This document shows, one piece after another, positions 1 to 64,000 of a stretch of DNA of 64,000 nucleotides. The stretch's first letter is position 1. The number at the start of each line of letters is the position of its first letter. Source of the DNA: Candidatus Omnitrophota bacterium. GTDB lineage: Bacteria > Omnitrophota > Gorgyraeia > Gygaellales > Profunditerraquicolaceae. The notes under the pieces are model-generated. The model ran no database searches. It was not told the origin of the DNA and was given only the letters and a program-made list of their open reading frames with translations. A program made the translations under genes and the position numbers. Location: the NCBI GenBank assembly GCA_028716705.1, contig JAQUPI010000002.1:14067-78066 (forward strand). Reading direction: 5' to 3'.

Positions 1-555
1 TTCTAATATTTGGTGCGTTTGGGAGCTGATATTTTTTATATTCAGAGACCCGCTTTCCCTCAGTATGATCTCAAGCCTTTCCGAAGCGGCGACGGAAAAC
101 TCTCCGGTTTTTATATTATTATAAATCCCTATCGCCTGGTCAAAGAGGTTTAATTTCTCGCAGGTTAAGCCGTGATAATACAGGTATTCATCATCGGGGA
201 GATTTTCGCTATTAAATATCCCCAGGGCATCCGTAAAATCTCCCAAGCGGTAATAAGAGATCGCTGAAAGCTTCTTTGATTGAGGAAAATCGCTCTTCTT
301 GAATTCTGCGATTGCGCGGGAGAATTCACCCTGGTTGTAATAAAGCTGGCCCAGCTCAAAATGCGTCCTTTCCAGATCTTTGCCTTCGGCGATCAAGTTT
401 TTATAAATATCGGCTGCGCGCTTATAGTAAGCTTCGGATCTGGCGGCAAATTCCTGCGCCTGGTTAAATTCATCTTTTTTGGAGCATCCGGACAAGATCC
501 CGGACAGTAAACACAGAGCCAAAAATAAATTAAACGGGCCTTTATTATTTTTCAT
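1..555 (-). CDS. TPR-repeat lipoprotein (partial; 3' end beyond the window start)
   Basis: Reverse translation from ATG 555..553 gives MKNNKGPFNLFLALCLLSGILSGCS, a lipobox signal peptide. TPR-like Y/A/F-rich repeats follow. The start overlaps the hypD stop by about 10 nt. Not in the ORF track because it runs off the window edge. Confidence 0.5.
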   Translation of the reverse strand, partial: MKNNKGPFNLFLALCLLSGILSGCSKKDEFNQAQEFAARSEAYYKRAADIYKNLIAEGKDLERTHFELGQLYYNQGEFSRAIAEFKKSDFPQSKKLSAISYYRLGDFTDALGIFNSENLPDDEYLYYHGLTCEKLNLFDQAIGIYNNIKTGEFSVAASERLEIILRESGSLNIKNISSQTHQILE

Positions 556-1642
556 ATTTATAGTGCGCGCTGCAAGCCCCTTCGCTTGAAACCATACAAG
601 GCCCGATCGGGTGTTCTGGAGTACAGGCCTTTGAGAATAAAGGGCAACCTCCCGGGGAGATCAGTCCTTTGAGGATATCGCCGCATCGGCATTTTTTCAG
701 TTTAAGATCCGGCGCGGGAAGCCCCAAGTTAAAAGAAAAATTCTTTTCCGCGTCAAACCGGGAGAATCTTTCTTTTATCTTCAGGCCGCTTGCCGGGATC
801 ACGCCCAGGCCTCTCCAGGAGGCATCACGCACATTAAAAACTTCCGAAAGCGCCCTCTTCGCTTTTACGTTGCCGTTTTTAGTTACCGCGCGCCGATATT
901 GATTCTGAACCCGCGGTCTTTTTTCCGCTATCTGCCGCAAAAGCATGTAAAGTCCTTCCAGTATATCCAACGGCTCAAAGCCTGCCACACAACAGCCTAT
1001 TTTGAATTTTTTTGGCATGAATTCATAAGCCCCTGAGCCGATTATGCAGGAAACATGGCCGGGGCACAAGAAACCGGATAACTCTAACCTTCTGTCCTTG
1101 GCCAGATACTCCATCGCCGGAGGGATCAACTTTAAGGAAGAGTAAAAGAAGAGGTTCTTGATTTTTTGCTTTTTGGCCGCGGCTATGCCCAGGGCGATGG
1201 AAGGGGCAGTGGTTTCAAAGCCCACCGCCAGAAAAATCATTCTTTTATCTGGATTCTTTAATGCGAATAAAAGGGCGTCCTGCACAGAATAGACAACCTT
1301 GACATTACCGTGGATAGCCCTCTGTTTTTCCAGCGTCGAACCAAGATTCCCGGGGACTCGCAGCATATCCCCGAACGTCAAGACAACATTGTTTTGATCT
1401 TTAGCCAGGTCTATGGAGTTATCGATATATTCCTGGCTGCTTACGCATACGGGGCACCCCGGGCCGGCGACCAACCTTAAATTCGAAGGCAAAAGCGAGC
1501 TTAAGCCGAACCGGAAGAAACTATGGGTATGCGTACCGCACACCTCCATGATCTTTGTATCGGCAGAGGGCGCGATATTTTTTATCTGCGTAAGGGCCTT
1601 TTTGATCAGTTTGCTGTCGCGGAATTCGTCAACGTATCTCAT
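545..1642 (-). CDS. hypD: [NiFe]-hydrogenase maturation factor HypD
   Basis: 365 aa with conserved MEVCGTHT, GPGCPVCV and C-terminal CPVC-like Fe-S motifs typical of HypD. Confidence 0.9.
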   Translation of the reverse strand: MRYVDEFRDSKLIKKALTQIKNIAPSADTKIMEVCGTHTHSFFRFGLSSLLPSNLRLVAGPGCPVCVSSQEYIDNSIDLAKDQNNVVLTFGDMLRVPGNLGSTLEKQRAIHGNVKVVYSVQDALLFALKNPDKRMIFLAVGFETTAPSIALGIAAAKKQKIKNLFFYSSLKLIPPAMEYLAKDRRLELSGFLCPGHVSCIIGSGAYEFMPKKFKIGCCVAGFEPLDILEGLYMLLRQIAEKRPRVQNQYRRAVTKNGNVKAKRALSEVFNVRDASWRGLGVIPASGLKIKERFSRFDAEKNFSFNLGLPAPDLKLKKCRCGDILKGLISPGGCPLFSKACTPEHPIGPCMVSSEGACSAHYKYEK

Positions 1643-1838
1643 TTATAAATTTCAGCGTCTCTTTCGCCTTTTCCGGATGGACTTTTTCTATAGCGAACCC
1701 GGCGTGGACAATTACGTAATCGCCTTTGCGCACCCGGGAAAGCATCTGAATGTTAACGGTACGGCAAAGCCCTGCCGCTTCGGCTTGGGCGAATCCGCCG
1801 TTAATCCTCTTGATTTTCATAGGTATGGCTAAACACAT
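1629..1838 (-). CDS. hypC: Hydrogenase maturation factor HypC
   Basis: 69 aa beginning MCLAIP, the HypC/HupF signature N-terminus. Overlaps the hypD start, consistent with translational coupling. Confidence 0.85.
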   Translation of the reverse strand: MCLAIPMKIKRINGGFAQAEAAGLCRTVNIQMLSRVRKGDYVIVHAGFAIEKVHPEKAKETLKFINEIR

Positions 1839-1842
1839 GGAA

Positions 1843-2976
1843 CTAGCTCGCTATAGCTGCCTGGCCTAGTGAAACAGAAGAGTCATTACAGGACAGGACG
1901 TTATGAGTAAATACTTTGAAGCCTTCTTTAAATAATAGATCTAAAGCCGCTGTTAGTAAAAGCTTATTTTGGAAGACCCCTCCGGATAGAACTACCTTGT
2001 TTACCCGGTTTTCTTTTCGCAGGACAACGCTGGCCTTGAGGATCATCTGGGCTATTGTCCGGTGAAAGCGGAAAGCAATCTTCTCTTTCGGTTCTTTTTT
2101 TCTTAAATCCCGCACTATATCTGCGAACATGGGCGCCGGGTCTAAGATATAGCTGTTCTTTTCTTTGATGATCTTGAAACGGTAACCCCGCGGCCCGGCG
2201 CCCTGGTGACGTGCGGCTAATTTTTCCAATCCTATTGCTAATTCCGCCTCGAATGCGGCCTCGGCCTTCCCTAATACCAGGCTGCCGGCGGCGTCAAAAA
2301 GCCTGCCCATGCTGGCGGAAGAAGGCGAATTGAATCCTGAAAGATACATCCTTTTTAAAACCCGCCATTTTCCCGGGGTGATTTTTTTTACCGCGTTTAT
2401 TCCCATGCTGGGGAACTTATCCTTGTACAGCAGGAAAAGCCAGGCGGCGGCGAGCCTTGCCGGTTCCAATATCGCCTTTTCTGCCCCGAGAAGAGGTATT
2501 TGGGCGAGATGAGCGGCTCTGGTAAAATTCCGGTAATCGCAGACCAAAAATTCCCCTCCCCAAAGATGGTTATCGCTGCCAAGCCCGGTGCCGTCGAAAG
2601 CCACGCCGATCACTCTTTCGTTGCGCAGGCCGTTCTCCGCCATACAAGAGGCAATATGGGCATGATGATGCTGCACGGGCAATAAGCGGCGGGCGGCGGG
2701 CGAAAGAGAGAACGCGTATTTGGTTGACTGATATTCCGGATGCAGATCATGAGCGATAATTTCCGGATTCTTCTTAAGAAAATATTTTACGCATCTTTCA
2801 AAACTTAAGAAATCCTCGGGGTCGCTTAAATCCCGGTGGATCCGGGATAGATAAGCGAAGCCGCCTTGGGCGAAACAAACGGTGTTCTTTGCCTGCGTGC
2901 CCAGGGCCAGGACAGGTTTTCTTACCTTAAAAGGTAATTGTATCTTTTTATAAGAAACCGGGTTATCTTTTTGCAT
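1843..2976 (-). CDS. hypF: HypF-like carbamoyltransferase, Kae1-like C-terminal domain only
   Basis: 377 aa with the PVQHHHAHIAS metal-binding motif and VLALGTQAKNTVCFA at the start, aligning to HypF residues ~370-750. The acylphosphatase, Zn-finger and YrdC domains are absent. Sits directly upstream of hypC-hypD. Confidence 0.7.
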   Translation of the reverse strand: MQKDNPVSYKKIQLPFKVRKPVLALGTQAKNTVCFAQGGFAYLSRIHRDLSDPEDFLSFERCVKYFLKKNPEIIAHDLHPEYQSTKYAFSLSPAARRLLPVQHHHAHIASCMAENGLRNERVIGVAFDGTGLGSDNHLWGGEFLVCDYRNFTRAAHLAQIPLLGAEKAILEPARLAAAWLFLLYKDKFPSMGINAVKKITPGKWRVLKRMYLSGFNSPSSASMGRLFDAAGSLVLGKAEAAFEAELAIGLEKLAARHQGAGPRGYRFKIIKEKNSYILDPAPMFADIVRDLRKKEPKEKIAFRFHRTIAQMILKASVVLRKENRVNKVVLSGGVFQNKLLLTAALDLLFKEGFKVFTHNVLSCNDSSVSLGQAAIAS

Positions 2977-3743
2977 TTATCATTACCTATAGTCTTTTCA
3001 TCCAGAGAAGACAACGGCATTATCCCCATTAGCGAATTGGTCAGGAAGGCCTCCTGGCAAGAATATAAATCCGGAATTGTGAAATTCCCCTCGTATACTT
3101 TAATACCATATTTTTTGGCAAAATCAATGGCCGCCCTCCGGGTAATCCCGTCCAGGCATCCGCATTCGAGTGAAGGGGTAAATAGCCGCCCCTCATTGAC
3201 AAAAAATAAATTACTGCGGCTGCCTTCGGCGATATGGCCTTTGTGATTCAAAATTATGCCTTCATCAAAACCTTTATTTTGCGCCTCTTTCAGGGCCAAT
3301 CTATAAAGAAGATAATTCGTAGTTTTAAGGTTCGCCAGCAAAGAGGGGGCATCCTGGATGAAAGAAGAAACGCAACCCCTGAATCCCTTTCTATATTTTA
3401 AGGGCGGGAACTGTAAATATTTTTTGGCCGTAATCAGTATATCCGTTCCGCTTTCGGCTTTACTCAGGGTTATCCTTACCTGGCTGTCGCGAAATCCGCT
3501 TTTTCCGGCTGCCCTATAGACGATCTCCTTCAATCTGTCAGAAGGATAGGGGCATTTTATCCCTAACAGGCCCGCGCAATGATAAAGCCTTTTGAGGTGC
3601 TCCCGGAAATAAACGATCTTTTTATTACGGCAGCGCATAGTCTCGAATAGCCCCCAACCGTATAAGAATCCGGGCGTTGAAACGGATACTTTCGCCTTTT
3701 CTTGAGGGACGAATTTGCCATTTAAGAAAACGATCTGCCTCAT
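2922..3743 (-). CDS. pabC: Aminotransferase class IV, probable aminodeoxychorismate lyase
   Basis: 273 aa fold-type IV PLP enzyme (FLYGWGLFET; TNSLMGIMPL). 4-bp overlap with the upstream chorismate-binding enzyme gene. Confidence 0.6.
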   Translation of the reverse strand: MRQIVFLNGKFVPQEKAKVSVSTPGFLYGWGLFETMRCRNKKIVYFREHLKRLYHCAGLLGIKCPYPSDRLKEIVYRAAGKSGFRDSQVRITLSKAESGTDILITAKKYLQFPPLKYRKGFRGCVSSFIQDAPSLLANLKTTNYLLYRLALKEAQNKGFDEGIILNHKGHIAEGSRSNLFFVNEGRLFTPSLECGCLDGITRRAAIDFAKKYGIKVYEGNFTIPDLYSCQEAFLTNSLMGIMPLSSLDEKTIGNDKCKKITRFLIKRYNYLLR

Positions 3744-5092
3744 TTAATCGCCTGCATCATGCCTTTTGCCTTCACCAGCGTCTCCCGGTATTCTTCCTCC
3801 GGCTTAGAATCCGCGACAATGCCTCCCCCGACCCCAAAATACAGCTCTTTGTCTTTCTTTAATATAGTGCGGATTAAAATGTTTAAATCCATGCCTCCGG
3901 AAAAACTAAGGTAGCCGAGACTGCCTGTATAAATGGAGCGCCGGCGGGTCTCCAGTTCGTCGATAATCTCCATCGCGCGGATCTTGGGGCATCCAGTAAT
4001 GGAGCCTCCCGGGAAGCAGGCGCGGATCAGGTCAACCCTGTCCTGATTTTTATGCAGGCATCCGTAAACGGTAGCCGTGGTCTGAAAAACGGTGGAATAT
4101 TTTTCGAGCTGCCGCAGCCTGCTTACCTTTATGGAATCATAACTGCATACCCTGCCCAGGTCATTCCTCTCTAAATCCACGATCATCATCAACTCCGCCT
4201 TGTCCTTTGCGCTGGCAATTAGATCCTCCTTCAGCTTTATATCAAGGGCTTTATTCTTCGAACGGGGGCGCGTGCCTTTCATCGGCCGGGTCGTGACCCT
4301 GCCTCTCTCCAATCTTAAGAAAGCTTCCGGCGATGAGCTCAGGATCTGATAATCCCCGTAATCAATATAGGCGCCGAAACAGGAGGGGCTGAATTTTCTC
4401 AGCCGTTTATAGATCTGGGGCGCACTCAAGTCGGTTCGGGCACGAAATACCTGGGCGAGGTTTACTTGATAGATATCTCCTTTTTTGATGTACTCCTTTG
4501 CGCGCCTGACTGCCGCCATATATGCTTCTTTGGTGAAATTTGATTCCGCGGACGCGCCAACATTGACGGATTTATCTTTGAGGCTATTTTGGCTCGAGGC
4601 CGCCTCGCTAAGAAGCTTCTGTATTTTCCTGAAATTTCTCCGGCAGAGCGCTTTTTGCAGGCGATAATCTTTTTCAGGAAAGCCCGCGGCGAATATATAT
4701 AGCAGCTTTTTAAGATGGTCAATGGCGATCATGGTGTTATAAAATCCAAAAGAAAAATCGGGAACGGGGTTTTTGGGCCTTTGCCTGTTCTTAAATTTCT
4801 TTTCCAAGGCGAAACCCAGATCATAGGCTAAATGCCCGACTGCCCCTCCCAAAAAAGGAGGGGCGTTTCCGGTCAACGTAATTTTGTAGCGGTCTAAATT
4901 TTTTCTCAGTTCAGGCAAAGGGTCATCTCTCCCGGACTCTAAAACATAAAAAGGGTCCGCCCCCAGGAAAGAATACCGGCCCGGATAGAGGCTGCTATCC
5001 AGGAAAAAACACCGTTTTTGCCCTGCGAATGCGCCGAATATCCTCATCGGCTCCAAATTCAGTTTATATGATTTCAAAATGTAATATGCCAT
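3740..5092 (-). CDS. pabB: Aminodeoxychorismate (or anthranilate) synthase component I
   Basis: 450 aa chorismate-binding enzyme with the C-terminal GVGGGIVADSKPEEEYRETLVKA signature. Paired with the class-IV aminotransferase as pabB-pabC. The start may be the internal Met at ~5047. Confidence 0.7.
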   Translation of the reverse strand: MAYYILKSYKLNLEPMRIFGAFAGQKRCFFLDSSLYPGRYSFLGADPFYVLESGRDDPLPELRKNLDRYKITLTGNAPPFLGGAVGHLAYDLGFALEKKFKNRQRPKNPVPDFSFGFYNTMIAIDHLKKLLYIFAAGFPEKDYRLQKALCRRNFRKIQKLLSEAASSQNSLKDKSVNVGASAESNFTKEAYMAAVRRAKEYIKKGDIYQVNLAQVFRARTDLSAPQIYKRLRKFSPSCFGAYIDYGDYQILSSSPEAFLRLERGRVTTRPMKGTRPRSKNKALDIKLKEDLIASAKDKAELMMIVDLERNDLGRVCSYDSIKVSRLRQLEKYSTVFQTTATVYGCLHKNQDRVDLIRACFPGGSITGCPKIRAMEIIDELETRRRSIYTGSLGYLSFSGGMDLNILIRTILKKDKELYFGVGGGIVADSKPEEEYRETLVKAKGMMQAIK

Positions 5093-5882
5093 CCACCCTA
5101 AAAGTCCGTTGTTCGTTCCTTAAACAACAATGGCCTACCAGGTAGTTCCTGTTCTTCTCCTGGCGGATCTCCATGGGGATCACTTCCCTTTCGGAAACCG
5201 TCGCCAATCCGGATAAATATTTTATTTTAAGCCTTACCTGCAGGTCTATCGCTTCCTGTAACCGGGCCAACCTCTGGTTATTAATATCTTCGAGAAGTAC
5301 ACAATTGATCCCAAAAAGGCACATGAAATTAGCGAAGCCTTCTATCCCTTTAAGGGCTAATATTTCCTTGAGCCTGCCGAACACGTCGAGCGTCAATTCT
5401 ACATCGGAAAGGGCGCGATGCTTCTGTTCATTTTTTATGCCGAGGCTGTCTGCCACATAACGCAGCGAATAACGCTCTAATCCCGGCAGCAGCCTTCTGG
5501 ATATTTTTAAAATATCCGCGACCGCGTTGGCCGGAAGGCCTATCTCGAGTAATTTCAATTCATTGTGCAGGAAACCCTGGTCAAACGCGGCGTTATAAGA
5601 ACAAAGGCAGGACTCCCCGATGAAATCCAGGAATTTCGGGATAACCTCGCTCGCCGGCGGGGCATCCCGGAGCATCTCTTGAGTGATCCCGTTCACCGCA
5701 AAAGCGGCCGCGGATACGGGCCGTCCGGGATTAACCAGGCTTTGAAAAGTTTCCGCCCTTTCGTTTCCCTTGAATTTTATGCCGGCGATCTCCACTATCC
5801 TGTCGCCTGACTGCGGATTCAAACCCGTGGTCTCGGTATCAAATATAGTGAATTCTATCTCATCTATGTTTCTTTTATCCAT
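5064..5882 (-). CDS. DnaQ-like DEDDh 3'-5' exonuclease fused to a C-terminal WYL domain
   Basis: Exo motifs FDTETTG (I), YNAAFDQGFL (II) and HRALSD (III). The C-terminal NYLVGHCCLRNEQRTFRVDGILHFE matches the WYL-domain signature. Confidence 0.6.
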   Translation of the reverse strand: MDKRNIDEIEFTIFDTETTGLNPQSGDRIVEIAGIKFKGNERAETFQSLVNPGRPVSAAAFAVNGITQEMLRDAPPASEVIPKFLDFIGESCLCSYNAAFDQGFLHNELKLLEIGLPANAVADILKISRRLLPGLERYSLRYVADSLGIKNEQKHRALSDVELTLDVFGRLKEILALKGIEGFANFMCLFGINCVLLEDINNQRLARLQEAIDLQVRLKIKYLSGLATVSEREVIPMEIRQEKNRNYLVGHCCLRNEQRTFRVDGILHFEII

Positions 5883-5897
5883 TCCCTGGCTTTGTCT

Positions 5898-6788
5898 TCA
5901 TCTTTTGGCTATGTAAGCCGGGATCAATTTCAAGGGCCTATACGAAAGCTTTACTTCTTTAAGGTTATCCAGGCCTGAATCGTCCATAATATTTATGTAT
6001 TTAAAATCTTTGAGGTCAGCACAAAACTTTCGGAAGATGAACTGGGCCAGACCTTTAATGGATAGATCGGTTATCTCGTATAAAATGCAAAAGGTATCGC
6101 TGTTTAGCTTAAAACCTAAGCTGAAACCCTTTATCTTTTTATCTATCTTTACTACTTTTCCGGTAAGATTCAAATCCGCGTAACTATCCAGGGTTATTTT
6201 CAGGGATTTGCTGCTGTCTTCGATCATGCCCTGATAAACAGGGTCGTCGTTTCCTGCCTTGCGCTGCGCGGCCCAAGAACTGTACAACTTTAAACACTCT
6301 TTTTTTTGCCTGGGCGAAAAATTCATGTACTCGAATGTGTAATGCCCGGTAAAATAATTGAAGCTGGCGCGTTTGGATTTAAAACCGTTCCCTGACAAAT
6401 CGGCGAGGGCTTGTCTTGCGCAAAGATAATCGCATGATTTATTAGCGCAGGAGTAACCTGAATCTTTATAAAAAACAAGCTCGCGCTCTTCGATATTTTC
6501 TATGCGGGATATGTCCTTGTTTTTGTTAAAACTATCCATAATACCGAATGCTTTTTGAATGACTCCCGGGTTGTTCCTCTTTGATAGAGGCGGCAGATAT
6601 AAAAAACATCCTGTCCGGTCTACGAAAAATATACAGAGGCATTTTTCGATGACAGACCAGCGGATATCAAAGAGCGCCTTCCATATATAGATATTTTCAA
6701 AAGCATAAACAGATAATTCGTGCCTGCCAATGGCTAGAAATTCATTAAATATCTCGCTGTCTTTAAGGGATAGGCGGTTAAGCTCCAT
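5898..6788 (-). CDS. DUF2156 protein (MprF C-terminal-like aminoacyl-tRNA-dependent transferase fold), soluble
   Basis: 296 aa with KGFSLGF and FKSKRASFNYF motifs that parallel the MprF synthase domain. No transmembrane segment. Confidence 0.45.
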   Translation of the reverse strand: MELNRLSLKDSEIFNEFLAIGRHELSVYAFENIYIWKALFDIRWSVIEKCLCIFFVDRTGCFLYLPPLSKRNNPGVIQKAFGIMDSFNKNKDISRIENIEERELVFYKDSGYSCANKSCDYLCARQALADLSGNGFKSKRASFNYFTGHYTFEYMNFSPRQKKECLKLYSSWAAQRKAGNDDPVYQGMIEDSSKSLKITLDSYADLNLTGKVVKIDKKIKGFSLGFKLNSDTFCILYEITDLSIKGLAQFIFRKFCADLKDFKYINIMDDSGLDNLKEVKLSYRPLKLIPAYIAKR

Positions 6789-7281
6789 CGGGCGTCTCTA
6801 ATTCAATAATATCTAAAACATCCTCGTACGCCTGTATGATCTGGGGATTTTCCTTTAGGAGCTTGATTTGCGCGGGGGAGTTCAGGAAAGAGATCAAGGA
6901 TTCGGTATATTTTTTAAACTCCTCTTTTTTTAAGTTTTCGGTTACATAGGGACAGTTTAGATCCAGCGTCAAGACGACCCTTCCCTTCCTTAAATTGATC
7001 AGGAATGGGTAAAGCCGGCATTCGAAGGGACGGAAATCATAGATCTTGCATCTATTGTCTTCAGCCCTAAGAAACGGGCAGATAAAACCTTCTTCCGCCG
7101 GATCGGGTATGGGCATTAACTTCTTATTTGCGGATATGCAGGCTGGAGGGATCTTCTTATCCAGCAGATCCTGGATCTCCTCTTCTAAGAGGCACGGAGA
7201 CCACGCGGAGTCCAATTTTTTAAACCGGCAGCATCCGCGGCATTTAAGGCAAAACTCTTGTGGAATAATCTGCGCGATCAT
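6778..7281 (-). CDS. YkgJ-family Zn/Fe-chelating protein (CxxCxxCC)
   Basis: 167 aa with N-terminal CLKCRGCCRF and further Cys clusters, matching UPF0153/YkgJ. Confidence 0.6.
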   Translation of the reverse strand: MIAQIIPQEFCLKCRGCCRFKKLDSAWSPCLLEEEIQDLLDKKIPPACISANKKLMPIPDPAEEGFICPFLRAEDNRCKIYDFRPFECRLYPFLINLRKGRVVLTLDLNCPYVTENLKKEEFKKYTESLISFLNSPAQIKLLKENPQIIQAYEDVLDIIELETPDGA

Positions 7282-7598
7282 TTGACAACGCTTCCCAATT
7301 TTACTTCCCTGGCCGGGCTTACGATAACAATTCCGGTTTCATCGGAAGCCGCCAGAAGCATCCCCTGGCTTTCCACTCCGCGCAATACCGCCGGATCCAG
7401 ATTATCTACTACGACCACCTGCTTGCCGATGAGTTCTTCTTTCTGATAAGAACCCCTTATACCGGCGACGATCTGTTTTGTCTTATCGCCCAGATCCACG
7501 ATAATTACATAAAGCCGGTCAGCGTTCGGATGCTCCTGGACTTCCTTTATCTTAGCGACCTTTAACTCTATTTTCCTGAAATCTTCGATGCTCGCCAT
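7278..7598 (-). CDS. csaA: tRNA-binding protein CsaA/Trbp111 (EMAP-like OB fold)
   Basis: The ORF-track protein contains KIELKVAKIKEVQEHPNADRLYV and GMLLA motifs. Start re-assigned to ATG 7598 (Met13), which is preceded by AAGGAG-N5. Confidence 0.7.
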   Translation of the reverse strand: MASIEDFRKIELKVAKIKEVQEHPNADRLYVIIVDLGDKTKQIVAGIRGSYQKEELIGKQVVVVDNLDPAVLRGVESQGMLLAASDETGIVIVSPAREVKLGSVVK

Positions 7599-7603
7599 AC
7601 TAT

Positions 7604-7657
7604 CTCCTTGCGCAGAAAGCGCACACCAAACCATCCGATAAAATTGGGTGTTATCCG
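7604..7657 (-). promoter_or_regulatory. Conserved intercistronic 5'-leader element, copy A: two hairpins plus an SD
   Basis: About 94% identical to 19821..19874. The RNA sense is UAG-ACGGAUAACACCCAAUUUUAUCGGAUGGUUUGGUGUGCGCUUUCUGCGCAAGGAG-N5-AUG. It exactly fills the gap between the OMP stop and the csaA start. Confidence 0.6.
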
Positions 7658-7658
7658 T

Positions 7659-9173
7659 CTAAAAAATGAATTCAACCGATGTTTCGATCATATAAGCCGG
7701 GTCCGCCTTGCCGTCACCGCGCACAAAAGGGGAAAATAGGCTTCCCGCGGCATCTTCCCTGAATTCTTTATAGTATTTCCCGGGGATGAAATAACCTCCA
7801 GAAATTTCGAGCAGCGTATTTTTATTCAGCTTGTATACCGCTGTTATATCCATTTCATGGCCCAGTTCCCTGGATAAATACCGTGCCTGCCCGTCAAGCG
7901 TACCCACACCTTTCTCTAGGGATTGCAAATAGAAATAATCAAAGCTCAGATCCAGCTTTGGGGTAACTTCCAAGTCAAACCCCGGAGCGAGAATGATCAG
8001 ATTGTCGAAATCCGAGGCGGCAAAAGTTTCCGGCCGCGGGATTCCGTAAACCAATGAGTAACAGCTCCCCATGAAAACCAAGGGGCGGATCTCGCAATGC
8101 CAGCTGCCGATAGAATCGTCTAAATTAAAGTTCAAGGGGGAGTAATAGCTGAACGCGCGGTTCTTTCCGCTCGCTGAAAGCGTATCCCCGTTTTGCGCCG
8201 CGTCCAGCGAAACCTTGTTCCCGGAAGCCAAAAGGAATTTAAAGAACGGTTCTAGCTTTCCGAAGGCGTAACTTGTATCGGTATAAAGCATATAACCGGC
8301 GTGGTATATATCTTTAAAATCGCCGCTTTCGCTTTTGCCTTTGCCGAAGTTCCGCGCTGTCTCGGCGGTAAAAGATAATTTATCCCCCTTTAAGCTGAAG
8401 GCAAGACCCAATGTCCCCAAGATATCCCTTTTAATCGGAGCGCTGAATACGCTGTCCCTCTTTCCGCTGGAAGTGTAATCGGTCAGCGCCCCTATATAAG
8501 GATTCAGGTAATTATCTTCCCACTCGTATTTAATATCCGCGGCGAAGAAATTGGCGGCATTATGCTCATAACGATAATCCTGCTCTTCGTCTTGGCGGAT
8601 GCGCGGGCCCAGGCGTACCTTATAAAATGAATCCGGGCGGGCGTAATATAAGCGCAGCATGGAATTCTGGAATTTTTTGTAGAGCGTGGCTCCGTAATTC
8701 TCGTAGGCGCCGCTTAAGCTCAGGCCTTCTCCAACTTCGTAAGCGTAAAGCCCGAGTTTAATGCCTAAATTATTCCTTAGGGGAACGTCGACCCAGAATT
8801 CCTCTATATTTGGAAGCAATTCATCATTACGGTATTCTTCGACTACGCCGCCTGAGGTCATCAGCGTATTGTGTGCGAATAGAGGGGCGTTGTAATCTCC
8901 CGGCCCGTTCCTTTCCAGTTTAAAAAAATATGTCGGCCCCGCGGTTTTAGGTTCGACTAACGCGCTCAGACTGTAATCTATGCCCAGATAGGTAGTTGTA
9001 TCGTCGCTATTGGCGCTATCCAAATCTACGGTATTTTTAAACGAGATAACGTCAGTCCTGGAATAAACTCCCAGGTCAACGGTAAAATTCTCCGTTTCAA
9101 ATAAGGGCGCGCCGAAGCAAGCTCCCCTTAAAAGGAAAAATAATAAAAAAAATAACGATGATTTATTTGACAT
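7659..9173 (-). CDS. Outer-membrane beta-barrel protein (putative porin/export channel)
   Basis: 504 aa with an N-terminal signal peptide (FFLLFFLLRGACFGA), alternating amphipathic strands and a C-terminal aromatic ...VEFIF. Confidence 0.5.
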   Translation of the reverse strand: MSNKSSLFFLLFFLLRGACFGAPLFETENFTVDLGVYSRTDVISFKNTVDLDSANSDDTTTYLGIDYSLSALVEPKTAGPTYFFKLERNGPGDYNAPLFAHNTLMTSGGVVEEYRNDELLPNIEEFWVDVPLRNNLGIKLGLYAYEVGEGLSLSGAYENYGATLYKKFQNSMLRLYYARPDSFYKVRLGPRIRQDEEQDYRYEHNAANFFAADIKYEWEDNYLNPYIGALTDYTSSGKRDSVFSAPIKRDILGTLGLAFSLKGDKLSFTAETARNFGKGKSESGDFKDIYHAGYMLYTDTSYAFGKLEPFFKFLLASGNKVSLDAAQNGDTLSASGKNRAFSYYSPLNFNLDDSIGSWHCEIRPLVFMGSCYSLVYGIPRPETFAASDFDNLIILAPGFDLEVTPKLDLSFDYFYLQSLEKGVGTLDGQARYLSRELGHEMDITAVYKLNKNTLLEISGGYFIPGKYYKEFREDAAGSLFSPFVRGDGKADPAYMIETSVEFIF

Positions 9174-9229
9174 GAGCGAAAGGATATAAAATAAGACGAA
9201 AAAAGACGGTGGGTGAATAAATACAAAAA

Positions 9230-9305
9230 CGGGGTCGACGAGATTTGAACTCGCGTTCTTCGCCGTGACAGGGCGACGTGTTAGACCAGGCTACACCACG
9301 ACCCC
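9230..9305 (-). tRNA. tRNA-Asp (GTC)
   Basis: Reverse complement GGGGTCGTGGTGTAGCCTGGTCTAACACGTCGCCCTGTCACGGCGAAGAACGCGAGTTCAAATCTCGTCGACCCCG folds as a cloverleaf. Anticodon loop CTGTCAC. No CCA encoded. Confidence 0.9.
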
Positions 9306-9372
9306 AAAACAATTGGAGTTAAATTTTAACTTAAAAAGGCGATAATTACAATAAATTTCTACGAAAAGATAC

Positions 9373-9449
9373 TGGTGGGCGGTAGAGGAATCGGACCCCT
9401 GACCTTCTCTGTGTAAGAGAGACGTTCTAACCAGCTGAACTAACCGCCC
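9373..9449 (-). tRNA. tRNA-Val (TAC)
   Basis: Reverse complement GGGCGGTTAGTTCAGCTGGTTAGAACGTCTCTCTTACACAGAGAAGGTCAGGGGTCCGATTCCTCTACCGCCCACCA. Anticodon loop CTTACAC. CCA is encoded. Confidence 0.9.
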
Positions 9450-9494
9450 AGTTTAATAACAAATATTACCACAGAAACCGCCGATTAGCCAGCT

Positions 9495-9953
9495 TTAAGC
9501 GCCGGCGAGTTTTCCTAAAATACCCAGGATAAAAGCCATTACAAAGAGGGCGACGGTTTCGGTCATACCCAAAACCACCAGATAATTTCCAAAACCTTTA
9601 TTCGTCTCTCCCATCGCGTCACAGGCGGCTGCCGCGCATTTACCCTGCCAGTAAGCGGAAAGGCCTATGGCCAAGCCGCAGAAAGCGCCTATCCCCCAGG
9701 CATAATGGCCTTTGGCGGCGAGTTCATAAAGCCGGTTCATCACGATCATCCCATAAATTGTCTGGGTCAAAGGAGCGCCGACAAAAGCCACGAGCATAAA
9801 CGAGGCGGCTTTATTCTGGCTGAAGCTCTTCTTCCAGGCGCCGATAGCGCTCATTCCAGCCATGCCCGCGCCCATCGCTGAACCGCAGGCAGAAAGCGCC
9901 AATACCATACTTAAACCCAAGTCTTTAAATTGAGCTAATAATCCGGTTTCCAT
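9495..9953 (-). CDS. ntpK: V-type ATP synthase subunit K (proteolipid)
   Basis: 152 aa, four transmembrane helices, G/A-rich c-subunit-like sequence. Confidence 0.8.
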   Translation of the reverse strand: METGLLAQFKDLGLSMVLALSACGSAMGAGMAGMSAIGAWKKSFSQNKAASFMLVAFVGAPLTQTIYGMIVMNRLYELAAKGHYAWGIGAFCGLAIGLSAYWQGKCAAAACDAMGETNKGFGNYLVVLGMTETVALFVMAFILGILGKLAGA

Positions 9954-9965
9954 ACTTTCTCCTTT

Positions 9966-11738
9966 TTATGCTTTAAGCGGCTTATAAGCCAGGCCGCTCC
10001 AGGTAATGTTGGCGTGGCTGGAAAACTCCAGGACATTCAACCTCACCCCGTGCACTAAAACCGAAATCGGCCCTAAAACGATATTTAAAAGATGGCCGAC
10101 CAGGGCTATCATAATCCCGCCCATTATTGCGATCGGGCCGGTCCCAAGATTCGCGGTCATAGCATTCGTCGTCTCAGCAATAGCCACAGCCGCTAGGCCT
10201 ACGGCAAAAAGCCTGACATATGAAACGACGTCCGTGAATGTACTCATAAAATTTAACCCGAAGCTGGCGGACCCCAATCCGCCGAGTATTGCCTTAAAGG
10301 GATTCTTGTCCGGGCTGCTGAGGAATATTACCAGCGCTATGCCTGCAAACGCAAGCGTCTTAACAAAATCGGGAAGAGGTAAATCCAAAATAAGGGTACG
10401 CGCCAGGAAAAATGCCGCCCAGAGCACGCAGATCCAGCCTATATCCGCCAAAAAAGTAACGCTTGGAAACTTCAAAAGCGCCCTCCAGGAATGCCCAAGG
10501 CTTAAATGCAGCGCCCCTAAAAAGAAGCAAAATGTCTGCATAAAAACCGGGTCGTTCAATGCCGGGACCAATGGAATTATACCTCTTTGCGCAAGCCAGC
10601 TCTGGCCAAAGAAAGTCCCGGTCAAAACACCCCAGACGATCGCGCAACCGCTTAAAAGGTAAAACAGGAAAAAAACGCCGTTATTTTTTGCGCTGGCTTT
10701 TCTTTTCCTATGAAACCATGCCGTAAACAGCAGGTAACTCAGGCCATAACCGGCGTCTCCGATCAAAATCCCGAAAAAAATACTGAAAAAGACTAAAAAT
10801 AAAGGGCTTACGTCGAGCTCATGATAACCCGGGAGTATGCCCAAAAGATTGAATACCGGCTTCATCAAATTGATCAACGCGGGATTTTTGAGCAGAGTCG
10901 GGACATTATCTCCGGGAGAAGGATCGCTGAACAAAATCCCCCAGCCTTCGCTTTTCGCCTTATCCCTTAACGCGGCTTGCGAGTAAACAGGTACGAATCC
11001 GGTTAGATAGGTCACTGCTCCTTCCTTGCCCATCCCTGAAAGCGCTTCATTAAACTCCAATTCTTGACCGAGTTTTTTTCTGATATCAGTGAGGTTTTCA
11101 CGAAAAGCCATAAACTTGCATAAATCATCCTGGATTATCTGGGCCATCCTGGCGTCTTCATAAAGCCGCTGGCGCATCTTTTCAAGGCCAAGCTTGGGCA
11201 ACGCAAGTTCCCTGAAGGGCAATTCGAGCTTTTCTCGGGAGACGACCAAGCAGCGGGCAAGGCCGCCTTCGGTAAAGATAACCTTGATCATTACTTCCGG
11301 ACCGATTTTCTCTAGTTCCTTTTGCGGAATGAAATAAAGCCGCATAAATATATTCTTTTCGGCAAGCCGGCGGAGAGCGTCTGGATCGAAATCACCCCAA
11401 GGCTCCCACTCGGCGATGCGGTTTTTCAGGATCCGGGAGTATTCTTCCAGCTGGTCAAGCCGTTTATTTAAGTCAATAATGTGGCTTACCGTAAATTTCC
11501 AATCTTTGGCCTCCTCTCTCTTGATATTTCCGGCGGCCTTAATGAATTTTTCTTCAGAGAGTACTGAAAGGGCGGAATCGACGAGGGTAATGTCATCTTT
11601 TAAAACCCTCACCGGGTCTCCTGCGGGCGGCTGAACATTTTCGACATGTACGACACCGAGCCCGCGCAATGTCTCCACTGTATTTCCCGCGTCTTTTCCC
11701 TGAACGAATACCGTGATTTTTTTCATGGGAACGATCAT
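9966..11738 (-). CDS. ntpI: V-type ATP synthase subunit I (a-subunit)
   Basis: 590 aa with a soluble N-terminal domain and a C-terminal polytopic membrane domain. Located in the V-ATPase operon. Confidence 0.85.
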   Translation of the reverse strand: MIVPMKKITVFVQGKDAGNTVETLRGLGVVHVENVQPPAGDPVRVLKDDITLVDSALSVLSEEKFIKAAGNIKREEAKDWKFTVSHIIDLNKRLDQLEEYSRILKNRIAEWEPWGDFDPDALRRLAEKNIFMRLYFIPQKELEKIGPEVMIKVIFTEGGLARCLVVSREKLELPFRELALPKLGLEKMRQRLYEDARMAQIIQDDLCKFMAFRENLTDIRKKLGQELEFNEALSGMGKEGAVTYLTGFVPVYSQAALRDKAKSEGWGILFSDPSPGDNVPTLLKNPALINLMKPVFNLLGILPGYHELDVSPLFLVFFSIFFGILIGDAGYGLSYLLFTAWFHRKRKASAKNNGVFFLFYLLSGCAIVWGVLTGTFFGQSWLAQRGIIPLVPALNDPVFMQTFCFFLGALHLSLGHSWRALLKFPSVTFLADIGWICVLWAAFFLARTLILDLPLPDFVKTLAFAGIALVIFLSSPDKNPFKAILGGLGSASFGLNFMSTFTDVVSYVRLFAVGLAAVAIAETTNAMTANLGTGPIAIMGGIMIALVGHLLNIVLGPISVLVHGVRLNVLEFSSHANITWSGLAYKPLKA

Positions 11739-12352
11739 GCGGCAACCTCGACAAGTTGAGCTAGTTCGATCTTTCTTTTGGCGGCCTTACTGCGCCCTAC
11801 GGCATTAGCCATCTGGTCCCCGATATAGATCTTGATTAGCCTTATCGCTTCAAGGGCTTGCGGGATCTTTACTTTCTCGAAAAGATTTACCCGTTGAGTC
11901 GTAATACGCAATTCATGCTTCAGGATCTCAAGGCCGGCCTTTAAAACCTTGGCCTCTCTTTCCAAAGAAACGATCTGCCTTAACGCGTCAATGGCAAAAT
12001 CCAGCCAAAGAGGCGTTGAGAACAGATCGTACTCTGCCTCAGCGAATTCAGCCCGCTCAAAGACCGGTAAATTTACCCCCGCCACATTCTTAATCCCGGT
12101 TATAATACTGGATGGAACAAGCCATTTTCTAACCTCGGCTCCCAAATCAACAAGTAAACCCGCCCACAGCCTTGCCGCGTATTTTTTCTTATCCTTCGCG
12201 GAAGCTTTCTCCAAAAGCAGATTATTCTGCTGTAAAATCTCCAGCTGCAGCTGCTGTTTCTTTAGCTGCAGCGTCGGCAGATATCTCTGATACTGCTTTA
12301 AAGCGTCTCTCTGCCTCTTTAATTCGCCTTTGGTAAATTTAATTTTTGCCAT
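11735..12352 (-). CDS. ntpD: V-type ATP synthase subunit D
   Basis: 205 aa coiled-coil protein ([28 protein letters not shown]), typical of V/A-type subunit D. Confidence 0.8.
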
Positions 12353-13643
12353 CTTTCGGCCAGTATTTTCCGATTATCGCTTTCCTGACCCCTGTTTCTT
12401 CCGTCGAAAAACACTCCGCCAGGATATGCCAACCCTGATCCAGCGCTTTTTCCAGGGGTATATTTACTTTTAACGACATCATTTTATCTTCGAATATCTT
12501 TCCGTAACGTAAAAGTTTTTTATCCCATGAGCTCATTTGAAAACCCATCGCCTGCTTTTCCAGAGAGTCGCGGTAGTTGGCGAAGAGCTGTATCATCGTA
12601 TCCATTATCGTACGGTGGTCTTCGCGGGTCTTTCCGTTCACCTGCTGCTTTAGCCGGCTTAAGGAACCGAACGGTTCGATCACGCCGCCCTTTAAGTAAA
12701 ACTGGCCCTCTGTAATGTACCCGGTATTATCCGGAACAGGATGCGTTACGTCATCCCCGGGCATTGTGGTCGCGGCTAATATGGTAATGGAGCCTGCGCC
12801 CTCAAAATCAACCGCTTTTTCATAGCGGCTGGCGAGCTGGCTGTAAAGGTCACCCGGGTATCCGCGGTTGGAAGGGACCTGTTCCATGGTTATGGATATC
12901 TCTTTCAGCGCGTCGGCAAAATTGGTCATATCCGTCAATAAAACCAGGACACGCTTTCCTGCGAGCGCGAAATTCTCGGCAACCGCCAGGCTTATATCGG
13001 GAACAAGGAGGCATTCAACCACAGGATCCGAGGCGGTATGAATAAAGAGTATTGACCGGCTTAAGGCGCCGTGCTCTTCAAGGATATCCCGGAAGAATAG
13101 ATAATCGTCGTACTTAAGCCCCATCCCCCCTAAAATTATGGTATCTACCTCTGCCTGGATCGCGATCCGCGCTAATACGTCATTATAAGGCTCCCCGGCT
13201 ATGGAAAAGATGGGAAGTTTCTGGGATTCGACCAGGGAATTAAAAACATCGATCATGGGTATGCCTGTGCGGATCATCTTTCCCGGGATCACCCTCTTCA
13301 CCGGGTTTACGGAGGGCTTGCCGGTTTCGATCAGATTATCCGTTAACTGCGGGCCTTTATCCATGCTCATCCCGCTCCCGTTAAACACGCGGCCAAGAAG
13401 CTCTTCTCCGCTCGCCACGCGCATGGTGTGCCCAAGGAATCTGACTTTATCTCCGGTCGAAACACCCCTGCTTCCGGCAAAGACCTGCAGCGAAACCTTC
13501 TTTTCGTCTATCCGGATGACCTGCGCCAGCGATTTGCCGTGATTGGTGGAAACTTCGGCGATCTCCAAATATCCTATGCCTTCGGCTTCCACGGTGATAA
13601 CGTCACCGGATATCTGAATAATATTTGTGTATATTTTATGCAT
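12339..13643 (-). CDS. ntpB: V-type ATP synthase subunit B
   Basis: 434 aa regulatory subunit homolog of the alpha/beta ATPase family. Confidence 0.9.
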
Positions 13644-15387
13644 TTTGTTCTTTCTTGCCGGCGGCCTTTTCCAATAACAGGGAACTTATTTCTTTTTCTG
13701 TGCTCTTGAATTCTTCGCTCTCCCATGCGCTTGAATTCCACCCCCTGAAAAGCTGGCGAAGCTTCTGAAAAAAACGCAGGGCTTCTTCCTTGTCTGAGAA
13801 CAAGAATTCTTCTTCCAAAATATTGTAAATGAAATTAAAGACGTATATCTGCCTTTCTTTGGATGTGGCCTCATCAACCGGATCAAAGGCGTTCTGCTGC
13901 AAATAAGAGAAATCGAAAAATTCTCCCTTTAAATAATCCACATAATCGGGAAGGGACGTTCCTTCTTCACCGATAACCTTCATCATCTGCGCCACATCAT
14001 GGCTCTTGCGTTCGATCTGGTGCCCGCGCTCTTCTTGTTTTTCCTCGATAATGCCCTTGTATTTGCTCCAGCTGATCAACGGATCGATCGCCGGATAACG
14101 CCTGGCGTCTGAACGCTCTCTGGATAAACCATGAAAAGCGCCTACTACTTTTAAGGTCGCCTGCGTTACCGGTTCTTCAAAATTCCCCCCGGCGGGACTG
14201 ACCGTTCCTCCGATGGTGACCGAACCGGTGCTTCCATCCGGGAACTTGACTATTCCCGCCCTTTCATAGAAAGAGGCGATACGCGATTCCAAATAAGCGG
14301 GGAATGCCTCTTCGCCGGGGATCTCCTCAAGCCTTCCGGACATCTCCCGCATCGCCTGCGCCCACCTCGAAGTAGAATCCGCCAAAAGTAAAACATTCAA
14401 GCCCATCTGGCGGTAATATTCCGCGATGGTAACCGCGGTATAAACGCTGGATTCCCTGGCGGCGACCGGCATAGAACTGGTGTTACAGATGATCACCGTC
14501 CGGTCGCTTAACGGCCTTCCGGTCTTAGGATCGGTTATCTCCGGGAAGGTCTTAAGCGTTTCCACGACCTCTCCGGCGCGCTCCCCGCAAGCCGCGATAA
14601 TCACGATATCCACTTCGGCGTGGCGACTGGTCAGCTGCTGTAAAACTGTTTTTCCCGCGCCAAAGGGGCCAGGTATGCAATAAGTGCCCCCGCGGGCTAC
14701 CGGGAACAAAGAATCTATCAAACGCATCTTGGTGACTAACGGCTCCGAAGGTTTTAATTTTTCTGAATACGCCGTGATCGGCACCTTAACCGGCCATTTC
14801 TGGGAAAGAAAAACCTCTCTTTTCCGCCCGCTTTCGTCGACTATCTTCGCTATCGGTTCTTTTAAGTTATAATCACCAGGCTCGGCTATCCACTCCAGAT
14901 CCTGGATCCCCCGCGCGTTAAACGGCGCCATAATATAGTGTTTGAAGATCTTTTCCGGCACAAATCCGATCTTGGTGCCGGCGAGGATCTTATCTCCGGG
15001 TTTTGCCAGCGGCGTAAATTTCCACTTGCCATCTAAAAGTAACGCGTCTAAATATACGCCGCGCTGCAGGAAAAACCCGCACTTTTCGGCGAGAAGGGGC
15101 AAAGGATTTTGCAGGCCATCATAGATCTGCCCCAAAAGTCCCGGGCCCAGTTCAACGGAGAGCAATTCCTCGGTAAATTCTACCTTCTCTCCGACCTTAA
15201 GGTCCGCTGTACTTTCATAGACCTGCATCTCGGCGTCTTTCTGCCGCACGCGGATAACCTCGGATTTAAGGCGCTCATCACCGTGTATAATGTAGGCGAC
15301 CTCATTCTGTATTACAAAGGTGTCGAAACCCGCGGTAACCATGTTGGCGTTGATCTTCTTAATACGGCCTATTCTATTTTCCGGCAT
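13636..15387 (-). CDS. ntpA: V-type ATP synthase catalytic subunit A
   Basis: Walker A motif GPFGAGKT. Start re-assigned to ATG 15387 (MPENRIGR), which is preceded by AAGAGGG. Confidence 0.9.
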
Positions 15388-15916
15388 TTTGACCCTCTTG
15401 TGACAATGTTTCATCGAGCAATTTACCTTTGTCCGCGGAATTGATCCTCTGCCAGCGCTCAAGGATCAAAAGTTTATAGGCGTAAATAATTAAAAAATCC
15501 AGGTCGAAATAACGGCCGAAGGATAAGCCATCCAGAAAATCCCATCTCTCCAGGTCCAGCGACCTTTCGGCATCAAGAGGGGAAGGGTTCCTCAGCGCGG
15601 CCAAAACCAGATGATAAAGCGCGGGGCCGGCGTAACCGTCCGGCCGCAGATATTTCGCGGCATCTGATTTTTTGCGGGCAGCCCTTACCTTTACTAATTC
15701 ATTTCGCAGCATGATCTCAAAAGCCACGATTTTTTTTATCGTTTCTTGCCGGCCTTCATATTCATATCGTAAAGGAATATTCTCCAAAACCGCGCGATCA
15801 TCCTGCGGTATCGAATCCCTGCATAATAAGAGGAATTTCTCGAAAGAAATGGGCGCGGACATGTTAAAGTGCAGCATCGGTAAGCTTGATATGAGATAAG
15901 GGTATAGGGCGGGCAT
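15374..15916 (-). CDS. DUF2764-like V-ATPase-associated protein (possible C/d-subunit analog)
   Basis: 180 aa ORF sitting between ntpE and ntpA, as in Bacteroidetes/spirochaete-type V-ATPase operons (E-hyp-A-B-D-I-K). Confidence 0.4.
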   Translation of the reverse strand: MPALYPYLISSLPMLHFNMSAPISFEKFLLLCRDSIPQDDRAVLENIPLRYEYEGRQETIKKIVAFEIMLRNELVKVRAARKKSDAAKYLRPDGYAGPALYHLVLAALRNPSPLDAERSLDLERWDFLDGLSFGRYFDLDFLIIYAYKLLILERWQRINSADKGKLLDETLSQEGQNAGK

Positions 15917-15920
15917 GGTC

Positions 15921-16520
15921 TTAGGCCTCTAAAAGCTCCTTCAATTTAGGCTTCAGGTAAGTCCCGATGTATTCGGCGAGCGCTTTTTCGCTGAAGTCGA
16001 ATTGAGATTTACCGGCGTCGAAACTGATCACAAACCCGGCACCGACGCTCTCGGAAGGCAATAAGCGTATCTGTTTTTTTGTCTCCGCCTTAAGCTTTGC
16101 TAAGAATCCGCCCTCCAGCGCCCCGGCGTCTTCTTTGCTCAATGAGATCACAATATCTGAACTCTCTTTAACGCAGGAGCCCTTTATGGCTGAATTCAGG
16201 ATCTTAAAGATATTCTCGGGGGTCAATGTTTCGCGCACGCCCATAGAAATAACCTTTTGCAGCATCGCGTTTACTTCCTGTTTTAACGTCAAAAGAAGGT
16301 CTCTGCCCGCCTGCGATAAAGACGCTTTTTCTTTTTCACGCATCTTAACTATCTGTTCCTTGGCGTTATTGATCATATCCTCGGCCTGGCGCTTCGCGCT
16401 GTCTAACAAGCGCCCTGCCTCTTGCCTGGCTTTATCTTCTATTTCTTTGGCTTTTTTCTCGGCAGCGGCAATACCCTCTTGGTTAATTTTTTCTATTAAG
16501 GATTTAATATCTTCTGCCAT
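15921..16520 (-). CDS. ntpE: V-type ATP synthase subunit E
   Basis: 199 aa with a charged coiled-coil N-terminus (AEKKAKEIEDKARQEA). First gene of the operon. Confidence 0.7.
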   Translation of the reverse strand: MAEDIKSLIEKINQEGIAAAEKKAKEIEDKARQEAGRLLDSAKRQAEDMINNAKEQIVKMREKEKASLSQAGRDLLLTLKQEVNAMLQKVISMGVRETLTPENIFKILNSAIKGSCVKESSDIVISLSKEDAGALEGGFLAKLKAETKKQIRLLPSESVGAGFVISFDAGKSQFDFSEKALAEYIGTYLKPKLKELLEA

Positions 16521-16522
16521 AT

Positions 16523-17212
16523 TTATCCCCCCGCTTCTAATAATATTTCTTTTGTGGCTTTAAGCGGATCCTTTGCTTCCAGAATTGGCCGACCTACGAC
16601 GATGAAATCCGCTCCGGCCCTGGCCGCTTCTCCCGGCGTAGCGATCCTCTTCTGGTCTTTCTTCGCGCTGGCTTTAGGCCTGATCCCGGGAGTCAAAATA
16701 ATAAAATTCCTGCCTAGATGTTCTTTTTTTATCTTTTTCGCTTCATGCGCGGAGCAGACTACTCCATCCAGGCCGCATCTTTTAGCCATCTTTGCCAAAT
16801 ACAGGACTTCGCTATCCAGCGGCCGGTTTATCCCCAGATCTTTAAGAAAATCCCCGGAGATGCTTGTGAGCACCGTTACTCCCAATACCTTTGTCTTGCT
16901 GCCCCGGCATATATCACTGACTTCTTTGAGCGCTGTAGGTCCGGATAAGGTATGCACGGTAAGCATCGCCGCTTTATGTTTTACAGCCTGTTTTGCGGCC
17001 TTGGCCATCGTGTTGGGTATATCGTTTAATTTTAAATCCAGGAAGACATCGGCGCCTATTTTACGTATATCCCGGACGATCTGCGGGCCGCAAGCGGAAT
17101 AAAGCTCTAAGCCGACTTTAAAGATTTTTACTTTTGGGTAAAGCCGCTTTACCCAATACAAGGCTTTCTTGCGGTCATCCAGGTCCAGGGCTAAAATTAA
17201 TTCCGTTGTCAT
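16523..17212 (-). CDS. pyrF: Orotidine-5'-phosphate decarboxylase
   Basis: 229 aa with ILALDLDD and KVGLEL motifs. Confidence 0.85.
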   Translation of the reverse strand: MTTELILALDLDDRKKALYWVKRLYPKVKIFKVGLELYSACGPQIVRDIRKIGADVFLDLKLNDIPNTMAKAAKQAVKHKAAMLTVHTLSGPTALKEVSDICRGSKTKVLGVTVLTSISGDFLKDLGINRPLDSEVLYLAKMAKRCGLDGVVCSAHEAKKIKKEHLGRNFIILTPGIRPKASAKKDQKRIATPGEAARAGADFIVVGRPILEAKDPLKATKEILLEAGG

Positions 17213-18139
17213 TTATGATTTTAAAGTACCGACCAGCTCCTTAATGTCTCTGAGCTTATTGCGCGCTAAATACTTCTTTAACCCGGAGATTATTTCGACG
17301 GATAAGGCAGGATTTATGAAATTCGCCGTGCCCGTGCTTATCGCGCTTGCTCCCGCGATAAAAAATTCCAGCGCGCTTGGGGTATCCATTATACCACCCA
17401 TTCCGATGATAGGAATTTTAATCTTCCGGGATACTTCCCAGATCATTCTTACCGCTACCGGCCTGATCGCCGGGCCGCTTAAACCGGCAATTACACTGGC
17501 GATCCTTGGCCTTTTCGTGTCAGTGTCTATGCTCGTGCCCGTAAGGGTATTGATCAAAGAGACGGCGTCGCTGCCCGCCTTTTCAGCCGCCGCGGCGATT
17601 TCGGTTATATCCGTAACGTTTGGGGAAAGTTTGGTGATGAGGGTCTTGCCGGTAACTTCGCGTACCATTTTAACCACTTTAAAGGTAGAGCCGGGATCCT
17701 GAGAGATCAGGCTGGTTTTTCCCCGGATATTCGGACAAGAAATATTCAATTCAATTGCCGCGGCTCCATTTATTTTGTCAAGCCGCTTTGCCAGACTGAT
17801 AAATTCATCCGGGTCGCCTTCCGAAGCGATGCTTACAATTACCGGTGCCCCTATTTTCTTTAAAATGGGCAGTTTCTTGCTGATAAAAGCGTCCACTCCG
17901 GGGTTCTCTAGCCCGATGGAATTAAGCATCCCGGCGGGAGTTTCGCAGGTGCGCGGCGGCGGATTACCCTGCCTCGGCTTTAAAGTTATGGTTTTTGTGA
18001 CTACCGCCCCCAGTTGCTTTAAATTCATAAAATCAGCGAATTCCTCGGCATAGCCAAACGTCCCCGAAGCGACCATCACCGGGTTCTTTAGCTTGAGCTT
18101 GCCTATATTAACCGCTAGCCTGGCTTCTTTTTTACGCAT
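17213..18139 (-). CDS. pyrD: Dihydroorotate dehydrogenase catalytic subunit (class 1B)
   Basis: 308 aa with NPVMVASGTFGY and GGIMDTPSALEFFIAGASA motifs. Confidence 0.85.
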   Translation of the reverse strand: MRKKEARLAVNIGKLKLKNPVMVASGTFGYAEEFADFMNLKQLGAVVTKTITLKPRQGNPPPRTCETPAGMLNSIGLENPGVDAFISKKLPILKKIGAPVIVSIASEGDPDEFISLAKRLDKINGAAAIELNISCPNIRGKTSLISQDPGSTFKVVKMVREVTGKTLITKLSPNVTDITEIAAAAEKAGSDAVSLINTLTGTSIDTDTKRPRIASVIAGLSGPAIRPVAVRMIWEVSRKIKIPIIGMGGIMDTPSALEFFIAGASAISTGTANFINPALSVEIISGLKKYLARNKLRDIKELVGTLKS

Positions 18140-18142
18140 AAT

Positions 18143-18688
18143 TTATTTGAAAAATACCACCCCTATAACACCCGAAACCAAAAAAGCCAAAATAGGATGA
18201 ATTTTAAAGATCCAAACCGCCACGACCACAAAAGCTGCGACAAGCACGGACCTGAAGTCCGCTATACTGACCTTGCTTATGCTTAAAACTGCGACGATAA
18301 TCAAGCCTAGAACGGCGGGGCGCAGGCCCTTAAAGGCGGCCTGAACTATTTGATTTTCTTGAAAAGAGAAGAACACAGAAGCGATCACCCACATAATTAA
18401 AAATGAAGGCGTAACAACCCCGAGCGTGCTGGCGACCGCCCCCCATAATTTGGCTACTTTATACCCCACAAACGTGGCACAATTGATCGCTATCGGCCCG
18501 GGTGTCATCTCGGCGACGGCAAAAAGGTCCGCGAACTGCTCGAGGGTCAACCAGTGTTGTTTATCCACTATCTCTTTCTCGATCACCGGGATCATCGCGT
18601 ATCCGCCGCCAAAGGTAAACAGCCCCACCTTGAAGAACTCCCAGAAAAGATTAAGAATGATCATTTTTAAAAGCTCGGCTCCACGCAA
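18143..18688 (-). CDS. chrA: Chromate transporter ChrA-like, half-size
   Basis: 181 aa membrane protein with GLFTFGGGYAMIP and EMTPGPIAIN, matching the CHR family. Confidence 0.6.
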   Translation of the reverse strand: MRGAELLKMIILNLFWEFFKVGLFTFGGGYAMIPVIEKEIVDKQHWLTLEQFADLFAVAEMTPGPIAINCATFVGYKVAKLWGAVASTLGVVTPSFLIMWVIASVFFSFQENQIVQAAFKGLRPAVLGLIIVAVLSISKVSIADFRSVLVAAFVVVAVWIFKIHPILAFLVSGVIGVVFFK

Positions 18689-19818
18689 AAGATCCTATAT
18701 TTTTTCAGATCCTTCAACCCCCCCTGGATAAAACTCAAATTTGTCAGGTATTTCATCTTGCACCAGGTGAAGATTTTGCTCTTCGGCTCCATGTAGAAAT
18801 TCCACTTTACGTATTGGTAAGAAAAATGCGCTGTCAGCGCCGCGAATATCGCCATGAGCACCTTCATCCACAGGCCGCCTATGGCGAAATTTAAAATTAT
18901 CGACAGGATAAAAAGCAGGGCGCATAAGTGCGTGAGGTGGAAGTTGCCGACGTATACAAACCCTCTTATCGGCAGAGGAAATAAAAACGATGGATTGCCC
19001 TTTAGAAATTGAAATATTATCTCGATGCCCTTTTTCTCGACATACTTGTCGATCAAGGGCAAGTGCGCTTGGCCGTAAGTTACCCAGACTTTTCTCAGGG
19101 ACCTGAGGTCAGCCCTGTGCATATGGTCCACTTTTGCTTCTGGAGCGAAATAAAAATTCCAGCCGCGGCTTCTGTGCTGGTAACTTAGATCCATATCTTC
19201 GCCGGTCGGCCTTTCCCAGAATTTCGCCCCTATCTGCGTCATCGCGCTTTTACGGTAAGCCACGTTGCAGGTGCCGAAAAAATACGCTTTGTGTCCGCCG
19301 ATATCGGAAGGCAGGGGCTTCCGGGGAAACCCCGGATAATAACCTTCTTTTATGAACCCGTAACGCGGGGAAACCATGTTAAATCTAAAGTGCTGGCACC
19401 AGGCTTCAACCAGATTATCGGGATCGACCTTCAAGGTAAAGACTTCGCCGCCCACTGCCGCGATCTTCGGGTCCCGCTCAAAGTGTTTAAGCATCTCTTT
19501 TATCCAGTTTTCGGAAGGGGCGCAATCCGCGTCGGTAAAAAACAGAAAATCCCCTTTGGTGCTTGCAAGGGCCTTATTCCGCGCGAACCCCGGCGAGGGA
19601 CAATTAGGTATTTCAACCAGTTTAATGAAAGGGTATTTTCGCTGCCAGCTTTTAATGATCTCGATAGTCCTGTCCGCGGAGCCTCCGTCTGCGATCACCC
19701 ATTCCCAGCGTTCCCGGGGATAATCCACTTTCAGAAGGTAATCAAAGGTTTTTTCAATGGTACGTTCGAAATTCTTCACCGGGATGATAATGGAGACGAA
19801 GGGTAAATTGGACATCAT
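18667..19818 (-). CDS. Family-2 glycosyltransferase with a C-terminal membrane domain
   Basis: VSIIIPVKN plus DAD and DxD motifs. Start re-assigned to MMSNLPF (ATG ~19818), preceded by AAGGAGGAG. Confidence 0.7.
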   Translation of the reverse strand: MMSNLPFVSIIIPVKNFERTIEKTFDYLLKVDYPRERWEWVIADGGSADRTIEIIKSWQRKYPFIKLVEIPNCPSPGFARNKALASTKGDFLFFTDADCAPSENWIKEMLKHFERDPKIAAVGGEVFTLKVDPDNLVEAWCQHFRFNMVSPRYGFIKEGYYPGFPRKPLPSDIGGHKAYFFGTCNVAYRKSAMTQIGAKFWERPTGEDMDLSYQHRSRGWNFYFAPEAKVDHMHRADLRSLRKVWVTYGQAHLPLIDKYVEKKGIEIIFQFLKGNPSFLFPLPIRGFVYVGNFHLTHLCALLFILSIILNFAIGGLWMKVLMAIFAALTAHFSYQYVKWNFYMEPKSKIFTWCKMKYLTNLSFIQGGLKDLKKYRIFCVEPSF

Positions 19819-19820
19819 TC

Positions 19821-19874
19821 TCCTCCTTGCGCAGAAAGCGCACACCAATCCATCCGATAGGATTGGGTGTTGCG
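19821..19874 (-). promoter_or_regulatory. Conserved intercistronic 5'-leader element, copy B
   Basis: RNA sense is UAG-AACGCAACACCCAAUCCUAUCGGAUGGAUUGGUGUGCGCUUUCUGCGCAAGGAGGAG-A-AUGAUG. It fills the pyrK-stop to GT2-start gap. Base differences from copy A preserve the first hairpin. Confidence 0.6.
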
Positions 19875-19876
19875 TT

Positions 19877-20680
19877 CTAACCCCAGATTATCTCGTTCGC
19901 CCTGAACACAGGGCCTTCTTTACAAACCCTCTCAAAACCTTTTTTTGTATTTACCACGCACCCCAGACAGGCGCCGATCCCGCACGCCATATGCTCTTCA
20001 AGCGACGCCTGGGCGGGCGCGTTGTATTTTTCAGAGATCCGGCTGATTTCTTTTAACATCAGCCGGGGGCCGCAGGCGTAAATAACGATTGGCGGGCGGC
20101 GCCCGGTGTTTAATCCGCGTTCAAGCAGCCCGCTGACATATCCTTTAAATCCTCTCGAGCCGTCGTCGGTTGCGATTTTTACATCGCACCCTAAATTTTT
20201 AAATTCTTTTTCGCAAAGAATCGAACTTGCTGTTTTTGCCCCGATCAAGACTTCAGTCCTTAATTTCGGGCTTGAAGCTCGTAGCCCCCGCAATCTTTGC
20301 GCCAGGAAAAGAAGCGGAGCAACGCCCATGCCGCCGGCCACGATAACCGGTGAACTGCTCGCGCGGCTCCCGGAAAAAGCCCCAAGGTCAAAACCGTTAC
20401 CCAGCGGCCCGATCAGATCCAGGTATTCGCCGGCCTTACGCTGGGATAAGATCTCGGTCCCCCTACCAACTACTTCATACAGCACCTCCATATCGGATCC
20501 TTTTACCTTATGTATCCCGAACGGCCGGCGCAGCAGGGGCTCATTGGGCCCGTTGACTTTAACGCTTATGAATTGCCCTGGAAGACACTTACCGGATATA
20601 CGCGGCGCGCGCAGGGTTAAATGAAAGAAATTCCCGGTGATGTTTTTATTATAAATCAGCTTTGCCCTTATTTGAAGCAT
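19877..20680 (-). CDS. pyrK: Dihydroorotate dehydrogenase electron-transfer subunit
   Basis: 267 aa FAD/NAD-binding protein with a C-terminal 2Fe-2S cluster (CGIGACLGC). Confidence 0.85.
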   Translation of the reverse strand: MLQIRAKLIYNKNITGNFFHLTLRAPRISGKCLPGQFISVKVNGPNEPLLRRPFGIHKVKGSDMEVLYEVVGRGTEILSQRKAGEYLDLIGPLGNGFDLGAFSGSRASSSPVIVAGGMGVAPLLFLAQRLRGLRASSPKLRTEVLIGAKTASSILCEKEFKNLGCDVKIATDDGSRGFKGYVSGLLERGLNTGRRPPIVIYACGPRLMLKEISRISEKYNAPAQASLEEHMACGIGACLGCVVNTKKGFERVCKEGPVFRANEIIWG

Positions 20681-21368
20681 CTTTTTGTTGGCTGTTCGTA
20701 CGGTCGATTAAATAAAAGGATAGGAATACGAAAAAGGTGATCACCGCCAGAAAAAGCAGGCTTTCCCTGGCATAAATTTTAATTCCTATGGTTTTTAGAT
20801 CTTCCCGGCTTTCCAGGAAGATCACAATGAATAGTATTACTAATATTGGGCCGGTCTCCTTTTTGAGCCAGGGCAATTTAAGAGGCAAGATGCCTGCGAT
20901 ATCTTTTTTAAATATTGACGCGAATGAAGGAAAAAGGCGGGGGACCTTCTTCGCGTATTCAGGGTAAGCAGAGGGGAACATAAGCAGTAACTTCCTTTCT
21001 TCTTTAAATATAAGCGATGTGTAGCGCCAGATAAAAACGCAGAGGAAAACAAGGGTTACCCACCAATTAAAAAGCATTAATACGATGCCTAAACCTATCA
21101 AAAATATGCCCAAGTACATGGGATTACGCACTAATGCGTAAGGCCCCGAACTGATCAGAAGGTGCCCGTTTAAAGATCTTTCCGATTTATAGCCCCGGCT
21201 GGAGGCGCGCAGGATCTGCCCAAAGATTATCAGCGCCATACCGAGCATCTCTACAGATGCATCCCATGGGGCAACGCTGGATTTGCGCAAAAAAACTGCT
21301 GGGAATAAAATAATCAGCATAAATGACGCGGCAAGGAGTATCCCGTTTATCTTAAGGCGCATCTTCAT
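20649..21368 (-). CDS. Membrane methyltransferase of the isoprenylcysteine carboxyl methyltransferase (ICMT/PEMT) family
   Basis: 239 aa polytopic protein with the GPYALVRNPMYLG motif. Confidence 0.55.
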   Translation of the reverse strand: MKMRLKINGILLAASFMLIILFPAVFLRKSSVAPWDASVEMLGMALIIFGQILRASSRGYKSERSLNGHLLISSGPYALVRNPMYLGIFLIGLGIVLMLFNWWVTLVFLCVFIWRYTSLIFKEERKLLLMFPSAYPEYAKKVPRLFPSFASIFKKDIAGILPLKLPWLKKETGPILVILFIVIFLESREDLKTIGIKIYARESLLFLAVITFFVFLSFYLIDRTNSQQKDASNKGKADL

Positions 21369-21369
21369 C

Positions 21370-22179
21370 CTATTTTACCTCCGCCTGGCATTCCGGGCAA
21401 AAATATGTTCCTCTGCCACCCATTGAAATTCTTTTTATCGGGGTTTTACAGACAAGGCATGGCTTACCCAGCCTGTCGTATACCTTATGATAACGCGCGT
21501 AATTCCCGGGGTTACCGGATAATTGCACGTACTGGTCCACGGATGACCCCTTATGCGTAATTGCCTCGGTTAAAGTATCTTTTATCTCCCTGAAAAGAGT
21601 TTCTTTTTCTTTCTCCAAAAGGCTGGAAGCGGGCCTGCCGGGATTTATTTTTGCCCTGAAAAGCGCCTCGCAGGCATAAAGATTCCCCACACCGGAAATA
21701 AAGGTCTGGTCCATAAGTAAAGGCTTGATTTTGGTTTTTTTCCGGCTGAGCATTTTTTTAAAATCTTCGGCGGCCAGCTCGAACGGCTCAGGCCCGAGCC
21801 GTTGAATAAAGCTCAATTTGCGCCAGTCATCCATAAGGCGGAGCTCCGCGAATAACCTCTGGTCATTAAAATCCAACGATTTGCCGTCAGACAACCTGAA
21901 AGTAACCCTGCTCCTCGCGCCGTCTCCCGGGTATATCAACTGGCCGGTCATCTTTAAATGTATAACCAGTGACTTACCGCCGGATAGCTCAAGGATCAGA
22001 ACTTTAGCTTTACGCAGGATACGTTTAAAGACCGTTCCGGACAATCCGTTCTTGAATTGCGCGGGGGAAGGGTGGCGGATGACCTTGGGGTTATGGATGA
22101 CGACCTCGATGATCTTCTTGCCCAAAACGACCTTTTCTAATTCGCGTTTTATTGTCTCAACCTCGGGTAATTCCGGCAT
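21370..22179 (-). CDS. mutM: Formamidopyrimidine-DNA glycosylase
   Basis: N-terminal MPELPEVE, H2TH fold, and a C-terminal Zn finger (CxxC...CPECQ). Confidence 0.85.
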   Translation of the reverse strand: MPELPEVETIKRELEKVVLGKKIIEVVIHNPKVIRHPSPAQFKNGLSGTVFKRILRKAKVLILELSGGKSLVIHLKMTGQLIYPGDGARSRVTFRLSDGKSLDFNDQRLFAELRLMDDWRKLSFIQRLGPEPFELAAEDFKKMLSRKKTKIKPLLMDQTFISGVGNLYACEALFRAKINPGRPASSLLEKEKETLFREIKDTLTEAITHKGSSVDQYVQLSGNPGNYARYHKVYDRLGKPCLVCKTPIKRISMGGRGTYFCPECQAEVK

Positions 22180-22197
22180 CTTGTTTTCTCGCCTTCC

Positions 22198-22596
22198 TTA
22201 ACTATCGCTGATCACCTTGACCCATACTTCCCTCGACCGCGGGCCGTCGCTTTCGCAAAAGAATATGCCCTGCCATGTGCCTAGCGCCAAATTTGAATTT
22301 TCGATAAAAACGGCCAGCGAGGAACCGAAAATCGACGATTTTATATGGCCGTCGGAATTTCCTTCCGTATGAGCGTACCCGGCGTTCTCCGGCACGAGTT
22401 TTTTCAGAGCGATTATTATATCCCTCTGGACATCGGGATCAGCGTTCTCGTTAATAGTCAATCCGGAGGTTGTATGCGGGCAGAATATGAAACACATGCC
22501 GTTTTTTATCCTGCTCTTTGCCACCAGCGAGCGGACCTCATCCGTGATGTCGATCAATGCTGCGCGGCTGTTCGTTTTTATGCTTATCTTCTCCAT
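22198..22596 (-). CDS. yjbQ: YjbQ/UPF0047 family protein
   Basis: 132 aa with GMCFIFCPHTTSGLTINEN and SDGHIKSS motifs. Confidence 0.7.
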   Translation of the reverse strand: MEKISIKTNSRAALIDITDEVRSLVAKSRIKNGMCFIFCPHTTSGLTINENADPDVQRDIIIALKKLVPENAGYAHTEGNSDGHIKSSIFGSSLAVFIENSNLALGTWQGIFFCESDGPRSREVWVKVISDS

Positions 22597-22621
22597 GATA
22601 TCCCTGATGTGATTTTACTTC

Positions 22622-23125
22622 TTATTTCTTTGTCAAATCTTTCCTGGCTTCTATGTCCCATGCCGTTGACTTTCTTTTTAAAAGCTCCTTCACTTTCTCT
22701 ACCGCCTCTTCTACTGTTTTAACTTTGATAACGCCATCGATATCCCAGGAATTAAGGCTAATGACCGGGATCCCGAACTGCAGGCAATACGCTATCTCCG
22801 AGAGAGTACCAGCTTCTCCTGGAAGAGCGACTACGACATCCGCGCTTTTTACTACTAAAACATTTCTAGCTAATCCTAAACCTGTGGGCAACGCTATATC
22901 AACATAAGGATTCGCGCAGCTTTTATCGTAACCAGGTAAAATACCTATGGTTAAACCGCCTCCGGATTTAAAACCGCGACAAACCGCCCTCATAGTACCA
23001 GAAAGGCCTCCAGAAGCGAGAATATCAACCACTTTAGTCAGTTTTTTGCCTAGTTTTTGAGCTAAACGCTCCACTTCCCCCGCACATCTTCTTCCACCTA
23101 TTACACTTACAATTTTTTTGCGCAT
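22622..23125 (-). CDS. LOG-family / TIGR00725 Rossmann-fold nucleotide-binding protein
   Basis: 167 aa with the PGEAGTLSE (PGGxGTxxE-like) motif. Confidence 0.55.
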   Translation of the reverse strand: MRKKIVSVIGGRRCAGEVERLAQKLGKKLTKVVDILASGGLSGTMRAVCRGFKSGGGLTIGILPGYDKSCANPYVDIALPTGLGLARNVLVVKSADVVVALPGEAGTLSEIAYCLQFGIPVISLNSWDIDGVIKVKTVEEAVEKVKELLKRKSTAWDIEARKDLTKK

Positions 23126-23129
23126 TTTT

Positions 23130-23204
23130 TGGTGCGCCTGGACAGAATCGAACTGTCACACCCAGCTCCGGAGGCTGGTGCCCTATCCATTGGGCTACAG
23201 GCGC
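23130..23204 (-). tRNA. tRNA-Arg (CCG)
   Basis: Reverse complement GCGCCTGTAGCCCAATGGATAGGGCACCAGCCTCCGGAGCTGGGTGTGACAGTTCGATTCTGTCCAGGCGCACCA. Anticodon loop CTCCGGA. Confidence 0.9.
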
Positions 23205-23687
23205 TTATTTCAATGATTGTTTTATTTTCGATAAAACGAATTCTTGATTATTGATTTTAAATTGTTGTATCGAAAATCGTTTGAATTTTTTTGCCCCTTT
23301 CGTACTCAAGATCCCCTGCATGTAATCCAGGCAGCGCTCATTACCCATACCGCTGCCGTAAGTAGTAAATAAAACTACCTCTTTGCCTTCTACCCCCGAG
23401 CATTTATCCAGGTAGGTATTTAGCGCCGGGGCAGGGCCGAAAGCCCATACTGGAGTGCCCAGGCAGATCAAATCAAAAACGCTCAAATCGAAGTTTACCG
23501 GCTGCAGCTGCCCCATTTTGTGCTGGAAGGCTCGGCGACACTGAAGAAGGAAAGATTTCTCCTCGTCCAGGCATTTTAACTCAATAAGATCCGCCTGACT
23601 TCCTTCGCTCTTCAGATAAACAGACAGGGCTTCCGCCGCCTTCTGCGTATTGCCGGAATAAGAATAGTAAATTATTACGCTTTTCAT
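23205..23687 (-). CDS. Flavodoxin-like protein
   Basis: 160 aa with an N-terminal IIYYSYSGNTQKAAEA FMN-binding loop. Confidence 0.6.
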   Translation of the reverse strand: MKSVIIYYSYSGNTQKAAEALSVYLKSEGSQADLIELKCLDEEKSFLLQCRRAFQHKMGQLQPVNFDLSVFDLICLGTPVWAFGPAPALNTYLDKCSGVEGKEVVLFTTYGSGMGNERCLDYMQGILSTKGAKKFKRFSIQQFKINNQEFVLSKIKQSLK

Positions 23688-24925
23688 TAGAAGAGGCTTA
23701 GCTGTTTCTCCGCTGTTTGCTGCTTATCGTCGTCGGAAAATATTTGGATCTTCCCGTATTCTCCGTCATATCCTGCCTGAATGTGTACCTTGCCCTCCCT
23801 TACCCGCAAAATCCCTTCGGCGATGCGGGGGGACAGCTCCTTCTTTAAAACCTCTTTGGGCGCCTTATTAAGGATCTCGAATTCAGTCCCTAATTTTGCC
23901 AGGCAGGCGCGGTATTCCCTTTCAACGCCCTGCGAAGTTTTACCGACACCTTTCGCCTCGGCAATGATCTCATCCAGCGGTATCAGGTTTTTAAAAGGGA
24001 TGCCGCTGGGTGGAACATATCCTTCCGGCCTGTCCGCTAATTGCTCGACCCGGTTCATTACGCCCACGGTTACGGGCTTTGCGCATTTAGGGCAGCGGCC
24101 GTTATTCTCCCTGGTTTGCTTTGGAGAAAGCCGCGTACCGCATAAACGGTGGCCGTCGTAATGATATTTGCCCTCTTCAGGGAAAAATTCTACGGTGTAC
24201 AAGAATCTCTTTTTGTCTTTGGCGCTTAAAACTTCCCTTATAGTTTTATAATTTAGCTCACAGTCAAATACATTCGCCTCCCGGCCGATCTTTTGCGGAC
24301 TATGGCTGTCTGAATTGCTTATTATTGTATATTTATCCAGAGCGGAAAGCCTCCAGTTCATGCCCGGATCCGAAGATAGGCCGCTCTCTAAAGCGAATAT
24401 CCTGGGTGTCTGTTTCTCGAAACAATCTTCGATCCTGTCGAAACCGGACATTGAACCGAAGACGCTAAACCAAGGTGTCCAGACATGGGCGGGTATAAAC
24501 ATGCAGCTTTCGTCAATATCGAAAACGATACGCGCCAGCTCCTCGGCATCCATTCCAAGGATTGGGCGTCCGTCGCTGGCCAAGTTACCATAGCGGGAAA
24601 GGGTCTCATTTATCTTATCCGTAGTCTTGAAAGAAGGGCTAAAGATCATATTGTGCACACGGTAGGTTTTCCCTTTTTTAGAATAGATGCTGCTGATCTC
24701 GCAGGTAAGCATAAAGTGCACATCATTGTGCAAAAAAAGCCCGTTTCCTAAATCCTGTAAATTACCCTTCAGCTCTTCCAGCCACAAGTGATGCGTAAAA
24801 TCACCGGTGCCCATCAGGGTTATGCCTTTTAACTTTGCCCACTCGGCGATATGTTTAATATCCATATCCCGGGAAGTGGCGCGGCTGTATTTGGAATGAA
24901 TGTGAAAATCCGCTATGAACTCCAA
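23687..24925 (-). CDS. PHP-domain protein, endonuclease Q-like (TIGR00375)
   Basis: N-terminal ADFHIHSKYS PHP motif and a C-terminal Zn ribbon (CGTRL...CPKCAKP). Start re-assigned to TTG ~24925, which is preceded by AGAGGAG-ATAAA. The longer track ORF also starts on TTG. Confidence 0.5.
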   Translation of the reverse strand: MEFIADFHIHSKYSRATSRDMDIKHIAEWAKLKGITLMGTGDFTHHLWLEELKGNLQDLGNGLFLHNDVHFMLTCEISSIYSKKGKTYRVHNMIFSPSFKTTDKINETLSRYGNLASDGRPILGMDAEELARIVFDIDESCMFIPAHVWTPWFSVFGSMSGFDRIEDCFEKQTPRIFALESGLSSDPGMNWRLSALDKYTIISNSDSHSPQKIGREANVFDCELNYKTIREVLSAKDKKRFLYTVEFFPEEGKYHYDGHRLCGTRLSPKQTRENNGRCPKCAKPVTVGVMNRVEQLADRPEGYVPPSGIPFKNLIPLDEIIAEAKGVGKTSQGVEREYRACLAKLGTEFEILNKAPKEVLKKELSPRIAEGILRVREGKVHIQAGYDGEYGKIQIFSDDDKQQTAEKQLSLF

Positions 24926-25371
24926 TTTATCTCCTCTAAAATCTTGCGCACATTGCCCCAATGCGTCCCCTGCCAATATACGCGCTTACACTTAGGGCAG
25001 GTAATAAAATCTACCTGTGTCTTAAAGACGTATTCCGGCACCCTATCTTTTGCCTTCTCCTTGTCTATCTTCTCCAGTTTCTCATTGCAAAGGATACAGC
25101 GGCTAAACATCTGTTCAGGACGTATTTTAAGCTTTAACGCCTTGAGGACCTCTTGGACCTGACCCCTGATCTTTTCTTCTTTAATCAAAACCACTCTGAT
25201 ACCCCTGTCCCGGGGCAACCTCTGATTACGCGTCAAAATCATGCGTTCTTCCCTAAGCGCCTGTATCATCAATGAACTCGGCTTATCCTGTTTATAATAG
25301 GCCGTGTCGAATCCCAAGATCCTCAGCCACTTGGCGAGCCTCCCCAATTCTTTAGTCAAGATGAATTGCAC
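24913..25371 (-). CDS. Mut7-C RNase domain protein (DUF82)
   Basis: 152 aa with N-terminal LGRLAKWLRILGFD and C-terminal Cys pairs (CILCN, CPKC). Confidence 0.6.
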   Translation of the reverse strand: MQFILTKELGRLAKWLRILGFDTAYYKQDKPSSLMIQALREERMILTRNQRLPRDRGIRVVLIKEEKIRGQVQEVLKALKLKIRPEQMFSRCILCNEKLEKIDKEKAKDRVPEYVFKTQVDFITCPKCKRVYWQGTHWGNVRKILEEINWSS

Positions 25372-25390
25372 CGAAGGCGAAGGTCATTAT

Positions 25391-26671
25391 CTAGCCGGGG
25401 CTCTTGTAAGCGATACTACCGGACACTACGCAGTATTCTACCAAGCCCGTTAATTTCCAGCCCAAAAAGGGCGAGTTTTTCGAGGAAGAAAGGAACTCTT
25501 CTTTTTTTACCGCCCACTCTTTTTCCGGAGAAATAATAATTATATCCGCGTCGCGTCCTATTCCTAAGCTGCCTTTATTTATCCCTAAGATCTTCGCCGG
25601 ATTAAGACACATTTTTTGCGCAAGGTCCGGCCAATCCAATAAGCCCGTTTTAATTAATTGGTGTACGCTTGCGGCTAATTCTGTTTCCAGGCCGATAACG
25701 CCGAACTCCGCCCGCTCGAACTCGATCTCTTTTTCATTTTCCGTATGCGGGGCGTGGTCTGAAGCGATGACATCGATCACCCCGCTCTTTAAACCTTCTT
25801 TTAAGGCATCCCTGTCCTCTTTCCTTCTTAAGGGGGGATTCATTTTCATATTTGTATCGAAGCCTAAAAGAGCGTCTTCCGTCAGAGAAAAATGGTGCGG
25901 GGTAACTTCGGCGGTTACTTTCACGCCTTTCTTTTTGTATTGCGCGACAAGGTCAACGGATTCTTTACAACTCACATGCGCGATATGGATCCTGGCGCCT
26001 GTTTTTTGCGCCAACTCCAGGTCTCTTTGCACCCGCTTGTACTCGGATTCCCTCGAAATCCCGCGTAAGCCTAGCCGGGTTGAAATTATTCCCAGATTTA
26101 CCACCCCGGAAGGACAGAGCGACCTGTCTTCGCAATGAGAGATTACCAGGAGATCCTGCTCTTTGCCTGCTTTTAGGGCCTGCCGCATAAGGTCATCCTT
26201 GTCCACAGAAACTCCATCGTCGGAAATAGCGACCGCGCCTTCTTTTTTTAATTCGGAGATTGCGCTTAATTTTTCTCCTTTACGTTCTTTGGTAATCGCG
26301 CCGCAGATAAAAACATGCGACTTGGCGGTTTTATCGATGATCTCCTTTAATAGCTTAACGCTGTCCGCGGAGTCAATGCATGGCTGGGTATTGGGCATGG
26401 CTAAGAGGCTTGTAACGCCTCCTCTAAGAGCCGCCGCGGTGGCCGAAGCGACAGTCTCCTTGTCTTCCCTGCCCGGCTCCCTTAAATGGACGTGCATATC
26501 CACTATGCCTGGCATGACTATCTTGCCTTGGGCGTCAATAGTGTTATCTACCCGCGCCTCGATCCCGGCCGAGACTTCCGTTATCCTTCCGTTTTCTACC
26601 AGGATATCCCGGATGCCGTCTATTTTGTTCCCCGGGTCAATGAACCGTCCATTTTTAATCAGGAGTTTCAT
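25391..26671 (-). CDS. pyrC: Dihydroorotase
   Basis: 426 aa with GIVDMHVHLREPG and ASDHAPH motifs. Confidence 0.85.
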   Translation of the reverse strand: MKLLIKNGRFIDPGNKIDGIRDILVENGRITEVSAGIEARVDNTIDAQGKIVMPGIVDMHVHLREPGREDKETVASATAAALRGGVTSLLAMPNTQPCIDSADSVKLLKEIIDKTAKSHVFICGAITKERKGEKLSAISELKKEGAVAISDDGVSVDKDDLMRQALKAGKEQDLLVISHCEDRSLCPSGVVNLGIISTRLGLRGISRESEYKRVQRDLELAQKTGARIHIAHVSCKESVDLVAQYKKKGVKVTAEVTPHHFSLTEDALLGFDTNMKMNPPLRRKEDRDALKEGLKSGVIDVIASDHAPHTENEKEIEFERAEFGVIGLETELAASVHQLIKTGLLDWPDLAQKMCLNPAKILGINKGSLGIGRDADIIIISPEKEWAVKKEEFLSSSKNSPFLGWKLTGLVEYCVVSGSIAYKSPG

Positions 26672-27608
26672 GGCTTATATTTTCGTTTGCCTGGGCGACC
26701 AAAAACATCGCCGCCATTCTTACCGCGATGCCGTTGGTAACCTGCTCTAGTATCACCGAATTTAATCCATCGGCTATTTCGCTGGATATCTCTACTCCCC
26801 GGTTTAAAGGCCCGGGGTGCATGATGATGATGTCTTTTTTCGCCTTTTTAAGCCTCTCTCTGGTGATCCCGAAATTCTTGAAATACTCCAGCTGCCTGGG
26901 GAAGGCGCTTTCCCCATCCCGCTCAAATTGCATCCTCAGCACATTCACCGCGTCGGACCTGGCCAGGGCTTCATCGATATCGGTTACCACTTTAACGCCC
27001 ATCTCTTCTATGGCGGGAGGGATAAGGATCTTCGGCGCGCATACCGTAACATTAGCGCCCAATTTCGTCAGTCCCCATATATTTGAGCGCGCCACGCGGG
27101 AATGCGCGATATCCCCGACTATGCTCACCTTTATCCCCTCGATCCTGCCTAATTTTTCTTTTAAGGTAAATATATCCAGAAGGGCCTGCGTTGGATGTTC
27201 GTGCCATCCGTCTCCGGCGTTGATCACGCTGGCTTTCACGCTGCGGCCGAGCATCACGGCGGCGCCGGAATAATTATGCCTGACCACGATTATATCCACC
27301 TTGAGCGCCTCTATATTCCTGCCGGTATCTATAAGCGTTTCTCCTTTGCGCACGCTGGACGTTTCTGAAGCGATGTTTATGACATCCGCGGATAAACGCT
27401 TTGCGGCTATCTCAAAAGAGACCCTTGTCCGCGTTGAAGGCTCGTAAAAAAGGTTAACCACGGTTTTGCCGCGCAACGCCGGTACTTTTTTTATCTCGCG
27501 CGTGGAAACCTCTTTAAAAGATTCCGCCGTGGATAGTATAAGGCTTATTTCTTCCCTGTTTAAATCTTCAAGGCCCAGTAAATCTTTACGCGACCAAGCC
27601 GCGGTCAT
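26655..27608 (-). CDS. pyrB: Aspartate carbamoyltransferase catalytic subunit
   Basis: 317 aa with STRTR and HPTQ motifs. Confidence 0.9.
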   Translation of the reverse strand: MTAAWSRKDLLGLEDLNREEISLILSTAESFKEVSTREIKKVPALRGKTVVNLFYEPSTRTRVSFEIAAKRLSADVINIASETSSVRKGETLIDTGRNIEALKVDIIVVRHNYSGAAVMLGRSVKASVINAGDGWHEHPTQALLDIFTLKEKLGRIEGIKVSIVGDIAHSRVARSNIWGLTKLGANVTVCAPKILIPPAIEEMGVKVVTDIDEALARSDAVNVLRMQFERDGESAFPRQLEYFKNFGITRERLKKAKKDIIIMHPGPLNRGVEISSEIADGLNSVILEQVTNGIAVRMAAMFLVAQANENISHETPD

Positions 27609-27611
27609 ATT

Positions 27612-28154
<543 letters not shown>

Positions 28155-28160
28155 CTAAGC

Positions 28161-28250
28161 AAAAAAATACCCCGATTGGTTGTATCGGGGCTATAGTTAT
28201 CTCTTTTCTTAAGCATCTGGTTTTCCTTGCTAGCTTCTCAAGAACTAGCT
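28161..28250 (-). promoter_or_regulatory. pyr attenuator: PyrR-binding loop-like RNA plus intrinsic terminator
   Basis: Minus-sense UCUUGAGAAGCUAGCAAGGAAAAC resembles the Bacillus PyrR box UCCAGAGAGGCUGAGAAGGAUAAC. It is followed by the hairpin CCCCGAUACAACCAAUCGGGG plus a U8 run, just 5' of pyrR. Confidence 0.55.
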
Positions 28251-28310
28251 TAAAGGCGCTTTTTCTTTCCAATAAATATACCATTTACCCTGCTGTTTGT
28301 CAATGAAAGT

Positions 28311-28964
28311 TTATATAACCACTACAAATTCTCCAAGCGGCTTACGCTCTTTAAAGGACTCCAGGATTTCGTTTGCGCTTCCCCTCTTGGCCTCTTCGAA
28401 TTTCTTAGTTAATTCCCGGCAGCAGACTATTTCTCTTTCCCCAAAAACTTCCCCGATATCCCGTAACGTCTTAAGGACCCTGTGGCAGGACTCATAGAAA
28501 ACCAGGGTGCAACCTAACTTCGCGATCTGTCTGAGGCGGTTTTTTCTCGCCAGCGGTCCCCGCGGCAAAAAACCTTCAAAAAAGAATTTATGCGCCGGCT
28601 TTCCGGAAATAACCAGGGCGTTAATGAAAGCGACCGGCCCAGGTATAAGCGTTATCCCTACGCCGTTCTTTATGGCTAAATTAATGATATTGTAGCCCGG
28701 GTCAAGTATGCCTGGGGTGCCCGCGTCTGAGATAAGGGCGATCGTTTTCCCTTCCTTCAGCAGCCTCAGAAGATATTCGCCTTTGGTGAGCTTATTGTGC
28801 TGAAAATAACTGGTGGTAGGCGCGCCAATACCGTAATGCTCAAGCAATAAGCGGCTGTGCCGGGTATCCTCGCAGGCGATTAAATCCGCGGATTTTAAAA
28901 CTTCGATAGCCCGCAAACTTATGTCTTTGAGATTGCCAATGGGCGTAGAGACAATATATAACAT
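28311..28964 (-). CDS. rsmI: 16S rRNA (cytidine1402-2'-O)-methyltransferase
   Basis: 217 aa with LYIVSTPIGNL and ACEDTRHS motifs. Confidence 0.8.
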   Translation of the reverse strand: MLYIVSTPIGNLKDISLRAIEVLKSADLIACEDTRHSRLLLEHYGIGAPTTSYFQHNKLTKGEYLLRLLKEGKTIALISDAGTPGILDPGYNIINLAIKNGVGITLIPGPVAFINALVISGKPAHKFFFEGFLPRGPLARKNRLRQIAKLGCTLVFYESCHRVLKTLRDIGEVFGEREIVCCRELTKKFEEAKRGSANEILESFKERKPLGEFVVVI

Positions 28965-28982
28965 CGTTCGCGTCGTTAAATA

Positions 28983-30821
28983 TTATTCAACGGTTACGGA
29001 TTTGGCAAGATTCCGCGGCTGATCCACGTCACAACCGCGCTTGACGGCGATATGGTAAGCGATCAACTGCAAGGGGAGCGCGATTAAAAGAGGAGAAAAT
29101 AACTCGCTGCATCGCGGGACATAGATCACCTGTTCGGTATGCTCTCTGATCTTTTCATCGCCTTCAGTGGCAATGACGACTATTTTTCCCTTTCGGGCCT
29201 TGATCTCCTGAAGATTGGAAACCATCTTTTCGTAGACCTTCGATTCGCAGGATATACAGACTACCGCGCGATATTCATCGATAAGGGCGATGGGCCCGTG
29301 TTTCATTTCTCCGGCCGCGTAACCTTCGGCCGGTATGTACGAGATTTCCTTCAGTTTAAGCGCCCCTTCCAGCGCGGAAGGATAATTAATGTTCCTGCCC
29401 AGGTACAAGAAGGAGCCGAAATGCGCGTGGCGCTGGGCGAGCCGGGCAATGGCCTGCTGCGACGCCAGGATCTTTTCCTGGAGCAGATGAATGCCTGTAA
29501 GTTCCTGGAGGTAAGTGTTTATTTTCCCTTGCGGAAGGATATTCTTCAGGCCCGCGAGGTATAAAGCAAAAGTATACAGCGCTAAAAGCTGCGCTGTGTA
29601 GGCTTTAGTGGAGGCAACGCCTATCTCGGGCCCCGCGTGAGTATAAATGATCCCGTCGGATTCGCGCGTTAACGTCGAGCCGAGGACGTTACAAACCGCA
29701 AGCACCAAGGCACCGCGGCTCTTTGCTTCGCGTACCCCGGCCAGGGTATCCGCCGTTTCCCCGGACTGGCTGATCGCGATTACCAGCGTTTCTTTGTCTA
29801 TTAACAGGTCGCGGTAACGGAATTCGCTGGATACATCCACGGATACGGGTATCCCGCACAATGATTCTATAATATATTTTCCTATCATGCCGGCGTGATA
29901 GGCGGTGCCGCAGGCAACTACCGCGATATTCCTTGTATTTTTAAGCGCCTCTTCGGGAATGCGCTGCTCTTCGAAAGTGATCTTGCCCGTGTTCTTGCCG
30001 ATCCTTGAACTTAAAAAATCCTGCAGTAATTTCGGCTGCTCGTTGATCTCCTTAAGCATAAAGTGCGCGTAGCCGGATTTTTGCGCGCTGGCGACATCCC
30101 AGTTTATCCGGGTAGCAGGCCGGGAAATTACCTTGCTGGAAAAATCCGTAATCGTAATTTTTGATTTGGTCAGGACGACAAATTCTTTTTCGTTCAAGAA
30201 AATGATGTCGCGGGTCGAGCCTAAAATCGCGGGCGCGTCCGAGGCGAGGAAATTCTCTTCCCTGCCTATGCCGACGATCAAAGGAGAACCCTGCCGGGCT
30301 CCGATAAGCTTATCCGGCTCCCGGCTGGAGATTACGCCTATGGCGAAGGAACCTTCTAAAAGGCCGATGGCCTTTCTTACCGCCTCCTCAAGGCAGAAGC
30401 TTTTCAGGAACTTTTCAATCAGGTGAGCTATAACCTCGGTATCCGTCTGGCTGGTAAATTTGTGGCCTTCACGAACAAGCTGCGCTTTAAGGGGCGCGTA
30501 ATTTTCAATTATGCCGTTATGCACGACCGCGATCTCGCCCGAACAATCCATGTGGGGGTGGGCGTTTTCCTGATTCGGAGCGCCATGCGTCGCCCATCGC
30601 GTATGCGCAATGCCCGGGGAACCGCAAAGCGGCTTTTTTTTGAGGATATTTTCCAGGGCGGCGATCTTTCCCGGTGATTTGCGGATAGAGATCAAGTTCT
30701 TGCTAGAGAGGACCAATGCCATACCGCTGGAATCGTAACCCCTGTATTCCAGTGATTTTAAACCGTTAAGCAGTATGGACTGACTTTCTCTTTGGCCTAT
30801 ATAACCTACTATCCCGCACAT
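28983..30821 (-). CDS. glmS: Glutamine--fructose-6-phosphate aminotransferase
   Basis: MCGIVGY N-terminal nucleophile and two SIS domains ending ...VDQPRNLAKSVTVE. The track ORF begins at an upstream TTG; start set to the Met preceding Cys. Confidence 0.9.
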   Translation of the reverse strand: MCGIVGYIGQRESQSILLNGLKSLEYRGYDSSGMALVLSSKNLISIRKSPGKIAALENILKKKPLCGSPGIAHTRWATHGAPNQENAHPHMDCSGEIAVVHNGIIENYAPLKAQLVREGHKFTSQTDTEVIAHLIEKFLKSFCLEEAVRKAIGLLEGSFAIGVISSREPDKLIGARQGSPLIVGIGREENFLASDAPAILGSTRDIIFLNEKEFVVLTKSKITITDFSSKVISRPATRINWDVASAQKSGYAHFMLKEINEQPKLLQDFLSSRIGKNTGKITFEEQRIPEEALKNTRNIAVVACGTAYHAGMIGKYIIESLCGIPVSVDVSSEFRYRDLLIDKETLVIAISQSGETADTLAGVREAKSRGALVLAVCNVLGSTLTRESDGIIYTHAGPEIGVASTKAYTAQLLALYTFALYLAGLKNILPQGKINTYLQELTGIHLLQEKILASQQAIARLAQRHAHFGSFLYLGRNINYPSALEGALKLKEISYIPAEGYAAGEMKHGPIALIDEYRAVVCISCESKVYEKMVSNLQEIKARKGKIVVIATEGDEKIREHTEQVIYVPRCSELFSPLLIALPLQLIAYHIAVKRGCDVDQPRNLAKSVTVE

Positions 30822-30842
30822 ATATTTTAGGCTGATATTTAG

Positions 30843-30917
30843 CGTCCCCAACCGGATTTGAACCGGTGTCGAGAGCTTGAAAAGCTCTTGTCCTAGACCA
30901 GGCTAGACGATGGGGAC
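30843..30917 (-). tRNA. tRNA-Glu (TTC)
   Basis: Reverse complement GTCCCCATCGTCTAGCCTGGTCTAGGACAAGAGCTTTTCAAGCTCTCGACACCGGTTCAAATCCGGTTGGGGACG. Anticodon loop TTTTCAA. Confidence 0.9.
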
Positions 30918-30924
30918 AGATTAT

Positions 30925-33354
30925 TTACTCTTCTTCCGCGATAACGTGGGCAACTCCGGAAACCCGGTCTTTGCCTTGCAGTTTAATTAACCGCACCCCC
31001 TGCGCGGACCTTCCCGTAGCGCGTATATCTTTTACCGCGCAACGCAAAAACATCCCGTTCTGCGTGATGACCATAAGCTCATCTTTATCGTTTACGGTCT
31101 TAAGGCTTACTACCTCTCCATTCTTATCCGTAACGCGCATATTAATAATGCCTTTTCCGCCGCGGCTTGTCAAGCGGTATTCCTCGGCGGGAGTGCGTTT
31201 GGCGAAACCGAGCTGGGTGACGGTCAGGATGTTAGTTCCTTTCTGCGCGAGGATCATACCGATCACTTCGTCTTTCTTGCCTAAAGAGATCGCGCGCACG
31301 CCCCCGGCCTGCCTGCCCATATCGCGCACTTTATTTTCAGGAAATCTGATGGCTTTGCCCTGCCTGGTCCCGATAAGCAGCTCATGCTTGCCGTCGGTCA
31401 GCTCAACCCCGATAAGCTCATCCCCCTTATCGAGGGTAATGCCGATAATCCCGCCTTTGCGGGGATTGCCGTAAGCGTCAAGTTTGGTTTTTTTGATCTT
31501 ACCCTGCCTGGTAACCATGACCAGGTATTTATCCCCGGAAAATTCTTTTACCGGCACGGTGGAGCTGACCTTGGAGCCCGCCTCCATATCCAAGAGATTA
31601 ACTATCGCCTTGCCCTTGGAAGTACGGCTGCCCTGAGGTATCTCATAAACTTTGAGCCAATGCACCTGCCCCTTGCCAGTAAAGATTAAAAGATATTCTT
31701 TGGTTGAGGCCACAAAGAGGTGCTCTACGAAGTCTTCTTCCTTGACCTCGGCTCCGGTTGCTCCCGTGCCTCCCCGCCTCTGTTTACGGTAAGCGCTCAC
31801 CGGGAGGCGTTTTATATACCCTCCGTGGCTGATGGTGACTACCACGTCTTCTTCGGCGATCAAGTCCTCGACTTCCAATTCTTCCACTTCTCCGACGATA
31901 TCCGTCCTGCGCTCATCGCCGTATTTTTTCTTCAGGTTCTCCAGCTCCTCCTTGATAATGCCTTCTACTTTCTTCTCGGAAGCAAGGATGGCTCTGCATA
32001 ATTCGATCTTCTTTAAAAGCTCCGCGTATTCCGCGTCGATCTTATCCCGCTCGAGGGCGGTAAGCCGCTGGAGCTGCATCTCCAGTATGGCCTGGGACTG
32101 CGCATCGGAAAGGCCGAATTCCTTCATCATCCGGGCCTTGGCCTCTTCAGTGTTCTTGGACGTTTTTATCAGCTTGATGATCCGGTCAATATTTTTCAGG
32201 GCGATCTTCAGGCCTTCCAGTATGTGCGCCCTCTTCAGGGCCTTGTCCAGCTCGAATTGCGTCCTGCGGCGGATGATATTTTTACGGTGGTCTATGTAAT
32301 ACCCCAGGACCTGCCGCAGGGTCAGCACCCTCGGCCGGTTATCCACCAGCGCCAGCATGATAATGCCGAAGGTCGTTTCCAGCTGGGTATGTTTGAACAG
32401 CTGATTCAATACTATCTGCGGCTCAACGTCGCGCTTTAGCTCCACCACCATCCTTAAGCCGTCCTTATCGGATTCATCGCGGATGTCCGAGATACCTTCT
32501 ATTTTTTTCTCATCCACCAGGTTGGCTATAGATTCGATGATCGAGGATTTTTGGATCTGATAGGGGATTTCGGTGACGACGATCAGGTCTTTCCCGTTTT
32601 TCTGGTGCTCAACCGTAGCCCTGGCCCGCAAGGTAACCTTGCCTTTGCCCGAAGCGTAAGCTTCTTTGATGCCTTCCTTGCCGCAGATGACCCCTCCGGT
32701 AGGAAAATCCGGCCCCTTTACATAACGCATCAGGTCTTTTAGTTCGGCCTCCGGCTGGTCCAATAGGTAAATAATGGCGTCCGCGACCTCGTTAAGATTA
32801 TGCGGAGGAATGTTCGTAGCCATGCCCACGGCGATTCCGCTCGAGCCGTTTACCAGCAAATTGGGCAGCGCCGCGGGGAGCAAAAGCGGCTCTTTCAGCG
32901 AAGAATCGAAATTGGGCCCGAAATCCACCGTTTCCTTGTCGATATCGCCGAGCATCTCGTCGCTAATGGCATCCAGGCGGGCTTCGGTATACCGCATCGC
33001 CGCGGCAGCGTCCCCGTCGATCGATCCAAAATTACCCTGGCCTTCCACCAAGGGGTAACGCAAAGAGAAATCCTGCGCCATCCTTACCAGGGTGTCGTAG
33101 ACCGCCACGTCTCCGTGCGGATGGTATTTACCCAAAACTTCTCCGACGATACGCGCGCATTTCTTGTAGGGCTTGCTGTGGTCAAGATTCAATTCCTGCA
33201 TGGCAAAAAGGATCCTGCGGTGGACGGGCTTTAAGCCATCGCGCACGTCAGGCAAGGCCCGTCCGACGATTACGCTCATGGCGTAATTTAAATACGAGTC
33301 CTTTACTTCCTCTTCGATACAAACCGGGACTATCTTTTCATTGCGAGTGTACAT
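30925..33354 (-). CDS. gyrA: DNA gyrase subunit A
   Basis: 809 aa with [23 protein letters not shown] and C-terminal beta-pinwheel repeats. Confidence 0.95.
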
Positions 33355-33355
33355 G

Positions 33356-36108
<2,753 letters not shown>

Positions 36109-36122
36109 CGGTATGCGCTTTA

Positions 36123-37214
36123 TTAATTTAAGCGCATGGGCAGCACGATATAAACATACCCGTTAATGCGGATCACCCCGGGTTTCTCCGCGTCAGTAAG
36201 TTCGAAAGCCACCCTCTCTTCGCACAAATTTTTAAGGACATCCATTAAGTAGCTCGGGTTAAAACCCGCTACGATCTCCTTGCCCTGATACTCAATGGGC
36301 ACTTCCTCCCTCGACTCCCCGACATCCGGCGTACTCTTGGAAACCACCATCTTGTTTTTAAATACCTCCAGTTTTACCGCCTGATAATCGGGGGTAGAAA
36401 GCAAGGCTGCCCTTTTTACCGCTAATAGGAATTGTTCCCTCCCGACACCGATCTTATTTTCCGCCGCGGGCGGGATTACCTGTTGGTAGTCGGGGAACTC
36501 GCCTTCGATCAAACGGGAAATGATTATGACATCGCCCAAGTCAAAAAGCGCCTGGTTATTCCCTAAAAGCATGGAGACCTCGCCCTCCTCCTGTAAGTTA
36601 CGGCTTAACTCCTGGATTGTTTTAAGAGGAACAATGATCTGCAAATCCTTCTCCGTGTTTTTATTTAACTTCCTCTGTATAACAGCCAGCCGCTTGCCGT
36701 CAGTGGCTACCAGAGTAATATTATCCCGGCTGATCTTAAATAATATACCGTTCAGAATATACCTGGTTTCATCAATAGACACCGCAAAAGACGTAAGGGC
36801 AAGCATCTCCTTAAGAACGGCTTGCTCTATCTTTAATACGCCGCCCTCCTTGAATTCGGGTAATTTTGGGAAATCCTCAAAAGGCAGCCCCATTATCTTA
36901 AACTGGCATGATTTTGTCTCAATAATAACCAAGTTGTTCTTCTTGGTGTTAATGTTTAACTTATCATCGGGGAGCTCTTTAATAATATCCCCGAACCTTT
37001 TCGCGGGAATAGTAATCATTCCTGGTTCCTGGATATCCACAGGAATTACACAGCTTATCCCTACATCCAGATCCGTAGCGGTTAACCTTATTTTATCCTT
37101 TTCCGCTTCCACCAATATATTGGATAATATGGGTAAGGCGGACCTGACTGAGATCACATTTTGAACTTTCTGTATTCCGGCGATTAATTTATCCTTGCTA
37201 ATTTCCACTTTCAT
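36123..37214 (-). CDS. dnaN: DNA polymerase III beta sliding clamp
   Basis: 363 aa, three-domain clamp ending ...PMRLN. Confidence 0.9.
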   Translation of the reverse strand: MKVEISKDKLIAGIQKVQNVISVRSALPILSNILVEAEKDKIRLTATDLDVGISCVIPVDIQEPGMITIPAKRFGDIIKELPDDKLNINTKKNNLVIIETKSCQFKIMGLPFEDFPKLPEFKEGGVLKIEQAVLKEMLALTSFAVSIDETRYILNGILFKISRDNITLVATDGKRLAVIQRKLNKNTEKDLQIIVPLKTIQELSRNLQEEGEVSMLLGNNQALFDLGDVIIISRLIEGEFPDYQQVIPPAAENKIGVGREQFLLAVKRAALLSTPDYQAVKLEVFKNKMVVSKSTPDVGESREEVPIEYQGKEIVAGFNPSYLMDVLKNLCEERVAFELTDAEKPGVIRINGYVYIVLPMRLN

Positions 37215-37395
37215 TTGGATAGCCCTCGCGTTAAATAACCCCTTAGTTTAGGTTCTATTATTATTTAATAGTTAAATAAATATAATCTTAATAGTAGTAA
37301 AGAGTTTCATCCTTGTTAAGATCAGGTTAACCCCATATAGAATCTTGGATTATGATAACCGCGCCGCTTTAATAACCTTATGATAACCTGGTAAT
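37215..37395. other. Candidate oriC segment between dnaA and dnaN
   Basis: A roughly 60-bp stretch of more than 85% AT (ttctattattatttaatagttaaataaatataatcttaatagtagtaaag) is followed by four or five direct repeats of (T/G)(G/A)ATAACC and a TTATCCAGG-like box at 37408. Gene strand bias flips nearby. Confidence 0.4.
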
Positions 37396-38736
37396 TTATT
37401 GTTGAATAACCTGGATAATCCTTTCTACCTTGTTTTTTAAAAAACTATCAGTGTTGATGTCCCCTTTGATCTTATTGAACGAATGCAATACGGTAGTGTG
37501 GTCTTTACCCCCAAAATAATTGCCTATTTCAGGAAGCGACAGGTCTGTTAACTCCCTGCTTAAATACATTGCCACTTGCCTCGGGACGACTATGTTCTTA
37601 TTGCGCCGCTTCATTTTTAGCTCTTGTAACGATACGGCAAATTCTTCGGCAACACAACGCTGGATGAAATCGACAGTGATCAACTTCTTAGCCTCTTTTA
37701 ACAGATCCCTTAACACGCCTTTTGCTAATTCCAGGGTAATGGGTTTTTCCTCCAATAGGGCGTAGGCGATGATGCGTATCAGGGCGCCTTCTAATTCCCG
37801 GACGTTGGTTTTGATCAGCTGGGCGATGAAGAAGATAACATCATCGGGAACCGAAATGGGCTCTCTCTCTATTTTCTTCTTTAAAATGGCCACGCGCGTT
37901 TCCAGGTCTGGCGGCTGGATATCCGTGGTCAGCCCCCACCCAAAACGCGAAACCAGCCTGTCCTGCAGGTTGGATATTTCTTTCGGCGGCCGGTCGGAAG
38001 ATATTATGATCTGTTTGTGGGCATCGTATAATGCATTAAAAGTGTGGAAGAATTCTTCCTGGGTGGATTCTTTCCCGGCGATGAAATGTATGTCGTCGAT
38101 GACCAGCATGTCGGCGTTACGGTATTTTTGCCTGAAGGCCGGAGTAGAATGATGTTGTATCGCGTCGATCAATTCATTGGTGAATTTCTCCGAGCTCATG
38201 TAGCACATTTTTAAATTTCCCCCAAGCTTTTCTTTGGTGCGGTGGCATATTGCCTGCATTAAATGCGTTTTGCCCAGGCCGACCCCCCCGTAAATGAATA
38301 GGGGATTATAGGCCTTCGCGGGAGAATCGGCCACGGCCAAAGAATAGGCGTGCGCGTGACGGTTAGACGAGCCGACCACGAAATTCTCGAATGTGTAGCG
38401 CGGGTTAAGGGCGAAGGATTCCCGGAGGTCTTTTGTTTTTCCGGGTGACTGGCGTATCCCGGTTTCAGCGGCCTGGGCCGCGGCTTGCGGATTAACCTCA
38501 AAAGCGACTTGTACTCCTTCCTTCAGGCATGAGGCGGCCTCTTCTTCTATGATCCGCTTATAATGCTGCTCTACCCAGTCCCTAAAAAATTTATCCGGCG
38601 CCTGCAAGGTAAGCCCCTCTTTGTTATCCTCTTGCGGCCTTAATTGAAGGGGATTGATCCAGGTTTCAAAGGCGGATTTGCCCAGCTTGTCCCGTAAATG
38701 CTCTTTTATTTGATCCCAGGCTTTAAACATATTCAC
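37396..38736 (-). CDS. dnaA: Chromosomal replication initiator DnaA
   Basis: 446 aa with an AAA+ domain (GGVGLGKTHL) and a C-terminal DNA-binding domain. Confidence 0.95.
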   Translation of the reverse strand: MNMFKAWDQIKEHLRDKLGKSAFETWINPLQLRPQEDNKEGLTLQAPDKFFRDWVEQHYKRIIEEEAASCLKEGVQVAFEVNPQAAAQAAETGIRQSPGKTKDLRESFALNPRYTFENFVVGSSNRHAHAYSLAVADSPAKAYNPLFIYGGVGLGKTHLMQAICHRTKEKLGGNLKMCYMSSEKFTNELIDAIQHHSTPAFRQKYRNADMLVIDDIHFIAGKESTQEEFFHTFNALYDAHKQIIISSDRPPKEISNLQDRLVSRFGWGLTTDIQPPDLETRVAILKKKIEREPISVPDDVIFFIAQLIKTNVRELEGALIRIIAYALLEEKPITLELAKGVLRDLLKEAKKLITVDFIQRCVAEEFAVSLQELKMKRRNKNIVVPRQVAMYLSRELTDLSLPEIGNYFGGKDHTTVLHSFNKIKGDINTDSFLKNKVERIIQVIQQ

Positions 38737-38868
38737 AGCTTATTAACACCTTGAATAAATCTGTGCAAACATTATAACAAAAACGCCTCTACCACACAAG
38801 AAAAAAGGCAGCAGGTAAAAAGTGCGCCCATTATACAGCATTCCTTATGCCAGTCAATAAAAATATTA

Positions 38869-38948
38869 TTGACCCCCTTTAAAATTATGGTATACTGATG
38901 CAAATCCAACTGGTTATGTGTTGACTTTAAACCCAGGTATGGTATACT
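38869..38948 (+). promoter_or_regulatory. Two tandem near-consensus sigma70 promoters for rpmH
   Basis: P1 is TTGACC-N16-TGgTATACT and P2 is TTGACT-N16-TGgTATACT. ATGGTATACT is directly repeated. The AAGGAGA SD lies 9 nt before the rpmH ATG. Confidence 0.5.
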
Positions 38949-38990
38949 TTTTTCTTTAAAAGAAAGTGACAACAAGGAGAAATAAGGACC

Positions 38991-39128
38991 ATGAAGAAAC
39001 ATCTAAAAACGCCCACCAATATAGTAGGTAAACGCAAGCATGGCTTCCGTCGCAGAATGGCCACAAAAGCCGGAAGAAGGGTTTTAAAGCGCAGGCGCCA
39101 GGCGGGAAGGAAGCGCATCTCTCTCTAA
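38991..39128 (+). CDS. rpmH: 50S ribosomal protein L34
   Basis: 45 aa, [45 protein letters not shown]. Not in the ORF track because it is under 60 aa. Confidence 0.9.
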
Positions 39129-39343
39129 TGTTGGCAAGATCGGCTTGTAAGCTTATAGAAATATACCAAACATATATCCGGATAGCGCTGCCTCACTCAT
39201 GCCGCTTCGCCCCCACCTGTTCAGAATACACAAAAGAGGCTATTTCAAGATACGGTTTCTTCCGGGGGACCTTTAAAGGGGTAAGAAGGCTCTTACGGTG
39301 CCAACCATTTTCGCGGAAATTCGGTTATGATCCTGTAAATTAA
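39128..39343 (+). CDS. yidD: Membrane protein insertion efficiency factor YidD
   Basis: 71 aa with the CRFAPTCSEY motif. Its ATG overlaps the rpmH TAA (TAATG). No rnpA lies between rpmH and yidD. Confidence 0.8.
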   Translation: MLARSACKLIEIYQTYIRIALPHSCRFAPTCSEYTKEAISRYGFFRGTFKGVRRLLRCQPFSRKFGYDPVN

Positions 39344-39345
39344 AT

Positions 39346-40863
39346 ATGGAAACGGAAAAGCGTTTATTTTTAGCCATCGCGTTAGCCTTAGTTGTCTTGT
39401 TGAGCTGGTCAACGTTCGCTTCTAAGCGTTATCCCATTGAAAATAAACAAGTTACGACTAGCACGGCCAGCGTAAAACCATTTTCAAGGGTTCAGCCTTT
39501 ACCCCAAATCCCAGAATCTACCGACGATACCGAAACTAATTTCCCGCATGAAAAGTATGATATTGTTTTCAGTGAATCGCGGGCAGCGGTTAAATCCATA
39601 AATTTTAAAAGTTATCAAAACTACGTCTTTCCTTTGAAGTCCGGTTTTCAATTAAACCAGCCTGGTTTAAATTTCAAGACGAAAGAAATTGATCGAAAAA
39701 ACGCCATATTCGCGCATACAGATGCCGCTAAAGAGATCATCAAGAAATTTGATTTTTCCAAGTCTAATTATACCATAGGGTTAGAGATTACAGTCAAAAA
39801 TTTCTCCACAAACACGCTGAAGATGGCTCTCCCCGTGATCCTGGGAGAATTGAGCTCGGCGGGAGGGCATGAAGAAGCCAGGCTTAGGGACGTAACTTTT
39901 GCCGGCAGAGACAAGATAACGCATTTAAATTTACGCAAAGAAGCGGAGCAGGAGGAGATTAAATTCGTAGCTTTACGAGATAGGTACTTTTGCGCTATCC
40001 TCTCTCCTATTGCATCGACTTACAATGGTTATCTAAGCAAAAAAAGCGCCCAGGATTATGAGATTGGCGTATTAGGACCAGAATTCGAAGTATTGCCCGG
40101 CGAAGAAAAGATTTTTAACTTCGATATATATTTAGGGCCGCAAGAATTACGCCAGATCTCAAACATTAATCCGGATTGGACAGCGGTAATGTATTACGGG
40201 ACCTTTGATTTTATCGCCCACCTGCTCTTACAGTTATTGTATTTTATTTTTGGTTTGCTCAGAAATTGGGGCTTGACCATCGTAGTTATCAGCGTTATAA
40301 TTTATTTTATCCTTTTTCCACTATCTTTAAAACAGATGCATTCCATGAAACAGATGCAGGTTCTGCAGCCGCGTATTGAAGAGCTAAGAAAGGCTTATAA
40401 GAATAATCCCCAGAAGCTTAACGCGGAGATAATGCAATTATACAAGACCTATAAAGTCAACCCCTTTAGCGGCTGCCTGCCTTTAATTTTGCAGATACCC
40501 ATCTTCTTTGCTTTATATCAGGTACTTATCCGTTCAGTAGCCCTCAAGGGGGCGAGTTTCCTTTGGATAAAGGATTTATCCGCTCCTGACCGGTTATTTT
40601 TACTTCCTTTTTCTCTGCCGGTTCTGGGGAATGAGATCAATTTATTGCCTATTTTGATGACCATAGGGATGTTTGTTCAGCAGAAATTTTCCATGGCTAC
40701 TGCAACCTCTGGTTCCGCGGAGCAACAGAAATTGATGTTGATCTTGATGCCTCTCATGTTCGGCTTCATTTTTTATCATATGCCATCGGGTTTAGTTTTA
40801 TATTGGTTTACGAATAGCACGCTTATGCTCGTATATCAGTTGAAAATAAACCGACAAAAATAA
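39346..40863 (+). CDS. yidC: Membrane protein insertase YidC
   Basis: 505 aa with a periplasmic domain and a C-terminal 5-TM Oxa1 core. Confidence 0.9.
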   Translation: METEKRLFLAIALALVVLLSWSTFASKRYPIENKQVTTSTASVKPFSRVQPLPQIPESTDDTETNFPHEKYDIVFSESRAAVKSINFKSYQNYVFPLKSGFQLNQPGLNFKTKEIDRKNAIFAHTDAAKEIIKKFDFSKSNYTIGLEITVKNFSTNTLKMALPVILGELSSAGGHEEARLRDVTFAGRDKITHLNLRKEAEQEEIKFVALRDRYFCAILSPIASTYNGYLSKKSAQDYEIGVLGPEFEVLPGEEKIFNFDIYLGPQELRQISNINPDWTAVMYYGTFDFIAHLLLQLLYFIFGLLRNWGLTIVVISVIIYFILFPLSLKQMHSMKQMQVLQPRIEELRKAYKNNPQKLNAEIMQLYKTYKVNPFSGCLPLILQIPIFFALYQVLIRSVALKGASFLWIKDLSAPDRLFLLPFSLPVLGNEINLLPILMTIGMFVQQKFSMATATSGSAEQQKLMLILMPLMFGFIFYHMPSGLVLYWFTNSTLMLVYQLKINRQK

Positions 40864-40876
40864 ACTGCTCACCATA

Positions 40877-41086
40877 ATGCAAAAATACAATATTGAAATA
40901 GAGGCTAATACAGTCGAGGAAGCGGTAAAGCTGGCTTTAAAAGAGCTGAAGGTTCCCCGCTCGAAAGTTAAGATTGAAGTTCTTTCTGATGGAGAAAAAG
41001 GGCTTTTTGGCATGCCTGGCGCAAAACCAGCAAAGATCAGAGTGAGCGCGATTAAAGAACCTCGTTCCGCGGGGAACAATTCGTAA
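40877..41086 (+). CDS. Jag_N domain protein (KhpB/Jag N-terminal domain only)
   Basis: 69 aa, TVEEAVKLALKELKVPRSKVKIEVLSDGEKGLFGMPG. No KH or R3H domains follow. Confidence 0.5.
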   Translation: MQKYNIEIEANTVEEAVKLALKELKVPRSKVKIEVLSDGEKGLFGMPGAKPAKIRVSAIKEPRSAGNNS

Positions 41087-41100
41087 CTCATTGCAAATAA

Positions 41101-41883
41101 ATGGGTAAGATAATTAGCATCTGTAATCAAAAGGGCGGCACCGGAAAAACTACCACGGCTATTAACCTTGCAGCGTATCTTTCTTTGGCAGGAAAGAAAG
41201 TTTTGCTTATGGACCTCGACCCCCAGGCAAATGCCACGAGTGGTTTAGGTATAAATAAGCATAATATAAAAAAAAGTACCTACCATATCCTACTTGAAGA
41301 ATTGGACATTAAAGAAGCACTGCAAAAAACAGAATTGGACAATCTTTGGCTTGCTCCTTCAAATTTGGATTTAACCGGCGCAGAAGTTGAGCTTGTAGGA
41401 ACCCTTGGACGGGAATATAGATTAAAAAAGTCTTTAGAAAGAGAGCGGGAGAATTTTGATTTTGTGCTCGTTGATTCTCCACCTTCTTTGGGACTTTTAA
41501 CCATAAACGCTTTATGTGCCGCTGACTCGATCATTATTCCTGTTCAGTGCGAATATTACGCCCTGGAGGGATTAACTCAATTGTCCAATACTATTAAACT
41601 GGTAAGGGACAATTTAAACCCTAATCTGGGTATCGAGGGAGTAATTTTGACCATGGCGGACTTCCGCACCAATTTAACTAAAGAAGTAATCCAGGAGGCA
41701 AGGGCGCATTTTAAAGAGAAAGTTTACAATACGGTGATACCGAGGAATATTCGTTTAACAGAAGCCCCGAGTTTCGGTAAGCCGGTGGTTTTATATGACA
41801 AGGAATCGATAGGGGCGCAAAAATACGAGCAATTATGTAAAGAAGTCTTGGGTATTCCCATACCCTTAGAGGGAGAAGCTTAA
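41101..41883 (+). CDS. parA: Chromosome partitioning ATPase ParA/Soj
   Basis: Deviant Walker A motif, NQKGGTGKTT. Confidence 0.85.
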   Translation: MGKIISICNQKGGTGKTTTAINLAAYLSLAGKKVLLMDLDPQANATSGLGINKHNIKKSTYHILLEELDIKEALQKTELDNLWLAPSNLDLTGAEVELVGTLGREYRLKKSLERERENFDFVLVDSPPSLGLLTINALCAADSIIIPVQCEYYALEGLTQLSNTIKLVRDNLNPNLGIEGVILTMADFRTNLTKEVIQEARAHFKEKVYNTVIPRNIRLTEAPSFGKPVVLYDKESIGAQKYEQLCKEVLGIPIPLEGEA

Positions 41884-42735
41884 ATGGAAAGAAAAGCCTT
41901 GGGAAAGGGGATTAGCGCACTAATACCGAATAAAGAACCGGAGGGCGAAAGGCAAGGGGAGGTGTTTTATCTCCAGTTGGATAAGATCAAACCCAGCCCT
42001 TTTCAACCTCGCGCGATTTTCGACACCCAAAGCCTGGATGAACTGGCGCAGTCAATTAAGGAGAAAGGCGTTATTCAGCCGGTTATCGTTAGGCGTAATG
42101 GAGATTACTATGAATTAATCGCCGGGGAAAGAAGGTTCCGCGCTGCCAGCTCTTTGAATTTAAAAGAGATACCTGTTATCGTCAAGGACGTCAATGATTT
42201 GGATTCTTTGGAAATAGCGTTGATCGAGAACATTCAGCGGGAATCGCTGAATCCCATTGAGGAGGCCCGCGCTTATCAATTTCTTATTGATAAGTTCTCG
42301 GTGACTCATGAAAAGATCAGCGAAGTTCTAGGCAAAGCCCGGGCGTCTATCACCAATACATTGAGGCTATTGGACCTGCCTGTCGAGATCCAGGACGAGA
42401 TCAAGAAAGGACGCATTCCTTTTGCGCACGGCCGGGCCTTATTGGAGGTTGAAGACCTGCAACAGCAGCGCCGGATGGCCGCAGAGATCATTGCCAAGAG
42501 CATGTCACTTAGGGAATTGGAGAATTTGATCAAGAGTCAGAGGAGAAAAGCTCCCAGGCATAAGGCCGGCCTTGGCGCGCATGACACTTACATATTGGTC
42601 CTCGAAGAACAACTGCAACATATTCTAGGGACAAAGGTAAGGATCAGCAGGAAGAAAAAAAGGGGGCATATCTTGATCGAGTTTTTTTCACACGAGGAAT
42701 TGGAGAGGATCATTAAAAAGCTGAAGGGGGCTTAA
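41884..42735 (+). CDS. parB: Chromosome partitioning protein ParB/Spo0J
   Basis: 283 aa with a ParB box (GERRFRAA) and an HTH. Confidence 0.85.
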   Translation: MERKALGKGISALIPNKEPEGERQGEVFYLQLDKIKPSPFQPRAIFDTQSLDELAQSIKEKGVIQPVIVRRNGDYYELIAGERRFRAASSLNLKEIPVIVKDVNDLDSLEIALIENIQRESLNPIEEARAYQFLIDKFSVTHEKISEVLGKARASITNTLRLLDLPVEIQDEIKKGRIPFAHGRALLEVEDLQQQRRMAAEIIAKSMSLRELENLIKSQRRKAPRHKAGLGAHDTYILVLEEQLQHILGTKVRISRKKKRGHILIEFFSHEELERIIKKLKGA

Positions 42736-43241
42736 TGGCAAACCAGGCAACTCTGATACTTATAAAACCGGATGGGTTGAAAAAATCTCTAACCGGAAAT
42801 ATCTTAACCCGGCTCTCTGAAACTAAGCTGGAAATTGTGGCCGCTAAAATTGCCACCGTATCCAGGGAGCTGGCCGAAGAGCACTACCGGCACCTGAAAG
42901 ACAAGCCTTTTTTCAGCGATCTTATAAAATATCTCCGTGGAGAGTTGCATAACCGCCGTAAAGTCATGGCGCTGGTTTATTGGGGGGAAGACGCCATCAA
43001 AAAATGCAGGCAGCTGGCCGGAAGCACTAACCCTGAAGAGGCGGAATCCACAAGTATCCGCGGTTCGTACGGCAGGATTACCACTTCCGGGGTTTACGAG
43101 AATGTAATCCACGTTTCTTCTGAAGATAAGGAAGCGGAAAGGGAGATCAAGCTTTGGTTCCATCCGGATGAAATAATAGTGAATTTATACCCTACTAAAG
43201 AAGCGGTGGAGAAAGAAAAAAAAATAAAGGTTTGGGCCTAA
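42735..43241 (+). CDS. ndk: Nucleoside diphosphate kinase
   Basis: 168 aa with TLILIKPDG and a catalytic His region (NVIHVS). Confidence 0.75.
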   Translation: MANQATLILIKPDGLKKSLTGNILTRLSETKLEIVAAKIATVSRELAEEHYRHLKDKPFFSDLIKYLRGELHNRRKVMALVYWGEDAIKKCRQLAGSTNPEEAESTSIRGSYGRITTSGVYENVIHVSSEDKEAEREIKLWFHPDEIIVNLYPTKEAVEKEKKIKVWA

Positions 43242-43242
43242 A

Positions 43243-44067
43243 ATGAACAGCATGACCGGTTTTGCCAGTAAGGAATTGGCCGCGAGGCCTTTCGGAAAGA
43301 TTTTCCTGGAAATTCGCAGCACCAACCACAAATTTTTGGAAGTGGTTTTCCATCTGCCCGTCGGCCTTTTGGCTTTAGAGGATAAGATAAAAAAGGAGAT
43401 AGAGGGGAAGTTCAAGAGGGGCAGGATCGTATGCGTGATGAACATACAGGCCAGCCGGTCTAACAAAATCTTCATCGATAAGCCTCTTCTAAGGCATTAT
43501 GTTTCCGCGTTGCGCGCCATAAGCAGGGAAAGCCGGTTAAATGAAGATATAAGCCTGAACACATTGGTTAATTTGCCGGGCGTGTTGTCTCTTGTGGAAG
43601 ACAGGCGCAGGGAGAGCAAGCTTTGGCCTCATCTTAAAGACCTGCTCGACCGTACACTCGCTGACCTTTCGGCTATGCGCCGTAAGGAAGGAGAGGCGCT
43701 ATGCGTTTATTTCAAAAAGGGCGCTAAGGGGCTTACGGAAGACTTGAATAGCGTGAAAGAAAAATTCAAAAAAATGGTCAAGGAGAAGCTGAAGGAGCTT
43801 GCTACTGCGGAAGAACGCTGCAGCTTTCTCAAGGATTCGGATATAACTGAGGAAGTCGAGCGTTTAAGTTTCCACATCAAGAATTTCAAAGACAAGCTCT
43901 CAAAGGCAGGGGCGATAGGGAAGGAGCTGGATTTTATCGCGCAGGAGATGCAGCGCGAGGCAAATACCATGGGCGCTAAATCCGTGGATGTGTCGATATC
44001 CGCCAAGGTCGTACAGATAAAAAGCCAGGTGGAAAAAATCAGGGAGCAATTGCAGAATATAGAGTGA
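43243..44067 (+). CDS. yicC: YicC-family stress-induced protein
   Basis: 274 aa with an SMTGF start and the EIRSTNHKFLE motif. Confidence 0.8.
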   Translation: MNSMTGFASKELAARPFGKIFLEIRSTNHKFLEVVFHLPVGLLALEDKIKKEIEGKFKRGRIVCVMNIQASRSNKIFIDKPLLRHYVSALRAISRESRLNEDISLNTLVNLPGVLSLVEDRRRESKLWPHLKDLLDRTLADLSAMRRKEGEALCVYFKKGAKGLTEDLNSVKEKFKKMVKEKLKELATAEERCSFLKDSDITEEVERLSFHIKNFKDKLSKAGAIGKELDFIAQEMQREANTMGAKSVDVSISAKVVQIKSQVEKIREQLQNIE

Positions 44068-44714
44068 AGCCAAGACACAAGTCACAAGTCACAAGTCACA
44101 AGGCGAATGGGATAATATTCATAATTTGCGGGCCTTCGGGTTCGGGTAAGACGACGCTGGCAAGGAACCTGCTGGCCGATAAAAGCTTGAAAGGCAAATT
44201 AAACCGGCCCATCTCCCTGACCACACGGCCGAAAAGGTCCGGAGAGAAAGATAAAAAAGATTATTTTTTCGTCAGCGAAGAGCGGTTTAATGAGCAGAAA
44301 AAAAGAAAAAAGATCCTCGAGTGGACCAAATACCTCGGCTATTATTACGCCACGCCAAGGGATTTTATCGAGGGGCGGCTGGAAAAAGGAAAGAACATTA
44401 TCCTTTGCCTGGACCTGAAGGGCGCCGCCACAATAAAGCGGCTTTACCCAAAAAATACGGTAATATTTTTTGTTATGCCGCCGTCGATAGATGCGCTTTT
44501 ACACCGGATCACGAACAGGTGCAATAAGACCCGGGAGAAAGAAATAAGACAGCGCCTGGAGCTGGCGCGCAGGGAGCTTAGGGTCTGCCGCAGGTATGAT
44601 TATTGCATAGTGAATAAAGACCTGGAAAAAGCGACGGAAAAGTTAAGGGGTATTATATTAAAAAAGATCGGAGAAAAAGATGCCATACGTAGCGCTGGAA
44701 AAACTGCTGGATAA
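44064..44714 (+). CDS. gmk: Guanylate kinase
   Basis: P-loop CGPSGSGKTT. The GTG start at 44064 is the only in-frame start. The N-terminal extension HKSQVTSHK is encoded by a (CACAAGT)x3 repeat. Confidence 0.85.
   Translation: MKPRHKSQVTSHKANGIIFIICGPSGSGKTTLARNLLADKSLKGKLNRPISLTTRPKRSGEKDKKDYFFVSEERFNEQKKRKKILEWTKYLGYYYATPRDFIEGRLEKGKNIILCLDLKGAATIKRLYPKNTVIFFVMPPSIDALLHRITNRCNKTREKEIRQRLELARRELRVCRRYDYCIVNKDLEKATEKLRGIILKKIGEKDAIRSAGKTAG
44071..44103 (+). repeat. GTCACAA heptamer tandem repeat, locus 1
   Basis: caagacacaagtcacaagtcacaagtcacaagg, immediately after the yicC stop and inside the first codons of gmk. Confidence 0.7.
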
Positions 44715-44889
44715 AAGCGACTTCTCTATTTTTAAATTGGTCATCCTGGCCTCAAAAAGGTCGCTGGAGATCGCTGAGGGCCAGCCAAAGCTGGTAAATG
44801 TGGACCCTTCGTTTAAGCCGTCAACGGCGGCTCTTTATGAGATCGCCGAAGGCAAAATACGCTATAAGAAGCCAAAATCTGAAAAATAA
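44680..44889 (+). CDS. rpoZ: DNA-directed RNA polymerase subunit omega
   Basis: 69 aa with FKLVILASKRSLEI. The gmk-rpoZ linkage is canonical. Confidence 0.75.
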   Translation: MPYVALEKLLDKSDFSIFKLVILASKRSLEIAEGQPKLVNVDPSFKPSTAALYEIAEGKIRYKKPKSEK

Positions 44890-44891
44890 TC

Positions 44892-45434
44892 ATGGTTAGA
44901 GGGAAAAACATCGTCTTGGGAGTGACCGGGAGCGTGGCAATATATAAGGCATGCGATATTGTCCGGCGTTTGCAAGACCGCGGTTTTCAGGTAACGGTGG
45001 TCATGACGCGTGAAGCGGCGGAATTTATTAAACCCGCGCTTTTTCGAAGCCTTACCGGGAATAACGTTTTCTGCGGCCTTTTTGACACCCCCGAGGCCTG
45101 GGAGATAGAGCACGTTTCTCTTGCCGAAAAAGCGGACCTGCTTCTGGTCGCTCCGGCAACCGCTAATATAATAGCCAAGATCTCCTCGGGGATCTGCGAC
45201 GACCTTTTGAGTTGCGTTGCCTGCGCCACCAAGGCGCCTGTCTTGATCTGTCCGGCGATGAATAAGAATATGTTCAAGAACCGCATTACGCAGGATAACA
45301 TAAAGAAATTAAAGTCATTGGGATATAAGTTCGTGGAGCCGCGTGAGGGTAGGCTTGCCTGCGGCAGCGTCGGGATAGGCTGCTTGGCAGATGTAGAAAA
45401 TATAGTAGAGGAAGCGAAAAAAATTTTAAGCTGA
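44892..45434 (+). CDS. coaC: Phosphopantothenoylcysteine decarboxylase (stand-alone CoaC flavoprotein)
   Basis: 180 aa with NIVLGVTGSVAIYK and PAMNKNM motifs. No CoaB domain. Confidence 0.75.
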   Translation: MVRGKNIVLGVTGSVAIYKACDIVRRLQDRGFQVTVVMTREAAEFIKPALFRSLTGNNVFCGLFDTPEAWEIEHVSLAEKADLLLVAPATANIIAKISSGICDDLLSCVACATKAPVLICPAMNKNMFKNRITQDNIKKLKSLGYKFVEPREGRLACGSVGIGCLADVENIVEEAKKILS

Positions 45435-45438
45435 CTTT

Positions 45439-45513
45439 GGCGCGGTAGCCAAGTGGCAAGGCGACTGTCTGCAAAACAGTTATACAGCGGTTCGAATCCG
45501 CTCCGCGCCTCCA
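45439..45513 (+). tRNA. tRNA-Cys (GCA)
   Basis: GGCGCGGTAGCCAAGTGGCAAGGCGACTGTCTGCAAAACAGTTATACAGCGGTTCGAATCCGCTCCGCGCCTCCA. Anticodon loop CTGCAAA. Confidence 0.9.
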
Positions 45514-45520
45514 AATTTCG

Positions 45521-46297
45521 ATGCCGCAAAAAAGAAAAAAATTAAATATTGAGGGAACAAACCTTTGGTATTTGGTGGGGTTGATTACAAGTGACGGAAA
45601 TCTTTCAAAAGACGGAAGGCATGTCGACATAACAGCGAAAGATAGATATTTTTTACGGACCATAACAGCGAAGCTCGGATTGGCGAATAAAATCGGTATA
45701 AAGAATAAGGACACCTACAAAGAGGCGCACAGACTTCAAATCTCGAATAAAAATTTCTACGATTTTCTTTTGTCAATCGGCCTTAGACAAAATAAATCGT
45801 TGATTTTAGGCGCGTTACATGTTCCGAATCGATATTTTATGGATTTTTTAAGAGGGGTAATCGATGGCGACGGATGTATCCGCAACTGGATACATCCAAC
45901 CAATAGAAGGGAACAATGGAGCCTGAGGATATATTCTGGCTCGGAGAAGTTTATCAGCTGGCTAAGTGACGAAATAGCAGGATTATTAGAGGTTTTTGGC
46001 AAGATTTATAACAGCAGAGAAAATTTATGGGTATTAAAGTACGGCAAAATGGCCGCGAGAGAAATAATCAGAAGGTGTTATTATAAAAATTGTTTTGGCT
46101 TAAAAAGAAAGATAAAATTAGCTCGGGATTGCTGCAGATCGTATTCGGGTTGGACTCAAAGCAAAACGGTTGTTGATTGTTATCGCCGGGATGGCGAAAC
46201 TGGCAAACGCACGGGACTTAAAATCCCGCGGCCGCAAGGCCTTGTGGGTTCAATTCCCTCTCCCGGCACTTTTTGGGCTCATAGCTCAGTTGGTTAG
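45521..46297 (+). CDS. LAGLIDADG homing endonuclease (double-motif); 3' end reads through tRNA-Leu
   Basis: Motifs LVGLITSDGNL and LRGVIDGDGCI. The ORF starts 8 nt after tRNA-Cys. Its last ~110 nt overlap tRNA-Leu on the same strand, so the true C-terminus is uncertain. Confidence 0.6.
   Translation: MPQKRKKLNIEGTNLWYLVGLITSDGNLSKDGRHVDITAKDRYFLRTITAKLGLANKIGIKNKDTYKEAHRLQISNKNFYDFLLSIGLRQNKSLILGALHVPNRYFMDFLRGVIDGDGCIRNWIHPTNRREQWSLRIYSGSEKFISWLSDEIAGLLEVFGKIYNSRENLWVLKYGKMAAREIIRRCYYKNCFGLKRKIKLARDCCRSYSGWTQSKTVVDCYRRDGETGKRTGLKIPRPQGLVGSIPSPGTFWAHSSVG
46185..46268 (+). tRNA. tRNA-Leu (TAA), type II variable arm
   Basis: GCCGGGATGGCGAAACTGGCAAACGCACGGGACTTAAAATCCCGCGGCCGCAAGGCCTTGTGGGTTCAATTCCCTCTCCCGGCA. 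The anticodon loop is intact, so there is no intron. Confidence 0.9.
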
Positions 46298-46348
46298 AGC
46301 GTTGCGTTGACATCGCAAAGGTCTGAGGTCCGAATCCTCATGGGCCCA
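46275..46348 (+). tRNA. tRNA-Val (GAC)
   Basis: GGGCTCATAGCTCAGTTGGTTAGAGCGTTGCGTTGACATCGCAAAGGTCTGAGGTCCGAATCCTCATGGGCCCA. Anticodon loop TTGACAT. Confidence 0.85.
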
Positions 46349-46365
46349 TTTTAGCCGCAAAACAC

Positions 46366-48084
46366 ATGGATATAGATATTCTTAGGCATTCCTGCTCGCA
46401 TATTATGGCTGAGGCGGTCAAGGAGCTCTGGCCCGAGACCAAGTTAGGCATAGGGCCGTCCATCGAAGACGGGTTCTATTACGATTTCGACAAAAAAGAG
46501 CCACTTACCGACGAAGATTTGGCGGAGATCGAAAAAAAGATGAGCCAGATCATCGCTAAAGACGAGCCATTTACCCGGGAAGAACTCCCTAAAGATAAGG
46601 CGCTTAAGCTATTCGAGGGCTTGAGAGAGGATTACAAAGTGAGCCTTATCCGTGAGATTGCCGATGCGAACGTATCGGTGTACAGGACGGGCAAGGGTTT
46701 TACGGATCTGTGCCGCGGCCCGCATATCGAATCGACCGGGAAGATCAAGGCCTTCAAATTGCTGTCTGTTGCCGGGGCGTATTGGCATGGGATCGAAACC
46801 AATCCCATGCTGCAAAGGATTTACGGCACCTGCTTTGAAACAAAAAAAGAATTAGAAGAATACTTAAGGAATTTAGAAGAAGCGAAACTGCGCGACCACA
46901 GAAAATTGGGTCCGCAGCTGGAATACTTCGATATATATCATGAAGAGGCGGGGGCCGGGCTGGTTTTTTATCATCCCAAAGGCGCCCTGCTCAGGAAAAT
47001 AATAGAGGATTACGAAAAAGAGGAGCACCTGAAGCGCGGTTACGAGATCGTCATTACCCCGCATATAATGCAGGCGGAGCTTTGGAAAATATCCGGCCAC
47101 TACGATTATTACCGCGAGAATATGTACACTTTGAAGATAGAAGACAGGGAGTTTGTGCTCAAGCCGATGAATTGCCCCGGCCACATCCTGATCTATAAAT
47201 CCAAGACCAGGAGCTATAAGGAACTGCCTGTCAGGCTGTATGAACTTGGAACGGTTTATCGCCACGAAAAGGCCGGCGTCTTACACGGATTGCTGCGGGT
47301 GCGCGGCTTTACCCAGGATGACGCGCACATATTTTGCCTGCCGGAACAGGCAAAGCAAGAAATAAAATCGATTATTGACTTTGTTTTTGATACAATGAAG
47401 GTGTTCGGGTTTAGCGATGTAGGCATAGAATTAAGTACGCGCCCGGAAAAATATATTGGCAGCGATGAAGACTGGCGGATGGCTACCGCCGCCCTTGAGG
47501 AATCTTTGAAAGAGAAGGGGCTATCTTACGAGGTAAATCCCGGGGAAGGGGCGTTCTATGGCCCCAAGATCGACATAAAACTGAAGGATGCCTTAAGGCG
47601 CAGCTGGCAGTGCGCCACCATTCAGTGCGATTTCGCGCTCCCGAAGAGATTTGGCCTTTCGTATATCGACCAGGAAGGCAAAGAGCGGCAGCCGATCATG
47701 CTCCACCGCGTTTTATTGGGAAGCCTTGAGCGCTTTATGGGCGCCTTGATAGAGCAATATAAAGGCGCGCTGCCTGTTTGGCTGGCTCCCCAGCAGGCAT
47801 TGATAATTCCCATAAAGGATTCGGTGCACGAATACGCGCAGAAAGCAAGGTCTTCTTTGATGGATAAATTCATACGCGCCGATGTTGACAGCCGCAACGA
47901 GACGTTGAATAAAAGGATACGGCAGGCAGAGATAAACAAGGTACCTTACCTGCTGATAGTCGGCGAACGCGAGGCTGAACAGCAGACGGTTTCCGTAAGA
48001 AAAAGAGGGTCGGGGGATCTCGGTGCAATGACTATAGATGAATTCACAAAAACCATAGTGCAGGATATAAAAGACAAAAAATAA
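46366..48084 (+). CDS. thrS: Threonyl-tRNA synthetase (lacks the N-terminal TGS domain)
   Basis: 572 aa. Starts in the editing domain (HSCSHIM), followed by the class II core and a C-terminal anticodon-binding domain. Confidence 0.9.
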   Translation: MDIDILRHSCSHIMAEAVKELWPETKLGIGPSIEDGFYYDFDKKEPLTDEDLAEIEKKMSQIIAKDEPFTREELPKDKALKLFEGLREDYKVSLIREIADANVSVYRTGKGFTDLCRGPHIESTGKIKAFKLLSVAGAYWHGIETNPMLQRIYGTCFETKKELEEYLRNLEEAKLRDHRKLGPQLEYFDIYHEEAGAGLVFYHPKGALLRKIIEDYEKEEHLKRGYEIVITPHIMQAELWKISGHYDYYRENMYTLKIEDREFVLKPMNCPGHILIYKSKTRSYKELPVRLYELGTVYRHEKAGVLHGLLRVRGFTQDDAHIFCLPEQAKQEIKSIIDFVFDTMKVFGFSDVGIELSTRPEKYIGSDEDWRMATAALEESLKEKGLSYEVNPGEGAFYGPKIDIKLKDALRRSWQCATIQCDFALPKRFGLSYIDQEGKERQPIMLHRVLLGSLERFMGALIEQYKGALPVWLAPQQALIIPIKDSVHEYAQKARSSLMDKFIRADVDSRNETLNKRIRQAEINKVPYLLIVGEREAEQQTVSVRKRGSGDLGAMTIDEFTKTIVQDIKDKK

Positions 48085-48091
48085 GAAGGGG

Positions 48092-48607
48092 GTGGTTGCT
48101 ATAAAAAAATATATCCGCATAAATGAGAAGATACGCGTACCTCAAGTGCGCCTGGTAGGGCCGGATGGTAACCAGTTGGGCGTGGTACCGATACAAAACG
48201 CCATTGACATAGCCAACCAGCACGAATTGGACCTGGTTGAAGTCGCGCCCCAGGCGAGCCCTCCGGTATGCCGGATCATCGATTTCAGCAAGTTCAAATA
48301 TGACCAGGAGAAGAAGGAGCGGGAAGCCAAAAAACACCAGAGGCAATCCCGCCTTAAAGAGATACGCCTTAAACCGAATATAGATGATCATGATTACGAG
48401 ATCAAGGTGAAGCACGCGCTTGAATTTTTGAAAAAGAAAGACAAGGTCAAGGTGAGCCTGTTTTTTAGGGGCAGGCAGATGGAGCATTTGGACATAGGCA
48501 GGAAGATCCTGGATAAATTCATCACGGATGTGCGAAATGAAGGACAGGTGGAAAAAGAGCCCGTCCTGGAAGGCAGGATAATATCGTTTATGGTCGCGCC
48601 GAAATAA
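48092..48607 (+). CDS. infC: Translation initiation factor IF-3
   Basis: 171 aa. The track's start codon is GTG; IF-3 genes commonly use AUU or AUA starts and an ATA codon lies 3 codons downstream. Confidence 0.85.
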   Translation: MVAIKKYIRINEKIRVPQVRLVGPDGNQLGVVPIQNAIDIANQHELDLVEVAPQASPPVCRIIDFSKFKYDQEKKEREAKKHQRQSRLKEIRLKPNIDDHDYEIKVKHALEFLKKKDKVKVSLFFRGRQMEHLDIGRKILDKFITDVRNEGQVEKEPVLEGRIISFMVAPK

Positions 48608-48625
48608 TAATATAGGAGTAAATTC

Positions 48626-48826
48626 ATGCCAAAATTAAAAACCAAAAAAGGTTTGGTCAAAAGGGTAAAACTGACAAAAAAAGGAAAAGTAAAATATCCG
48701 GCTTGCGGCAAGAGCCACCTTTTATCCAGCAAGAACAGTAAAAGGCTGCGCAGGCTTAGGAGGCGCAGGATCGTCGCCGGAAAGAAGGACATAAAATACA
48801 TAAAAAGAATGCTGCCGTATGGATAA
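48626..48826 (+). CDS. rpmI: 50S ribosomal protein L35
   Basis: 66 aa, MPKLKTKKGLVKRVK... Confidence 0.9.
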   Translation: MPKLKTKKGLVKRVKLTKKGKVKYPACGKSHLLSSKNSKRLRRLRRRRIVAGKKDIKYIKRMLPYG

Positions 48827-48856
48827 ACGGTAAGCAAGCGATAAGGAGCGATTGTT

Positions 48857-49204
48857 ATGGCAAAGATCAAGCATAGTGTGGCAACGCGCAGAAGAAAAAA
48901 GAGGACATTAAAAAAGGCCAAGGGTTTCTGGGGGGACAGGAGCAAGCAATACCGCCAGGCCCGCCGGGCGCTGATGCACGCCCTGGTATACTCTTACCGC
49001 GACCGGAAGGTAAAAAAGAGAGAATTCAGGCGCTTGTGGATCGCGCGCATAAATGCAGCCTGCCGCCAGGCCGGTATAACTTACAGCGCGTTCATGAACG
49101 GGCTCAAAAAGGCGAAGGTTGGCCTGGATAGAAAAGTCCTGGCGGATCTGGCCGTGAAAGATACGCATGCCTTTAAAAAACTGATTGAAATAGCCAAACA
49201 ATAA
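48857..49204 (+). CDS. rplT: 50S ribosomal protein L20
   Basis: 115 aa, MAKIKHSVATRRRKKRTLKKAKGFWG... Confidence 0.9.
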   Translation: MAKIKHSVATRRRKKRTLKKAKGFWGDRSKQYRQARRALMHALVYSYRDRKVKKREFRRLWIARINAACRQAGITYSAFMNGLKKAKVGLDRKVLADLAVKDTHAFKKLIEIAKQ

Positions 49205-49217
49205 GCGGGGCGCCTCT

Positions 49218-49862
49218 ATGTATGTAATAATAGTCGGCTGCGGCAGGGTGGGTTCAGAACTGGCCAAGCTTTTATCCGCAGAAGGACATAACGTAGTCAT
49301 CATAGACAAGAATCCGGCTTCCTTTGAAAGATTAGGAGGAGCGTTTAACGGAATAACCGTTATCGGCAATGGTTTTTCTTTGAATCTGCTGAGGCAGGCC
49401 GGTATAGAAAAGGCAGACGCCTTTTGCGCCGTTACGAACGGGGACAACACCAATTTAGTCTCGGCGCAAGCGGCGAAAAAGATATTCAATGTACCCAAGG
49501 TCATCGCGCGCGTGTATGACCCGCAAAGGGCGCACATATATAAAGCGCTGGGCTTGGATATTATCAGCGGGACGATACTCTTTGCGGCCATGCTCAGGGA
49601 TAAGATCATTGAAAGCCGCTTCTCCAGTTATCTGATCGAAACGAAGGACCTCGGGGTCCTCGAAATAGAAGTAAAAGGTGATTTGGCCGGCAAGGCGATA
49701 AAGGATATAAATATCCCGGGAGAATTTCTGGTGGTAGCCATAAGAAGGCCCCGGGAAATAATCCTGCCTCAGTCAGAGACTCTCGTAAAAGAAAAAGACA
49801 TTTTAATGGGCGCGGTAAAAGTAGAGAGCCTCAAGAAGATAAAGCAGAAATTTAATTTATAA
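49218..49862 (+). CDS. trkA: Trk/Ktr K+ transport NAD-binding regulatory subunit (RCK_N + RCK_C)
   Basis: IIVGCGRVGSELA Rossmann motif. Confidence 0.75.
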   Translation: MYVIIVGCGRVGSELAKLLSAEGHNVVIIDKNPASFERLGGAFNGITVIGNGFSLNLLRQAGIEKADAFCAVTNGDNTNLVSAQAAKKIFNVPKVIARVYDPQRAHIYKALGLDIISGTILFAAMLRDKIIESRFSSYLIETKDLGVLEIEVKGDLAGKAIKDINIPGEFLVVAIRRPREIILPQSETLVKEKDILMGAVKVESLKKIKQKFNL

Positions 49863-49874
49863 AGCGAGGAGAGA

Positions 49875-50537
49875 ATGTACATCGTGATCGTGGGCGCTGG
49901 GAAAGTCGGCTATTTCCTGTCAAAGAGGCTGTGCCTGAATAAGCACACGGTCAGCGTCATAGAAAAAGACAAGCAGTTGTGCGAAGAGATAGCCAAAGAA
50001 CTCGATGTTATGGTGATCAATGGCGACGGATGCGACCCAAAGATACTGGAAGAGGCCGGCATAGTTAGGGCGGATGTCATCGCGGCGGTTACCGGAGACG
50101 ACGAAGACAACCTGATCATCTGCCAGCTGGCCAAAGAGATATTTAAGATCAAGCGCGCTGTCGGCAGGGTCAATGATCCTGATAACGAACATACCTTTGC
50201 CGAATTGGGGGTTGACGTTCCGGTCGATTCCACAAAAATAATCTCCAAGATCATAGAAGAGGAGGTTTCTTTCTCTGATTTCGTGAACTTGATGAGCTTT
50301 AAACGCGGAAAACTCGCTATCGTGCGCATCGATCTGCCAACGGATTCTCCGATTATAAACAAACAGATTCAGGAAGTCCAACTCCCCGCGGATTCGGTAT
50401 TGGTTTCTATCGTCAGAGGCGAAGAAGTGATCGTTCCCAAAGGCAACACTGTCTTAAAAGCGGGAGACGATATTATAGCCTTGACGATAGTAGGCAACGA
50501 ACAGCTGCTTCTGAATTTATTTGTAGGCAAATTATGA
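49875..50537 (+). CDS. trkA: Trk/Ktr K+ transport regulatory subunit, second paralog
   Basis: IVGAGKVGYFLS Rossmann motif. Confidence 0.75.
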   Translation: MYIVIVGAGKVGYFLSKRLCLNKHTVSVIEKDKQLCEEIAKELDVMVINGDGCDPKILEEAGIVRADVIAAVTGDDEDNLIICQLAKEIFKIKRAVGRVNDPDNEHTFAELGVDVPVDSTKIISKIIEEEVSFSDFVNLMSFKRGKLAIVRIDLPTDSPIINKQIQEVQLPADSVLVSIVRGEEVIVPKGNTVLKAGDDIIALTIVGNEQLLLNLFVGKL

Positions 50538-50647
50538 GGATCAAATCCCTCCTGAATCCCGGATTAGGCATTGGAGTTGAGATTTTGTACTCCGCGTGCA
50601 TAATTCTGGCAGCATTTTTGATCTGTCTAATTATATCTTTTAAATAA
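50534..50647 (+). CDS. 37-aa hydrophobic small protein (candidate Trk/Ktr accessory peptide)
   Basis: Encodes MRIKSLLNPGLGIGVEILYSACIILAAFLICLIISFK. Its ATG overlaps the trkA stop (ATGA) and trkH starts 4 nt after its stop. Below the 60-aa ORF-track cutoff. Confidence 0.3.
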   Translation: MRIKSLLNPGLGIGVEILYSACIILAAFLICLIISFK

Positions 50648-50651
50648 GGAT

Positions 50652-52157
50652 ATGATCTTAAGACCCCGCCTGGAAGACGTTAAAGCAATCGGTTATTACT
50701 TAGGAAGGATCATCCTGGCTTTAGGCCTTGCCATGCTGGTGCCCATTATTATCGGGATGTCGGCAGGAGAAATAAATCCGATATTTGACTTTCTGATCGG
50801 AGCGGAGATCTCCCTGGTCTTTGGTTTGATCTTGATCAAGCTCTGTTTTGTAGAAAAAGACCTAAGCTGGATGCAGGGTATGATCGTGGTCAGCCTGTCA
50901 TGGCTGGTCGCGATGCTATTGGGCGCTATACCGTTATATCTAAGCGGCCACTGGAAGTCTTATCTGGACGCCTGCTTCGATTCCATGTCGGGATTTGCCA
51001 CTACCGGGTTAGTTTTGGCCCAAGATCTGGACCACCTTTCCTATGCGCATAATTTCTGGCGCCATCTGATCATGTTTCTGGGAGGCCAGGGTATCGTGAT
51101 CGTTGCTATATCTTTTTTTGTCAGGGGTGCCTCCGGCGCGTTCAGAATGTATGTAGGAGAAGCGCGGGATGAAAGGATATTGCCAAACGTGATCAGTACC
51201 TCCCGTTTTATATGGCTGGTGAGCGCTGTCTATTTTGTTTTAGGCACTCTTTCTTTGAGCATTGTGGCCATGCTCAACGGGATCAAGCCTTTTAACGCCC
51301 TTTTTCACGGCGCCTGCATTTTTATGACGGCATTTGATACGGGGGGATTTTCTCCGCAATCTCAGAGCATCCTTTATTATCACAGCCTGCCTTTTGAAAT
51401 TGTAACGATCGTAATAATGATTTTAGGCGCCCTAAACTTTAGGCTGCATTATCACCTTTGGGCCGGCAACCGCCGTGAAATTTTCAAGAATATTGAGACA
51501 AGGACATTCTTTGCCACGGTCCTGATCATTTTCGGCGTGGTGGCATTCGGACTAATGCAGGTCGGCAGCTACCCTAAAGCGGCACTCTTATTCCGCAAAG
51601 GGTTTTATCAACTTATTTCAGGCCACTCCGGTACAGGGTTTATGACTATTTACGCCGCCCAGTTCGCGAATGAATGGAGCCAGATCGCGCTGGTTGGGAT
51701 GATTTGCGCCATGGCTTTAGGCGGGGCAGTATGTTCAACCACCGGGGCTATTAAGATGCTGCGCATAGGTATCGTATTTAAAGCGCTAAAAGAGGATTTG
51801 AAAAGGATAATTATGCCGGAAAGGGCCGTAATAATCGAGAAATTTCACCACATAAAAGAGACGTTTGTGGAAGATAAAATCGCCAGGTCTGCCTTGTTGA
51901 TAACACTGGCTTACTTAGGGCTATATTTTCTTGGAACGATCGTCGGTATGCTATTCGGCCATTCTTTCGCGAACGCGTTATTTGAATCAACTTCAGCGGC
52001 TGCCAATGTCGGTCTGTCCTGCGGGATAACCGGCGTAAATATGCCAGCGGCTTTAAAATTTACCTATATATTTCAAATGTGGGCCGGCCGTCTCGAATTT
52101 ATGTCGGTTTTCGTTTTGATCGGATTCATTGTCGCGGCGATAAAAGGCAAAAAATGA
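50652..52157 (+). CDS. trkH: Trk/Ktr potassium uptake membrane subunit
   Basis: 501 aa polytopic protein with repeated selectivity-filter-like G-rich loops. Confidence 0.85.
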   Translation: MILRPRLEDVKAIGYYLGRIILALGLAMLVPIIIGMSAGEINPIFDFLIGAEISLVFGLILIKLCFVEKDLSWMQGMIVVSLSWLVAMLLGAIPLYLSGHWKSYLDACFDSMSGFATTGLVLAQDLDHLSYAHNFWRHLIMFLGGQGIVIVAISFFVRGASGAFRMYVGEARDERILPNVISTSRFIWLVSAVYFVLGTLSLSIVAMLNGIKPFNALFHGACIFMTAFDTGGFSPQSQSILYYHSLPFEIVTIVIMILGALNFRLHYHLWAGNRREIFKNIETRTFFATVLIIFGVVAFGLMQVGSYPKAALLFRKGFYQLISGHSGTGFMTIYAAQFANEWSQIALVGMICAMALGGAVCSTTGAIKMLRIGIVFKALKEDLKRIIMPERAVIIEKFHHIKETFVEDKIARSALLITLAYLGLYFLGTIVGMLFGHSFANALFESTSAAANVGLSCGITGVNMPAALKFTYIFQMWAGRLEFMSVFVLIGFIVAAIKGKK

Positions 52158-52675
52158 TGATGAGGTCACAAGTCACATGTCATACGTCACAAGTCAAAGT
52201 TAAGGGGCTTGTTTTATTCTTAACTTGTGTCTTGTGTCTTGCGACCGGTGACTTATTCGCCCAATCCATCTCCAGCTTAGAACTGATCAACAACGCCAAG
52301 CTTTATGAAGGCAAAGTGGTAACCTTTGAAGGTGAGGCGATCGGAGACGTTATGGCGCGCGGCGAATACGCCTGGCTGAATGTGAACGACGGCCAGAACG
52401 CGATAGGGATCTGGATGGGGAAGGAGTTAGCCGGGGAAGTTTCTTTTACCGGCAGTTATAAATCAAGAGGCGACTGGCTGGAAATAACCGGTATCTTCAA
52501 TCGCGCCTGCCTTGAGCACGGAGGAGACCTGGATATTCACGCTCAAGCGATACGAAAAGTGAGGCCCGGTAGAGATGTTGTAGAAAAATTAAATACCGGT
52601 AAAAGGAATATGGTTTTTATTTTGTTAGGAGTATTGTGCGCGGTATGGATATTGAAGCGATTAAAACTCAAATAG
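52154..52675 (+). CDS. Hypothetical secreted / membrane-anchored protein (possible BOF/YgiW-like OB fold)
   Basis: Start set at the ATGATGATG triplet. Signal peptide LVLFLTCVLCLATGDLFAQ. C-terminal TM MVFILLGVLCAVWIL. The N-terminus RSQVTCHTSQVK is encoded by the heptamer repeat. Confidence 0.4.
   Translation: MMMRSQVTCHTSQVKVKGLVLFLTCVLCLATGDLFAQSISSLELINNAKLYEGKVVTFEGEAIGDVMARGEYAWLNVNDGQNAIGIWMGKELAGEVSFTGSYKSRGDWLEITGIFNRACLEHGGDLDIHAQAIRKVRPGRDVVEKLNTGKRNMVFILLGVLCAVWILKRLKLK
52165..52254 (+). repeat. GTCACAA-family repeat, locus 2, with an inverted partner arm
   Basis: gtcacaagtcacatgtcatacgtcacaagtcaaag ... cttgtgtcttgtgtcttg. The arms are about 35 nt apart, immediately after the trkH stop. 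Confidence 0.65.
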
Positions 52676-53661
52676 AATCCGAAATACAAAGCATAAATTC
52701 GCCCCAGGGCCTGGAAGAATTCCGGGTAAAATATATGGGCAGAAAAGGTGTCCTTGCCCAGCTAACCGGAGTGATCCCTACCCTTCCCGTTCAAGAGCGC
52801 GCATCTTTCGGCCAGCAGGTTAACGCTTTAAAGGAAAAGATCCTTTTGATCATTAAAGAAAAACAGGGTTCTCTTTCCGGAGAGAAGCTTATGACACAGA
52901 AAGGCTCCGGGTGCGATATCACCATGCCCGGCATAGCGCGGGAGTTAGGCCGCCTGCATCCTATCAGTCAGGTTATGGATGAGATCTGCACAATATTCAG
53001 CCGTATGGGTTTTTCCATTGTGGAAGGCCCGGAGATAGAAACCGAATTTAATAATTTTACGGGCTTGAATATCCCGTTGGACCACCCTTCGCGCGACGCT
53101 TTTGACACCTTTTACTTAAAGTCAAACTCCAAGCTGCTCCTGCGCAGCCATACTTCACCTGTCCAGATACGGGTAATGAAGTCGGAAAAGCCTCCTTTAG
53201 CGGCTGTCGTCCCGGGCAAGGTGTATAGGCCAGACGCGACCGATGCCAGCCACTCTTTTATGTTCCATCAGGTAGAAGGGTTTATGGTCGACGAGGAGAT
53301 CACCTTTTCGGACTTGAAAGGAACACTCGGACTTTTTGCGAAAGCGGTCTTCGGCAAAGATATCAAAATGCGCTTTAGGCCGCATTTTTTCCCATTTACC
53401 GAACCTTCGGCGGAAGTGGATATCTCGTGTATCATCTGCAAAGGGAAAGGGTGTTCGGTTTGCGGCAGGAAGGGGTGGCTGGAAATTCTAGGCAGCGGGA
53501 TGATACACCCGAATGTCTTTAAGCACGTAGGCTACGACACGAAGAAATATTCTGGCTTTGCTTTCGGCATGGGGATAGAAAGAATAGCCATGTTGAAATA
53601 CGGGATAGACGACATCAGGCTATTTTTTGAAAACGACCTCAGGTTCTTAAAACAATTCTAA
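52645..53661 (+). CDS. pheS: Phenylalanyl-tRNA synthetase alpha subunit
   Basis: Class II motifs (FRPHFFPFTEPS, GWLEILGSGM). ATG at 52645; the track's GTG at 52636 is an alternative. Confidence 0.9.
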   Translation: MDIEAIKTQIESEIQSINSPQGLEEFRVKYMGRKGVLAQLTGVIPTLPVQERASFGQQVNALKEKILLIIKEKQGSLSGEKLMTQKGSGCDITMPGIARELGRLHPISQVMDEICTIFSRMGFSIVEGPEIETEFNNFTGLNIPLDHPSRDAFDTFYLKSNSKLLLRSHTSPVQIRVMKSEKPPLAAVVPGKVYRPDATDASHSFMFHQVEGFMVDEEITFSDLKGTLGLFAKAVFGKDIKMRFRPHFFPFTEPSAEVDISCIICKGKGCSVCGRKGWLEILGSGMIHPNVFKHVGYDTKKYSGFAFGMGIERIAMLKYGIDDIRLFFENDLRFLKQF

Positions 53662-55688
53662 TGAAAGTCACGTATAACTGGTTAAAGGATTTTGTGGATA
53701 TTAAAGTCGCGCCTGGAGCTCTCGCGGACAAGCTTACCATGGCCGGGCTGGAGGTAACTTCCGTCGAAGAACGCGGAGGAGATTTTGTCTTTGAGATCGA
53801 AATCACCTCTAATAGGCCTGACTGGCTGAGCGTGGCCGGCGTGGCCAGAGAAGTAGCGGCAATTACGGGTAAGAAATTAATAGAAAAAAGTCACAAAGTC
53901 ACAAAATCACAAAATCACAAAGCGGAAGTTAAAATCGAAATAGAGAATAAAAAGGACTGCCCGCTGTATACAGCTAAAATCATAAAGAACGTCAAGGTGG
54001 GAGTATCCCCGGAGTGGTTAAAGAAGAGGCTAGAGCTTGTCGGATGCCGCAGCGTGAATAATGTCGTGGATATCACTAATTATATCTTATTTGAAACCGG
54101 AGAGCCTTTGCATGCTTTTGACCTGGACAAGCTGCAAGGTAACGCCGTAATCGTGCGCAGGGCAAAACACGGAGAAAAAATAACTACTATCGACGCTCAA
54201 GAGAGGCCGCTTAATACGGGTATTCTGATCATAGCTGATGAGCGAAAGCCCATAGCTATCGCCGGAGTAATGGGAGGCAGGGAGACAGAGGTAACCGAAA
54301 CCACAAGGAATATTCTCTTAGAGGCGGCTGTTTTTAATCCGGCTGTTGTGCGCAGGGGCCGCAGGAGCGCCGGGATTCAAAGCGAGTCCTCTTACAGATT
54401 TGAAAGAGGGGTGGACCTTGAGAAAGTCACCTGCGCTTCGTCAGAAGCGGCGGGTTTAATCCTGGGTCTGGCCGGAGGCGATCTTACCGGGGCAAGAACT
54501 GCGGGCTTAGCCAAATCAAAGAAGAGGACCGTGAAGTTAGATTTATTCTCGGTAAATAAGATCTTGGGCGCAAATATCAACGCCGCCAGGATGAAGTCGA
54601 TTTTAAAGAGCCTGGGTTTTAAGACATCCGGGGCAAGAAATGTATTTACGGTAAAGGTCCCGCATTTTCGTTTTGATGTCAATTCCCCGGTTGACCTGGT
54701 TGAAGAAATAGCCAGGGTGCATGGTTATGAAAATATCGCCATGACCCTTCCTCGCGTAAAGCCAAAACCGCGCCTTGGCGAACAGCCCGATAAGGTTGCC
54801 CTGATCAAGGATATCTTGACAGGTTTGGGCCTGAACGAAGTAATTACTTACAGCCTGATGGACAAAAGCTTGCTGCGGGAATTCGGCATGTATGCTGGCG
54901 CGGAAGCTTTGGAAGTCCTTAACCCCCTAAGCGCTGAACAGGAGATCTTAAGGCCGGCCCTTATTCCGGGGGTCTCGGCATGTGTCGCCCGCAACCTCAA
55001 CCAGAAGCAGGATTATGTGAATATCTTTGAAGTGGCCAAGGCGTTTGGGCTATCCGGGGGAGTTCCTTCCGAGGAGCTGCGCTTATGCATCGCCCTATGC
55101 GGGACAAAATCCATGCTCTTAGATCGCGGGGTGGTTAAAGACACCGCCGGATTTCTGCAATTGAAGGGGATAATTGAGACGGTCTTTGAGCGGCTTGGAT
55201 TAAAGGCGCATGATTTCAGGCCGTCCGAAAGGCCTTCCGTAATAGACATACTTTTGGCCCAAGAAAAAATAGGCATGATGCAGAAACTGGATCAACCGGC
55301 GCTGGCCAGGATGGATATCAAGAATAAAGACTTGTTTGTTGCTGAGCTCTCCCTGGAAAGGCTCCTGTTTTATTATAAACCCGAGAAAAAATTTTCGCGC
55401 CTTCCGGCGTATCCGGGCATATCCCGGGATATCAGCCTTGTTATAAAAGAAGAAATAACCGCAGGCCAAATATTGGAGACTGTCAAAGAAGAAGGCAGTG
55501 TCCTTCTGAGGCAGGCCAGGATATCGGATTGTTATCAAGGCAAACAGATCCCCGCGGGTTTCAAGGGATTGACAATTTCCTGTCTTTATCGTTCTGACGA
55601 GCGGACATTAACAGAGGAAGAGATCGAGCCTTTGCATTCAGCGGTTTTTAAGCGCTTGTACGAGAAGTTCGGGGCCCAGATCAGATAA
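53661..55688 (+). CDS. pheT: Phenylalanyl-tRNA synthetase beta subunit (short form without the N-terminal tRNA-binding OB domain)
   Basis: 675 aa containing B3/4, B5 and FDX-ACB domains. Carries an in-frame repeat-encoded SHKVTKSQNHK segment. Confidence 0.9.
   Translation: MKVTYNWLKDFVDIKVAPGALADKLTMAGLEVTSVEERGGDFVFEIEITSNRPDWLSVAGVAREVAAITGKKLIEKSHKVTKSQNHKAEVKIEIENKKDCPLYTAKIIKNVKVGVSPEWLKKRLELVGCRSVNNVVDITNYILFETGEPLHAFDLDKLQGNAVIVRRAKHGEKITTIDAQERPLNTGILIIADERKPIAIAGVMGGRETEVTETTRNILLEAAVFNPAVVRRGRRSAGIQSESSYRFERGVDLEKVTCASSEAAGLILGLAGGDLTGARTAGLAKSKKRTVKLDLFSVNKILGANINAARMKSILKSLGFKTSGARNVFTVKVPHFRFDVNSPVDLVEEIARVHGYENIAMTLPRVKPKPRLGEQPDKVALIKDILTGLGLNEVITYSLMDKSLLREFGMYAGAEALEVLNPLSAEQEILRPALIPGVSACVARNLNQKQDYVNIFEVAKAFGLSGGVPSEELRLCIALCGTKSMLLDRGVVKDTAGFLQLKGIIETVFERLGLKAHDFRPSERPSVIDILLAQEKIGMMQKLDQPALARMDIKNKDLFVAELSLERLLFYYKPEKKFSRLPAYPGISRDISLVIKEEITAGQILETVKEEGSVLLRQARISDCYQGKQIPAGFKGLTISCLYRSDERTLTEEEIEPLHSAVFKRLYEKFGAQIR
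53889..53921 (+). repeat. GTCACAAA-family repeat, locus 3 (inside pheT)
   Basis: agtcacaaagtcacaaaatcacaaaatcacaaag, in frame within pheT. Confidence 0.65.
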
Positions 55689-55754
55689 CACTTGAATTTT
55701 TGCGGATATGTGTTATATTTTGATTGGAAAATCAAAGTGTTCTTTTAAATATCC

Positions 55755-55915
55755 CTGCAGTGCGCGTTGGATGCGAGATAATTGGTGAACCAACATTACG
55801 ACAGAGGGAGCCTAGCTCTCCGGATGCCTTGGCATTGGGAGGAGGGCACCCACTTTTAACGAAACCGGTTCACACGCCATCTAGTCCAACGGCACAGGCG
55901 GGGATTTTTTTTAAC
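55755..55915 (+). ncRNA. Candidate structured RNA / cis-regulatory element upstream of rarA (class unknown)
   Basis: A long-range helix pairs GCGCGTTGGATG...GTGAACC with GGTTCAC..CATCtagTCCAAcgGC. It encloses internal hairpins (GGAG-N7-CTCC; ATGCC/GGCAT). A T8 run lies at 55904. Confidence 0.3.
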
Positions 55916-55929
55916 TACTTTTAGCCTTT

Positions 55930-57237
55930 ATGGACCTGTTTAAAGAAGAAGAGAAAGAGAAGGGCAAAGACCTTCCTCTGGCAGTGCGCATGCGCCCCCG
56001 GACACTGGATGAATTTATCGGCCAGGGGCACATCTTGGGTAAAGGCAAGCTTTTGCGCCGAGCGATAGAAGCGGACCGGATAAGCTCGCTCATATTGTAT
56101 GGGCCGCCTGGCTGCGGCAAGACCTCTCTTGCCTGGTGTATCGCGAATATCACCCGGGCCAATTATTCGGCGATAAACGCCACTACTTCCAATGTCGAAG
56201 AATTAAGGAAGGTTATCGCCCAGGCAAAACATAAGAAGTCCGCTGCCGGAGAAAAAACCATACTCTTTATCGATGAAATACACCGTTTTAACAAAGCGCA
56301 GCAGGACGTCTTGATGCCGGACGTTGAAGAGGGCAACCCTGTATTGATCGGGGCAACTGTGCATAATCCGTTCTTCTCCTTATCCTCTCCGCTCCTGTCG
56401 CGTTCTCTTGTAATAGAGTTAAAAGGCCTCCAAGAGAACGAGATCTCCGCTATACTTTTATCCGCGTTAAAAGACAAGGAACGGGGCTTCGGCGGAACTA
56501 AAGTAAAAATGGATAAAAAGGCGCTGGCATTTTTATCTAAGACAAGCGAAGGGGATGCCCGCAGGGCGCTGAACGCGCTGGAAGTAGGAGTATTGACCAC
56601 GCCCAAAAATAAGGAGGGCTTTATTGATTTTGATTTAGAGGCGGCTTCTGAGTCGATCCAGAAGAAGCCGGTGCTCTATGATAAGGATGAAGATGCCCAT
56701 TACGATACCGCCTCCGCTTTTATAAAATCCATGCGCGGCTCTGACCCCGACGCCGCTTTATACTGGATGGCGAAGATGCTTTATGCCGGAGAAGACCCGC
56801 GTTTTATCGCGCGCAGGATCTGTATCGCCGCTTCGGAGGACGTGGGTAACGCCGACCCCTTGGCTGTCGTCCTGGCAAACGCCGCTTTGCAGATTTCTGA
56901 ATTCGTGGGTATGCCGGAAGCCAGGATCGTCCTGGCTCAGGCGGCTATTTATGTGGCCTGCGCGCCGAAATCAAACGCAAGTTACCTGGCCATAGATAAG
57001 GCCATGGCTGATATGGGTAAAGATAAGGTTCAGGAAGTGCCGGACCATCTTAAGGATACCCATTATGCCGGCGCCGAAACGCTGGGCCGCGGCAAAGGTT
57101 ACAAATACGCCCACGATTACGAAGGCCACTACGTAAAACAGAAATATACCCGAAAAACAGTCCGTTATTATGAACCGGCGGATATAGGGCATGAAGCAAA
57201 GATAAAACAGCGCCTTGAGAAATTGCGGGGAGCCTAA
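55930..57237 (+). CDS. rarA: Replication-associated recombination protein A (MgsA)
   Basis: AAA+ LILYGPPGCGKTSLA motif and a C-terminal MgsA domain. Confidence 0.85.
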   Translation: MDLFKEEEKEKGKDLPLAVRMRPRTLDEFIGQGHILGKGKLLRRAIEADRISSLILYGPPGCGKTSLAWCIANITRANYSAINATTSNVEELRKVIAQAKHKKSAAGEKTILFIDEIHRFNKAQQDVLMPDVEEGNPVLIGATVHNPFFSLSSPLLSRSLVIELKGLQENEISAILLSALKDKERGFGGTKVKMDKKALAFLSKTSEGDARRALNALEVGVLTTPKNKEGFIDFDLEAASESIQKKPVLYDKDEDAHYDTASAFIKSMRGSDPDAALYWMAKMLYAGEDPRFIARRICIAASEDVGNADPLAVVLANAALQISEFVGMPEARIVLAQAAIYVACAPKSNASYLAIDKAMADMGKDKVQEVPDHLKDTHYAGAETLGRGKGYKYAHDYEGHYVKQKYTRKTVRYYEPADIGHEAKIKQRLEKLRGA

Positions 57238-57292
57238 AAAAGCGATAGCTATTTTCCTTGAGCGCGCTTCCGAATTGTGATAGAATTTTCTT

Positions 57293-57955
57293 ATGATTAT
57301 AACAGAGCAAAAACCCTTTGTGGAGCTTATAGATAATCTAAAAGGATACACCCGGATCTTTCTCGTTGGCTGCGGCGAATGCGCCACTACTTGCAAGACC
57401 GGAGGAGAGGCTGAGCTTCTTAAGTTAAAAGGGCAGCTAGAGACCGAAGGGAAAACCGTTTTAGGCATGACTGTCCCCAAAGCGCCCTGCATAGCCAGCC
57501 AGATTAAGACCGAATTAGCTAAAAATATGAAATTTCTGCGTCAAGCGGAAGCGGTTTTGGTCTTAGCCTGCGGGCTGGGAGCGCAGTCAGTAAAGGATAA
57601 TGACAGGCTGGGCCTTGTGATTTTACCCGGATGCAACACTTTATTTGGCGCGGTAGTGGATGCGCAGGGTAATTTCTGCGAAAAGTGCTCTTTATGCGCA
57701 GAATGTGTCCTGGATATAACCGGCGGTATCTGCCCGATCACGCTTTGCGCTAAAGGGTTGTTGAACGGTCCCTGCGGCGGGATGGATAAGGGCAAATGCG
57801 AAGTTGATAAAGAAAAGGACTGCGCCTGGGTCTTGATTTACAAAGAATTGGAGAAAAAAAATAAGCTTTCGGGCTTAAAGAAAGTACAGGCGCCAAGGGA
57901 TTTCAAAAAGTCCCTGAAGCCGCGCAAATTAATCATGTCACAAGCCGCACACTGA
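57293..57955 (+). CDS. Cysteine-rich protein with an MTHFR-C/MetV-like LNGPCGG motif
   Basis: 220 aa with CGECATTC, CEKCSLCAEC and LLNGPCGGMDKGKCE clusters. Confidence 0.35.
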   Translation: MIITEQKPFVELIDNLKGYTRIFLVGCGECATTCKTGGEAELLKLKGQLETEGKTVLGMTVPKAPCIASQIKTELAKNMKFLRQAEAVLVLACGLGAQSVKDNDRLGLVILPGCNTLFGAVVDAQGNFCEKCSLCAECVLDITGGICPITLCAKGLLNGPCGGMDKGKCEVDKEKDCAWVLIYKELEKKNKLSGLKKVQAPRDFKKSLKPRKLIMSQAAH

Positions 57956-57956
57956 T

Positions 57957-58394
57957 ATGGCCGGACTGCCCTATTCTGAAAAAGTAATGGACCACTTCAT
58001 GCATCCGAGAAACGTCGGAGAAATTCCCGATGCCAGCGGGATAGGCACGGTCGGGAATCCGGTGTGCGGGGACATTATGAAGATGTTCATCAAGGTCGAA
58101 AACGAAGTGATCGTGGATGCAAAATTCAAGACATTCGGATGCGGCGCGGCGATAAGCACAAGCTCTATGGTTACCGAGATGGTCAAAGGAAAAACGGTCG
58201 AGGAAGCGCTGAAGATCTCCAATAAGGCTGTCGCCGAGGCTTTGGGAGGCCTGCCGCCGATTAAAATGCATTGTTCCGTCTTGGCGGAGGAAGCTTTAAG
58301 ATCGGCCCTGGCCGATTATTACAAGAAAACAGGCCGCGATCCGAGCGCCTTTGAGCCCAAAGAGAAACCTCATGAGCACCACGAAGAGCATTAA
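57957..58394 (+). CDS. iscU: Fe-S cluster assembly scaffold IscU/NifU-like
   Basis: 145 aa with NPVCGD, FGCGAAI and HCS motifs, plus a His-rich tail. Confidence 0.8.
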   Translation: MAGLPYSEKVMDHFMHPRNVGEIPDASGIGTVGNPVCGDIMKMFIKVENEVIVDAKFKTFGCGAAISTSSMVTEMVKGKTVEEALKISNKAVAEALGGLPPIKMHCSVLAEEALRSALADYYKKTGRDPSAFEPKEKPHEHHEEH

Positions 58395-58965
58395 GGCGGT
58401 TTGGGCCCTGCGACCCGTCGGATTGACAAAGAAGCAGATACGTTGTAAAATACTCGCGAGATTAAAAATACAGAAGGAGGAAGACCGAGACAAAAAAAGT
58501 AAGAAAATAAAAGAAAAACTTTTTAGGACTTCGGTTTTTAGAAAAACAAAAGTGGTGATGTTTTACGTCTCGTTTGACGGTGAAGTGAATACTCAAGGGA
58601 TGATAAGAGAAGCACACAGATTAGGTAAGATAGTCGCGGTTCCCGTTTGCAAAAACGGCAAGATAACCATAAGGCCCTGTCTATTCAGAGAAAAAGGAAA
58701 GTTCGAGAAGGGGCCCTACGGAGTTTGCGAGCCCGCGATTAAAGAATACATCAAATTGGAAGATATAGGCCTTGTGATCGTTCCCGGGGTCGCCTTCGAT
58801 GATAAGCGCAACCGTTTGGGAAGAGGCAAAGGCTGTTACGATCATTTTTTAAAGAGGCTTCCCAGGGGAGTTCCTACCATCGGCCTGGCATTCGACTTCC
58901 AAATCTTGCCTTTTCTACCCTCCACCTCGACGGACGTAAGCGTCGGCAGAGTAATTTCGAACTAA
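58351..58965 (+). CDS. ygfA: 5-formyltetrahydrofolate cyclo-ligase
   Basis: GRGKGCYDHFL motif. Start is probably Met8 (~58372). Confidence 0.7.
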   Translation: MSPKRNLMSTTKSIKAVWALRPVGLTKKQIRCKILARLKIQKEEDRDKKSKKIKEKLFRTSVFRKTKVVMFYVSFDGEVNTQGMIREAHRLGKIVAVPVCKNGKITIRPCLFREKGKFEKGPYGVCEPAIKEYIKLEDIGLVIVPGVAFDDKRNRLGRGKGCYDHFLKRLPRGVPTIGLAFDFQILPFLPSTSTDVSVGRVISN

Positions 58966-59081
58966 AATTTCTTTAGGTTCCAAAAAAAGTATTTTTCGGG
59001 TTGCGAAAGGTGATCCAGGTTTCTTAACCTCTTGAACGTTCGTAACTAAAAGAGCGGAAACATTAAAGACTGGAGGTTGAT

Positions 59082-60641
59082 TTGTCTATGTTAAACATAG
59101 TTATATTTGCCGCTACTGCCTTGATCTCGCTATATGCGGGCTATGTTATAAGGCGGTATATAGCGGAAAAAAAGATTCAGGACGCTGAAGCAAAAGCCGG
59201 GGTGATCCTGGATCAGGCCAAAAGAGAGGCGCAGGATAAGCGCAGGGAAGTGGAACTGGAGGCTAAAGACCTTCTCTACAGGATGCGCCAGGATTTTGAA
59301 AGGGAGACAAAGGATAGGCGCCAGGAAATACAAAATTCGGAGAAAAGGCTCTCCCAGAAGGAAGAAAACATAGAGCGCAGGCTCGAGCTTTTAGAAAGAA
59401 AAGAGAAGGAGCTGGAGCAGAGGCAGGACAATTTAAGGAAGCAGGAAGAGGCCATAAAGGCCAAGGAGACGCAACTTCATTCTCTGATCGCCGAAGAAAA
59501 AGAAAGGCTGCAGAAAATATCATCCCTTTCCGCTGAAGAAGCAAAGCAGATTTTGCTCAGCCGCCTTAATGAAGAATTGAACGCGGAAAAAGGAGTATTT
59601 ATAAAAAGGCAGGAAGAAGAATTGAAAAGCCTCGCGGATAAAAAAGCCAGGGAGATCATCAGCCTGGCCATCCAAAGGTGCGCTGCGGAGCACGCCGTTG
59701 AATCTACGGTAAGCGTGGTTGCTTTGCCTAATGACGACATGAAAGGACGCGTGATCGGCAGAGAGGGAAGGAATATCCGGGCCCTAGAAATGGCGACAGG
59801 GGTCGACGTGATCATAGACGATACCCCGGAAGCGGTGACATTGTCCGGGTTTGATACCGTCCGCAGGGAAATAGCCCGTTTGAGCTTGGAGAAACTTATC
59901 AGCGATGGGCGGATCCATCCCGGCAGGATCGAGGAGATAGTAGAGAAGACAAAAAAGGAGATGGACGAAAAGATACGCGAAGAAGGGGAGCGGGCGGCTT
60001 TTGAGGCAGGAGTCGACAGCTTGCATCCGGAGCTTATAAAACTGATCGGCCGGCTTAGATACCGCACCAGTTTTGGCCAGAACGCGCTGCAGCATTCCAA
60101 AGAAGTCGCTTTTCTCCTTGGGGTAATGGCTTCCGAAGTGGGTTTGGATTATAAATTGGCGCGCAGGATAGGGCTTTTGCATGATATCGGGAAAGCGGTG
60201 GACCATCAGATAGAAGGCACACATGCCAAGATAGGGGCGGACCTGGCGAGAAAATATAATGAAAGCCAGGAAGTAATAGGGAGCATCGAGGCCCATCATG
60301 AAGAGGCGGAGATCAAAAGCTTTTACGCGGTCCTGGCGGTGGCGGCAGACGCGATAAGCGCGGCACGGCCGGGCGCGCGCCGGGAAACGCTGGAAACTTA
60401 TATCAAGCGGCTGGACAAGCTGGAATCCATCGCTAACCTTTTTAAGGGCGTGGAAAAATCTTTCGCTATACAGGCAGGCCGGGAAATACGGGTGATCGTG
60501 CAGCCGGAAAAAATTTCAGACAGCGACGCCGTCAATCTGGCCAGGGATATCCGTAAAAAGATAGAAGAGGGTATGGAATACCCCGGGCAGATCAAGGTAA
60601 CGGTAATTCGTGAAACCCGGGCCATTGAATACGCGAAATAG
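59082..60641 (+). CDS. rny: Ribonuclease Y
   Basis: 519 aa with an N-terminal TM, a coiled coil, a KH domain ([11 protein letters not shown]) and an HD domain (LHDIGK). Confidence 0.9.
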
Positions 60642-60668
60642 TCACATGTCGCAAGCCACAAGTCAATG
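60640..60668 (+). repeat. GTCACA-family repeat, locus 4 (rny/ymdB intergenic)
   Basis: tagtcacatgtcgcaagccacaagtcaatg begins in the rny stop codon. It is followed by a GCCaCAA/TTTGcGGC hairpin and TTTG. Confidence 0.55.
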
Positions 60669-60692
60669 TTTGCGGCTTTGAATGAATTATAA

Positions 60693-61478
60693 ATGAGGAT
60701 ATTATTCATCGGAGATATTGTAGGTTCACCGGGAAGGCAGGCGGTAAAGGAGCTTCTTCCTGGACTGCAAAAAGAGCATAGGCTTGATTTTGTGATCGCC
60801 AACGCCGAGAATGCCGCGGGAGGCTCCGGGATCACGCCGAGGATCGCCCAGGAACTATTCGAATCCGGCGTTAATGTGCTTACTTCGGGAGACCATATAT
60901 GGAAAAAGAGGGAGATATTTGAAATTATCGATAAAGATGAACGGATCTTAAGGCCGTTAAATTTTCCCTCCGGCGTTGCCGGAAGGGGCGCGTCCGTTTA
61001 TAACGCAAAGAACGGCTTGCCGATAGGCGTGATAAATGTAAACGGCAGGGTTTTTATGGAAGCGCTGGATTGCCCTTTTAAAACGAGCAGGCGCGCCATA
61101 GAAGAACTGGCAAAACAGACAAAAGTTATCGTTGTGGATATCCACGCGGAAGCTACTTCAGAAAAAGTCGCTTTAGGCTGGTATTTAGACGGTAAAGCCT
61201 CAGCGGTACTAGGTACTCACACGCATGTTCAGACCGCCGATGAGAGGATCCTTCCTTTGGGCTTGGCTTATATCTCTGACGTTGGCATGACCGGGCCGTT
61301 AGATTCGGTGATCGGCAGGAGGGTAGAAGACGTCCTCGAGAAGTTTGTCACGGGGGTGCCTGTCAGATTTGAGGTAGCGGAAGGGAATATCCAATTGCAG
61401 GGAGCGGTCTTGGATATAGATGATGAGTCCGGCAAGGCGAGGTCGATCCAAAGGATACAGAGAAAACTAAATGGTTAA
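60693..61478 (+). CDS. ymdB: YmdB-like metallophosphoesterase (TIGR00282; 2',3'-cNMP phosphodiesterase)
   Basis: MRILFIGDIVGSPGR and GDHIW motifs. The rny-ymdB pair is as in Bacillus. Confidence 0.8.
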   Translation: MRILFIGDIVGSPGRQAVKELLPGLQKEHRLDFVIANAENAAGGSGITPRIAQELFESGVNVLTSGDHIWKKREIFEIIDKDERILRPLNFPSGVAGRGASVYNAKNGLPIGVINVNGRVFMEALDCPFKTSRRAIEELAKQTKVIVVDIHAEATSEKVALGWYLDGKASAVLGTHTHVQTADERILPLGLAYISDVGMTGPLDSVIGRRVEDVLEKFVTGVPVRFEVAEGNIQLQGAVLDIDDESGKARSIQRIQRKLNG

Positions 61479-63252
61479 GAAAAACATTTTGATCCCGGCT
61501 CTTGTTATGTGGTGTTTTATTGTAATTTACGATCTTGCGCTCAGTAACAATCTATTTTGCCAAGAAACAGACGGCCTGGAATTTACCCTTGACTTAAATT
61601 CCCCGACAGTACCGCTTACTTCGCTTTTTAGGCCAAGTATCGACTTAAGCGGCCGCGGTTTCCACCGCGAGAATACCTGGCCGCAAGGGCTTGCTTCCCC
61701 CGAGGCCTTAGATGCCTGGCAAAAAGACATCGGTTTTAACGGCGTTTTCCGGGTGCAGTATAATCTCTGGGAAATAGAACAGCTTTCCAAGGATCCAAAG
61801 GCCCAGGAAAAATTATTGATCAACCATGAGAACATTTTCAGGAAGATCACGGAGGCCGGAGGGATAATTATACTGGATATATTCGGTACTCCGGCAGGGC
61901 TTGGCCAGACATTGGATCAAAAGAGCCCGCCGTGGGATTTCAAGGCGTTTAAAGAGCTGATCAAGGGCCACATCAGGAACTTAAGCTGTAATAAAAGGTA
62001 TAATGTATGGTATGAAGTATGGAGCGCCCCCGACCTGGACGATTTTTTTCTAGGCAGAAAACAGGAATATTTCAGCCTTTACCGCGCGGTCGCTGAAGCC
62101 GCCATGGAATTAAGCGCCGAGAGTAAAATTTATATTCCAGTGGGCGGCCCGGCAGTGAGCTGGTGGTTCCAGAATCTCGATTCCAACACCATAGTCAATC
62201 CGGAAGGAAGCCTCATCTATGAATTGATCAAATTCTGCTACCGCAGCCAGCTGCCGCTTGATTTTATCAGCTGGCACGCTTATTCAACAGACCCTAAGAC
62301 CGAGAAAGATACTACTGTATATAAAAAATCAGGGATAGCCCTTGTCCGGGAATGGCTCTCCTATTTCGGGTTCGACAAAGAAACCCGCTTAATAATAGAC
62401 GAATGGAATTATGATACCAATGCCAACATCCTTCCGGAGCGGGACGAAAGATCCTATATCGCGGCCAGCTATGTCCCTGCCCGCATAAAGAACATGTATA
62501 ACGCCGGCATAAATTATCAGCTGTATTTCAGCCTGGAGGATTTTCAGGAAAATAAAGAGAACGTAAGCCGCAATACGGGAATATTTTCTTTTGACTCCAG
62601 GGCATCCGATTATAAAGGTTCGCCGAAGTCCACCTATAACGTTTTTAGGATGCTTTCTAAATTAGGTAATAATCTGCTTTCCGGTTTTAAGTCCAGCGAT
62701 GACTTCGTGGATTTAATCGCCACAAAAACACAGGACGGCGCGGCCGTGCTTATTTATAATTACATCGATCCCGAAATAGTCAGGAGCTATTTGTCGCGCA
62801 ACATTGCAGCCTTAAATGGAGCCGAAAGAAAGACGCTGCTCAATCTTATTTCTTCCGGAAAGCTCGAGAAGATCATGCTACGCGAACTCGATTTATCCAA
62901 AATGCGCATGAGTAAAAGATTAAAAACTTTGTTGAAGAAGGCGCAGGAAATAAAGGAACGCGCGGTAAAATTAAAGTCCGCGGCACGCAACGTCAATTTA
63001 GCGTTCAAGAACTTTAAAGGCACTTATATATATCAAAGATATGCGGTAGACAGGTCTTGCAGTGAAAACTGCGCCTTTAGCCCCGCGGAAGAGAAAGAGC
63101 TGGATTTCTCCAGTCCGCTTAAGGAGGCGCTTAAGCTTGAACCGTATTCCGTGAACATGATCATTTTGACTAAAAAACCCGCTGAGCCAAAGAAAGAAGC
63201 CGAGGCCCCCGTTATACCCGAGCAGCCGGCTTCGCCTCCCGCGGGAAAATGA
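61471..63252 (+). CDS. Secreted/anchored TIM-barrel glycoside-hydrolase-like protein (GH39/GH5-like)
   Basis: 593 aa with an N-terminal TM/signal. IIDEWNYD- and ISWHAY-type motifs suggest catalytic acid and nucleophile contexts. Pro-rich C-terminal tail. Confidence 0.35.
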   Translation: MVKKNILIPALVMWCFIVIYDLALSNNLFCQETDGLEFTLDLNSPTVPLTSLFRPSIDLSGRGFHRENTWPQGLASPEALDAWQKDIGFNGVFRVQYNLWEIEQLSKDPKAQEKLLINHENIFRKITEAGGIIILDIFGTPAGLGQTLDQKSPPWDFKAFKELIKGHIRNLSCNKRYNVWYEVWSAPDLDDFFLGRKQEYFSLYRAVAEAAMELSAESKIYIPVGGPAVSWWFQNLDSNTIVNPEGSLIYELIKFCYRSQLPLDFISWHAYSTDPKTEKDTTVYKKSGIALVREWLSYFGFDKETRLIIDEWNYDTNANILPERDERSYIAASYVPARIKNMYNAGINYQLYFSLEDFQENKENVSRNTGIFSFDSRASDYKGSPKSTYNVFRMLSKLGNNLLSGFKSSDDFVDLIATKTQDGAAVLIYNYIDPEIVRSYLSRNIAALNGAERKTLLNLISSGKLEKIMLRELDLSKMRMSKRLKTLLKKAQEIKERAVKLKSAARNVNLAFKNFKGTYIYQRYAVDRSCSENCAFSPAEEKELDFSSPLKEALKLEPYSVNMIILTKKPAEPKKEAEAPVIPEQPASPPAGK

Positions 63253-63253
63253 T

Positions 63254-64000
63254 ATGCCAGAAAAAAAAGAACTCTTTTGCCCTCAGCCGGGCCTGAATAA
63301 AGACAGGCACATTTACACAGTTTCCCAGATTACCCAGGACATAAAATTGATCCTGGAGAATACCTTCTGCGAGGTCTGGGTGGAAGGGGAGATCTCCAAT
63401 TTCAGGCAGTATTCTTCCGGCCATTATTACCTTTCACTAAAAGACAAATCCGCCTTATTGCAGGCGGTCATCTTCAACCGCTCCGCCAAGGAGATTAAAT
63501 TCAAATTAGAAGACGGTCTTAAAGTGATCTGCTTCGGCAGGGTTGAGCTTTATGAGCCTCGCGGGCAATACCAGTTGATCATAGAAAAAATAGAGCCCAA
63601 AGGAATAGGCAGCCTGCAGCTTGCCCTCGAGCAGTTAAAGGCCAAACTTGAAAAAGAGGGCCTTTTCGCGGCTGAGCACAAAAGGCCTATCCCCTATCTT
63701 CCCGGCAGGATCGGAGTCGTTACCTCTTTATCCGGAGCCGCGATAAAAGATATCCTGAAAGTCCTGGATTCAAGGTTCAGGGATATACACATAACTATTT
63801 ATCCCGTGCGCGTGCAAGGCGAGGAAGCGAAAAAAGAGATCGCCCAGGCGATCGAAGATTTCAACCGTTTCAACATTGATTCCGCTGTTAACGAACGCAT
63901 CGAAGTTTTGATCGTCGGCCGCGGCGGAGGATGCATAGAGGATCTCTGGGCATTTAACGAGGAGATAGTGGCGCGCGCGATATATAATTCCCGGATACCG
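63254..64000 (+). CDS. xseA: Exodeoxyribonuclease VII large subunit (partial; continues past the window end)
   Basis: Hand translation gives an OB-fold N-terminus (IYTVSQIT..., VWVEGEISNF) and then RIGVVTSLSGAAIKDI. Not in the ORF track because there is no stop within the window. Confidence 0.8.
   Translation, partial: MPEKKELFCPQPGLNKDRHIYTVSQITQDIKLILENTFCEVWVEGEISNFRQYSSGHYYLSLKDKSALLQAVIFNRSAKEIKFKLEDGLKVICFGRVELYEPRGQYQLIIEKIEPKGIGSLQLALEQLKAKLEKEGLFAAEHKRPIPYLPGRIGVVTSLSGAAIKDILKVLDSRFRDIHITIYPVRVQGEEAKKEIAQAIEDFNRFNIDSAVNERIEVLIVGRGGGCIEDLWAFNEEIVARAIYNSRIP

Follow-up and report, generated by a model that had tools for sequence, protein, structure and literature searches.

A conserved Omnitrophota gene joins a proofreader-type DEDDh exonuclease to a WYL domain that may bind single-stranded DNA

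The 64,000-nucleotide stretch of Candidatus Omnitrophota DNA that we analysed (the window) carries a gene for a DEDDh exonuclease fused to a WYL domain. The explanation we favour, with about even chances of being right as a whole, is that the product is a 3'-5' exonuclease for single-stranded DNA (ssDNA) with a built-in ssDNA-binding WYL module, working in housekeeping repair or ssDNA clearance. The gene (5064..5882, reverse strand) is complete in the ORF listing, with an ATG start and 272 codons plus a stop, and Pfam recognises both domains. The 272-residue product is identical to a database protein named 'exonuclease domain-containing protein [Candidatus Omnitrophica bacterium]'. Rfam and tRNA scans found no RNA element at the gene, and promoter- and terminator-like sites there did not exceed shuffled expectation.

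The N-terminal part of the protein (residues 10-175; 5358..5855, reverse strand) is a DEDDh 3'-5' exonuclease domain of the DnaQ/PolC-exo type. Pfam RNase_T (PF00929) matches residues 13-168 with an E-value of 7.7e-38 and 131 bits against a cut-off of 24. The preliminary description had placed three Exo motifs and a catalytic histidine in this region, and all are found there, with their coordinates checked on the reverse strand: Exo I, FDTETTGL (residues 14-21, 5820..5843), with the catalytic D15 and E17; Exo II, NAAFDQGF (97-104, 5571..5594), with the catalytic D101; and Exo III-epsilon, HRALSD (155-160, 5403..5420), with the general base H155 and the catalytic D160. The last of these, H-x4-D with His rather than Tyr as the general base, is the hallmark of the DEDDh subclass. 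In a 64-sequence family alignment D15, E17, D101, H155 and D160 are invariant or nearly so: D15 and E17 are kept in at least 90% of members, N97 and D101 are nearly invariant around an invariant F100, and R156 and D160 are invariant with H155 nearly so. Of 138 representatives, 127 have the whole DEDHD set and the others are fragments or single exceptions; the catalytic residues are present in all complete representatives. The AlphaFold2 model of the full protein (pLDDT 96.1, pTM 0.85) has an RNase H-like alpha/beta fold that Foldseek matches to the DnaQ, epsilon and PolC exo domains (rmsd 1.7-2.0 Å, probability 1.00), so that profile and fold both bear out the original reading of a DnaQ-like exonuclease.

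In sequence the exonuclease domain is closest to the T. maritima PolC-type exo domain 2p1j (2.4e-28), to PolC and to the exo domain of E. coli epsilon. Its nearest DNA-acting relatives (PolC exo, epsilon, ExoX, the DinG exo domain and Cas2-DEDDh) are 30-36% identical to it. It shares the DEDDh catalytic core, at an rmsd of about 1.8 Å, with epsilon (1J53), the T. maritima domain (2P1J), ExoX (4FZX), DinG exo (8ZEF) and Cas2-DEDDh (8FY9), but unlike these relatives the protein has no polymerase- or clamp-binding tail, no helicase and no Cas2, and its C-terminal partner is a WYL barrel. From these comparisons we predict a Mg-dependent, stand-alone 3'-5' exonuclease of the DnaQ/PolC-proofreader clade.

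The same kinship could mean that the protein is a functional equivalent of the Pol III epsilon subunit, with the WYL domain in place of the epsilon C-terminal tail and holding, for example, the template or primer strand. Database entries for such proteins are often named 'DNA polymerase III epsilon subunit', although these names are automatic, and the gene is a conserved core gene near the origin, ~33 kb from dnaA/oriC (dnaA/dnaN/gyrBA) in the window. However, neither the query nor 10 relatives reached the cut-off of any epsilon or PolC equivalog in NCBIfam: the query scored 116 against 222.7 for TIGR01406 (dnaQ_proteo), 112 against 196 for PRK05711 and 94 against 236 for PRK06310, and only the generic TIGR00573 domain model passed. 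After residue 175 the chain continues as a folded linker and the WYL domain, with no alpha(PHP)-binding segment. The sole string resembling a clamp-binding motif, NFMCLF (residues 187-192), was rejected as such, being confidently helical and not conserved. Genes of the dnaE, polC or holA type never adjoin the exonuclease gene in the contexts seen. A proofreading role in replication is thus very unlikely, in agreement with the preliminary description, which had set the protein apart from replicative proofreading subunits.

Residues 194-272 (5067..5303, reverse strand) form the WYL module, a long helix (194-214) followed by a five-stranded SH3/Sm-like barrel whose strands lie at 218-223, 229-242, 245-252, 257-262 and 266-271 in the AlphaFold2 model. 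Pfam WYL (PF13280) matches residues 205-270 (E 1.6e-12, 47.6 bits against a cut-off of 21.8), and it matches the C-terminal 92 residues searched by themselves with an E-value of 1.8e-13. The C-terminal domain modelled alone has a pLDDT of 95.9, and the domain model superposes on the solved WYL domains of PafBC, BrxR, CapW and DriD with TM 0.78-0.84 and rmsd 1.1-2.0 Å, far above chance. A family profile searched against the PDB found PafBC (1.5e-25), the Pif1 WYL domain (1.4e-15), CapW, BrxR and DriD; for the single sequence the closest WYL domain was that of the Deferribacter Pif1 helicase (2.7e-5), with the regulators at about 1. The C-terminal WYL domain proposed at the outset is therefore real, and the likeness then drawn to BrxR and CapW holds for the WYL fold but not for the HTH and WCX modules of those regulators. 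Pfam found no HTH in the 272-residue protein, whose N-terminus is the exonuclease domain, and a WCX extension is absent, the chain ending at residue 272 directly after the last barrel strand.

Conservation and alignment point to a predicted single-strand-binding groove made up of Y222, R232, Y247, C252, R259, F261 and R262 (5097..5219, reverse strand). Much of it lies in the peptide NYLVGHCCLRNEQRTFRVDGILHFE (residues 246-270), which contains a degenerate WYL motif (NYL, with Y247), C252 and the R259-x-F-R262 pair. The 64-sequence alignment has no variation at Y222, C252 or F261 and very little at R232 or R259, and R262 and Y247 are common in the family. R232, C252, R259 and R262 align with R470, C494, R501 and R504 of the Thermotoga elfii Pif1 helicase (TePif1), residues whose mutation abolishes ssDNA binding. 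The groove also aligns with the R-x-x-R pair of PafB/PafC and, using an inferred numbering offset, with Y168/R178/Y192/R204/W206/R207 of DriD. Judged by alignment, none of the residues with which Pif1, DriD and PafBC bind ssDNA has been lost from the WYL domain. ssDNA is the established ligand of PafBC, DriD, CapW and the Pif1 WYL domain.

The WYL-bearing Pif1 helicases, represented by TePif1, Deferribacter DdPif1 (PDB 8BNV) and Sulfurihydrogenibium SsPif1 (PDB 8BNS), resemble the exonuclease in joining a nucleic-acid enzyme to one C-terminal WYL barrel without HTH or WCX, and theirs is the WYL domain that ranks best in the single-sequence PDB search and second in the profile search. The TePif1 WYL domain is monomeric and serves its enzyme as an accessory module for binding ssDNA. 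The Pif1 examples come from thermophiles, and their catalytic partner is an SF1B helicase rather than a DEDDh exonuclease; the helicase runs 5'-3' and grips the 5' side through its WYL domain, whereas the exonuclease would act from the 3' end. The wHTH-WYL-WCX factors (PafBC, DriD, CapW, BrxR) have in common with our protein the WYL fold and the conserved Tyr/Arg/Cys/R-x-F-R ligand residues, but they also carry an HTH and the WCX domain for dimerisation and ligand clamping, and their output is transcription, not a fused nuclease. DriD and PafBC clamp ssDNA between WYL and WCX, which is impossible in the exonuclease-WYL protein. No solved structure or BFVD model covers both of its domains together (query-normalised TM at most 0.60).

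In our proposal the protein uses its built-in WYL domain to bind single-stranded nucleic acid, probably ssDNA, of any sequence. The WYL groove would hold a single strand while the DEDDh site stripped nucleotides from the 3' end, which could raise affinity or processivity on ssDNA tails, flaps and gaps; alternatively, the nuclease might be switched on only when ssDNA is present. The two domains are connected by a structured linker (residues 176-193; 5304..5357, reverse strand) that includes a helix at 183-190 in the AlphaFold2 secondary structure (pLDDT at least 85), and the whole-protein pTM suggests that they are held in a fixed mutual arrangement. Many DEDDh enzymes degrade RNA as well as DNA, and ssRNA or c-di-GMP can also serve as a WYL ligand, so we can only infer that ssDNA is both ligand and substrate. 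As the likely substrate is itself the known WYL ligand, gating by a signal and tethering to the substrate would look alike in sequence, and either tethering or allosteric activation may apply.

The preliminary description had gone further and suggested a signal-regulated nuclease for defence or second-messenger turnover. On that view the exonuclease would be turned on, for defence or messenger degradation, when the WYL domain senses either a nucleotide second messenger or a signal of infection or damage. WYL domains do sense ligands in BrxR, CapW, PafBC, DriD and WYL1, one WYL regulator is reported to sense c-di-GMP, and the rigid interdomain arrangement predicted by the model is compatible with allostery. 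PADLOC matched the protein with generic models for DEDDh and WYL, both of which it lists as CRISPR-associated domains, and its exo part with the candidate system PDC-S48, but these matches are at the domain level only, and PADLOC found no match for the four neighbouring genes. We surveyed about 25 gene neighbourhoods, drawn from four or more named phyla, and found no defence island, and no cas or other defence gene within ~7 kb bar a type I R-M system 5 kb off at one locus (L092). The homologues lie among housekeeping genes, a setting that the preliminary description had itself named as speaking against its proposal.

Phage and plasmid collections gave 197 and 471 DnaQ-like matches, with 7 covering at least 80% of the query, and the two of these that were examined (H6 and H13) are without WYL. 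Among 102 confirmed DnaQ-like relatives in IMG/VR, the WYL domain is present in one, on a contig (L177) where the gene adjoins a second small WYL gene, a pairing that would suit a sensing role.

The distribution of the family also weighs against such a role. DEDDh-WYL proteins form a large family found in Omnitrophota, Chloroflexota, Methylomirabilota, Ignavibacteriales and WOR-3; distant members were placed taxonomically by exact cluster look-ups and a second profile, the first family profile being dominated by close Omnitrophota relatives. In Omnitrophota the protein keeps one place in the synteny in many MAGs, at 60-72% identity. Such constancy fits vertical descent and differs from the patchy occurrence of defence genes; the family as a whole seems to have been inherited mostly vertically. 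The 138 representatives comprise 92 with a canonical WYL domain, 17 with a degenerate one and 29 with none, while the catalytic residues stay. WYL-less relatives terminate just past the linker helix. They are scattered across the exo-domain tree as if the domain had been lost repeatedly, although the tree is a rough one and some of the short forms may owe their length to truncated gene calls. Two Omnitrophota loci (L008 and L010) with the same synteny encode a ~200-residue exonuclease without WYL. Because such WYL-less positional orthologues exist, the WYL domain looks like an accessory module and not an obligatory gate. We regard a ligand-gated effector nuclease as improbable, and phage defence or second-messenger degradation as unlikely functions.

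A separate scan of a genome collection, built from 14 sequences, took its patterns from Exo I and so brought back generic DnaQ and PolC proteins for the most part; the WYL domain was found only at four Omnitrophota loci (L003-L006). Some Bacillota-type records and one from Actinomycetota matched residues ~253-271 but were rejected as family members; they are without WYL, and the Bacillus-type ones look like PolC, for which the query too has an NCBIfam match.

In the window the exonuclease gene belongs to a tight nine-gene string. Upstream and co-directional on the reverse strand, as identified by Pfam, are genes for a tRNA_bind protein (7278-7634), a CxxCxxCC protein (6778-7281) and an LPG_synthase_C/DUF2156 protein (5898-6788); running from this block (5898..7634) into the exonuclease gene, the successive gaps are -4, -11 and +15 nt. 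The four-gene cluster, on one strand, is present in the window and at all 10 Omnitrophota loci examined (L001-L006, L008, L010, L085 and L089), and it is kept down to 38% exonuclease and 32% DUF2156 identity while the genes downstream change. In the window the downstream genes, also on the reverse strand, are pabB (3740-5092), whose first 29 nt overlap the end of the exonuclease gene, and pabC (2922-3743), both recognised by Pfam; at other loci PilZ, HypF or unknown genes take their place. The exonuclease gene is an ordinary conserved housekeeping gene of the Omnitrophota core chromosome. An association with tRNA-related genes recurs; it is these, rather than repair genes, that are conserved beside the exonuclease gene in Omnitrophota.

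An exoribonuclease acting on the 3' ends of RNA or tRNA would make sense of the conserved Omnitrophota cluster. The Sm-like WYL barrel would bind ssRNA, the DEDDh site would trim as RNase T does, and the protein would partner the tRNA-binding protein and the aminoacyl-tRNA-dependent transferase (DUF2156) encoded upstream. At L092 too a tRNA_bind gene stands immediately before the exonuclease gene, in an unrelated lineage the exonuclease gene overlaps one of the FemAB family (aminoacyl-tRNA-dependent transferases), and at L131 it is followed by archease. Archease is a cofactor of the RNA ligase RtcB. However, the long-range synteny of the Omnitrophota region also takes in unrelated genes (V-ATPase, hyp, PilZ), so that adjacency may reflect slow rearrangement rather than shared function, and the FemAB and archease neighbours are single instances from a protein clade that also has a member between MutL and TatD. 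RNase T is a match in structure only (22% identity, rmsd ~3 Å in Foldseek), and the exo domain is much nearer to the DNA proofreaders; RNase T chains do not appear among the PDB sequence matches at E up to 0.01, nor an RNase T model among the 25 NCBIfam matches listed for the query. DriD, moreover, binds ssDNA better than ssRNA.

The domain fusion itself has been catalogued before. Makarova, Anantharaman, Grishin, Koonin and Aravind (2014; PMC4012209) listed 'WYL + 3'->5' exo(ribo)nuclease' among enzymatic WYL fusions, and this appears to be the same architecture; their name for the fusion partner, '3'->5' exoRNase', favours an RNA substrate. Theirs is a listing of architectures within a defence-centred framework, whereas the contexts seen here are housekeeping. 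Exonuclease-WYL fusions are also mentioned by Gozzi et al. (2022). Literature searches that paired WYL with exonuclease, DEDDh or DnaQ turned up no work on the biochemistry, structure or genomic context of the fusion. On balance an RNA or tRNA 3'-end exoribonuclease seems rather unlikely. In its most specific form the exonuclease would complete an Omnitrophota module with the tRNA-binding protein, a metal-binding CxxCxxCC protein and the DUF2156 transferase. The WYL-tethered nuclease would then work on tRNA 3' ends, for instance trimming or resetting CCA in step with non-ribosomal aminoacyl-tRNA use. This is a long shot; if true, it would be a new kind of tRNA-end surveillance module.

Neighbours across the wider survey are housekeeping genes, several of them for DNA repair (MutL, TatD, UvrA, RNase HII and RecA), and these count in favour of the proposed ssDNA exonuclease. 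The exonuclease gene lies between MutL and TatD in one arrangement, next to UvrA in another, and elsewhere it is overlapped by RNase HII or by a PolB-exo-like gene with RecA-RecX nearby. Repair genes adjoin it in only 4-5 of about 15 independent contexts outside Omnitrophota, the other neighbours being unrelated. A single conserved partner outside Omnitrophota was sought and rejected: one protein clade is found beside MutL/TatD, FemAB, alpha/beta hydrolases, a cNMP-binding protein, DnaJ and others. A role in repair is a live option, and the cellular role is likely to be a housekeeping one, either DNA repair or ssDNA clearance.

Regulators of the DNA-damage response and of phage defence are now known to sense ssDNA with WYL domains, and on Pif1 helicases the domain acts as a handle for ssDNA. 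Here a large uncharacterised family spread over several phyla joins the domain to a proofreader-type exonuclease. For annotation, 'DNA polymerase III epsilon subunit' is an unsuitable name for DEDDh-WYL proteins, and a lone WYL domain should not serve as a marker of defence. The family offers a simple way to learn if an enzyme can be tethered to, or gated by, its own substrate through a WYL domain. An enzyme of this kind could also clear away ssDNA that would otherwise act as a signal for WYL regulators.

The exonuclease-WYL gene is a single open reading frame whose limits match positions 5064-5882 of the window exactly, encoding 272 amino acids on the minus strand from an ATG start, with the stop codon included. 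The preliminary description had called it a DEDDh exonuclease with all three Exo motifs and a C-terminal WYL domain, and Pfam bore out both halves: RNase_T (PF00929) lies at residues 13-168 (E = 7.7e-38) and WYL (PF13280) at residues 205-270 (E = 1.6e-12), each above its curated cut-off. The C-terminal 92 residues by themselves gave WYL with E = 1.8e-13. The Exo motifs, with coordinates verified, are FDTETTGL (residues 14-21), NAAFDQGF (97-104) and HRALSD (155-160), and from these the DEDDh set is D15, E17, D101, H155 and D160. The peptide quoted in the description is residues 246-270, and the strand was the only detail absent from it. The protein belongs to both the DEDDh superfamily and the WYL domain family. 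HTH and WCX are both absent, which rules out a wHTH-WYL-WCX regulator.

An AlphaFold2 model of the whole protein, built on a 64-sequence alignment, had a pLDDT of 96.1 and a pTM of 0.85. In it, residues up to about 177 form an RNase H-like exonuclease domain, a short helix spans 183-190, and five strands follow a long helix at 194-214, the last strand ending the protein. Foldseek matched the whole model to solved structures in the exonuclease half only, at about 1.7-2.0 Å rmsd to the S. thermophilus DnaQ domain, E. coli epsilon, PolC, the DinG exonuclease domain and ExoX, and at about 3 Å, with 22% identity, to RNase T. No solved structure or predicted viral protein in the fold search contained both domains (TM normalised to the query at most 0.60). 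Modelled separately, the C-terminal module (pLDDT 95.9) resembled the WYL domains of PafBC, BrxR, CapW and DriD (TM 0.78-0.84, rmsd 1.1-2.0 Å), with WYL1 a more distant fold match.

An epsilon-like replicative proofreader ranks below our main reading. No NCBIfam equivalog matched the query or 10 relatives, only the generic dnaq domain model passing its cut-off, so the protein is no recognisable Pol III epsilon; in that sense the earlier view that this is not a replicative proofreading subunit holds. The name 'DNA polymerase III epsilon subunit' in source records is automatic, and the identical protein is recorded as 'exonuclease domain-containing protein [Candidatus Omnitrophica bacterium]'. 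The best 120 relatives, all from Omnitrophota MAGs, are about 272 residues long with both domains at 63-72% identity. Among 1.84 billion cluster representatives searched, 222 clusters matched below 1e-30, and full-length DEDDh-WYL proteins make up about 100 of the best 150, down to 30% identity; named members come from Anaerolineae/Chloroflexota, Methylomirabilota, Ignavibacteriales, candidate division WOR-3 and Rudaea. One representative, P0425 (433 residues), is a further architectural variant, with TPR repeats fused to RNase_T and WYL.

The relatives of the WYL domain indicate what it may bind. Searched against PDB sequences, the family's C-terminal profile placed PafBC first (1.5e-25), matched the WYL domains of the Deferribacter and Sulfurihydrogenibium Pif1 helicases at 1.4e-15 and 7.7e-13, and ranked PafC, PafB, CapW, BrxR and DriD lower. 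With the single query sequence the only clear match was Pif1 WYL (2.7e-5). Y222, P236, C252 and F261 are invariant in the family alignment, and R232, R259 and I266 nearly so. By the DdPif1 alignment and the TePif1 mutant study, R232, C252, R259 and R262 occupy the positions of TePif1 R470, C494, R501 and R504, mutation of which leaves ssDNA binding about 15-fold weaker; taken alone, the WYL domain of TePif1 binds ssDNA and not dsDNA. Sequence comparison equates R259-x-F-R262 with the R-x-x-R pair that PafB and PafC need to bind ssDNA. For DriD we used HMMER match coordinates to chain 7U02_B, taking the numbering offset from its 195 residues, the length of DriD 133-327. On this numbering Y222, R232, Y247, R259, F261 and R262 would correspond to Y168, R178, Y192, R204, W206 and R207, through which the WYL domain of DriD contacts ssDNA. 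In DriD and PafBC the WCX domain also clamps the ssDNA. As the query lacks WCX, the stand-alone Pif1-type barrel is the better analogue, and in probable mode of action the WYL-bearing Pif1 helicases stand closest to the query.

The best-supported mechanism, which we rate above three rivals, is a stand-alone 3'-5' exonuclease of the DnaQ type that would bind single-stranded nucleic acid, most likely ssDNA, through its WYL barrel. Much as was shown for the TePif1 domain, the barrel might help the enzyme hold ssDNA tails and gaps more tightly or act on them more processively, or it might make the enzyme depend on ssDNA. Sequence does not separate gating from tethering, since ligand and substrate are probably one and the same.

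The distribution of the WYL domain bears on the idea of a signal-gated exonuclease. In a census of 138 representatives of at most 340 residues, 92 had the canonical R/C/R groove, 17 kept the C-terminal domain without these residues, and 29 had no WYL domain, while every complete sequence retained the DEDHD set. A crude neighbour-joining tree of the exonuclease domain scatters the WYL-less forms, and parsimony counts about 24 state changes on it. Two Omnitrophota genomes supply the strongest evidence; they keep the gene order tRNA_bind, CxxCxxCC, DUF2156, exonuclease, pabB and pabC. Here the same syntenic position holds a short exonuclease of about 200 residues without WYL (L008, 7998-8618; L010, about 7030-7587), ending just past the linker helix, and pabB begins immediately after. 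These observations favour WYL as an accessory module. The WYL domain of the signal-gated proposal is real, but its loss in positional orthologues argues against an obligatory gate. About ten of the sequences with a degenerate groove form one coherent clade (P0176, P0195, P0213, P0226, P0241, P0243, P0253, P0258, P0261 and P0265), in which the C-terminal domain has the same length, the Arg/Cys ligand residues are gone and the DEDDh site is intact. The domain might serve a structural purpose as well.

The genomic setting is that of a core chromosomal gene. The replication origin falls within 30925-40863, where the minus strand carries gyrA (30925-33354), gyrB (33356-35830), dnaN (36123-37214) and dnaA (37396-38736) and the plus strand carries yidC (39346-40863). 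GC skew reverses sign, and gene orientation switches, at about 38-40 kb, the minimum of cumulative skew. This puts the exonuclease about 33 kb from the origin, on the leading strand. It is the fourth of nine co-directional genes, separated by gaps of 4-15 nt or overlapping by 4-55 nt: tRNA_bind, CxxCxxCC, LPG_synthase_C/DUF2156, exonuclease, pabB, pabC, the C-terminal half of HypF, hypC and hypD. The window's hypF (1843-2976, minus) encodes only the Kae1-like half (HypF_C and HypF_C_2, 377 residues), lacks the acylphosphatase, zinc-finger and YrdC parts and overlaps pabC by 55 nt; it is likewise partial, or the region is split further, in L001, L002 and L092.

The first four genes (5064-7634, minus) form a same-strand cluster found in L001-L006, L008, L010, L085 and L089. 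It is kept in every Omnitrophota locus examined, down to 32-38% protein identity (38% for the exonuclease), while the genes downstream vary. Upstream on the minus strand are an alginate-export-like outer-membrane protein (7659-9173), tRNA-Asp and tRNA-Val (9229-9449) and a V-type ATPase operon, within a region extending from 7659 to about 17200. Relatives L001 and L089 likewise carry V-ATPase genes upstream of the cluster, a sign of long-range synteny. An RNA or tRNA 3'-end nuclease, a reading we place below the ssDNA-binding exonuclease, is suggested by the tRNA_bind and DUF2156 genes conserved beside the exonuclease. In L092 tRNA_bind is immediately 5' of the exonuclease gene, and the same reading draws on a FemAB-family aminoacyl-tRNA transferase gene overlapping the exonuclease-WYL 3' end (L093/L094, 7001-8970) and on archease downstream in L131 (3088-7207), where UvrA is upstream.

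Beyond Omnitrophota the surroundings of the gene vary among loci. MutL lies upstream and TatD downstream in Methylomirabilota (L083, 6239-9683), RNase HII overlaps the gene start in Anaerolineae (L086, 7367-8855), and in Ignavibacteriales (L091, 6334-13893) a PolB-exo-like (PF10108) gene overlaps the start and recA-recX is upstream of the exonuclease gene. Others include alpha/beta hydrolases, a cNMP-binding protein, DnaJ, a ribosome hibernation factor and an acyltransferase. The neighbours in L083, L086, L093/L094 and L131 are varied but suggestive. Repair genes adjoin the exonuclease in 4-5 of about 15 independent contexts, against about 1 expected were they about 3% of the genome; on this rough estimate of ours they are commoner than chance would give. 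About 3 kb further along L091, a divergent HTH_11...WCX regulator stands beside a second small RNase_T gene (164 residues) and an AAA ATPase, an arrangement that might represent an exonuclease module under the control of a WYL regulator.

A nucleotide-gated or defence nuclease, the function first suggested together with repair, fares poorly against these housekeeping contexts, which the preliminary description had itself named as grounds for refutation, and its defence and second-messenger parts are unlikely. No cas, restriction, CBASS, BREX or other defence gene adjoins the exonuclease in the loci examined, the nearest, a type I R-M system, lying about 5 kb from it in L092. PADLOC matched generic DEDDh and WYL domain models and the exonuclease part of candidate PDC-S48, with no match among the neighbouring genes in the window; the query is part of no catalogued defence system. 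WYL was absent from the two high-coverage phage or plasmid matches examined and present in one of 102 IMG/VR relatives. That one (L177, 522-3089, IMGVR_UViG_3300035105_000308), the sole DEDDh-WYL gene seen in the viral collection, lies at a contig end with a tail-tip-like gene about 4 kb away, and the small ORF that follows it (170 residues) encodes a WYL domain too. The gene could belong to a phage, as an accessory function, or to flanking host DNA.

Makarova et al. 2014 (PMC4012209) listed a fusion of WYL with a '3'->5' exoRNase' among enzymatic WYL architectures and Gozzi et al. 2022 also mentioned exonuclease fusions, while full-text literature searches found no biochemical or structural study of one. 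The query is a real domain fusion in an ordinary genomic setting, an additional member of this catalogued but uncharacterised architecture. Its significance would be higher if either the link to the tRNA module or ssDNA-dependent gating were true.

Follow-up and report, generated by a model that had tools for sequence, protein, structure and literature searches.

Two copies of a double-hairpin repeat in the window

Within the window (the whole 64-kb stretch of DNA that was analyzed), two pairs of minus-strand genes are separated by copies of the same short element. The first pair comprises a gene for a 504-aa outer-membrane protein (Alginate_exp-like; 7659-9173) and a gene for a 106-aa tRNA_bind (CsaA-like) protein (7278-7598), and the second comprises genes for a PyrK-like electron-transfer subunit of dihydroorotate dehydrogenase B (19877-20680) and a GT2 glycosyltransferase (18667-19818). 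The element is contained in a 49-nt block on the minus strand at 7604-7652 and 19823-19871, with 46 of 49 positions identical (94%), in agreement with the original prediction of two minus-strand copies sharing about 94% identity. That prediction had drawn 54-nt limits (to 7657 and 19874); the block itself is real, but those limits take in 5-6 nt on the 5' side that are largely unconserved (CGGAT vs. AACGC). No match to the block arose in 100 dinucleotide shuffles of the window, the block is the sole substantial repeat within the 64 kb, and a search of the window with the covariance model described below (R1, filters off) returned the two known copies and no third. Both copies also have in common a 5' extension, TTAGA(A)CG, that is too short to be told from chance. 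The contig of the window is also found in ENA assembly ERZ27247363.

Each copy includes a 42-nt repeat unit whose 3' end is flush with a Shine-Dalgarno (SD) sequence. At copy A, the order on the minus strand is the stop codon TAG (7661-7659), a spacer ACGGA, a TA dinucleotide (7652-7653) that is typical of the family both as a 5' junction and as a linker in tandem arrays, the unit (7610-7651; 59.3 bits and E=1.6e-13 with R1), AAGGAG (7604-7609), ATAGT, and the ATG at 7598. The upstream outer-membrane protein gene ends in TAG where its relatives have TAA, and it encodes 2 additional C-terminal residues. At copy B, the stop codon TAG (19879-19877) is followed by AACGCA, the unit (19829-19870; 68.1 bits and E=8.6e-16), AAGGAGG (19822-19828), AGA, and the ATG at 19818; the orthologous unit in a near-identical strain (L023, 6312-6353) is identical at 40 of 42 positions. 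As had been described, the element fills the gap between stop codon and SD at both sites. Called genes in this region overlap or lie at most 15 nt apart, except at a tRNA-gene gap, and the 60-nt gap with copy A is an outlier among the intergenic gaps. Scanning of both strands gave no promoter-like or terminator-like site coinciding with either copy.

The two hairpins abutting the SD are present as predicted, with an 8-nt loop in hairpin 1 and a bulged C in its 5' arm. Hairpin 1 reads ACACC-C-AAUUU / UAUCGGAU / GGUUU-GGUGU in copy A (7651-7623) and ACACC-C-AAUCC / UAUCGGAU / GGAUU-GGUGU in copy B (19870-19842), the loop being the same in both; hairpin 2 follows at 7622-7610 in copy A (GCGC-UUUCU-GCGC) and at 19841-19829 in copy B. 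The claim that the differences between the copies keep the pairing was borne out only in part, as the three differences are not fully compensatory: the upper stem of copy B, AAUCC/GGAUU, is perfectly paired, and that of copy A has two U.G wobbles and one U.U mismatch, or else a shifted register. Sense-strand folding energies of the two copies relative to shuffled sequences are unremarkable (z = -0.12 and -1.78); the two copies alone are no proof of a structure, and the proof comes from the wider family.

A family of repeat units in Omnitrophota

When one genome per GTDB species was scanned for a 20-mer of the element, five matches were obtained, two of which were chance occurrences in coding sequence and three of which were genuine, in one Omnitrophota MAG and two MAGs labelled Planctomycetales; each genome with the 20-mer had one locus, and copy number per genome therefore looks low. 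JGI metagenome contigs were scanned with a pattern in which nothing but the stem base and the second hairpin was specified, the interior being free; they yielded 34 loci with 30 distinct units, nearly all exactly 42 nt long. Because the scans required an exact match to 20-24 specified bases, both sets of counts underestimate diverged sub-families and true copy numbers. The covariance model R1, built from the units of the metagenome scan, gave 83 matches in the related loci, so that the wider search through GTDB, JGI metagenomes, and the model extended the two copies of the original prediction to more than 80 units in about 35 Omnitrophota loci. Named relatives of the neighboring proteins are all from Candidatus Omnitrophota. 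Other Omnitrophota loci, about 134 kb in total, were free of units, and the distribution of the family is patchy and low-copy. Viral contigs contained no match to the unit, and carriage by phages or other viruses was rejected on this ground.

The unit runs through ACACC, the bulged C, the 5' arm of an upper stem of 5 bp, a loop of 8 nt with the consensus UAWNKGAU, the 3' arm of that stem, GGUGU, and, directly after it, GCGC-UUUCU-GCGC. The bulged C is invariant, and the stem base ACACC/GGUGU is conserved across units. The upper stem, which had been left free in the search pattern, has double-sided changes in five of its five pairs with 99% of cells paired, a result equaled by none of 500 shuffles. 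When all three helices were considered in 64 distinct members, double-sided changes were present in 10 of 14 pairs and 97.6% of cells were paired; the stem of hairpin 2 also occurs as GCCC/GGGC, GGCC/GGCC, and GCGU/ACGC, with its loop YUUCU kept. The argument that the pairing is under selection, for which covariation in hairpin 1 had been named as the check, is thus upheld in the upper stem of hairpin 1 and in all three helices together.

Rfam 15 contains no family for the unit, as judged from the window at gathering scores and from five array-bearing loci at E<=5. The only Rfam matches in the window are tRNAs, and the significant matches in the related loci are FMN riboswitches that host units. 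The literature also yielded no description of this family, either as an Omnitrophota repeat element or among SD-associated interspersed repeats. The family is a previously uncatalogued two-hairpin repeat, spread through some Candidatus Omnitrophota genomes.

Units at stop/Shine-Dalgarno junctions

At sites outside riboswitches, about 21 independent sites have the unit in sense orientation to the downstream gene vs. 1 in antisense (L041). An SD begins at offset 0 from the unit at 19 junctions, AAGGAG in 17 and AGGGAG in 2, and is followed by the start codon at +10 to +13. Against a background of 139 called genes from unit-free Omnitrophota loci, of which 18 have AAGGAG upstream, this frequency of 17/19 is highly enriched (Fisher p=2e-11). 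The units keep a constant distance to the SD but lie anywhere between 0 and more than 100 nt from the upstream stop codon. In the 5' flank of the 19 SD-type junctions, T is found at -2 in 13 and A at -1 in 15. The longer sequence TA(A)AAGGAG occurs in only 8 of the 139 background genes, yet it is present at both of the empty sites in relatives that correspond to the window copies. The genes downstream are unrelated housekeeping genes, including those for P-II, an SRPBCC protein, glutaredoxin, MTAP, a PilT-like ATPase, a nuclease, PanD, RibH, PurE, a TrpB-like enzyme, PhoU, and L34 in addition to CsaA and GT2, and the earlier remark that the two downstream genes of the window are unrelated therefore holds across the family.

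Partition-function calculations for the 19 loci gave a predicted probability of an unpaired SD of 0.53 with the native unit and of 0.54 after its deletion, as compared with 0.43 for shuffled inserts of equal composition (p=0.005). The unit is thus predicted to fold on itself without occluding the ribosome-binding site, which would stay as open as before the insertion, and this may be why the unit is tolerated exactly at the SD junction. The equal predicted accessibility of the SD with and without the unit in these loci argues against an SD-sequestering riboregulator or RNA thermometer (fourU, ROSE). An alternative pairing CUUUCU:AGGAGG can be drawn in copy B, but SD sequestration by the anti-SD-like CUUUCU loop is unsupported by the same accessibility values.

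Several other functions were considered and rejected. Kissing between the loops of hairpin 1 and hairpin 2 has no supporting covariation, since loop 2 is invariant while loop 1 switches between GGA and UGA. No promoter or terminator coincides with the units on either strand, which argues against such a function and suggests that the units are most likely co-transcribed with their neighbors. That the element carries its own SD was likewise discarded, as the 5' flanks have no consistent SD-like remnant; the SD is favored as target rather than cargo because the empty sites already have AAGGAGG.

Arrays and insertion polymorphism

Units stand alone or follow one another head to tail in arrays of 2-5, with a period of 44 nt and a linker of TA, AA, or A, as in L037 (4232-4446), L034 (6090-6348), and L030 (1742-1871). 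One unit is nested inside the loop of another (L037, 4364-4446), a second nested case is probably present in L005 (4538-4602), and one locus (L014) has units in alternating orientation. Decayed and truncated units beside intact ones are common in arrays. Identical 42-mers precede different genes in three pairs of loci (L010/L031, L033/L035, and L013/L016).

Comparison with relatives revealed sites that differ in the presence of a unit. At the csaA site, two loci with the same gene order (L003/L004) have no unit and a gap of 14-15 nt, reading TAA AGGAGG ... ATG, as compared with 60 nt in the window. At the GT2 site, the pyrK-GT2 gap is 13-14 nt with no unit in L046/L047 (TGG TAA AAGGAGG CGGACA ATG), and a third relative has a different insert of 150 nt. 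The empty versions of both window sites therefore read TAA(A)AGGAGG (TAAAGGAGG). Relative to these, the 5' junctions of the window copies are untidy, with additional nucleotides, a new TAG stop codon, and 1-2 added codons. A third site, upstream of the SRPBCC gene, has a unit in L012, L016, and L038, where the TAA of the unit serves as the upstream stop codon, and none in L044, which reads GAT TAG AGAGGTGG, or in L045, which has an unrelated spacer.

Combined, the presence/absence differences, arrays, nesting, both orientations, and identical 42-mers at different genes indicate that it is as DNA that the units multiply. Between L012 and L016, the orthologous units are identical at 41 of 42 positions (24 of the 42 having been pre-fixed by the search pattern), while adjoining third codon positions are only 53% identical. 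The near-identity may reflect constraint or gene conversion more than the decay of a parasite. Gene conversion or repeated insertion at one and the same target would give the near-identity equally well.

Copies in FMN riboswitches

A second location of the units is the FMN riboswitch (RF00050), in which 1-4 units lie in the variable P3 loop and 1-2 in the P6 loop. These units are nearly always antisense to the riboswitch, with one copy flipped (L043, 12543-12583), and the context of insertion has the form TTTA|AACC. Orthologous FMN riboswitches differ in unit copy number. FMN riboswitches therefore tolerate insertions of 40-170 nt in two peripheral loops, which matters for riboswitch annotation because the Rfam score falls below threshold in L009. 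Small repeats inserting into riboswitch leaders have a precedent in the composite of pneumococcal BOX and the T-box (PMC3049150).

The riboswitch copies also provide a comparison of strands. Among the non-Watson-Crick stem positions, the ratio of G.U to A.C on the transcribed strand is 16:7 outside riboswitches and 4:9 inside (p=0.038). The wobbles thus track the transcribed strand, suggesting that pairing matters in RNA and not in DNA alone.

The units of opposite orientation might also form a sense/antisense RNA network that ties translation to flavin status, a reading that we hold to be very unlikely; in a milder version, the family would be the first small mobile element for which specific homing to stop/SD junctions is shown. 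In such a network, transcription terminated by FMN would release a short RNA with the antisense copies of the P3 and P6 loops, and this RNA would anneal to sense units lying flush at the SDs of scattered housekeeping genes. Pairing would start by AGAAA/UUUCU loop kissing and would then extend through the invariant core of 18-24 nt.

Origin and possible role of the repeat

The best explanation, in which we have moderate confidence, is that the window copies are solo members of a lineage-specific, probably mobile double-hairpin repeat that inserts at stop/SD junctions. We also think it fairly likely that they are carried in operon transcripts either harmlessly or with a modest post-transcriptional effect. 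Insertion would occur in fixed orientation and be directed to an asymmetric stop/SD junction of the TA|AAGGAG type. Either an enzyme acting in trans may move the units, or they may be copied from one junction to another through microhomology at the stop codon and the SD. Directed insertion is the simplest account of the fixed orientation, the AAGGAG at zero offset, and the empty sites reading TAAAGGAGG. Microhomology-driven copying predicts the same picture; it also fits the untidy 5' junctions in the window. Arrays would grow by slippage of the 44-nt unit, and the riboswitch loops may be secondary targets or simply the sole other DNA that is tolerant in a compact genome. The window units would be co-transcribed structured intercistronic spacers in putative OMP-csaA and pyrK-GT2 operons. 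Any benefit to the host would be secondary, as in hairpins that protect RNA ends following mRNA processing or in the uncoupling of neighboring cistrons. No mobilizing enzyme was found and, as the units are accompanied by no such enzyme, terminal inverted repeats, or clear target duplication, we infer mobility only from the presence/absence and copy patterns.

Much of the same evidence can be read as the mark of a domesticated RNA module, which the host keeps for a role beside the SD, the spread in DNA only making the copies. In this role, the unit might protect the 5' and 3' ends left by cleavage between cistrons with its pair of hairpins, insulate neighboring cistrons by uncoupling their translation, or stack a helix on the SD:anti-SD duplex. 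Strict sense orientation with SD contact at zero offset, the tracking of the transcribed strand by the wobbles, an unpaired bulged C, and a hairpin 2 loop YUUCU that stays constant while its stem covaries would all suit such a module, as would the identity of an orthologous unit (41/42) next to third positions that are far less alike, and the SD being more accessible with the native unit than with shuffled inserts. However, relatives do without the unit at three junctions, the genes that would be served are unrelated and few per genome, and the predicted SD accessibility is no better than without any insert (0.53 vs. 0.54). Antisense copies exist in riboswitches and in L041, decayed units are common in arrays, and an asymmetric target explains the orientation bias equally well, which leaves domestication as a rather unlikely reading. 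The original prediction had instead favored CsrA-type binding. If the unit were an operator, a global RNA-binding regulator (CsrA/RsmA-type or other) would bind the loop GGA and the SD GGA and repress a regulon, with tandem arrays raising the affinity. A loop GGA is indeed present in the 8-nt loop of 52 of the 83 units, with the SD GGA about 29 nt downstream, a spacing within the reach of one CsrA dimer. Arrays of GGA hairpins resemble decoys of the CsrB/RsmZ type, one array region gave an RsmY match far below threshold (15.9 bits vs. a gathering score of 57, E=4.6), and some Omnitrophota are flagellated lineages, in which CsrA is common. Omnitrophota are listed among the clades with the flagellar protein FlgV (PMC11607428). 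The SD GGA of a CsrA-type leader is available as the flush AAGGAG in 17 of 19 junctions, but this does not discriminate because any SD would supply it. The remaining 31 units (37%) have UGA, GGG, or another sequence in place of the loop GGA, and the CsrA reading is therefore not supported; GGA is absent from all array units before panD (L037) and the trpB-like gene (L028) and from those of L033 and L035. Additionally, conservation is strongest in the stem base, the bulged C, and the hairpin 2 loop rather than in GGA, the unit is a recent insertion absent from orthologous leaders in relatives, antisense copies exist, and the unrelated housekeeping genes downstream form no coherent regulon. The check for csrA that accompanied the prediction gave none in the window (motif search) or in 432 kb (tblastn), a weak negative given the approximate query sequences. 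CsrA architecture is thus unsupported as the general explanation of the element, and an operator for this or another global regulator is quite unlikely.

The original prediction had also mentioned the footprint of a small mobile cassette, of which the mobile element comes closest to the evidence and the cassette does not stand. A gene cassette boundary (attC-like or similar) would mark the arrival of the GT2 gene and a transporter gene between pyrK and pyrD. These two genes are usually adjacent, and here the GT2 and chromate-transporter genes do lie between them, with copy B at the pyrK/GT2 boundary. However, the order pyrK-GT2-small transporter-pyrD-pyrF is kept in L046, L047, and L048, of which L046 and L047 have no unit, so that copy B is no mark of a recently acquired cassette. 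The GT2 gene is a conserved core gene of Omnitrophota, with 75-81% identity in many MAGs, the unit has no integron attC core sites (RYYYAAC/GTTRRRY), and copy A lies at no cassette boundary; because relatives that have no unit keep the same gene order, this reading is refuted and extremely unlikely. Finally, the presence of only two copies in the 64-kb window might suggest chance similarity or a one-off local duplication of no wider meaning. None of the 100 shuffles produced a match, and the more than 80 units in about 35 loci come from many samples; shuffles and family size together refute this possibility and leave it practically no probability. The view expressed in the original prediction, that the copies are not a trivial local duplication, is thereby vindicated by a multi-copy family in relatives.

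Under the preferred reading of a probably mobile repeat, three unusually clean features, namely the fixed orientation, the zero-offset junction with AAGGAG, and the combination of an invariant stem base, bulged C, and hairpin 2 loop with a free upper stem, are what one would expect of a site recognized by a dedicated enzyme or RNA-binding factor. The movement of small hairpin repeats such as REP, BOX, MIRU, and RPE, and the reasons for their tolerance, are for the most part unexplained; the features of the present family therefore offer a tractable handle on mobilization in an uncultured phylum. The unit is also a structured spacer of natural origin that keeps the ribosome-binding site accessible, and it could serve as an intercistronic insulator. 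In annotation of the window, both elements should be labeled as repeat units and not as a regulatory leader.

Comparison with known repeat elements

Mycobacterial interspersed repetitive units (MIRUs) are among the closest parallels in arrangement. The Delihas review PMC3184786, which cites Supply et al. 1997, describes units of 40-100 bp that form direct tandem arrays in the intergenic regions of operons, are oriented with transcription, touch the flanking stop and start signals with their ends, are polymorphic for filled and empty sites, and contain internal GC-rich inverted repeats. The present family is likewise tandem, intercistronic, and oriented (44 nt, 1-5 units, about 21 of 22 in sense). 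In contrast to MIRUs, which carry short ORFs overlapping their neighbors, no ORF spans the units here, and their period of 44 nt is indivisible by 3. The two also share no sequence similarity and belong to different phyla, and the flush AAGGAG at the 3' end, the covarying upper stem, and the riboswitch-loop copies are peculiar to the present family.

The tandemly variable sub-unit of BOX, boxB, is about 45 nt long. BOX elements, along with RUP and SPRITE, resemble the units in being modular, tandemly variable, structured as RNA, co-transcribed, and confined to a narrow lineage. BOX is mobilized at a low rate by an unknown mechanism, and a BOX copy is part of a composite structure with T-box riboswitches (PMC3049150). 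BOX, however, is assembled from distinct modules (A, B, and C) and bears no set relation to the SD, whereas the unit consists of one module that touches the SD at zero offset and is strictly oriented.

REPs are extragenic stem-loops of 21-65 bp, rich in GC, that frequently lie between cistrons and are known as mRNA stabilizers (PMC3184786). The unit shares with the REP/BIME/REPIN group that it is a short GC-rich intercistronic stem-loop, but it starts with (TA)ACACCC and has no GTAG-type 5' tetranucleotide, its arrays run head to tail and, apart from the alternating units of L014, form no inverted pairs, and it is low-copy, sense, and 5' of an SD, whereas REPs lie 3' of genes. A search for a RAYT/Y1 transposase gave nothing below E=0.29 in 432 kb (tblastn with an approximate IS200 TnpA query). 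Features of MITEs are also missing, as the unit ends ACACCC... and ...GCGC are not inverted repeats and the flanks TA and AA are not a duplication.

Mitochondrial double-hairpin elements (DHE) and Rickettsia palindromic elements (RPE) are tiny hairpins that are tolerated even in structural RNA genes. Tiny hairpins that spread in compact genomes are also represented by the repetitive hairpin-forming elements (RHEs) of sponge mitochondria (PMC2800124). These organelle and Rickettsia elements are like the units in having one or two tiny hairpins and in ending up wherever a hairpin is tolerated; their hosts and sequences are different, and none has been reported to home to Shine-Dalgarno junctions. 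CsrA/RsmA leaders and CsrB-type decoys have in common with the units the loop GGA, the SD GGA, and hairpin arrays, but the units lack the loop GGA in 37% of cases, are insertion-polymorphic and variable in orientation, and precede no coherent regulon. Overall, the family has no Rfam model and is without the defining features of REP/REPIN, MITE, attC, and MIRU (the spanning ORF). It belongs with the small interspersed hairpin repeats, among which it is set apart by SD homing, strict orientation, modular conservation, and copies in riboswitch loops.

Sequence context of the copies in the window

The two copies of the 42-nt double-hairpin unit in the window share a feature of their 5' flanks, as the TAG stop codon of both unit-bearing genes lies within the sequence TTAGA(A)CG (7652-7667 and 19871-19882). 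Both of these genes carry 1-2 additional C-terminal codons, and the stop codon at the two orthologous sites is TAA in relatives without the unit, compared with TAG in the window. The DNA inserted together with the unit may reach about 10 nt further 5'; alternatively, the TTAGA(A)CG likeness may have arisen by chance. Two tRNA genes (9230-9449) are found between a V-type ATPase c-subunit gene and the gene for the outer-membrane protein; they share the strand of the operon bearing the copy upstream of the csaA-like gene.

The copy between the pyrK-like and GT2 genes belongs to a region (17213-20680) in which a GT2 glycosyltransferase and a small membrane transporter are conserved between the pyrimidine genes pyrK and pyrD, as is also seen in three related Omnitrophota loci from other genomes or metagenomes (L046, L047 and L048). 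The window encodes a 181-aa Chromate_transp protein as this transporter, whereas the relatives have a TauE protein of 119 aa, indicating that the transporter slot has been exchanged. In L048, which derives from another Omnitrophota of the same ENA sample, the pyrK-GT2 junction (9831-10000 in that locus) carries an unrelated 150-nt insert that includes a hairpin (GTCCCGCC...GGCGGGAT) and the CCTGCC palindrome described below. The pyrK-GT2 junction may be an insertion hotspot.

Settings and variants of the unit in related loci

In one Omnitrophota MAG, the unit is located upstream of rpmH in the dnaA-rpmH intergenic region (L005, 4493-4650, and also L040), which is likely the origin region; additional short repeats (AATTGCGCGGGTGTT) occur near the unit there. 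Nested units in the same orientation were observed in L037 (4364-4446) and probably also in L005 (4538-4602), where the hairpin 1 loop of one unit encloses a complete but diverged unit. The consensus of this loop, TAAAGGAT, is similar to the stop/SD junction TAAAGGAGG. On the minus strand of L018 (886-960), a truncated second unit comes after a complete one, and a PheA-like gene uses the loop sequence of the truncated unit, TAAGGAG, as its SD. A composite array of alternating orientation (-+-+) was detected in L014 (2053-2235), combining the standard unit with a diverged sub-type (ACGCC...GGCGU with GGCC-UUUCU-GGC); a terminator-like hairpin comes after the array, and a sub-threshold match to NsiR1 (28.3 bits vs. 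39) is located at 2237-2290.

Leader and intergenic regions adjoining double-hairpin units repeatedly contain a second type of repeat, CCTGCCTGCCGGCAGGCAGG (pattern CCTGCCNNCCGGNNGGCAGG), which is a perfect palindrome of 20 nt (L009 684-703, L024 411-430, L048 9892-9911, L027 1837-1856 and L032 5241-5260), with a similar sequence in L005 at about 4617-4640. No copy of the palindrome is present within the 64-kb window.

Units within FMN riboswitches

Units are also held within FMN riboswitches (RF00050) of L006 (6596-6764), L009 (226-456), L030 (958-1212), L043 (12435-12860) and L020 (754-988), where the P3 variable loop contains 1-4 units and the P6 loop 1-2. The unit-bearing FMN riboswitch aptamers are thereby longer by 40-170 nt, and the Rfam score of the L009 riboswitch falls to 55.9 bits against a gathering score of 66.2.

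What the first reader, a model, noticed from the sequence alone, without database searches (positions are those of the whole stretch)
44071..44103. Dispersed GTCACAA heptamer tandem-repeat family at five loci, mostly exactly at gene boundaries
Near-identical tandem runs (AGTCACA x2-4) occur at five loci. Four are on the plus strand: 44071 (yicC stop / gmk start), 52165 (trkH stop / next ORF start), 53889 (inside pheT) and 60640 (beginning in the rny stop codon). A fifth partial copy, GTCACAAGAGGGTCAAAATG, lies on the minus strand at 15387-15404, ending in the ntpA start codon. Three copies are translated in-frame, giving HKSQVTSHK in gmk, RSQVTCHTSQVK in the secreted ORF and SHKVTKSQNHK in pheT. 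No stop codons arise, which is reminiscent of in-frame insertions of Rickettsia palindromic elements. The motif may be a protein-binding direct repeat, an RNA element or a miniature mobile repeat.
Basis: seen in the sequence. Interest (0 to 1): 0.6.

Follow-up and report, generated by a model that had tools for sequence, protein, structure and literature searches.

The report
Dispersed heptamer microsatellites at gene junctions
Four short runs of the 7-base unit GTCACAA sit at gene junctions and inside three genes of an uncultured Omnitrophota bacterium; they are real, they belong to the known but poorly understood class of bacterial heptanucleotide microsatellites, and they are translated as floppy protein tails and linkers rather than being mobile elements.

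Summary
(GTCACAA)n-type arrays lie on the sense strand at 44071, 52165, 53887 (period 8) and 60640. The fifth, at 15387, is at chance level. The window is from a Candidatus Omnitrophota MAG and spans the dnaA/yidC origin region.

- Three arrays are translated in frame: the Gmk N-terminal tail, the n-region of a signal peptide, and the PheT linker. All three segments are tolerant or predicted disordered.
- The gmk array equals exactly three units (21 nt) added to the array-less ortholog.
- No flanks, terminal repeats or target duplications are shared, so this is not an RPE- or MITE-like insertion.
- Three near-identical genomes show no copy-number change.
- Relatives carry many period-7 arrays with other units at the same sites. 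More than half of these are paired with an inverted array, forming "ladder" hairpins.

Best reading: heptanucleotide microsatellites that grew in place by slippage and template switching and were kept only where harmless. This makes them a new member of a known kind (STRR, TAACTGA, Geobacter GGGACCG×4).

Two things remain unexplained: why one unit recurs at several loci, and why relatives keep the hairpin architecture at fixed sites while its sequence turns over.

The parts
44071..44102 (+). Array A1: CAAGACA + 3x CAAGTCA + CAAG (4.6 heptamers). It lies 4 nt after the yicC stop (TGA 44065-44067) and is translated as gmk codons 3-13 (PRHKSQVTSHK).
   Evidence: The GTGA stop/start overlap is conserved in L149/L150/L151, and the array equals +21 nt relative to array-less L150. 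The N-terminal tail is predicted disordered: residues 1-3 and 5-9 have pLDDT<50 (block 1-10 mean 46), and the first secondary-structure element is a strand at 18-22. It is identical in L001, L125 and L152.
52165..52200 (+). Array A2, 5' arm: degenerate GTCACAA x5.3. It lies 8 nt after the trkH stop and is translated as the positively charged n-region (RSQVTCHTSQVKVK) of the signal peptide of ORF 52154-52675.
   Evidence: The start at the ATGA overlap is conserved in relatives.
52224..52254 (+). Inverse arm of A2. It reads CTTGTGT CTTGTGT CTTGCGA CCGGTGAC on the + strand, i.e. (GACACAA)n on the minus strand. It pairs with A2 in a ~90-nt imperfect hairpin. It encodes the hydrophobic core LTCVLCLATG. 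Its units deviate from TTGTGAC exactly where an in-frame TGA would arise.
   Evidence: 52224-52241, 100% matches. MFE -33.6 kcal/mol, z -3.5, 0 of 200 shuffles as stable; inverted partner with 1 mismatch in 14. TTGTGAC arrays have TGA in all frames.
53887..53922 (+). Array A3: AAAGTCAC x4.5 (period 8, i.e. GTCACAA plus one A). It lies in frame inside pheT (codons 76-88, KSHKVTKSQNHK), in the linker between the N-terminal B1 region and the B3_4 domain. It is a solo arm with no inverse partner.
   Evidence: B3_4 starts at aa 100; no tRNA_bind domain; residues 75-87 are coil with pLDDT<50. MFE 0.0. One A/G difference from L125 with the same length.
60640..60680 (+). Array A4: degenerate AGTCACA TGTCGCA AGCCACA AGTCAAT, starting in the rny TAG stop codon. 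It is followed by a short inverse segment, TTTGCGGCTTTG. It is non-coding and ends 12 nt before the ymdB ATG (60693).
   Evidence: The fold is weak and not better than shuffles on the sense strand (-12.3 kcal/mol, z 0.0). L121 has a strong heptamer hairpin at the same junction.

Best explanation
The arrays are heptanucleotide microsatellites (long simple-sequence repeats). They are local representatives of a repeat class that pervades this Omnitrophota clade and occurs in many other phyla.

Inferred mechanism:
1. A 7-nt unit is duplicated and expanded in place by replication slippage. Slippage in these genomes strongly favours a 7-nt step.
2. In many cases an inverted copy arises next to the array by template switching, giving a 'ladder' hairpin whose arms are each about four heptamers.
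3. Slippage keeps each array internally homogeneous.
4. Purifying selection removes arrays everywhere except at permissive places: spacers between co-transcribed genes, N-terminal tails, signal peptides and disordered inter-domain linkers. It also removes every orientation or phase that creates a stop codon or frameshift.

This explains several features of the window:
- All arrays are in the GTCACAA (stop-free) orientation.
- The gmk array is exactly 3 units (21 nt).
- The inverse arm inside ORF 52154 has mutated away its TGA codons.

In this window the arrays are passively translated into Lys/Ser/Gln/His/Thr/Val-rich floppy segments (Gmk tail, signal-peptide n-region, PheT linker), or lie in the rny-ymdB spacer. 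They are not needed for operon function.

Shown: the arrays, their non-randomness, in-frame translation, in-place origin, absence of mobile-element hallmarks, stability between close strains, and clade-wide occupancy of the same sites by other units.

Inferred: slippage and template switching as the generating process, and neutrality.

Not explained: why the same unit recurs at four non-homologous loci within 17 kb.
For: Period 7 is special:
- Non-redundant TRF arrays in 65.7 kb of three syntenic relatives: 17 of period 7 plus 4 of period 14 and 1 of period 21, against 0-4 for any other period.
- Among exact arrays, period 7 predominates at 3.5 copies or more: 9 arrays, against 1 of period 8 and none of periods 5, 6 or 9-12.
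- Period 7 arrays occur even inside coding DNA, where 7 is out of frame. This points to a mutational bias, not selection for peptide repeats.

In-place origin:
- The gmk junction ...CAGAATATAGA-GTGA is conserved.
- Array-less L150 reads GTGAGAAAGCAGAGTAAAAAGCAAGGG.
- The window and L149 carry +21 nt = 3 units at that spot.
- No shared flanks.

Permissive sites only:
- AF2 gives low confidence for the N-terminal tail that holds the Gmk array (residues 1-3 and 5-9 pLDDT<50, block 1-10 mean 46; no secondary structure before strand 18-22) and pLDDT<50 coil for PheT 75-87.
- In relatives, arrays fall in spacers (16), in the first 45 codons or fewer (12), or in linkers and loops (13, a few of them non-heptamer).

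Orientation follows stop codons:
- GTCACAA is stop-free in all 3 frames and TTGTGAC has TGA in all 3.
- Across 127 arrays from many phyla, 42 lie inside a sense ORF and 0 inside an antisense ORF.

Dispensable:
- The window has 7-30-nt junctions (thrS-infC-rpmI-rplT), and an array-free GH39 signal peptide, where relatives carry arrays or hairpins.

No RNA-specific signature:
- Hairpins are not consistently more stable on the sense transcript.
- No Rfam hit or terminator at the arrays.

Literature:
- Heptamers are the most over-represented long SSR class, and polymerase slippage has been proposed (Mrazek 2007, as summarised in PMC4679880 and PMC4692102).
- Same-unit dispersed heptamer families are known (PMC4679880, PMC2700814).
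Against: - Four arrays sharing one unit family is not expected from independent slippage. Units within 1 mismatch of GTCACAA are 22 of 1170 classes, yet 4 of 4 arrays here and 5 of 29 in relatives are of this type. Stop-freeness does not explain this, because 1608 of 2340 units are stop-free.
- The pheT linker in 7 of 7 relatives with DNA keeps the same architecture: two inverted arrays of about 4.4 units, 69-81 nt in six of the seven (150 nt in L155), z -4 to -5.4. The sequence and the peptide turn over completely. That looks like a conserved structure.
- Whole hairpin+SD modules are copied between neighbouring junctions.
- Array length clusters near 4.4 units.
- Slippage itself was not observed: copy numbers are identical in three genomes of 99.5-100% identity.
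Confidence: 0.58

Rival explanations
1. Functional cistron-junction elements acting on the mRNA. Ladder hairpins placed at or just after the stop/start overlap would make the downstream cistron depend on translation of the upstream one (translational coupling), or would set local mRNA processing and stability. Solo A/C-rich arrays (ACA and ACAA motifs once per unit) would act as unstructured, CA-rich translation enhancers just downstream of weak, SD-less starts.
For: - Three of four arrays begin -1 to +8 nt from the upstream stop (P about 4e-6).
- The 52164-52254 hairpin starts 10 nt after the ATG of a gene whose start overlaps the trkH stop.
- In L151, L154 and L156 the corresponding hairpin includes the start region.
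- Relatives place hairpins in the infC-rpmI-rplT junctions and copy hairpin+SD modules between junctions.
- Site occupancy and hairpin geometry are conserved while the sequence changes.
- ACA motifs and CA repeats enhance bacterial translation, also downstream of the start codon (PMC3879156).
- The gmk and pheT arrays are essentially structure-free.
Against: - The same class of array sits in a PheS catalytic-core loop and in the PheT linker, far from any start.
- The window lacks arrays at junctions where relatives have them, and the GTGA coupling at gmk is conserved with or without an array.
- Sense-strand folding is not favoured over antisense. In L121 and L156 the antisense fold is far more stable.
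- Hairpins and unstructured arrays would have opposite effects on initiation, so no single RNA role covers all four loci.
Confidence: 0.2
2. Arrayed binding sites for a trans-acting factor that reads 7-nt steps. One candidate is a cold-shock-domain or S1-type OB-fold protein binding one heptamer each on single-stranded RNA or DNA. Another is a DNA-binding regulator. The factor's specificity would explain why one unit is shared by several loci.
For: - The same unit occurs at four non-homologous loci, and it is over-represented among arrays of relatives (5 of 29 against about 2% expected).
- Individual genomes elsewhere carry many (GTCACAA)3 loci, e.g. 10 loci (L033, L040, L049, L055, L063, L078, L103, L112 and others) in one Vicinamibacterales MAG and 8 in one Acidobacteria MAG.
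- CspB binds heptamer repeats one protein per heptamer, as reviewed in PMC4679880.
- Arrays of about 4 units also recur in Geobacter (PMC2700814).
Against: - Relatives use many unrelated units within the same 20 kb, which would need many factors.
- A 7-bp period puts successive sites on different faces of duplex DNA.
- No candidate gene was identified in the window.
- In viral contigs (GTCACAA)3 is no commoner than composition-matched control heptamers: 4 against 17 and 2.
Confidence: 0.08
3. Miniature mobile or copy-pasted palindromic elements (RPE-, REP/REPIN- or MITE-like) that insert at junctions and in frame within genes.
For: - In-frame presence inside gmk, pheT and a secreted ORF.
- Presence or absence differs between lineages.
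- One array pair forms a hairpin.
- Near-identical hairpin modules occur at neighbouring junctions in relatives, at 93%, 89% and 78% identity.
Against: - No shared flanks, terminal inverted repeats or target duplications among the four loci.
- Copy number and unit purity differ at each locus.
- The gmk array is exactly three units grown out of a similar ancestral sequence.
- Units at one orthologous site form a gradual drift series: GTCACAA, GCTACAA/GCTGCAA, GCTGCAC.
- No transposase or RAYT-like gene was noted near the arrays (one search covers only flanking genes).
Confidence: 0.05
4. Contingency loci. Slippage by +/-1 unit shifts the frame and switches genes on and off, as with repeat tracts in signal-peptide coding regions of pathogen surface proteins.
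For: - Arrays lie in the first codons of a secreted/membrane ORF here, and of a GH39-like secreted protein in relatives with up to 8.9 units.
- A unit length of 7 is not a multiple of 3.
Against: - Two of the arrays are in essential housekeeping genes (gmk, pheT), where a frameshift would be lethal.
- Copy numbers are identical in L001 (100%), L152 (99.99%) and L125 (99.5% identity).
- The arrays are short (3-5 units) and imperfect.
Confidence: 0.04

Closest known systems
Heptanucleotide long simple-sequence repeats of prokaryotes (Mrazek, Guo & Shah 2007, as summarised in PMC4679880 and PMC4692102), including cyanobacterial STRR heptamers
   Same: - Tandem 7-nt units, a few copies each.
- Period 7 far over-represented relative to other periods.
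- Mostly between genes.
- Phylogenetically scattered.
- Slippage origin has been proposed.
   Different: - Here three of four arrays are translated, two of them inside essential genes.
- The unit GTCACAA and the phylum (Omnitrophota) do not appear in the searchable literature.
TAACTGA direct repeats of marine Beggiatoaceae, cyanobacteria and Bacteroidetes (MacGregor 2015, PMC4679880)
   Same: - One heptamer unit dispersed over many loci, 2-6 copies per set.
- Oriented toward the downstream start codon, often abutting or overlapping the upstream stop.
- Occasional copies inside ORFs at protein termini.
- No predicted RNA structure for solo arrays.
- Function unknown.
   Different: - A different unit.
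- TAACTGA has stops in all forward frames and so is almost always untranslated. GTCACAA is stop-free and is read through.
- Inverted pairs were rare there (1 of 170) but are common in this clade (19 of 33).
Geobacter metallireducens elements of four tandem GGGACCG heptamers (49 copies, between and within genes; PMC2700814)
   Same: - About four heptamers per element.
- One unit at many loci.
- Both intergenic and intragenic positions.
   Different: - GC-rich unit.
- Annotated there as putative regulatory RNA elements.
- No hairpin pairing or in-frame analysis was reported.
GGGAATC (Xanthomonas) and GGGGAYT (Nostoc) heptamer repeats (PMC4692102)
   Same: - Dispersed heptamer arrays between the same genes in related species.
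- Extensive length and sequence variation between relatives.
- Some occur as inverted pairs.
   Different: - Those are G-rich and were studied as G-quadruplex formers. GTCACAA cannot form G4.
REP/BIME elements of enterobacteria and Rickettsia palindromic elements (own knowledge of these families)
   Same: - Hairpin-forming repeats at cistron junctions (REP).
- In-frame occupancy of tolerant protein segments (RPE).
- Lineage-specific sequences at equivalent positions.
   Different: - REP and RPE are copies of a defined consensus with fixed ends, and REP is mobilised by RAYT transposases.
- The present arrays share only the 7-nt unit, differ in length, and grew in place.
CTCTT pentamer tracts in the signal-peptide coding region of Neisseria opa genes (own knowledge)
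   Same: - A non-triplet SSR is translated as part of a signal peptide.
   Different: - opa tracts are long, perfect and hypervariable between sibling cells.
- The arrays here are short, imperfect and invariant between strains.

Membership tests
Dispersed heptanucleotide long SSR family (STRR / TAACTGA / GGGACCG type) | Head-to-tail tandem copies of a 7-nt unit, two or more copies | tested here: met
   TRF gives period 7 at 44071 (4.6 copies), 52165 (5.3) and 52224 (2.6). 53887 is a period-8 derivative. 60640 is a degenerate in-phase run.
Dispersed heptanucleotide long SSR family (STRR / TAACTGA / GGGACCG type) | The same unit at several unlinked loci of one genome, beyond chance | tested here: met
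   Four loci within 17 kb. 8 hits against 0.13 expected. Only the 64-kb window could be tested, not the whole genome.
Dispersed heptanucleotide long SSR family (STRR / TAACTGA / GGGACCG type) | Period 7 over-represented relative to other periods in the lineage | tested here: met
   relatives have 17 arrays of period 7 against 0-4 for other periods. Among exact arrays of 3.5 copies or more, 9 are period 7, 1 is period 8 and none are of periods 5, 6 or 9-12.
Dispersed heptanucleotide long SSR family (STRR / TAACTGA / GGGACCG type) | Located mainly between genes or at protein termini | tested here: met
TAACTGA repeat family (MacGregor 2015) | Unit sequence TAACTGA | tested here: not met
   The unit is GTCACAA. 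No rotation or complement matches it.
Phase-variable contingency SSR | Copy number differs between closely related genomes | tested here: not met
   Identical array lengths in L001, L125 (99.5% identity over 12.6 kb) and L152 (99.99%). Only one further metagenome contig was found.
Phase-variable contingency SSR | Resides in dispensable surface or variable genes | tested here: not met
   Two arrays are in gmk and pheT. One is in a secreted ORF.
Rickettsia palindromic element / MITE | Copies share a full-length consensus with defined ends, terminal inverted repeats or target duplications | tested here: not met
   No shared 7-mers of note in 60-nt flanks. Lengths are 29-36 nt and differ.
Rickettsia palindromic element / MITE | In-frame insertion in ORFs without stops | tested here: met
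   However, this is explained by stop-free unit frames and steps of 3 units.
REP/BIME/REPIN | Imperfect palindrome at extragenic sites with a family consensus and an associated RAYT transposase | tested here: inconclusive
   One of four loci is a significant hairpin. There is no family consensus beyond the unit. RAYT genes were not searched genome-wide, and none is among the flanking genes scanned.
Intrinsic transcription terminator | GC-rich stem followed by a U-tract | tested here: not met
   No terminator-like site overlaps any array.
Known structured RNA family (Rfam 15) | Covariance-model match at gathering score | tested here: not met
   Only seven tRNAs are found in the window.
CA-rich / ACA translational enhancer | ACA or ACAA motifs near or just downstream of the initiation codon | tested here: met
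   Each GTCACAA unit contains ACAA. A1 and A2 start at codons 3-4. The motif definition is from PMC3879156.
CA-rich / ACA translational enhancer | Removal lowers translation | not testable with these tools
   Needs reporter assays.

The most novel reading that the evidence does not exclude
The four arrays would be the eroded edge of an undescribed class of self-renewing 'heptamer-ladder hairpins' in Omnitrophota, and perhaps in Acidobacteriota and others.

Features of this class:
- Each element is two inverted arrays of about 4.4 heptamers, typically 70-80 nt in total.
- They hold fixed positions (cistron junctions, signal-peptide segments, the PheT linker, a PheS loop) across lineages that share only about 60% protein identity.
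- Their unit sequence drifts while the two arms co-vary.
- Whole hairpin+RBS modules are copied between neighbouring junctions.

This would imply one of two things: a structure-specific function (for example enforced translational coupling, or a DNA-level role), or a dedicated maintenance and propagation mechanism. It would also be a route by which non-coding repeats are recruited as signal peptides: the A-rich arm gives the charged n-region, and its T-rich complement gives the hydrophobic core.
Probability: 0.25. Interest if true: 0.7.

Novelty: new member of a known kind. Interest (0 to 1): 0.42.

Why it matters
- It adds a phylum (Omnitrophota) and a unit (GTCACAA) to the small set of described dispersed heptamer families, whose origin and function have been open since 1990-2007.
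- It shows unusually clearly, with orthologs, that such arrays grow in place in three-unit steps inside essential genes.
- It shows that the arrays are filtered by stop codons and reading frame.
- It shows that they can be translated into signal-peptide and linker segments.
- If the clade-wide ladder hairpins turn out to be maintained structures, they would be a tractable case for asking how same-unit repeats spread, and why seven bases is the preferred step.
- Practically, these arrays mislead start-codon calling. The same ORF is annotated as 173 aa in one near-identical MAG and 147 aa in another.

Tried and rejected
1. ATG 44107 as the gmk start, which would make the array intergenic. It is out of frame and the GTGA overlap is conserved.
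2. The fifth locus at 15387. It is not tandem and is at chance level.
3. Horizontal spread of a special unit. (GTCACAA)3 occurs in at least 119 loci from many phyla. However, composition-matched control heptamers are equally or more common in viral contigs: 4 against 17 and 2. Hit loci also hold many unrelated heptamer arrays.
4. G·U asymmetry test for RNA-level selection of hairpins. It gave no consistent sense preference. I also realised that conditioning on a perfect A/C-rich arm, together with stop-codon avoidance, biases this test.
5. Copy-number polymorphism. None was seen in three near-identical genomes. The metagenome scan with the junction sequence returned only the already known contig.
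6. My first guess that TCDL in PheT homologs was the exact inverse of the GTCACAA arm. It is a diverged inverse (GACCTGC) in which TGA has become CGA.
7. Rfam, terminator/promoter and DnaA-box scans. Nothing was found at the arrays.
8. Literature searches for the unit and for heptamers in Omnitrophota found nothing.
Full report
**What is there**

The window carries four sense-strand arrays built on the unit GTCACAA.
- A1, 44071-44102: 4.6 copies, 96% matches.
- A2, 52165-52200: 5.3 degenerate copies.
- A3, 53887-53922: period 8, unit AAAGTCAC, 4.5 copies.
- A4, 60640-60668: four in-phase units with 0-2 mismatches each.

A short inverse array, CTTGTGT x2.6, lies at 52224-52241. The 14-mer dimer with up to 2 mismatches occurs 8 times against 0.13 expected, and exact GTCACAA occurs 12 times against 3.0 expected. 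Single units outside the arrays number 5 against 3 expected, so I drop that locus.

**Context**

Pfam confirms yicC, gmk, trkH, pheS, pheT, rny and ymdB. The best homologs and the exact-sequence look-up place the window in a Candidatus Omnitrophota MAG.

Genes left of about 38.7 kb are on the minus strand (dnaA, dnaN, gyrB) and genes to the right are on the plus strand (yidC, parAB, ndk, yicC, gmk and onward). GC skew changes sign there, so the window spans the replication origin. All arrays lie 5-22 kb to the right of it, on the coding (leading) strand.

**Are the arrays translated?**

Yes, for three of them.
- gmk cannot start at ATG 44107, which is out of frame. It starts at GTG 44064, overlapping the yicC TGA. 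This GTGA overlap and its upstream sequence are conserved in three relatives.
- The ORF after trkH starts at the ATGA overlap, as it does in every relative.
- A3 is at codons 76-88 of pheT.

The encoded segments are predicted disordered or are disposable. The Gmk N-terminal tail has residues 1-3 and 5-9 at pLDDT<50, and its first structural element is a strand at 18-22. PheT 75-87 is pLDDT<50 coil between the N-terminal region and the B3_4 domain. A2 forms the n-region of a signal peptide.

**In-place growth, not insertion**

Only P0122 among 120 Omnitrophota Gmk homologs shares the array peptide; most of the rest begin M/V-RKQSKKQ-GLIF or similar. At the DNA level, array-less L150 reads GTGAGAAAGCAGAGTAAAAAGCAAGGG. 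The window and L149 (69% protein identity) have exactly 21 more nucleotides, which is three units or seven codons, at that spot. L151 has a split version.

The four arrays share no flanks, terminal repeats or duplications. GTCACAA arrays are stop-free in all three frames, while the complement has TGA in all three. The inverse arm inside ORF 52154 deviates from TTGTGAC exactly where TGA would arise in frame (TTGTGTC, TTGCGAC). Frame and stop-codon filtering therefore explain the orientation and the three-unit step.

**Stability**

Three independent assemblies of near-identical genomes have identical array lengths: L001 (100%), L152 (99.99%) and L125 (99.5% over 12.6 kb). The only differences are one A/G substitution in A3 and one just after the inverse arm. 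A metagenome scan with the junction sequence found only the known contig. There is no sign of phase variation.

**The clade**

Synteny from gmk to the GH39-like gene is conserved in L121, L122, L123 and L151. These relatives are full of period-7 arrays. In 65.7 kb there are 17 of period 7, plus arrays of period 14 and 21. Among exact arrays of 3.5 copies or more, nine are period 7, one is period 8 and none belong to periods 5, 6 or 9-12.

The arrays use many different units and occupy the same kinds of site as in the window:
- cistron spacers (thrS-infC-rpmI-rplT, rny-ymdB);
- the first codons of the small secreted ORF and of the GH39-like protein;
- the PheT linker;
- a loop in the PheS catalytic core.

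The window lacks most of these and has 7-30-nt junctions instead, so the arrays are dispensable.

Nineteen of 33 arrays have an inverted partner within 90 nt (control 2.3%). This gives "ladder" hairpins whose arms are each about 4.4 units.

At the PheT linker, all seven relatives with DNA have such a hairpin. It measures 69-81 nt in six of them and 150 nt in L155, with z of -4 to -5.4. The unit pairs differ but form a drift series (GTCACAA, GCTACAA/GCTGCAA, GCTGCAC), and the peptides are unrelated. The window keeps only a solo arm there.

Hairpin+SD modules are duplicated at neighbouring junctions in relatives, at 93%, 89% and 78% identity.

Hairpins are not consistently more stable on the sense transcript. 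No Rfam family or terminator coincides with the arrays.

**Beyond the clade**

(GTCACAA)3 occurs in at least 119 loci of the species-representative genome set. These include Acidobacteriota, Bacteroidota, Cyanobacteriota, Fibrobacter, Dialister, Gammaproteobacteria, ten Omnitrophota loci and one archaeon, often with several loci per genome.

Across the 127 arrays found in these loci:
- 42 lie within 40 nt or less after a sense stop, against 20 after an antisense stop (P=0.007).
- 42 lie inside a sense ORF, against 0 inside an antisense ORF.
- 24 have the order GTCACAA...TTGTGAC, against 1 in the reverse order.

These loci also hold many unrelated heptamer arrays. In viral contigs, composition-matched control heptamers are as common or commoner. 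I therefore read the cross-phylum recurrence as background from a very common repeat class, not as evidence of a special or transferred unit. The decisive control on cellular genomes could not be run.

**Comparison with the literature**

Heptamers are the most over-represented long SSR class in many bacteria, and polymerase slippage has been proposed as the cause (Mrazek 2007, as summarised in PMC4679880 and PMC4692102). Same-unit dispersed families are described for:
- Calothrix (STRR);
- Beggiatoaceae (TAACTGA; 169 sets of 2-6 copies, mostly pointing at start codons; PMC4679880);
- Xanthomonas and Nostoc (PMC4692102);
- Geobacter metallireducens (49 elements of four GGGACCG units, between and within genes; PMC2700814).

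None of these has an established function or dispersal mechanism. No paper in the library contains the GTCACAA dimer in a bacterial context, or heptamer repeats in Omnitrophota.

**Verdict**

The finding is a new member of this known kind. The most likely mechanism is in-place slippage with a 7-nt step, plus template switching for the inverse arms, followed by retention only at permissive, frame- and stop-compatible sites. In this window the arrays are translated passengers.

Two observations are not covered by that account and keep a more interesting reading open. The same unit recurs at four non-homologous loci here, and in 5 of 29 arrays in relatives, against about 2% expected. The ladder-hairpin architecture is also conserved at fixed sites while its sequence turns over.

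Noticed in passing
window 36000-40900 (dnaN 36123-37214 -, dnaA 37396-38736 -, yidC 39346-40863 +): The window spans the chromosomal replication origin region. Gene orientation flips at 38.7-39.3 kb and GC skew changes sign between 36 and 40 kb. No E. coli-type DnaA box (up to 1 mismatch) lies in the 609-bp dnaA-yidC spacer.
   Followed up: partly
window 53661-55688; relatives L121, L122, L123, L151, L154, L155, L156 (pheT codons ~73-100): PheT of this whole clade lacks the B2/tRNA-binding domain. In its place is a ~26-aa hypervariable linker. In 7 of 7 relatives, the DNA coding for this linker is a hairpin of two inverted heptamer arrays, with lineage-specific units and co-varying arms. The window has only a solo arm.
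   Followed up: yes
L121 9395-9475, L122 9353-9433, L151 19380-19455 (pheS): PheS of three relatives has a 14-21-aa insertion encoded by heptamer arrays (TAGGTCA... / ACCCAAC...). It lies between DTFYLK and LLLRSHTSP of the catalytic core. It is absent from the window and from L123.
   Followed up: partly
L122 4395-4500 vs 4692-4797; L121 5340-5445 vs 6082-6185; L151 11430-11540 vs 13995-14105: Whole repeat-hairpin modules, including the Shine-Dalgarno and the bases up to the next start codon, occur twice at neighbouring cistron junctions (93%, 89% and 78% identity). For example, they sit on both sides of rpmI. This suggests local copying of junction modules.
   Followed up: partly
window 52154-52260; L121 8465-8540 and 18287-18430; L123 8531-8600 and 20952-21080; L151 18395-18540; L154 748-890; L156 847-975: Signal peptides of a small secreted/membrane ORF and of a GH39-like protein are largely encoded by heptamer arrays. 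An A-rich arm gives the Lys/Ser/Gln-rich n-region. Its T-rich inverse arm gives the hydrophobic core.
   Followed up: partly
window 52154-52675: The same ORF is annotated with different starts in two 99.99%-identical MAGs: 173 aa from the ATGA overlap, against 147 aa from an internal TTG. The repeat and hairpin confuse start-site calling. It is named 'DNA-binding protein' by its source, although it has a signal peptide and a C-terminal hydrophobic tail.
   Followed up: partly
Genome-contig loci L005, L011, L018, L037, L100, L105, L109 and others (Acidobacteriota/Vicinamibacterales): Very stable hairpins (-40 to -95 kcal/mol) are made of (GTCACAA)n followed by (TTGTGAC)n directly after stop codons. 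There are several per genome, and they sit next to arrays of variant units (GTCAGAA, GGTCAAA). The order GTCACAA...TTGTGAC outnumbers the reverse order 24 to 1.
   Followed up: partly
window 45439-45510, 46185-46348: Three tRNA genes lie between the flavoprotein gene and thrS. The mechanical ORF 45521-46297 overlaps two of them. Relatives have a weak LAGLIDADG-like ORF at this position.
   Followed up: no
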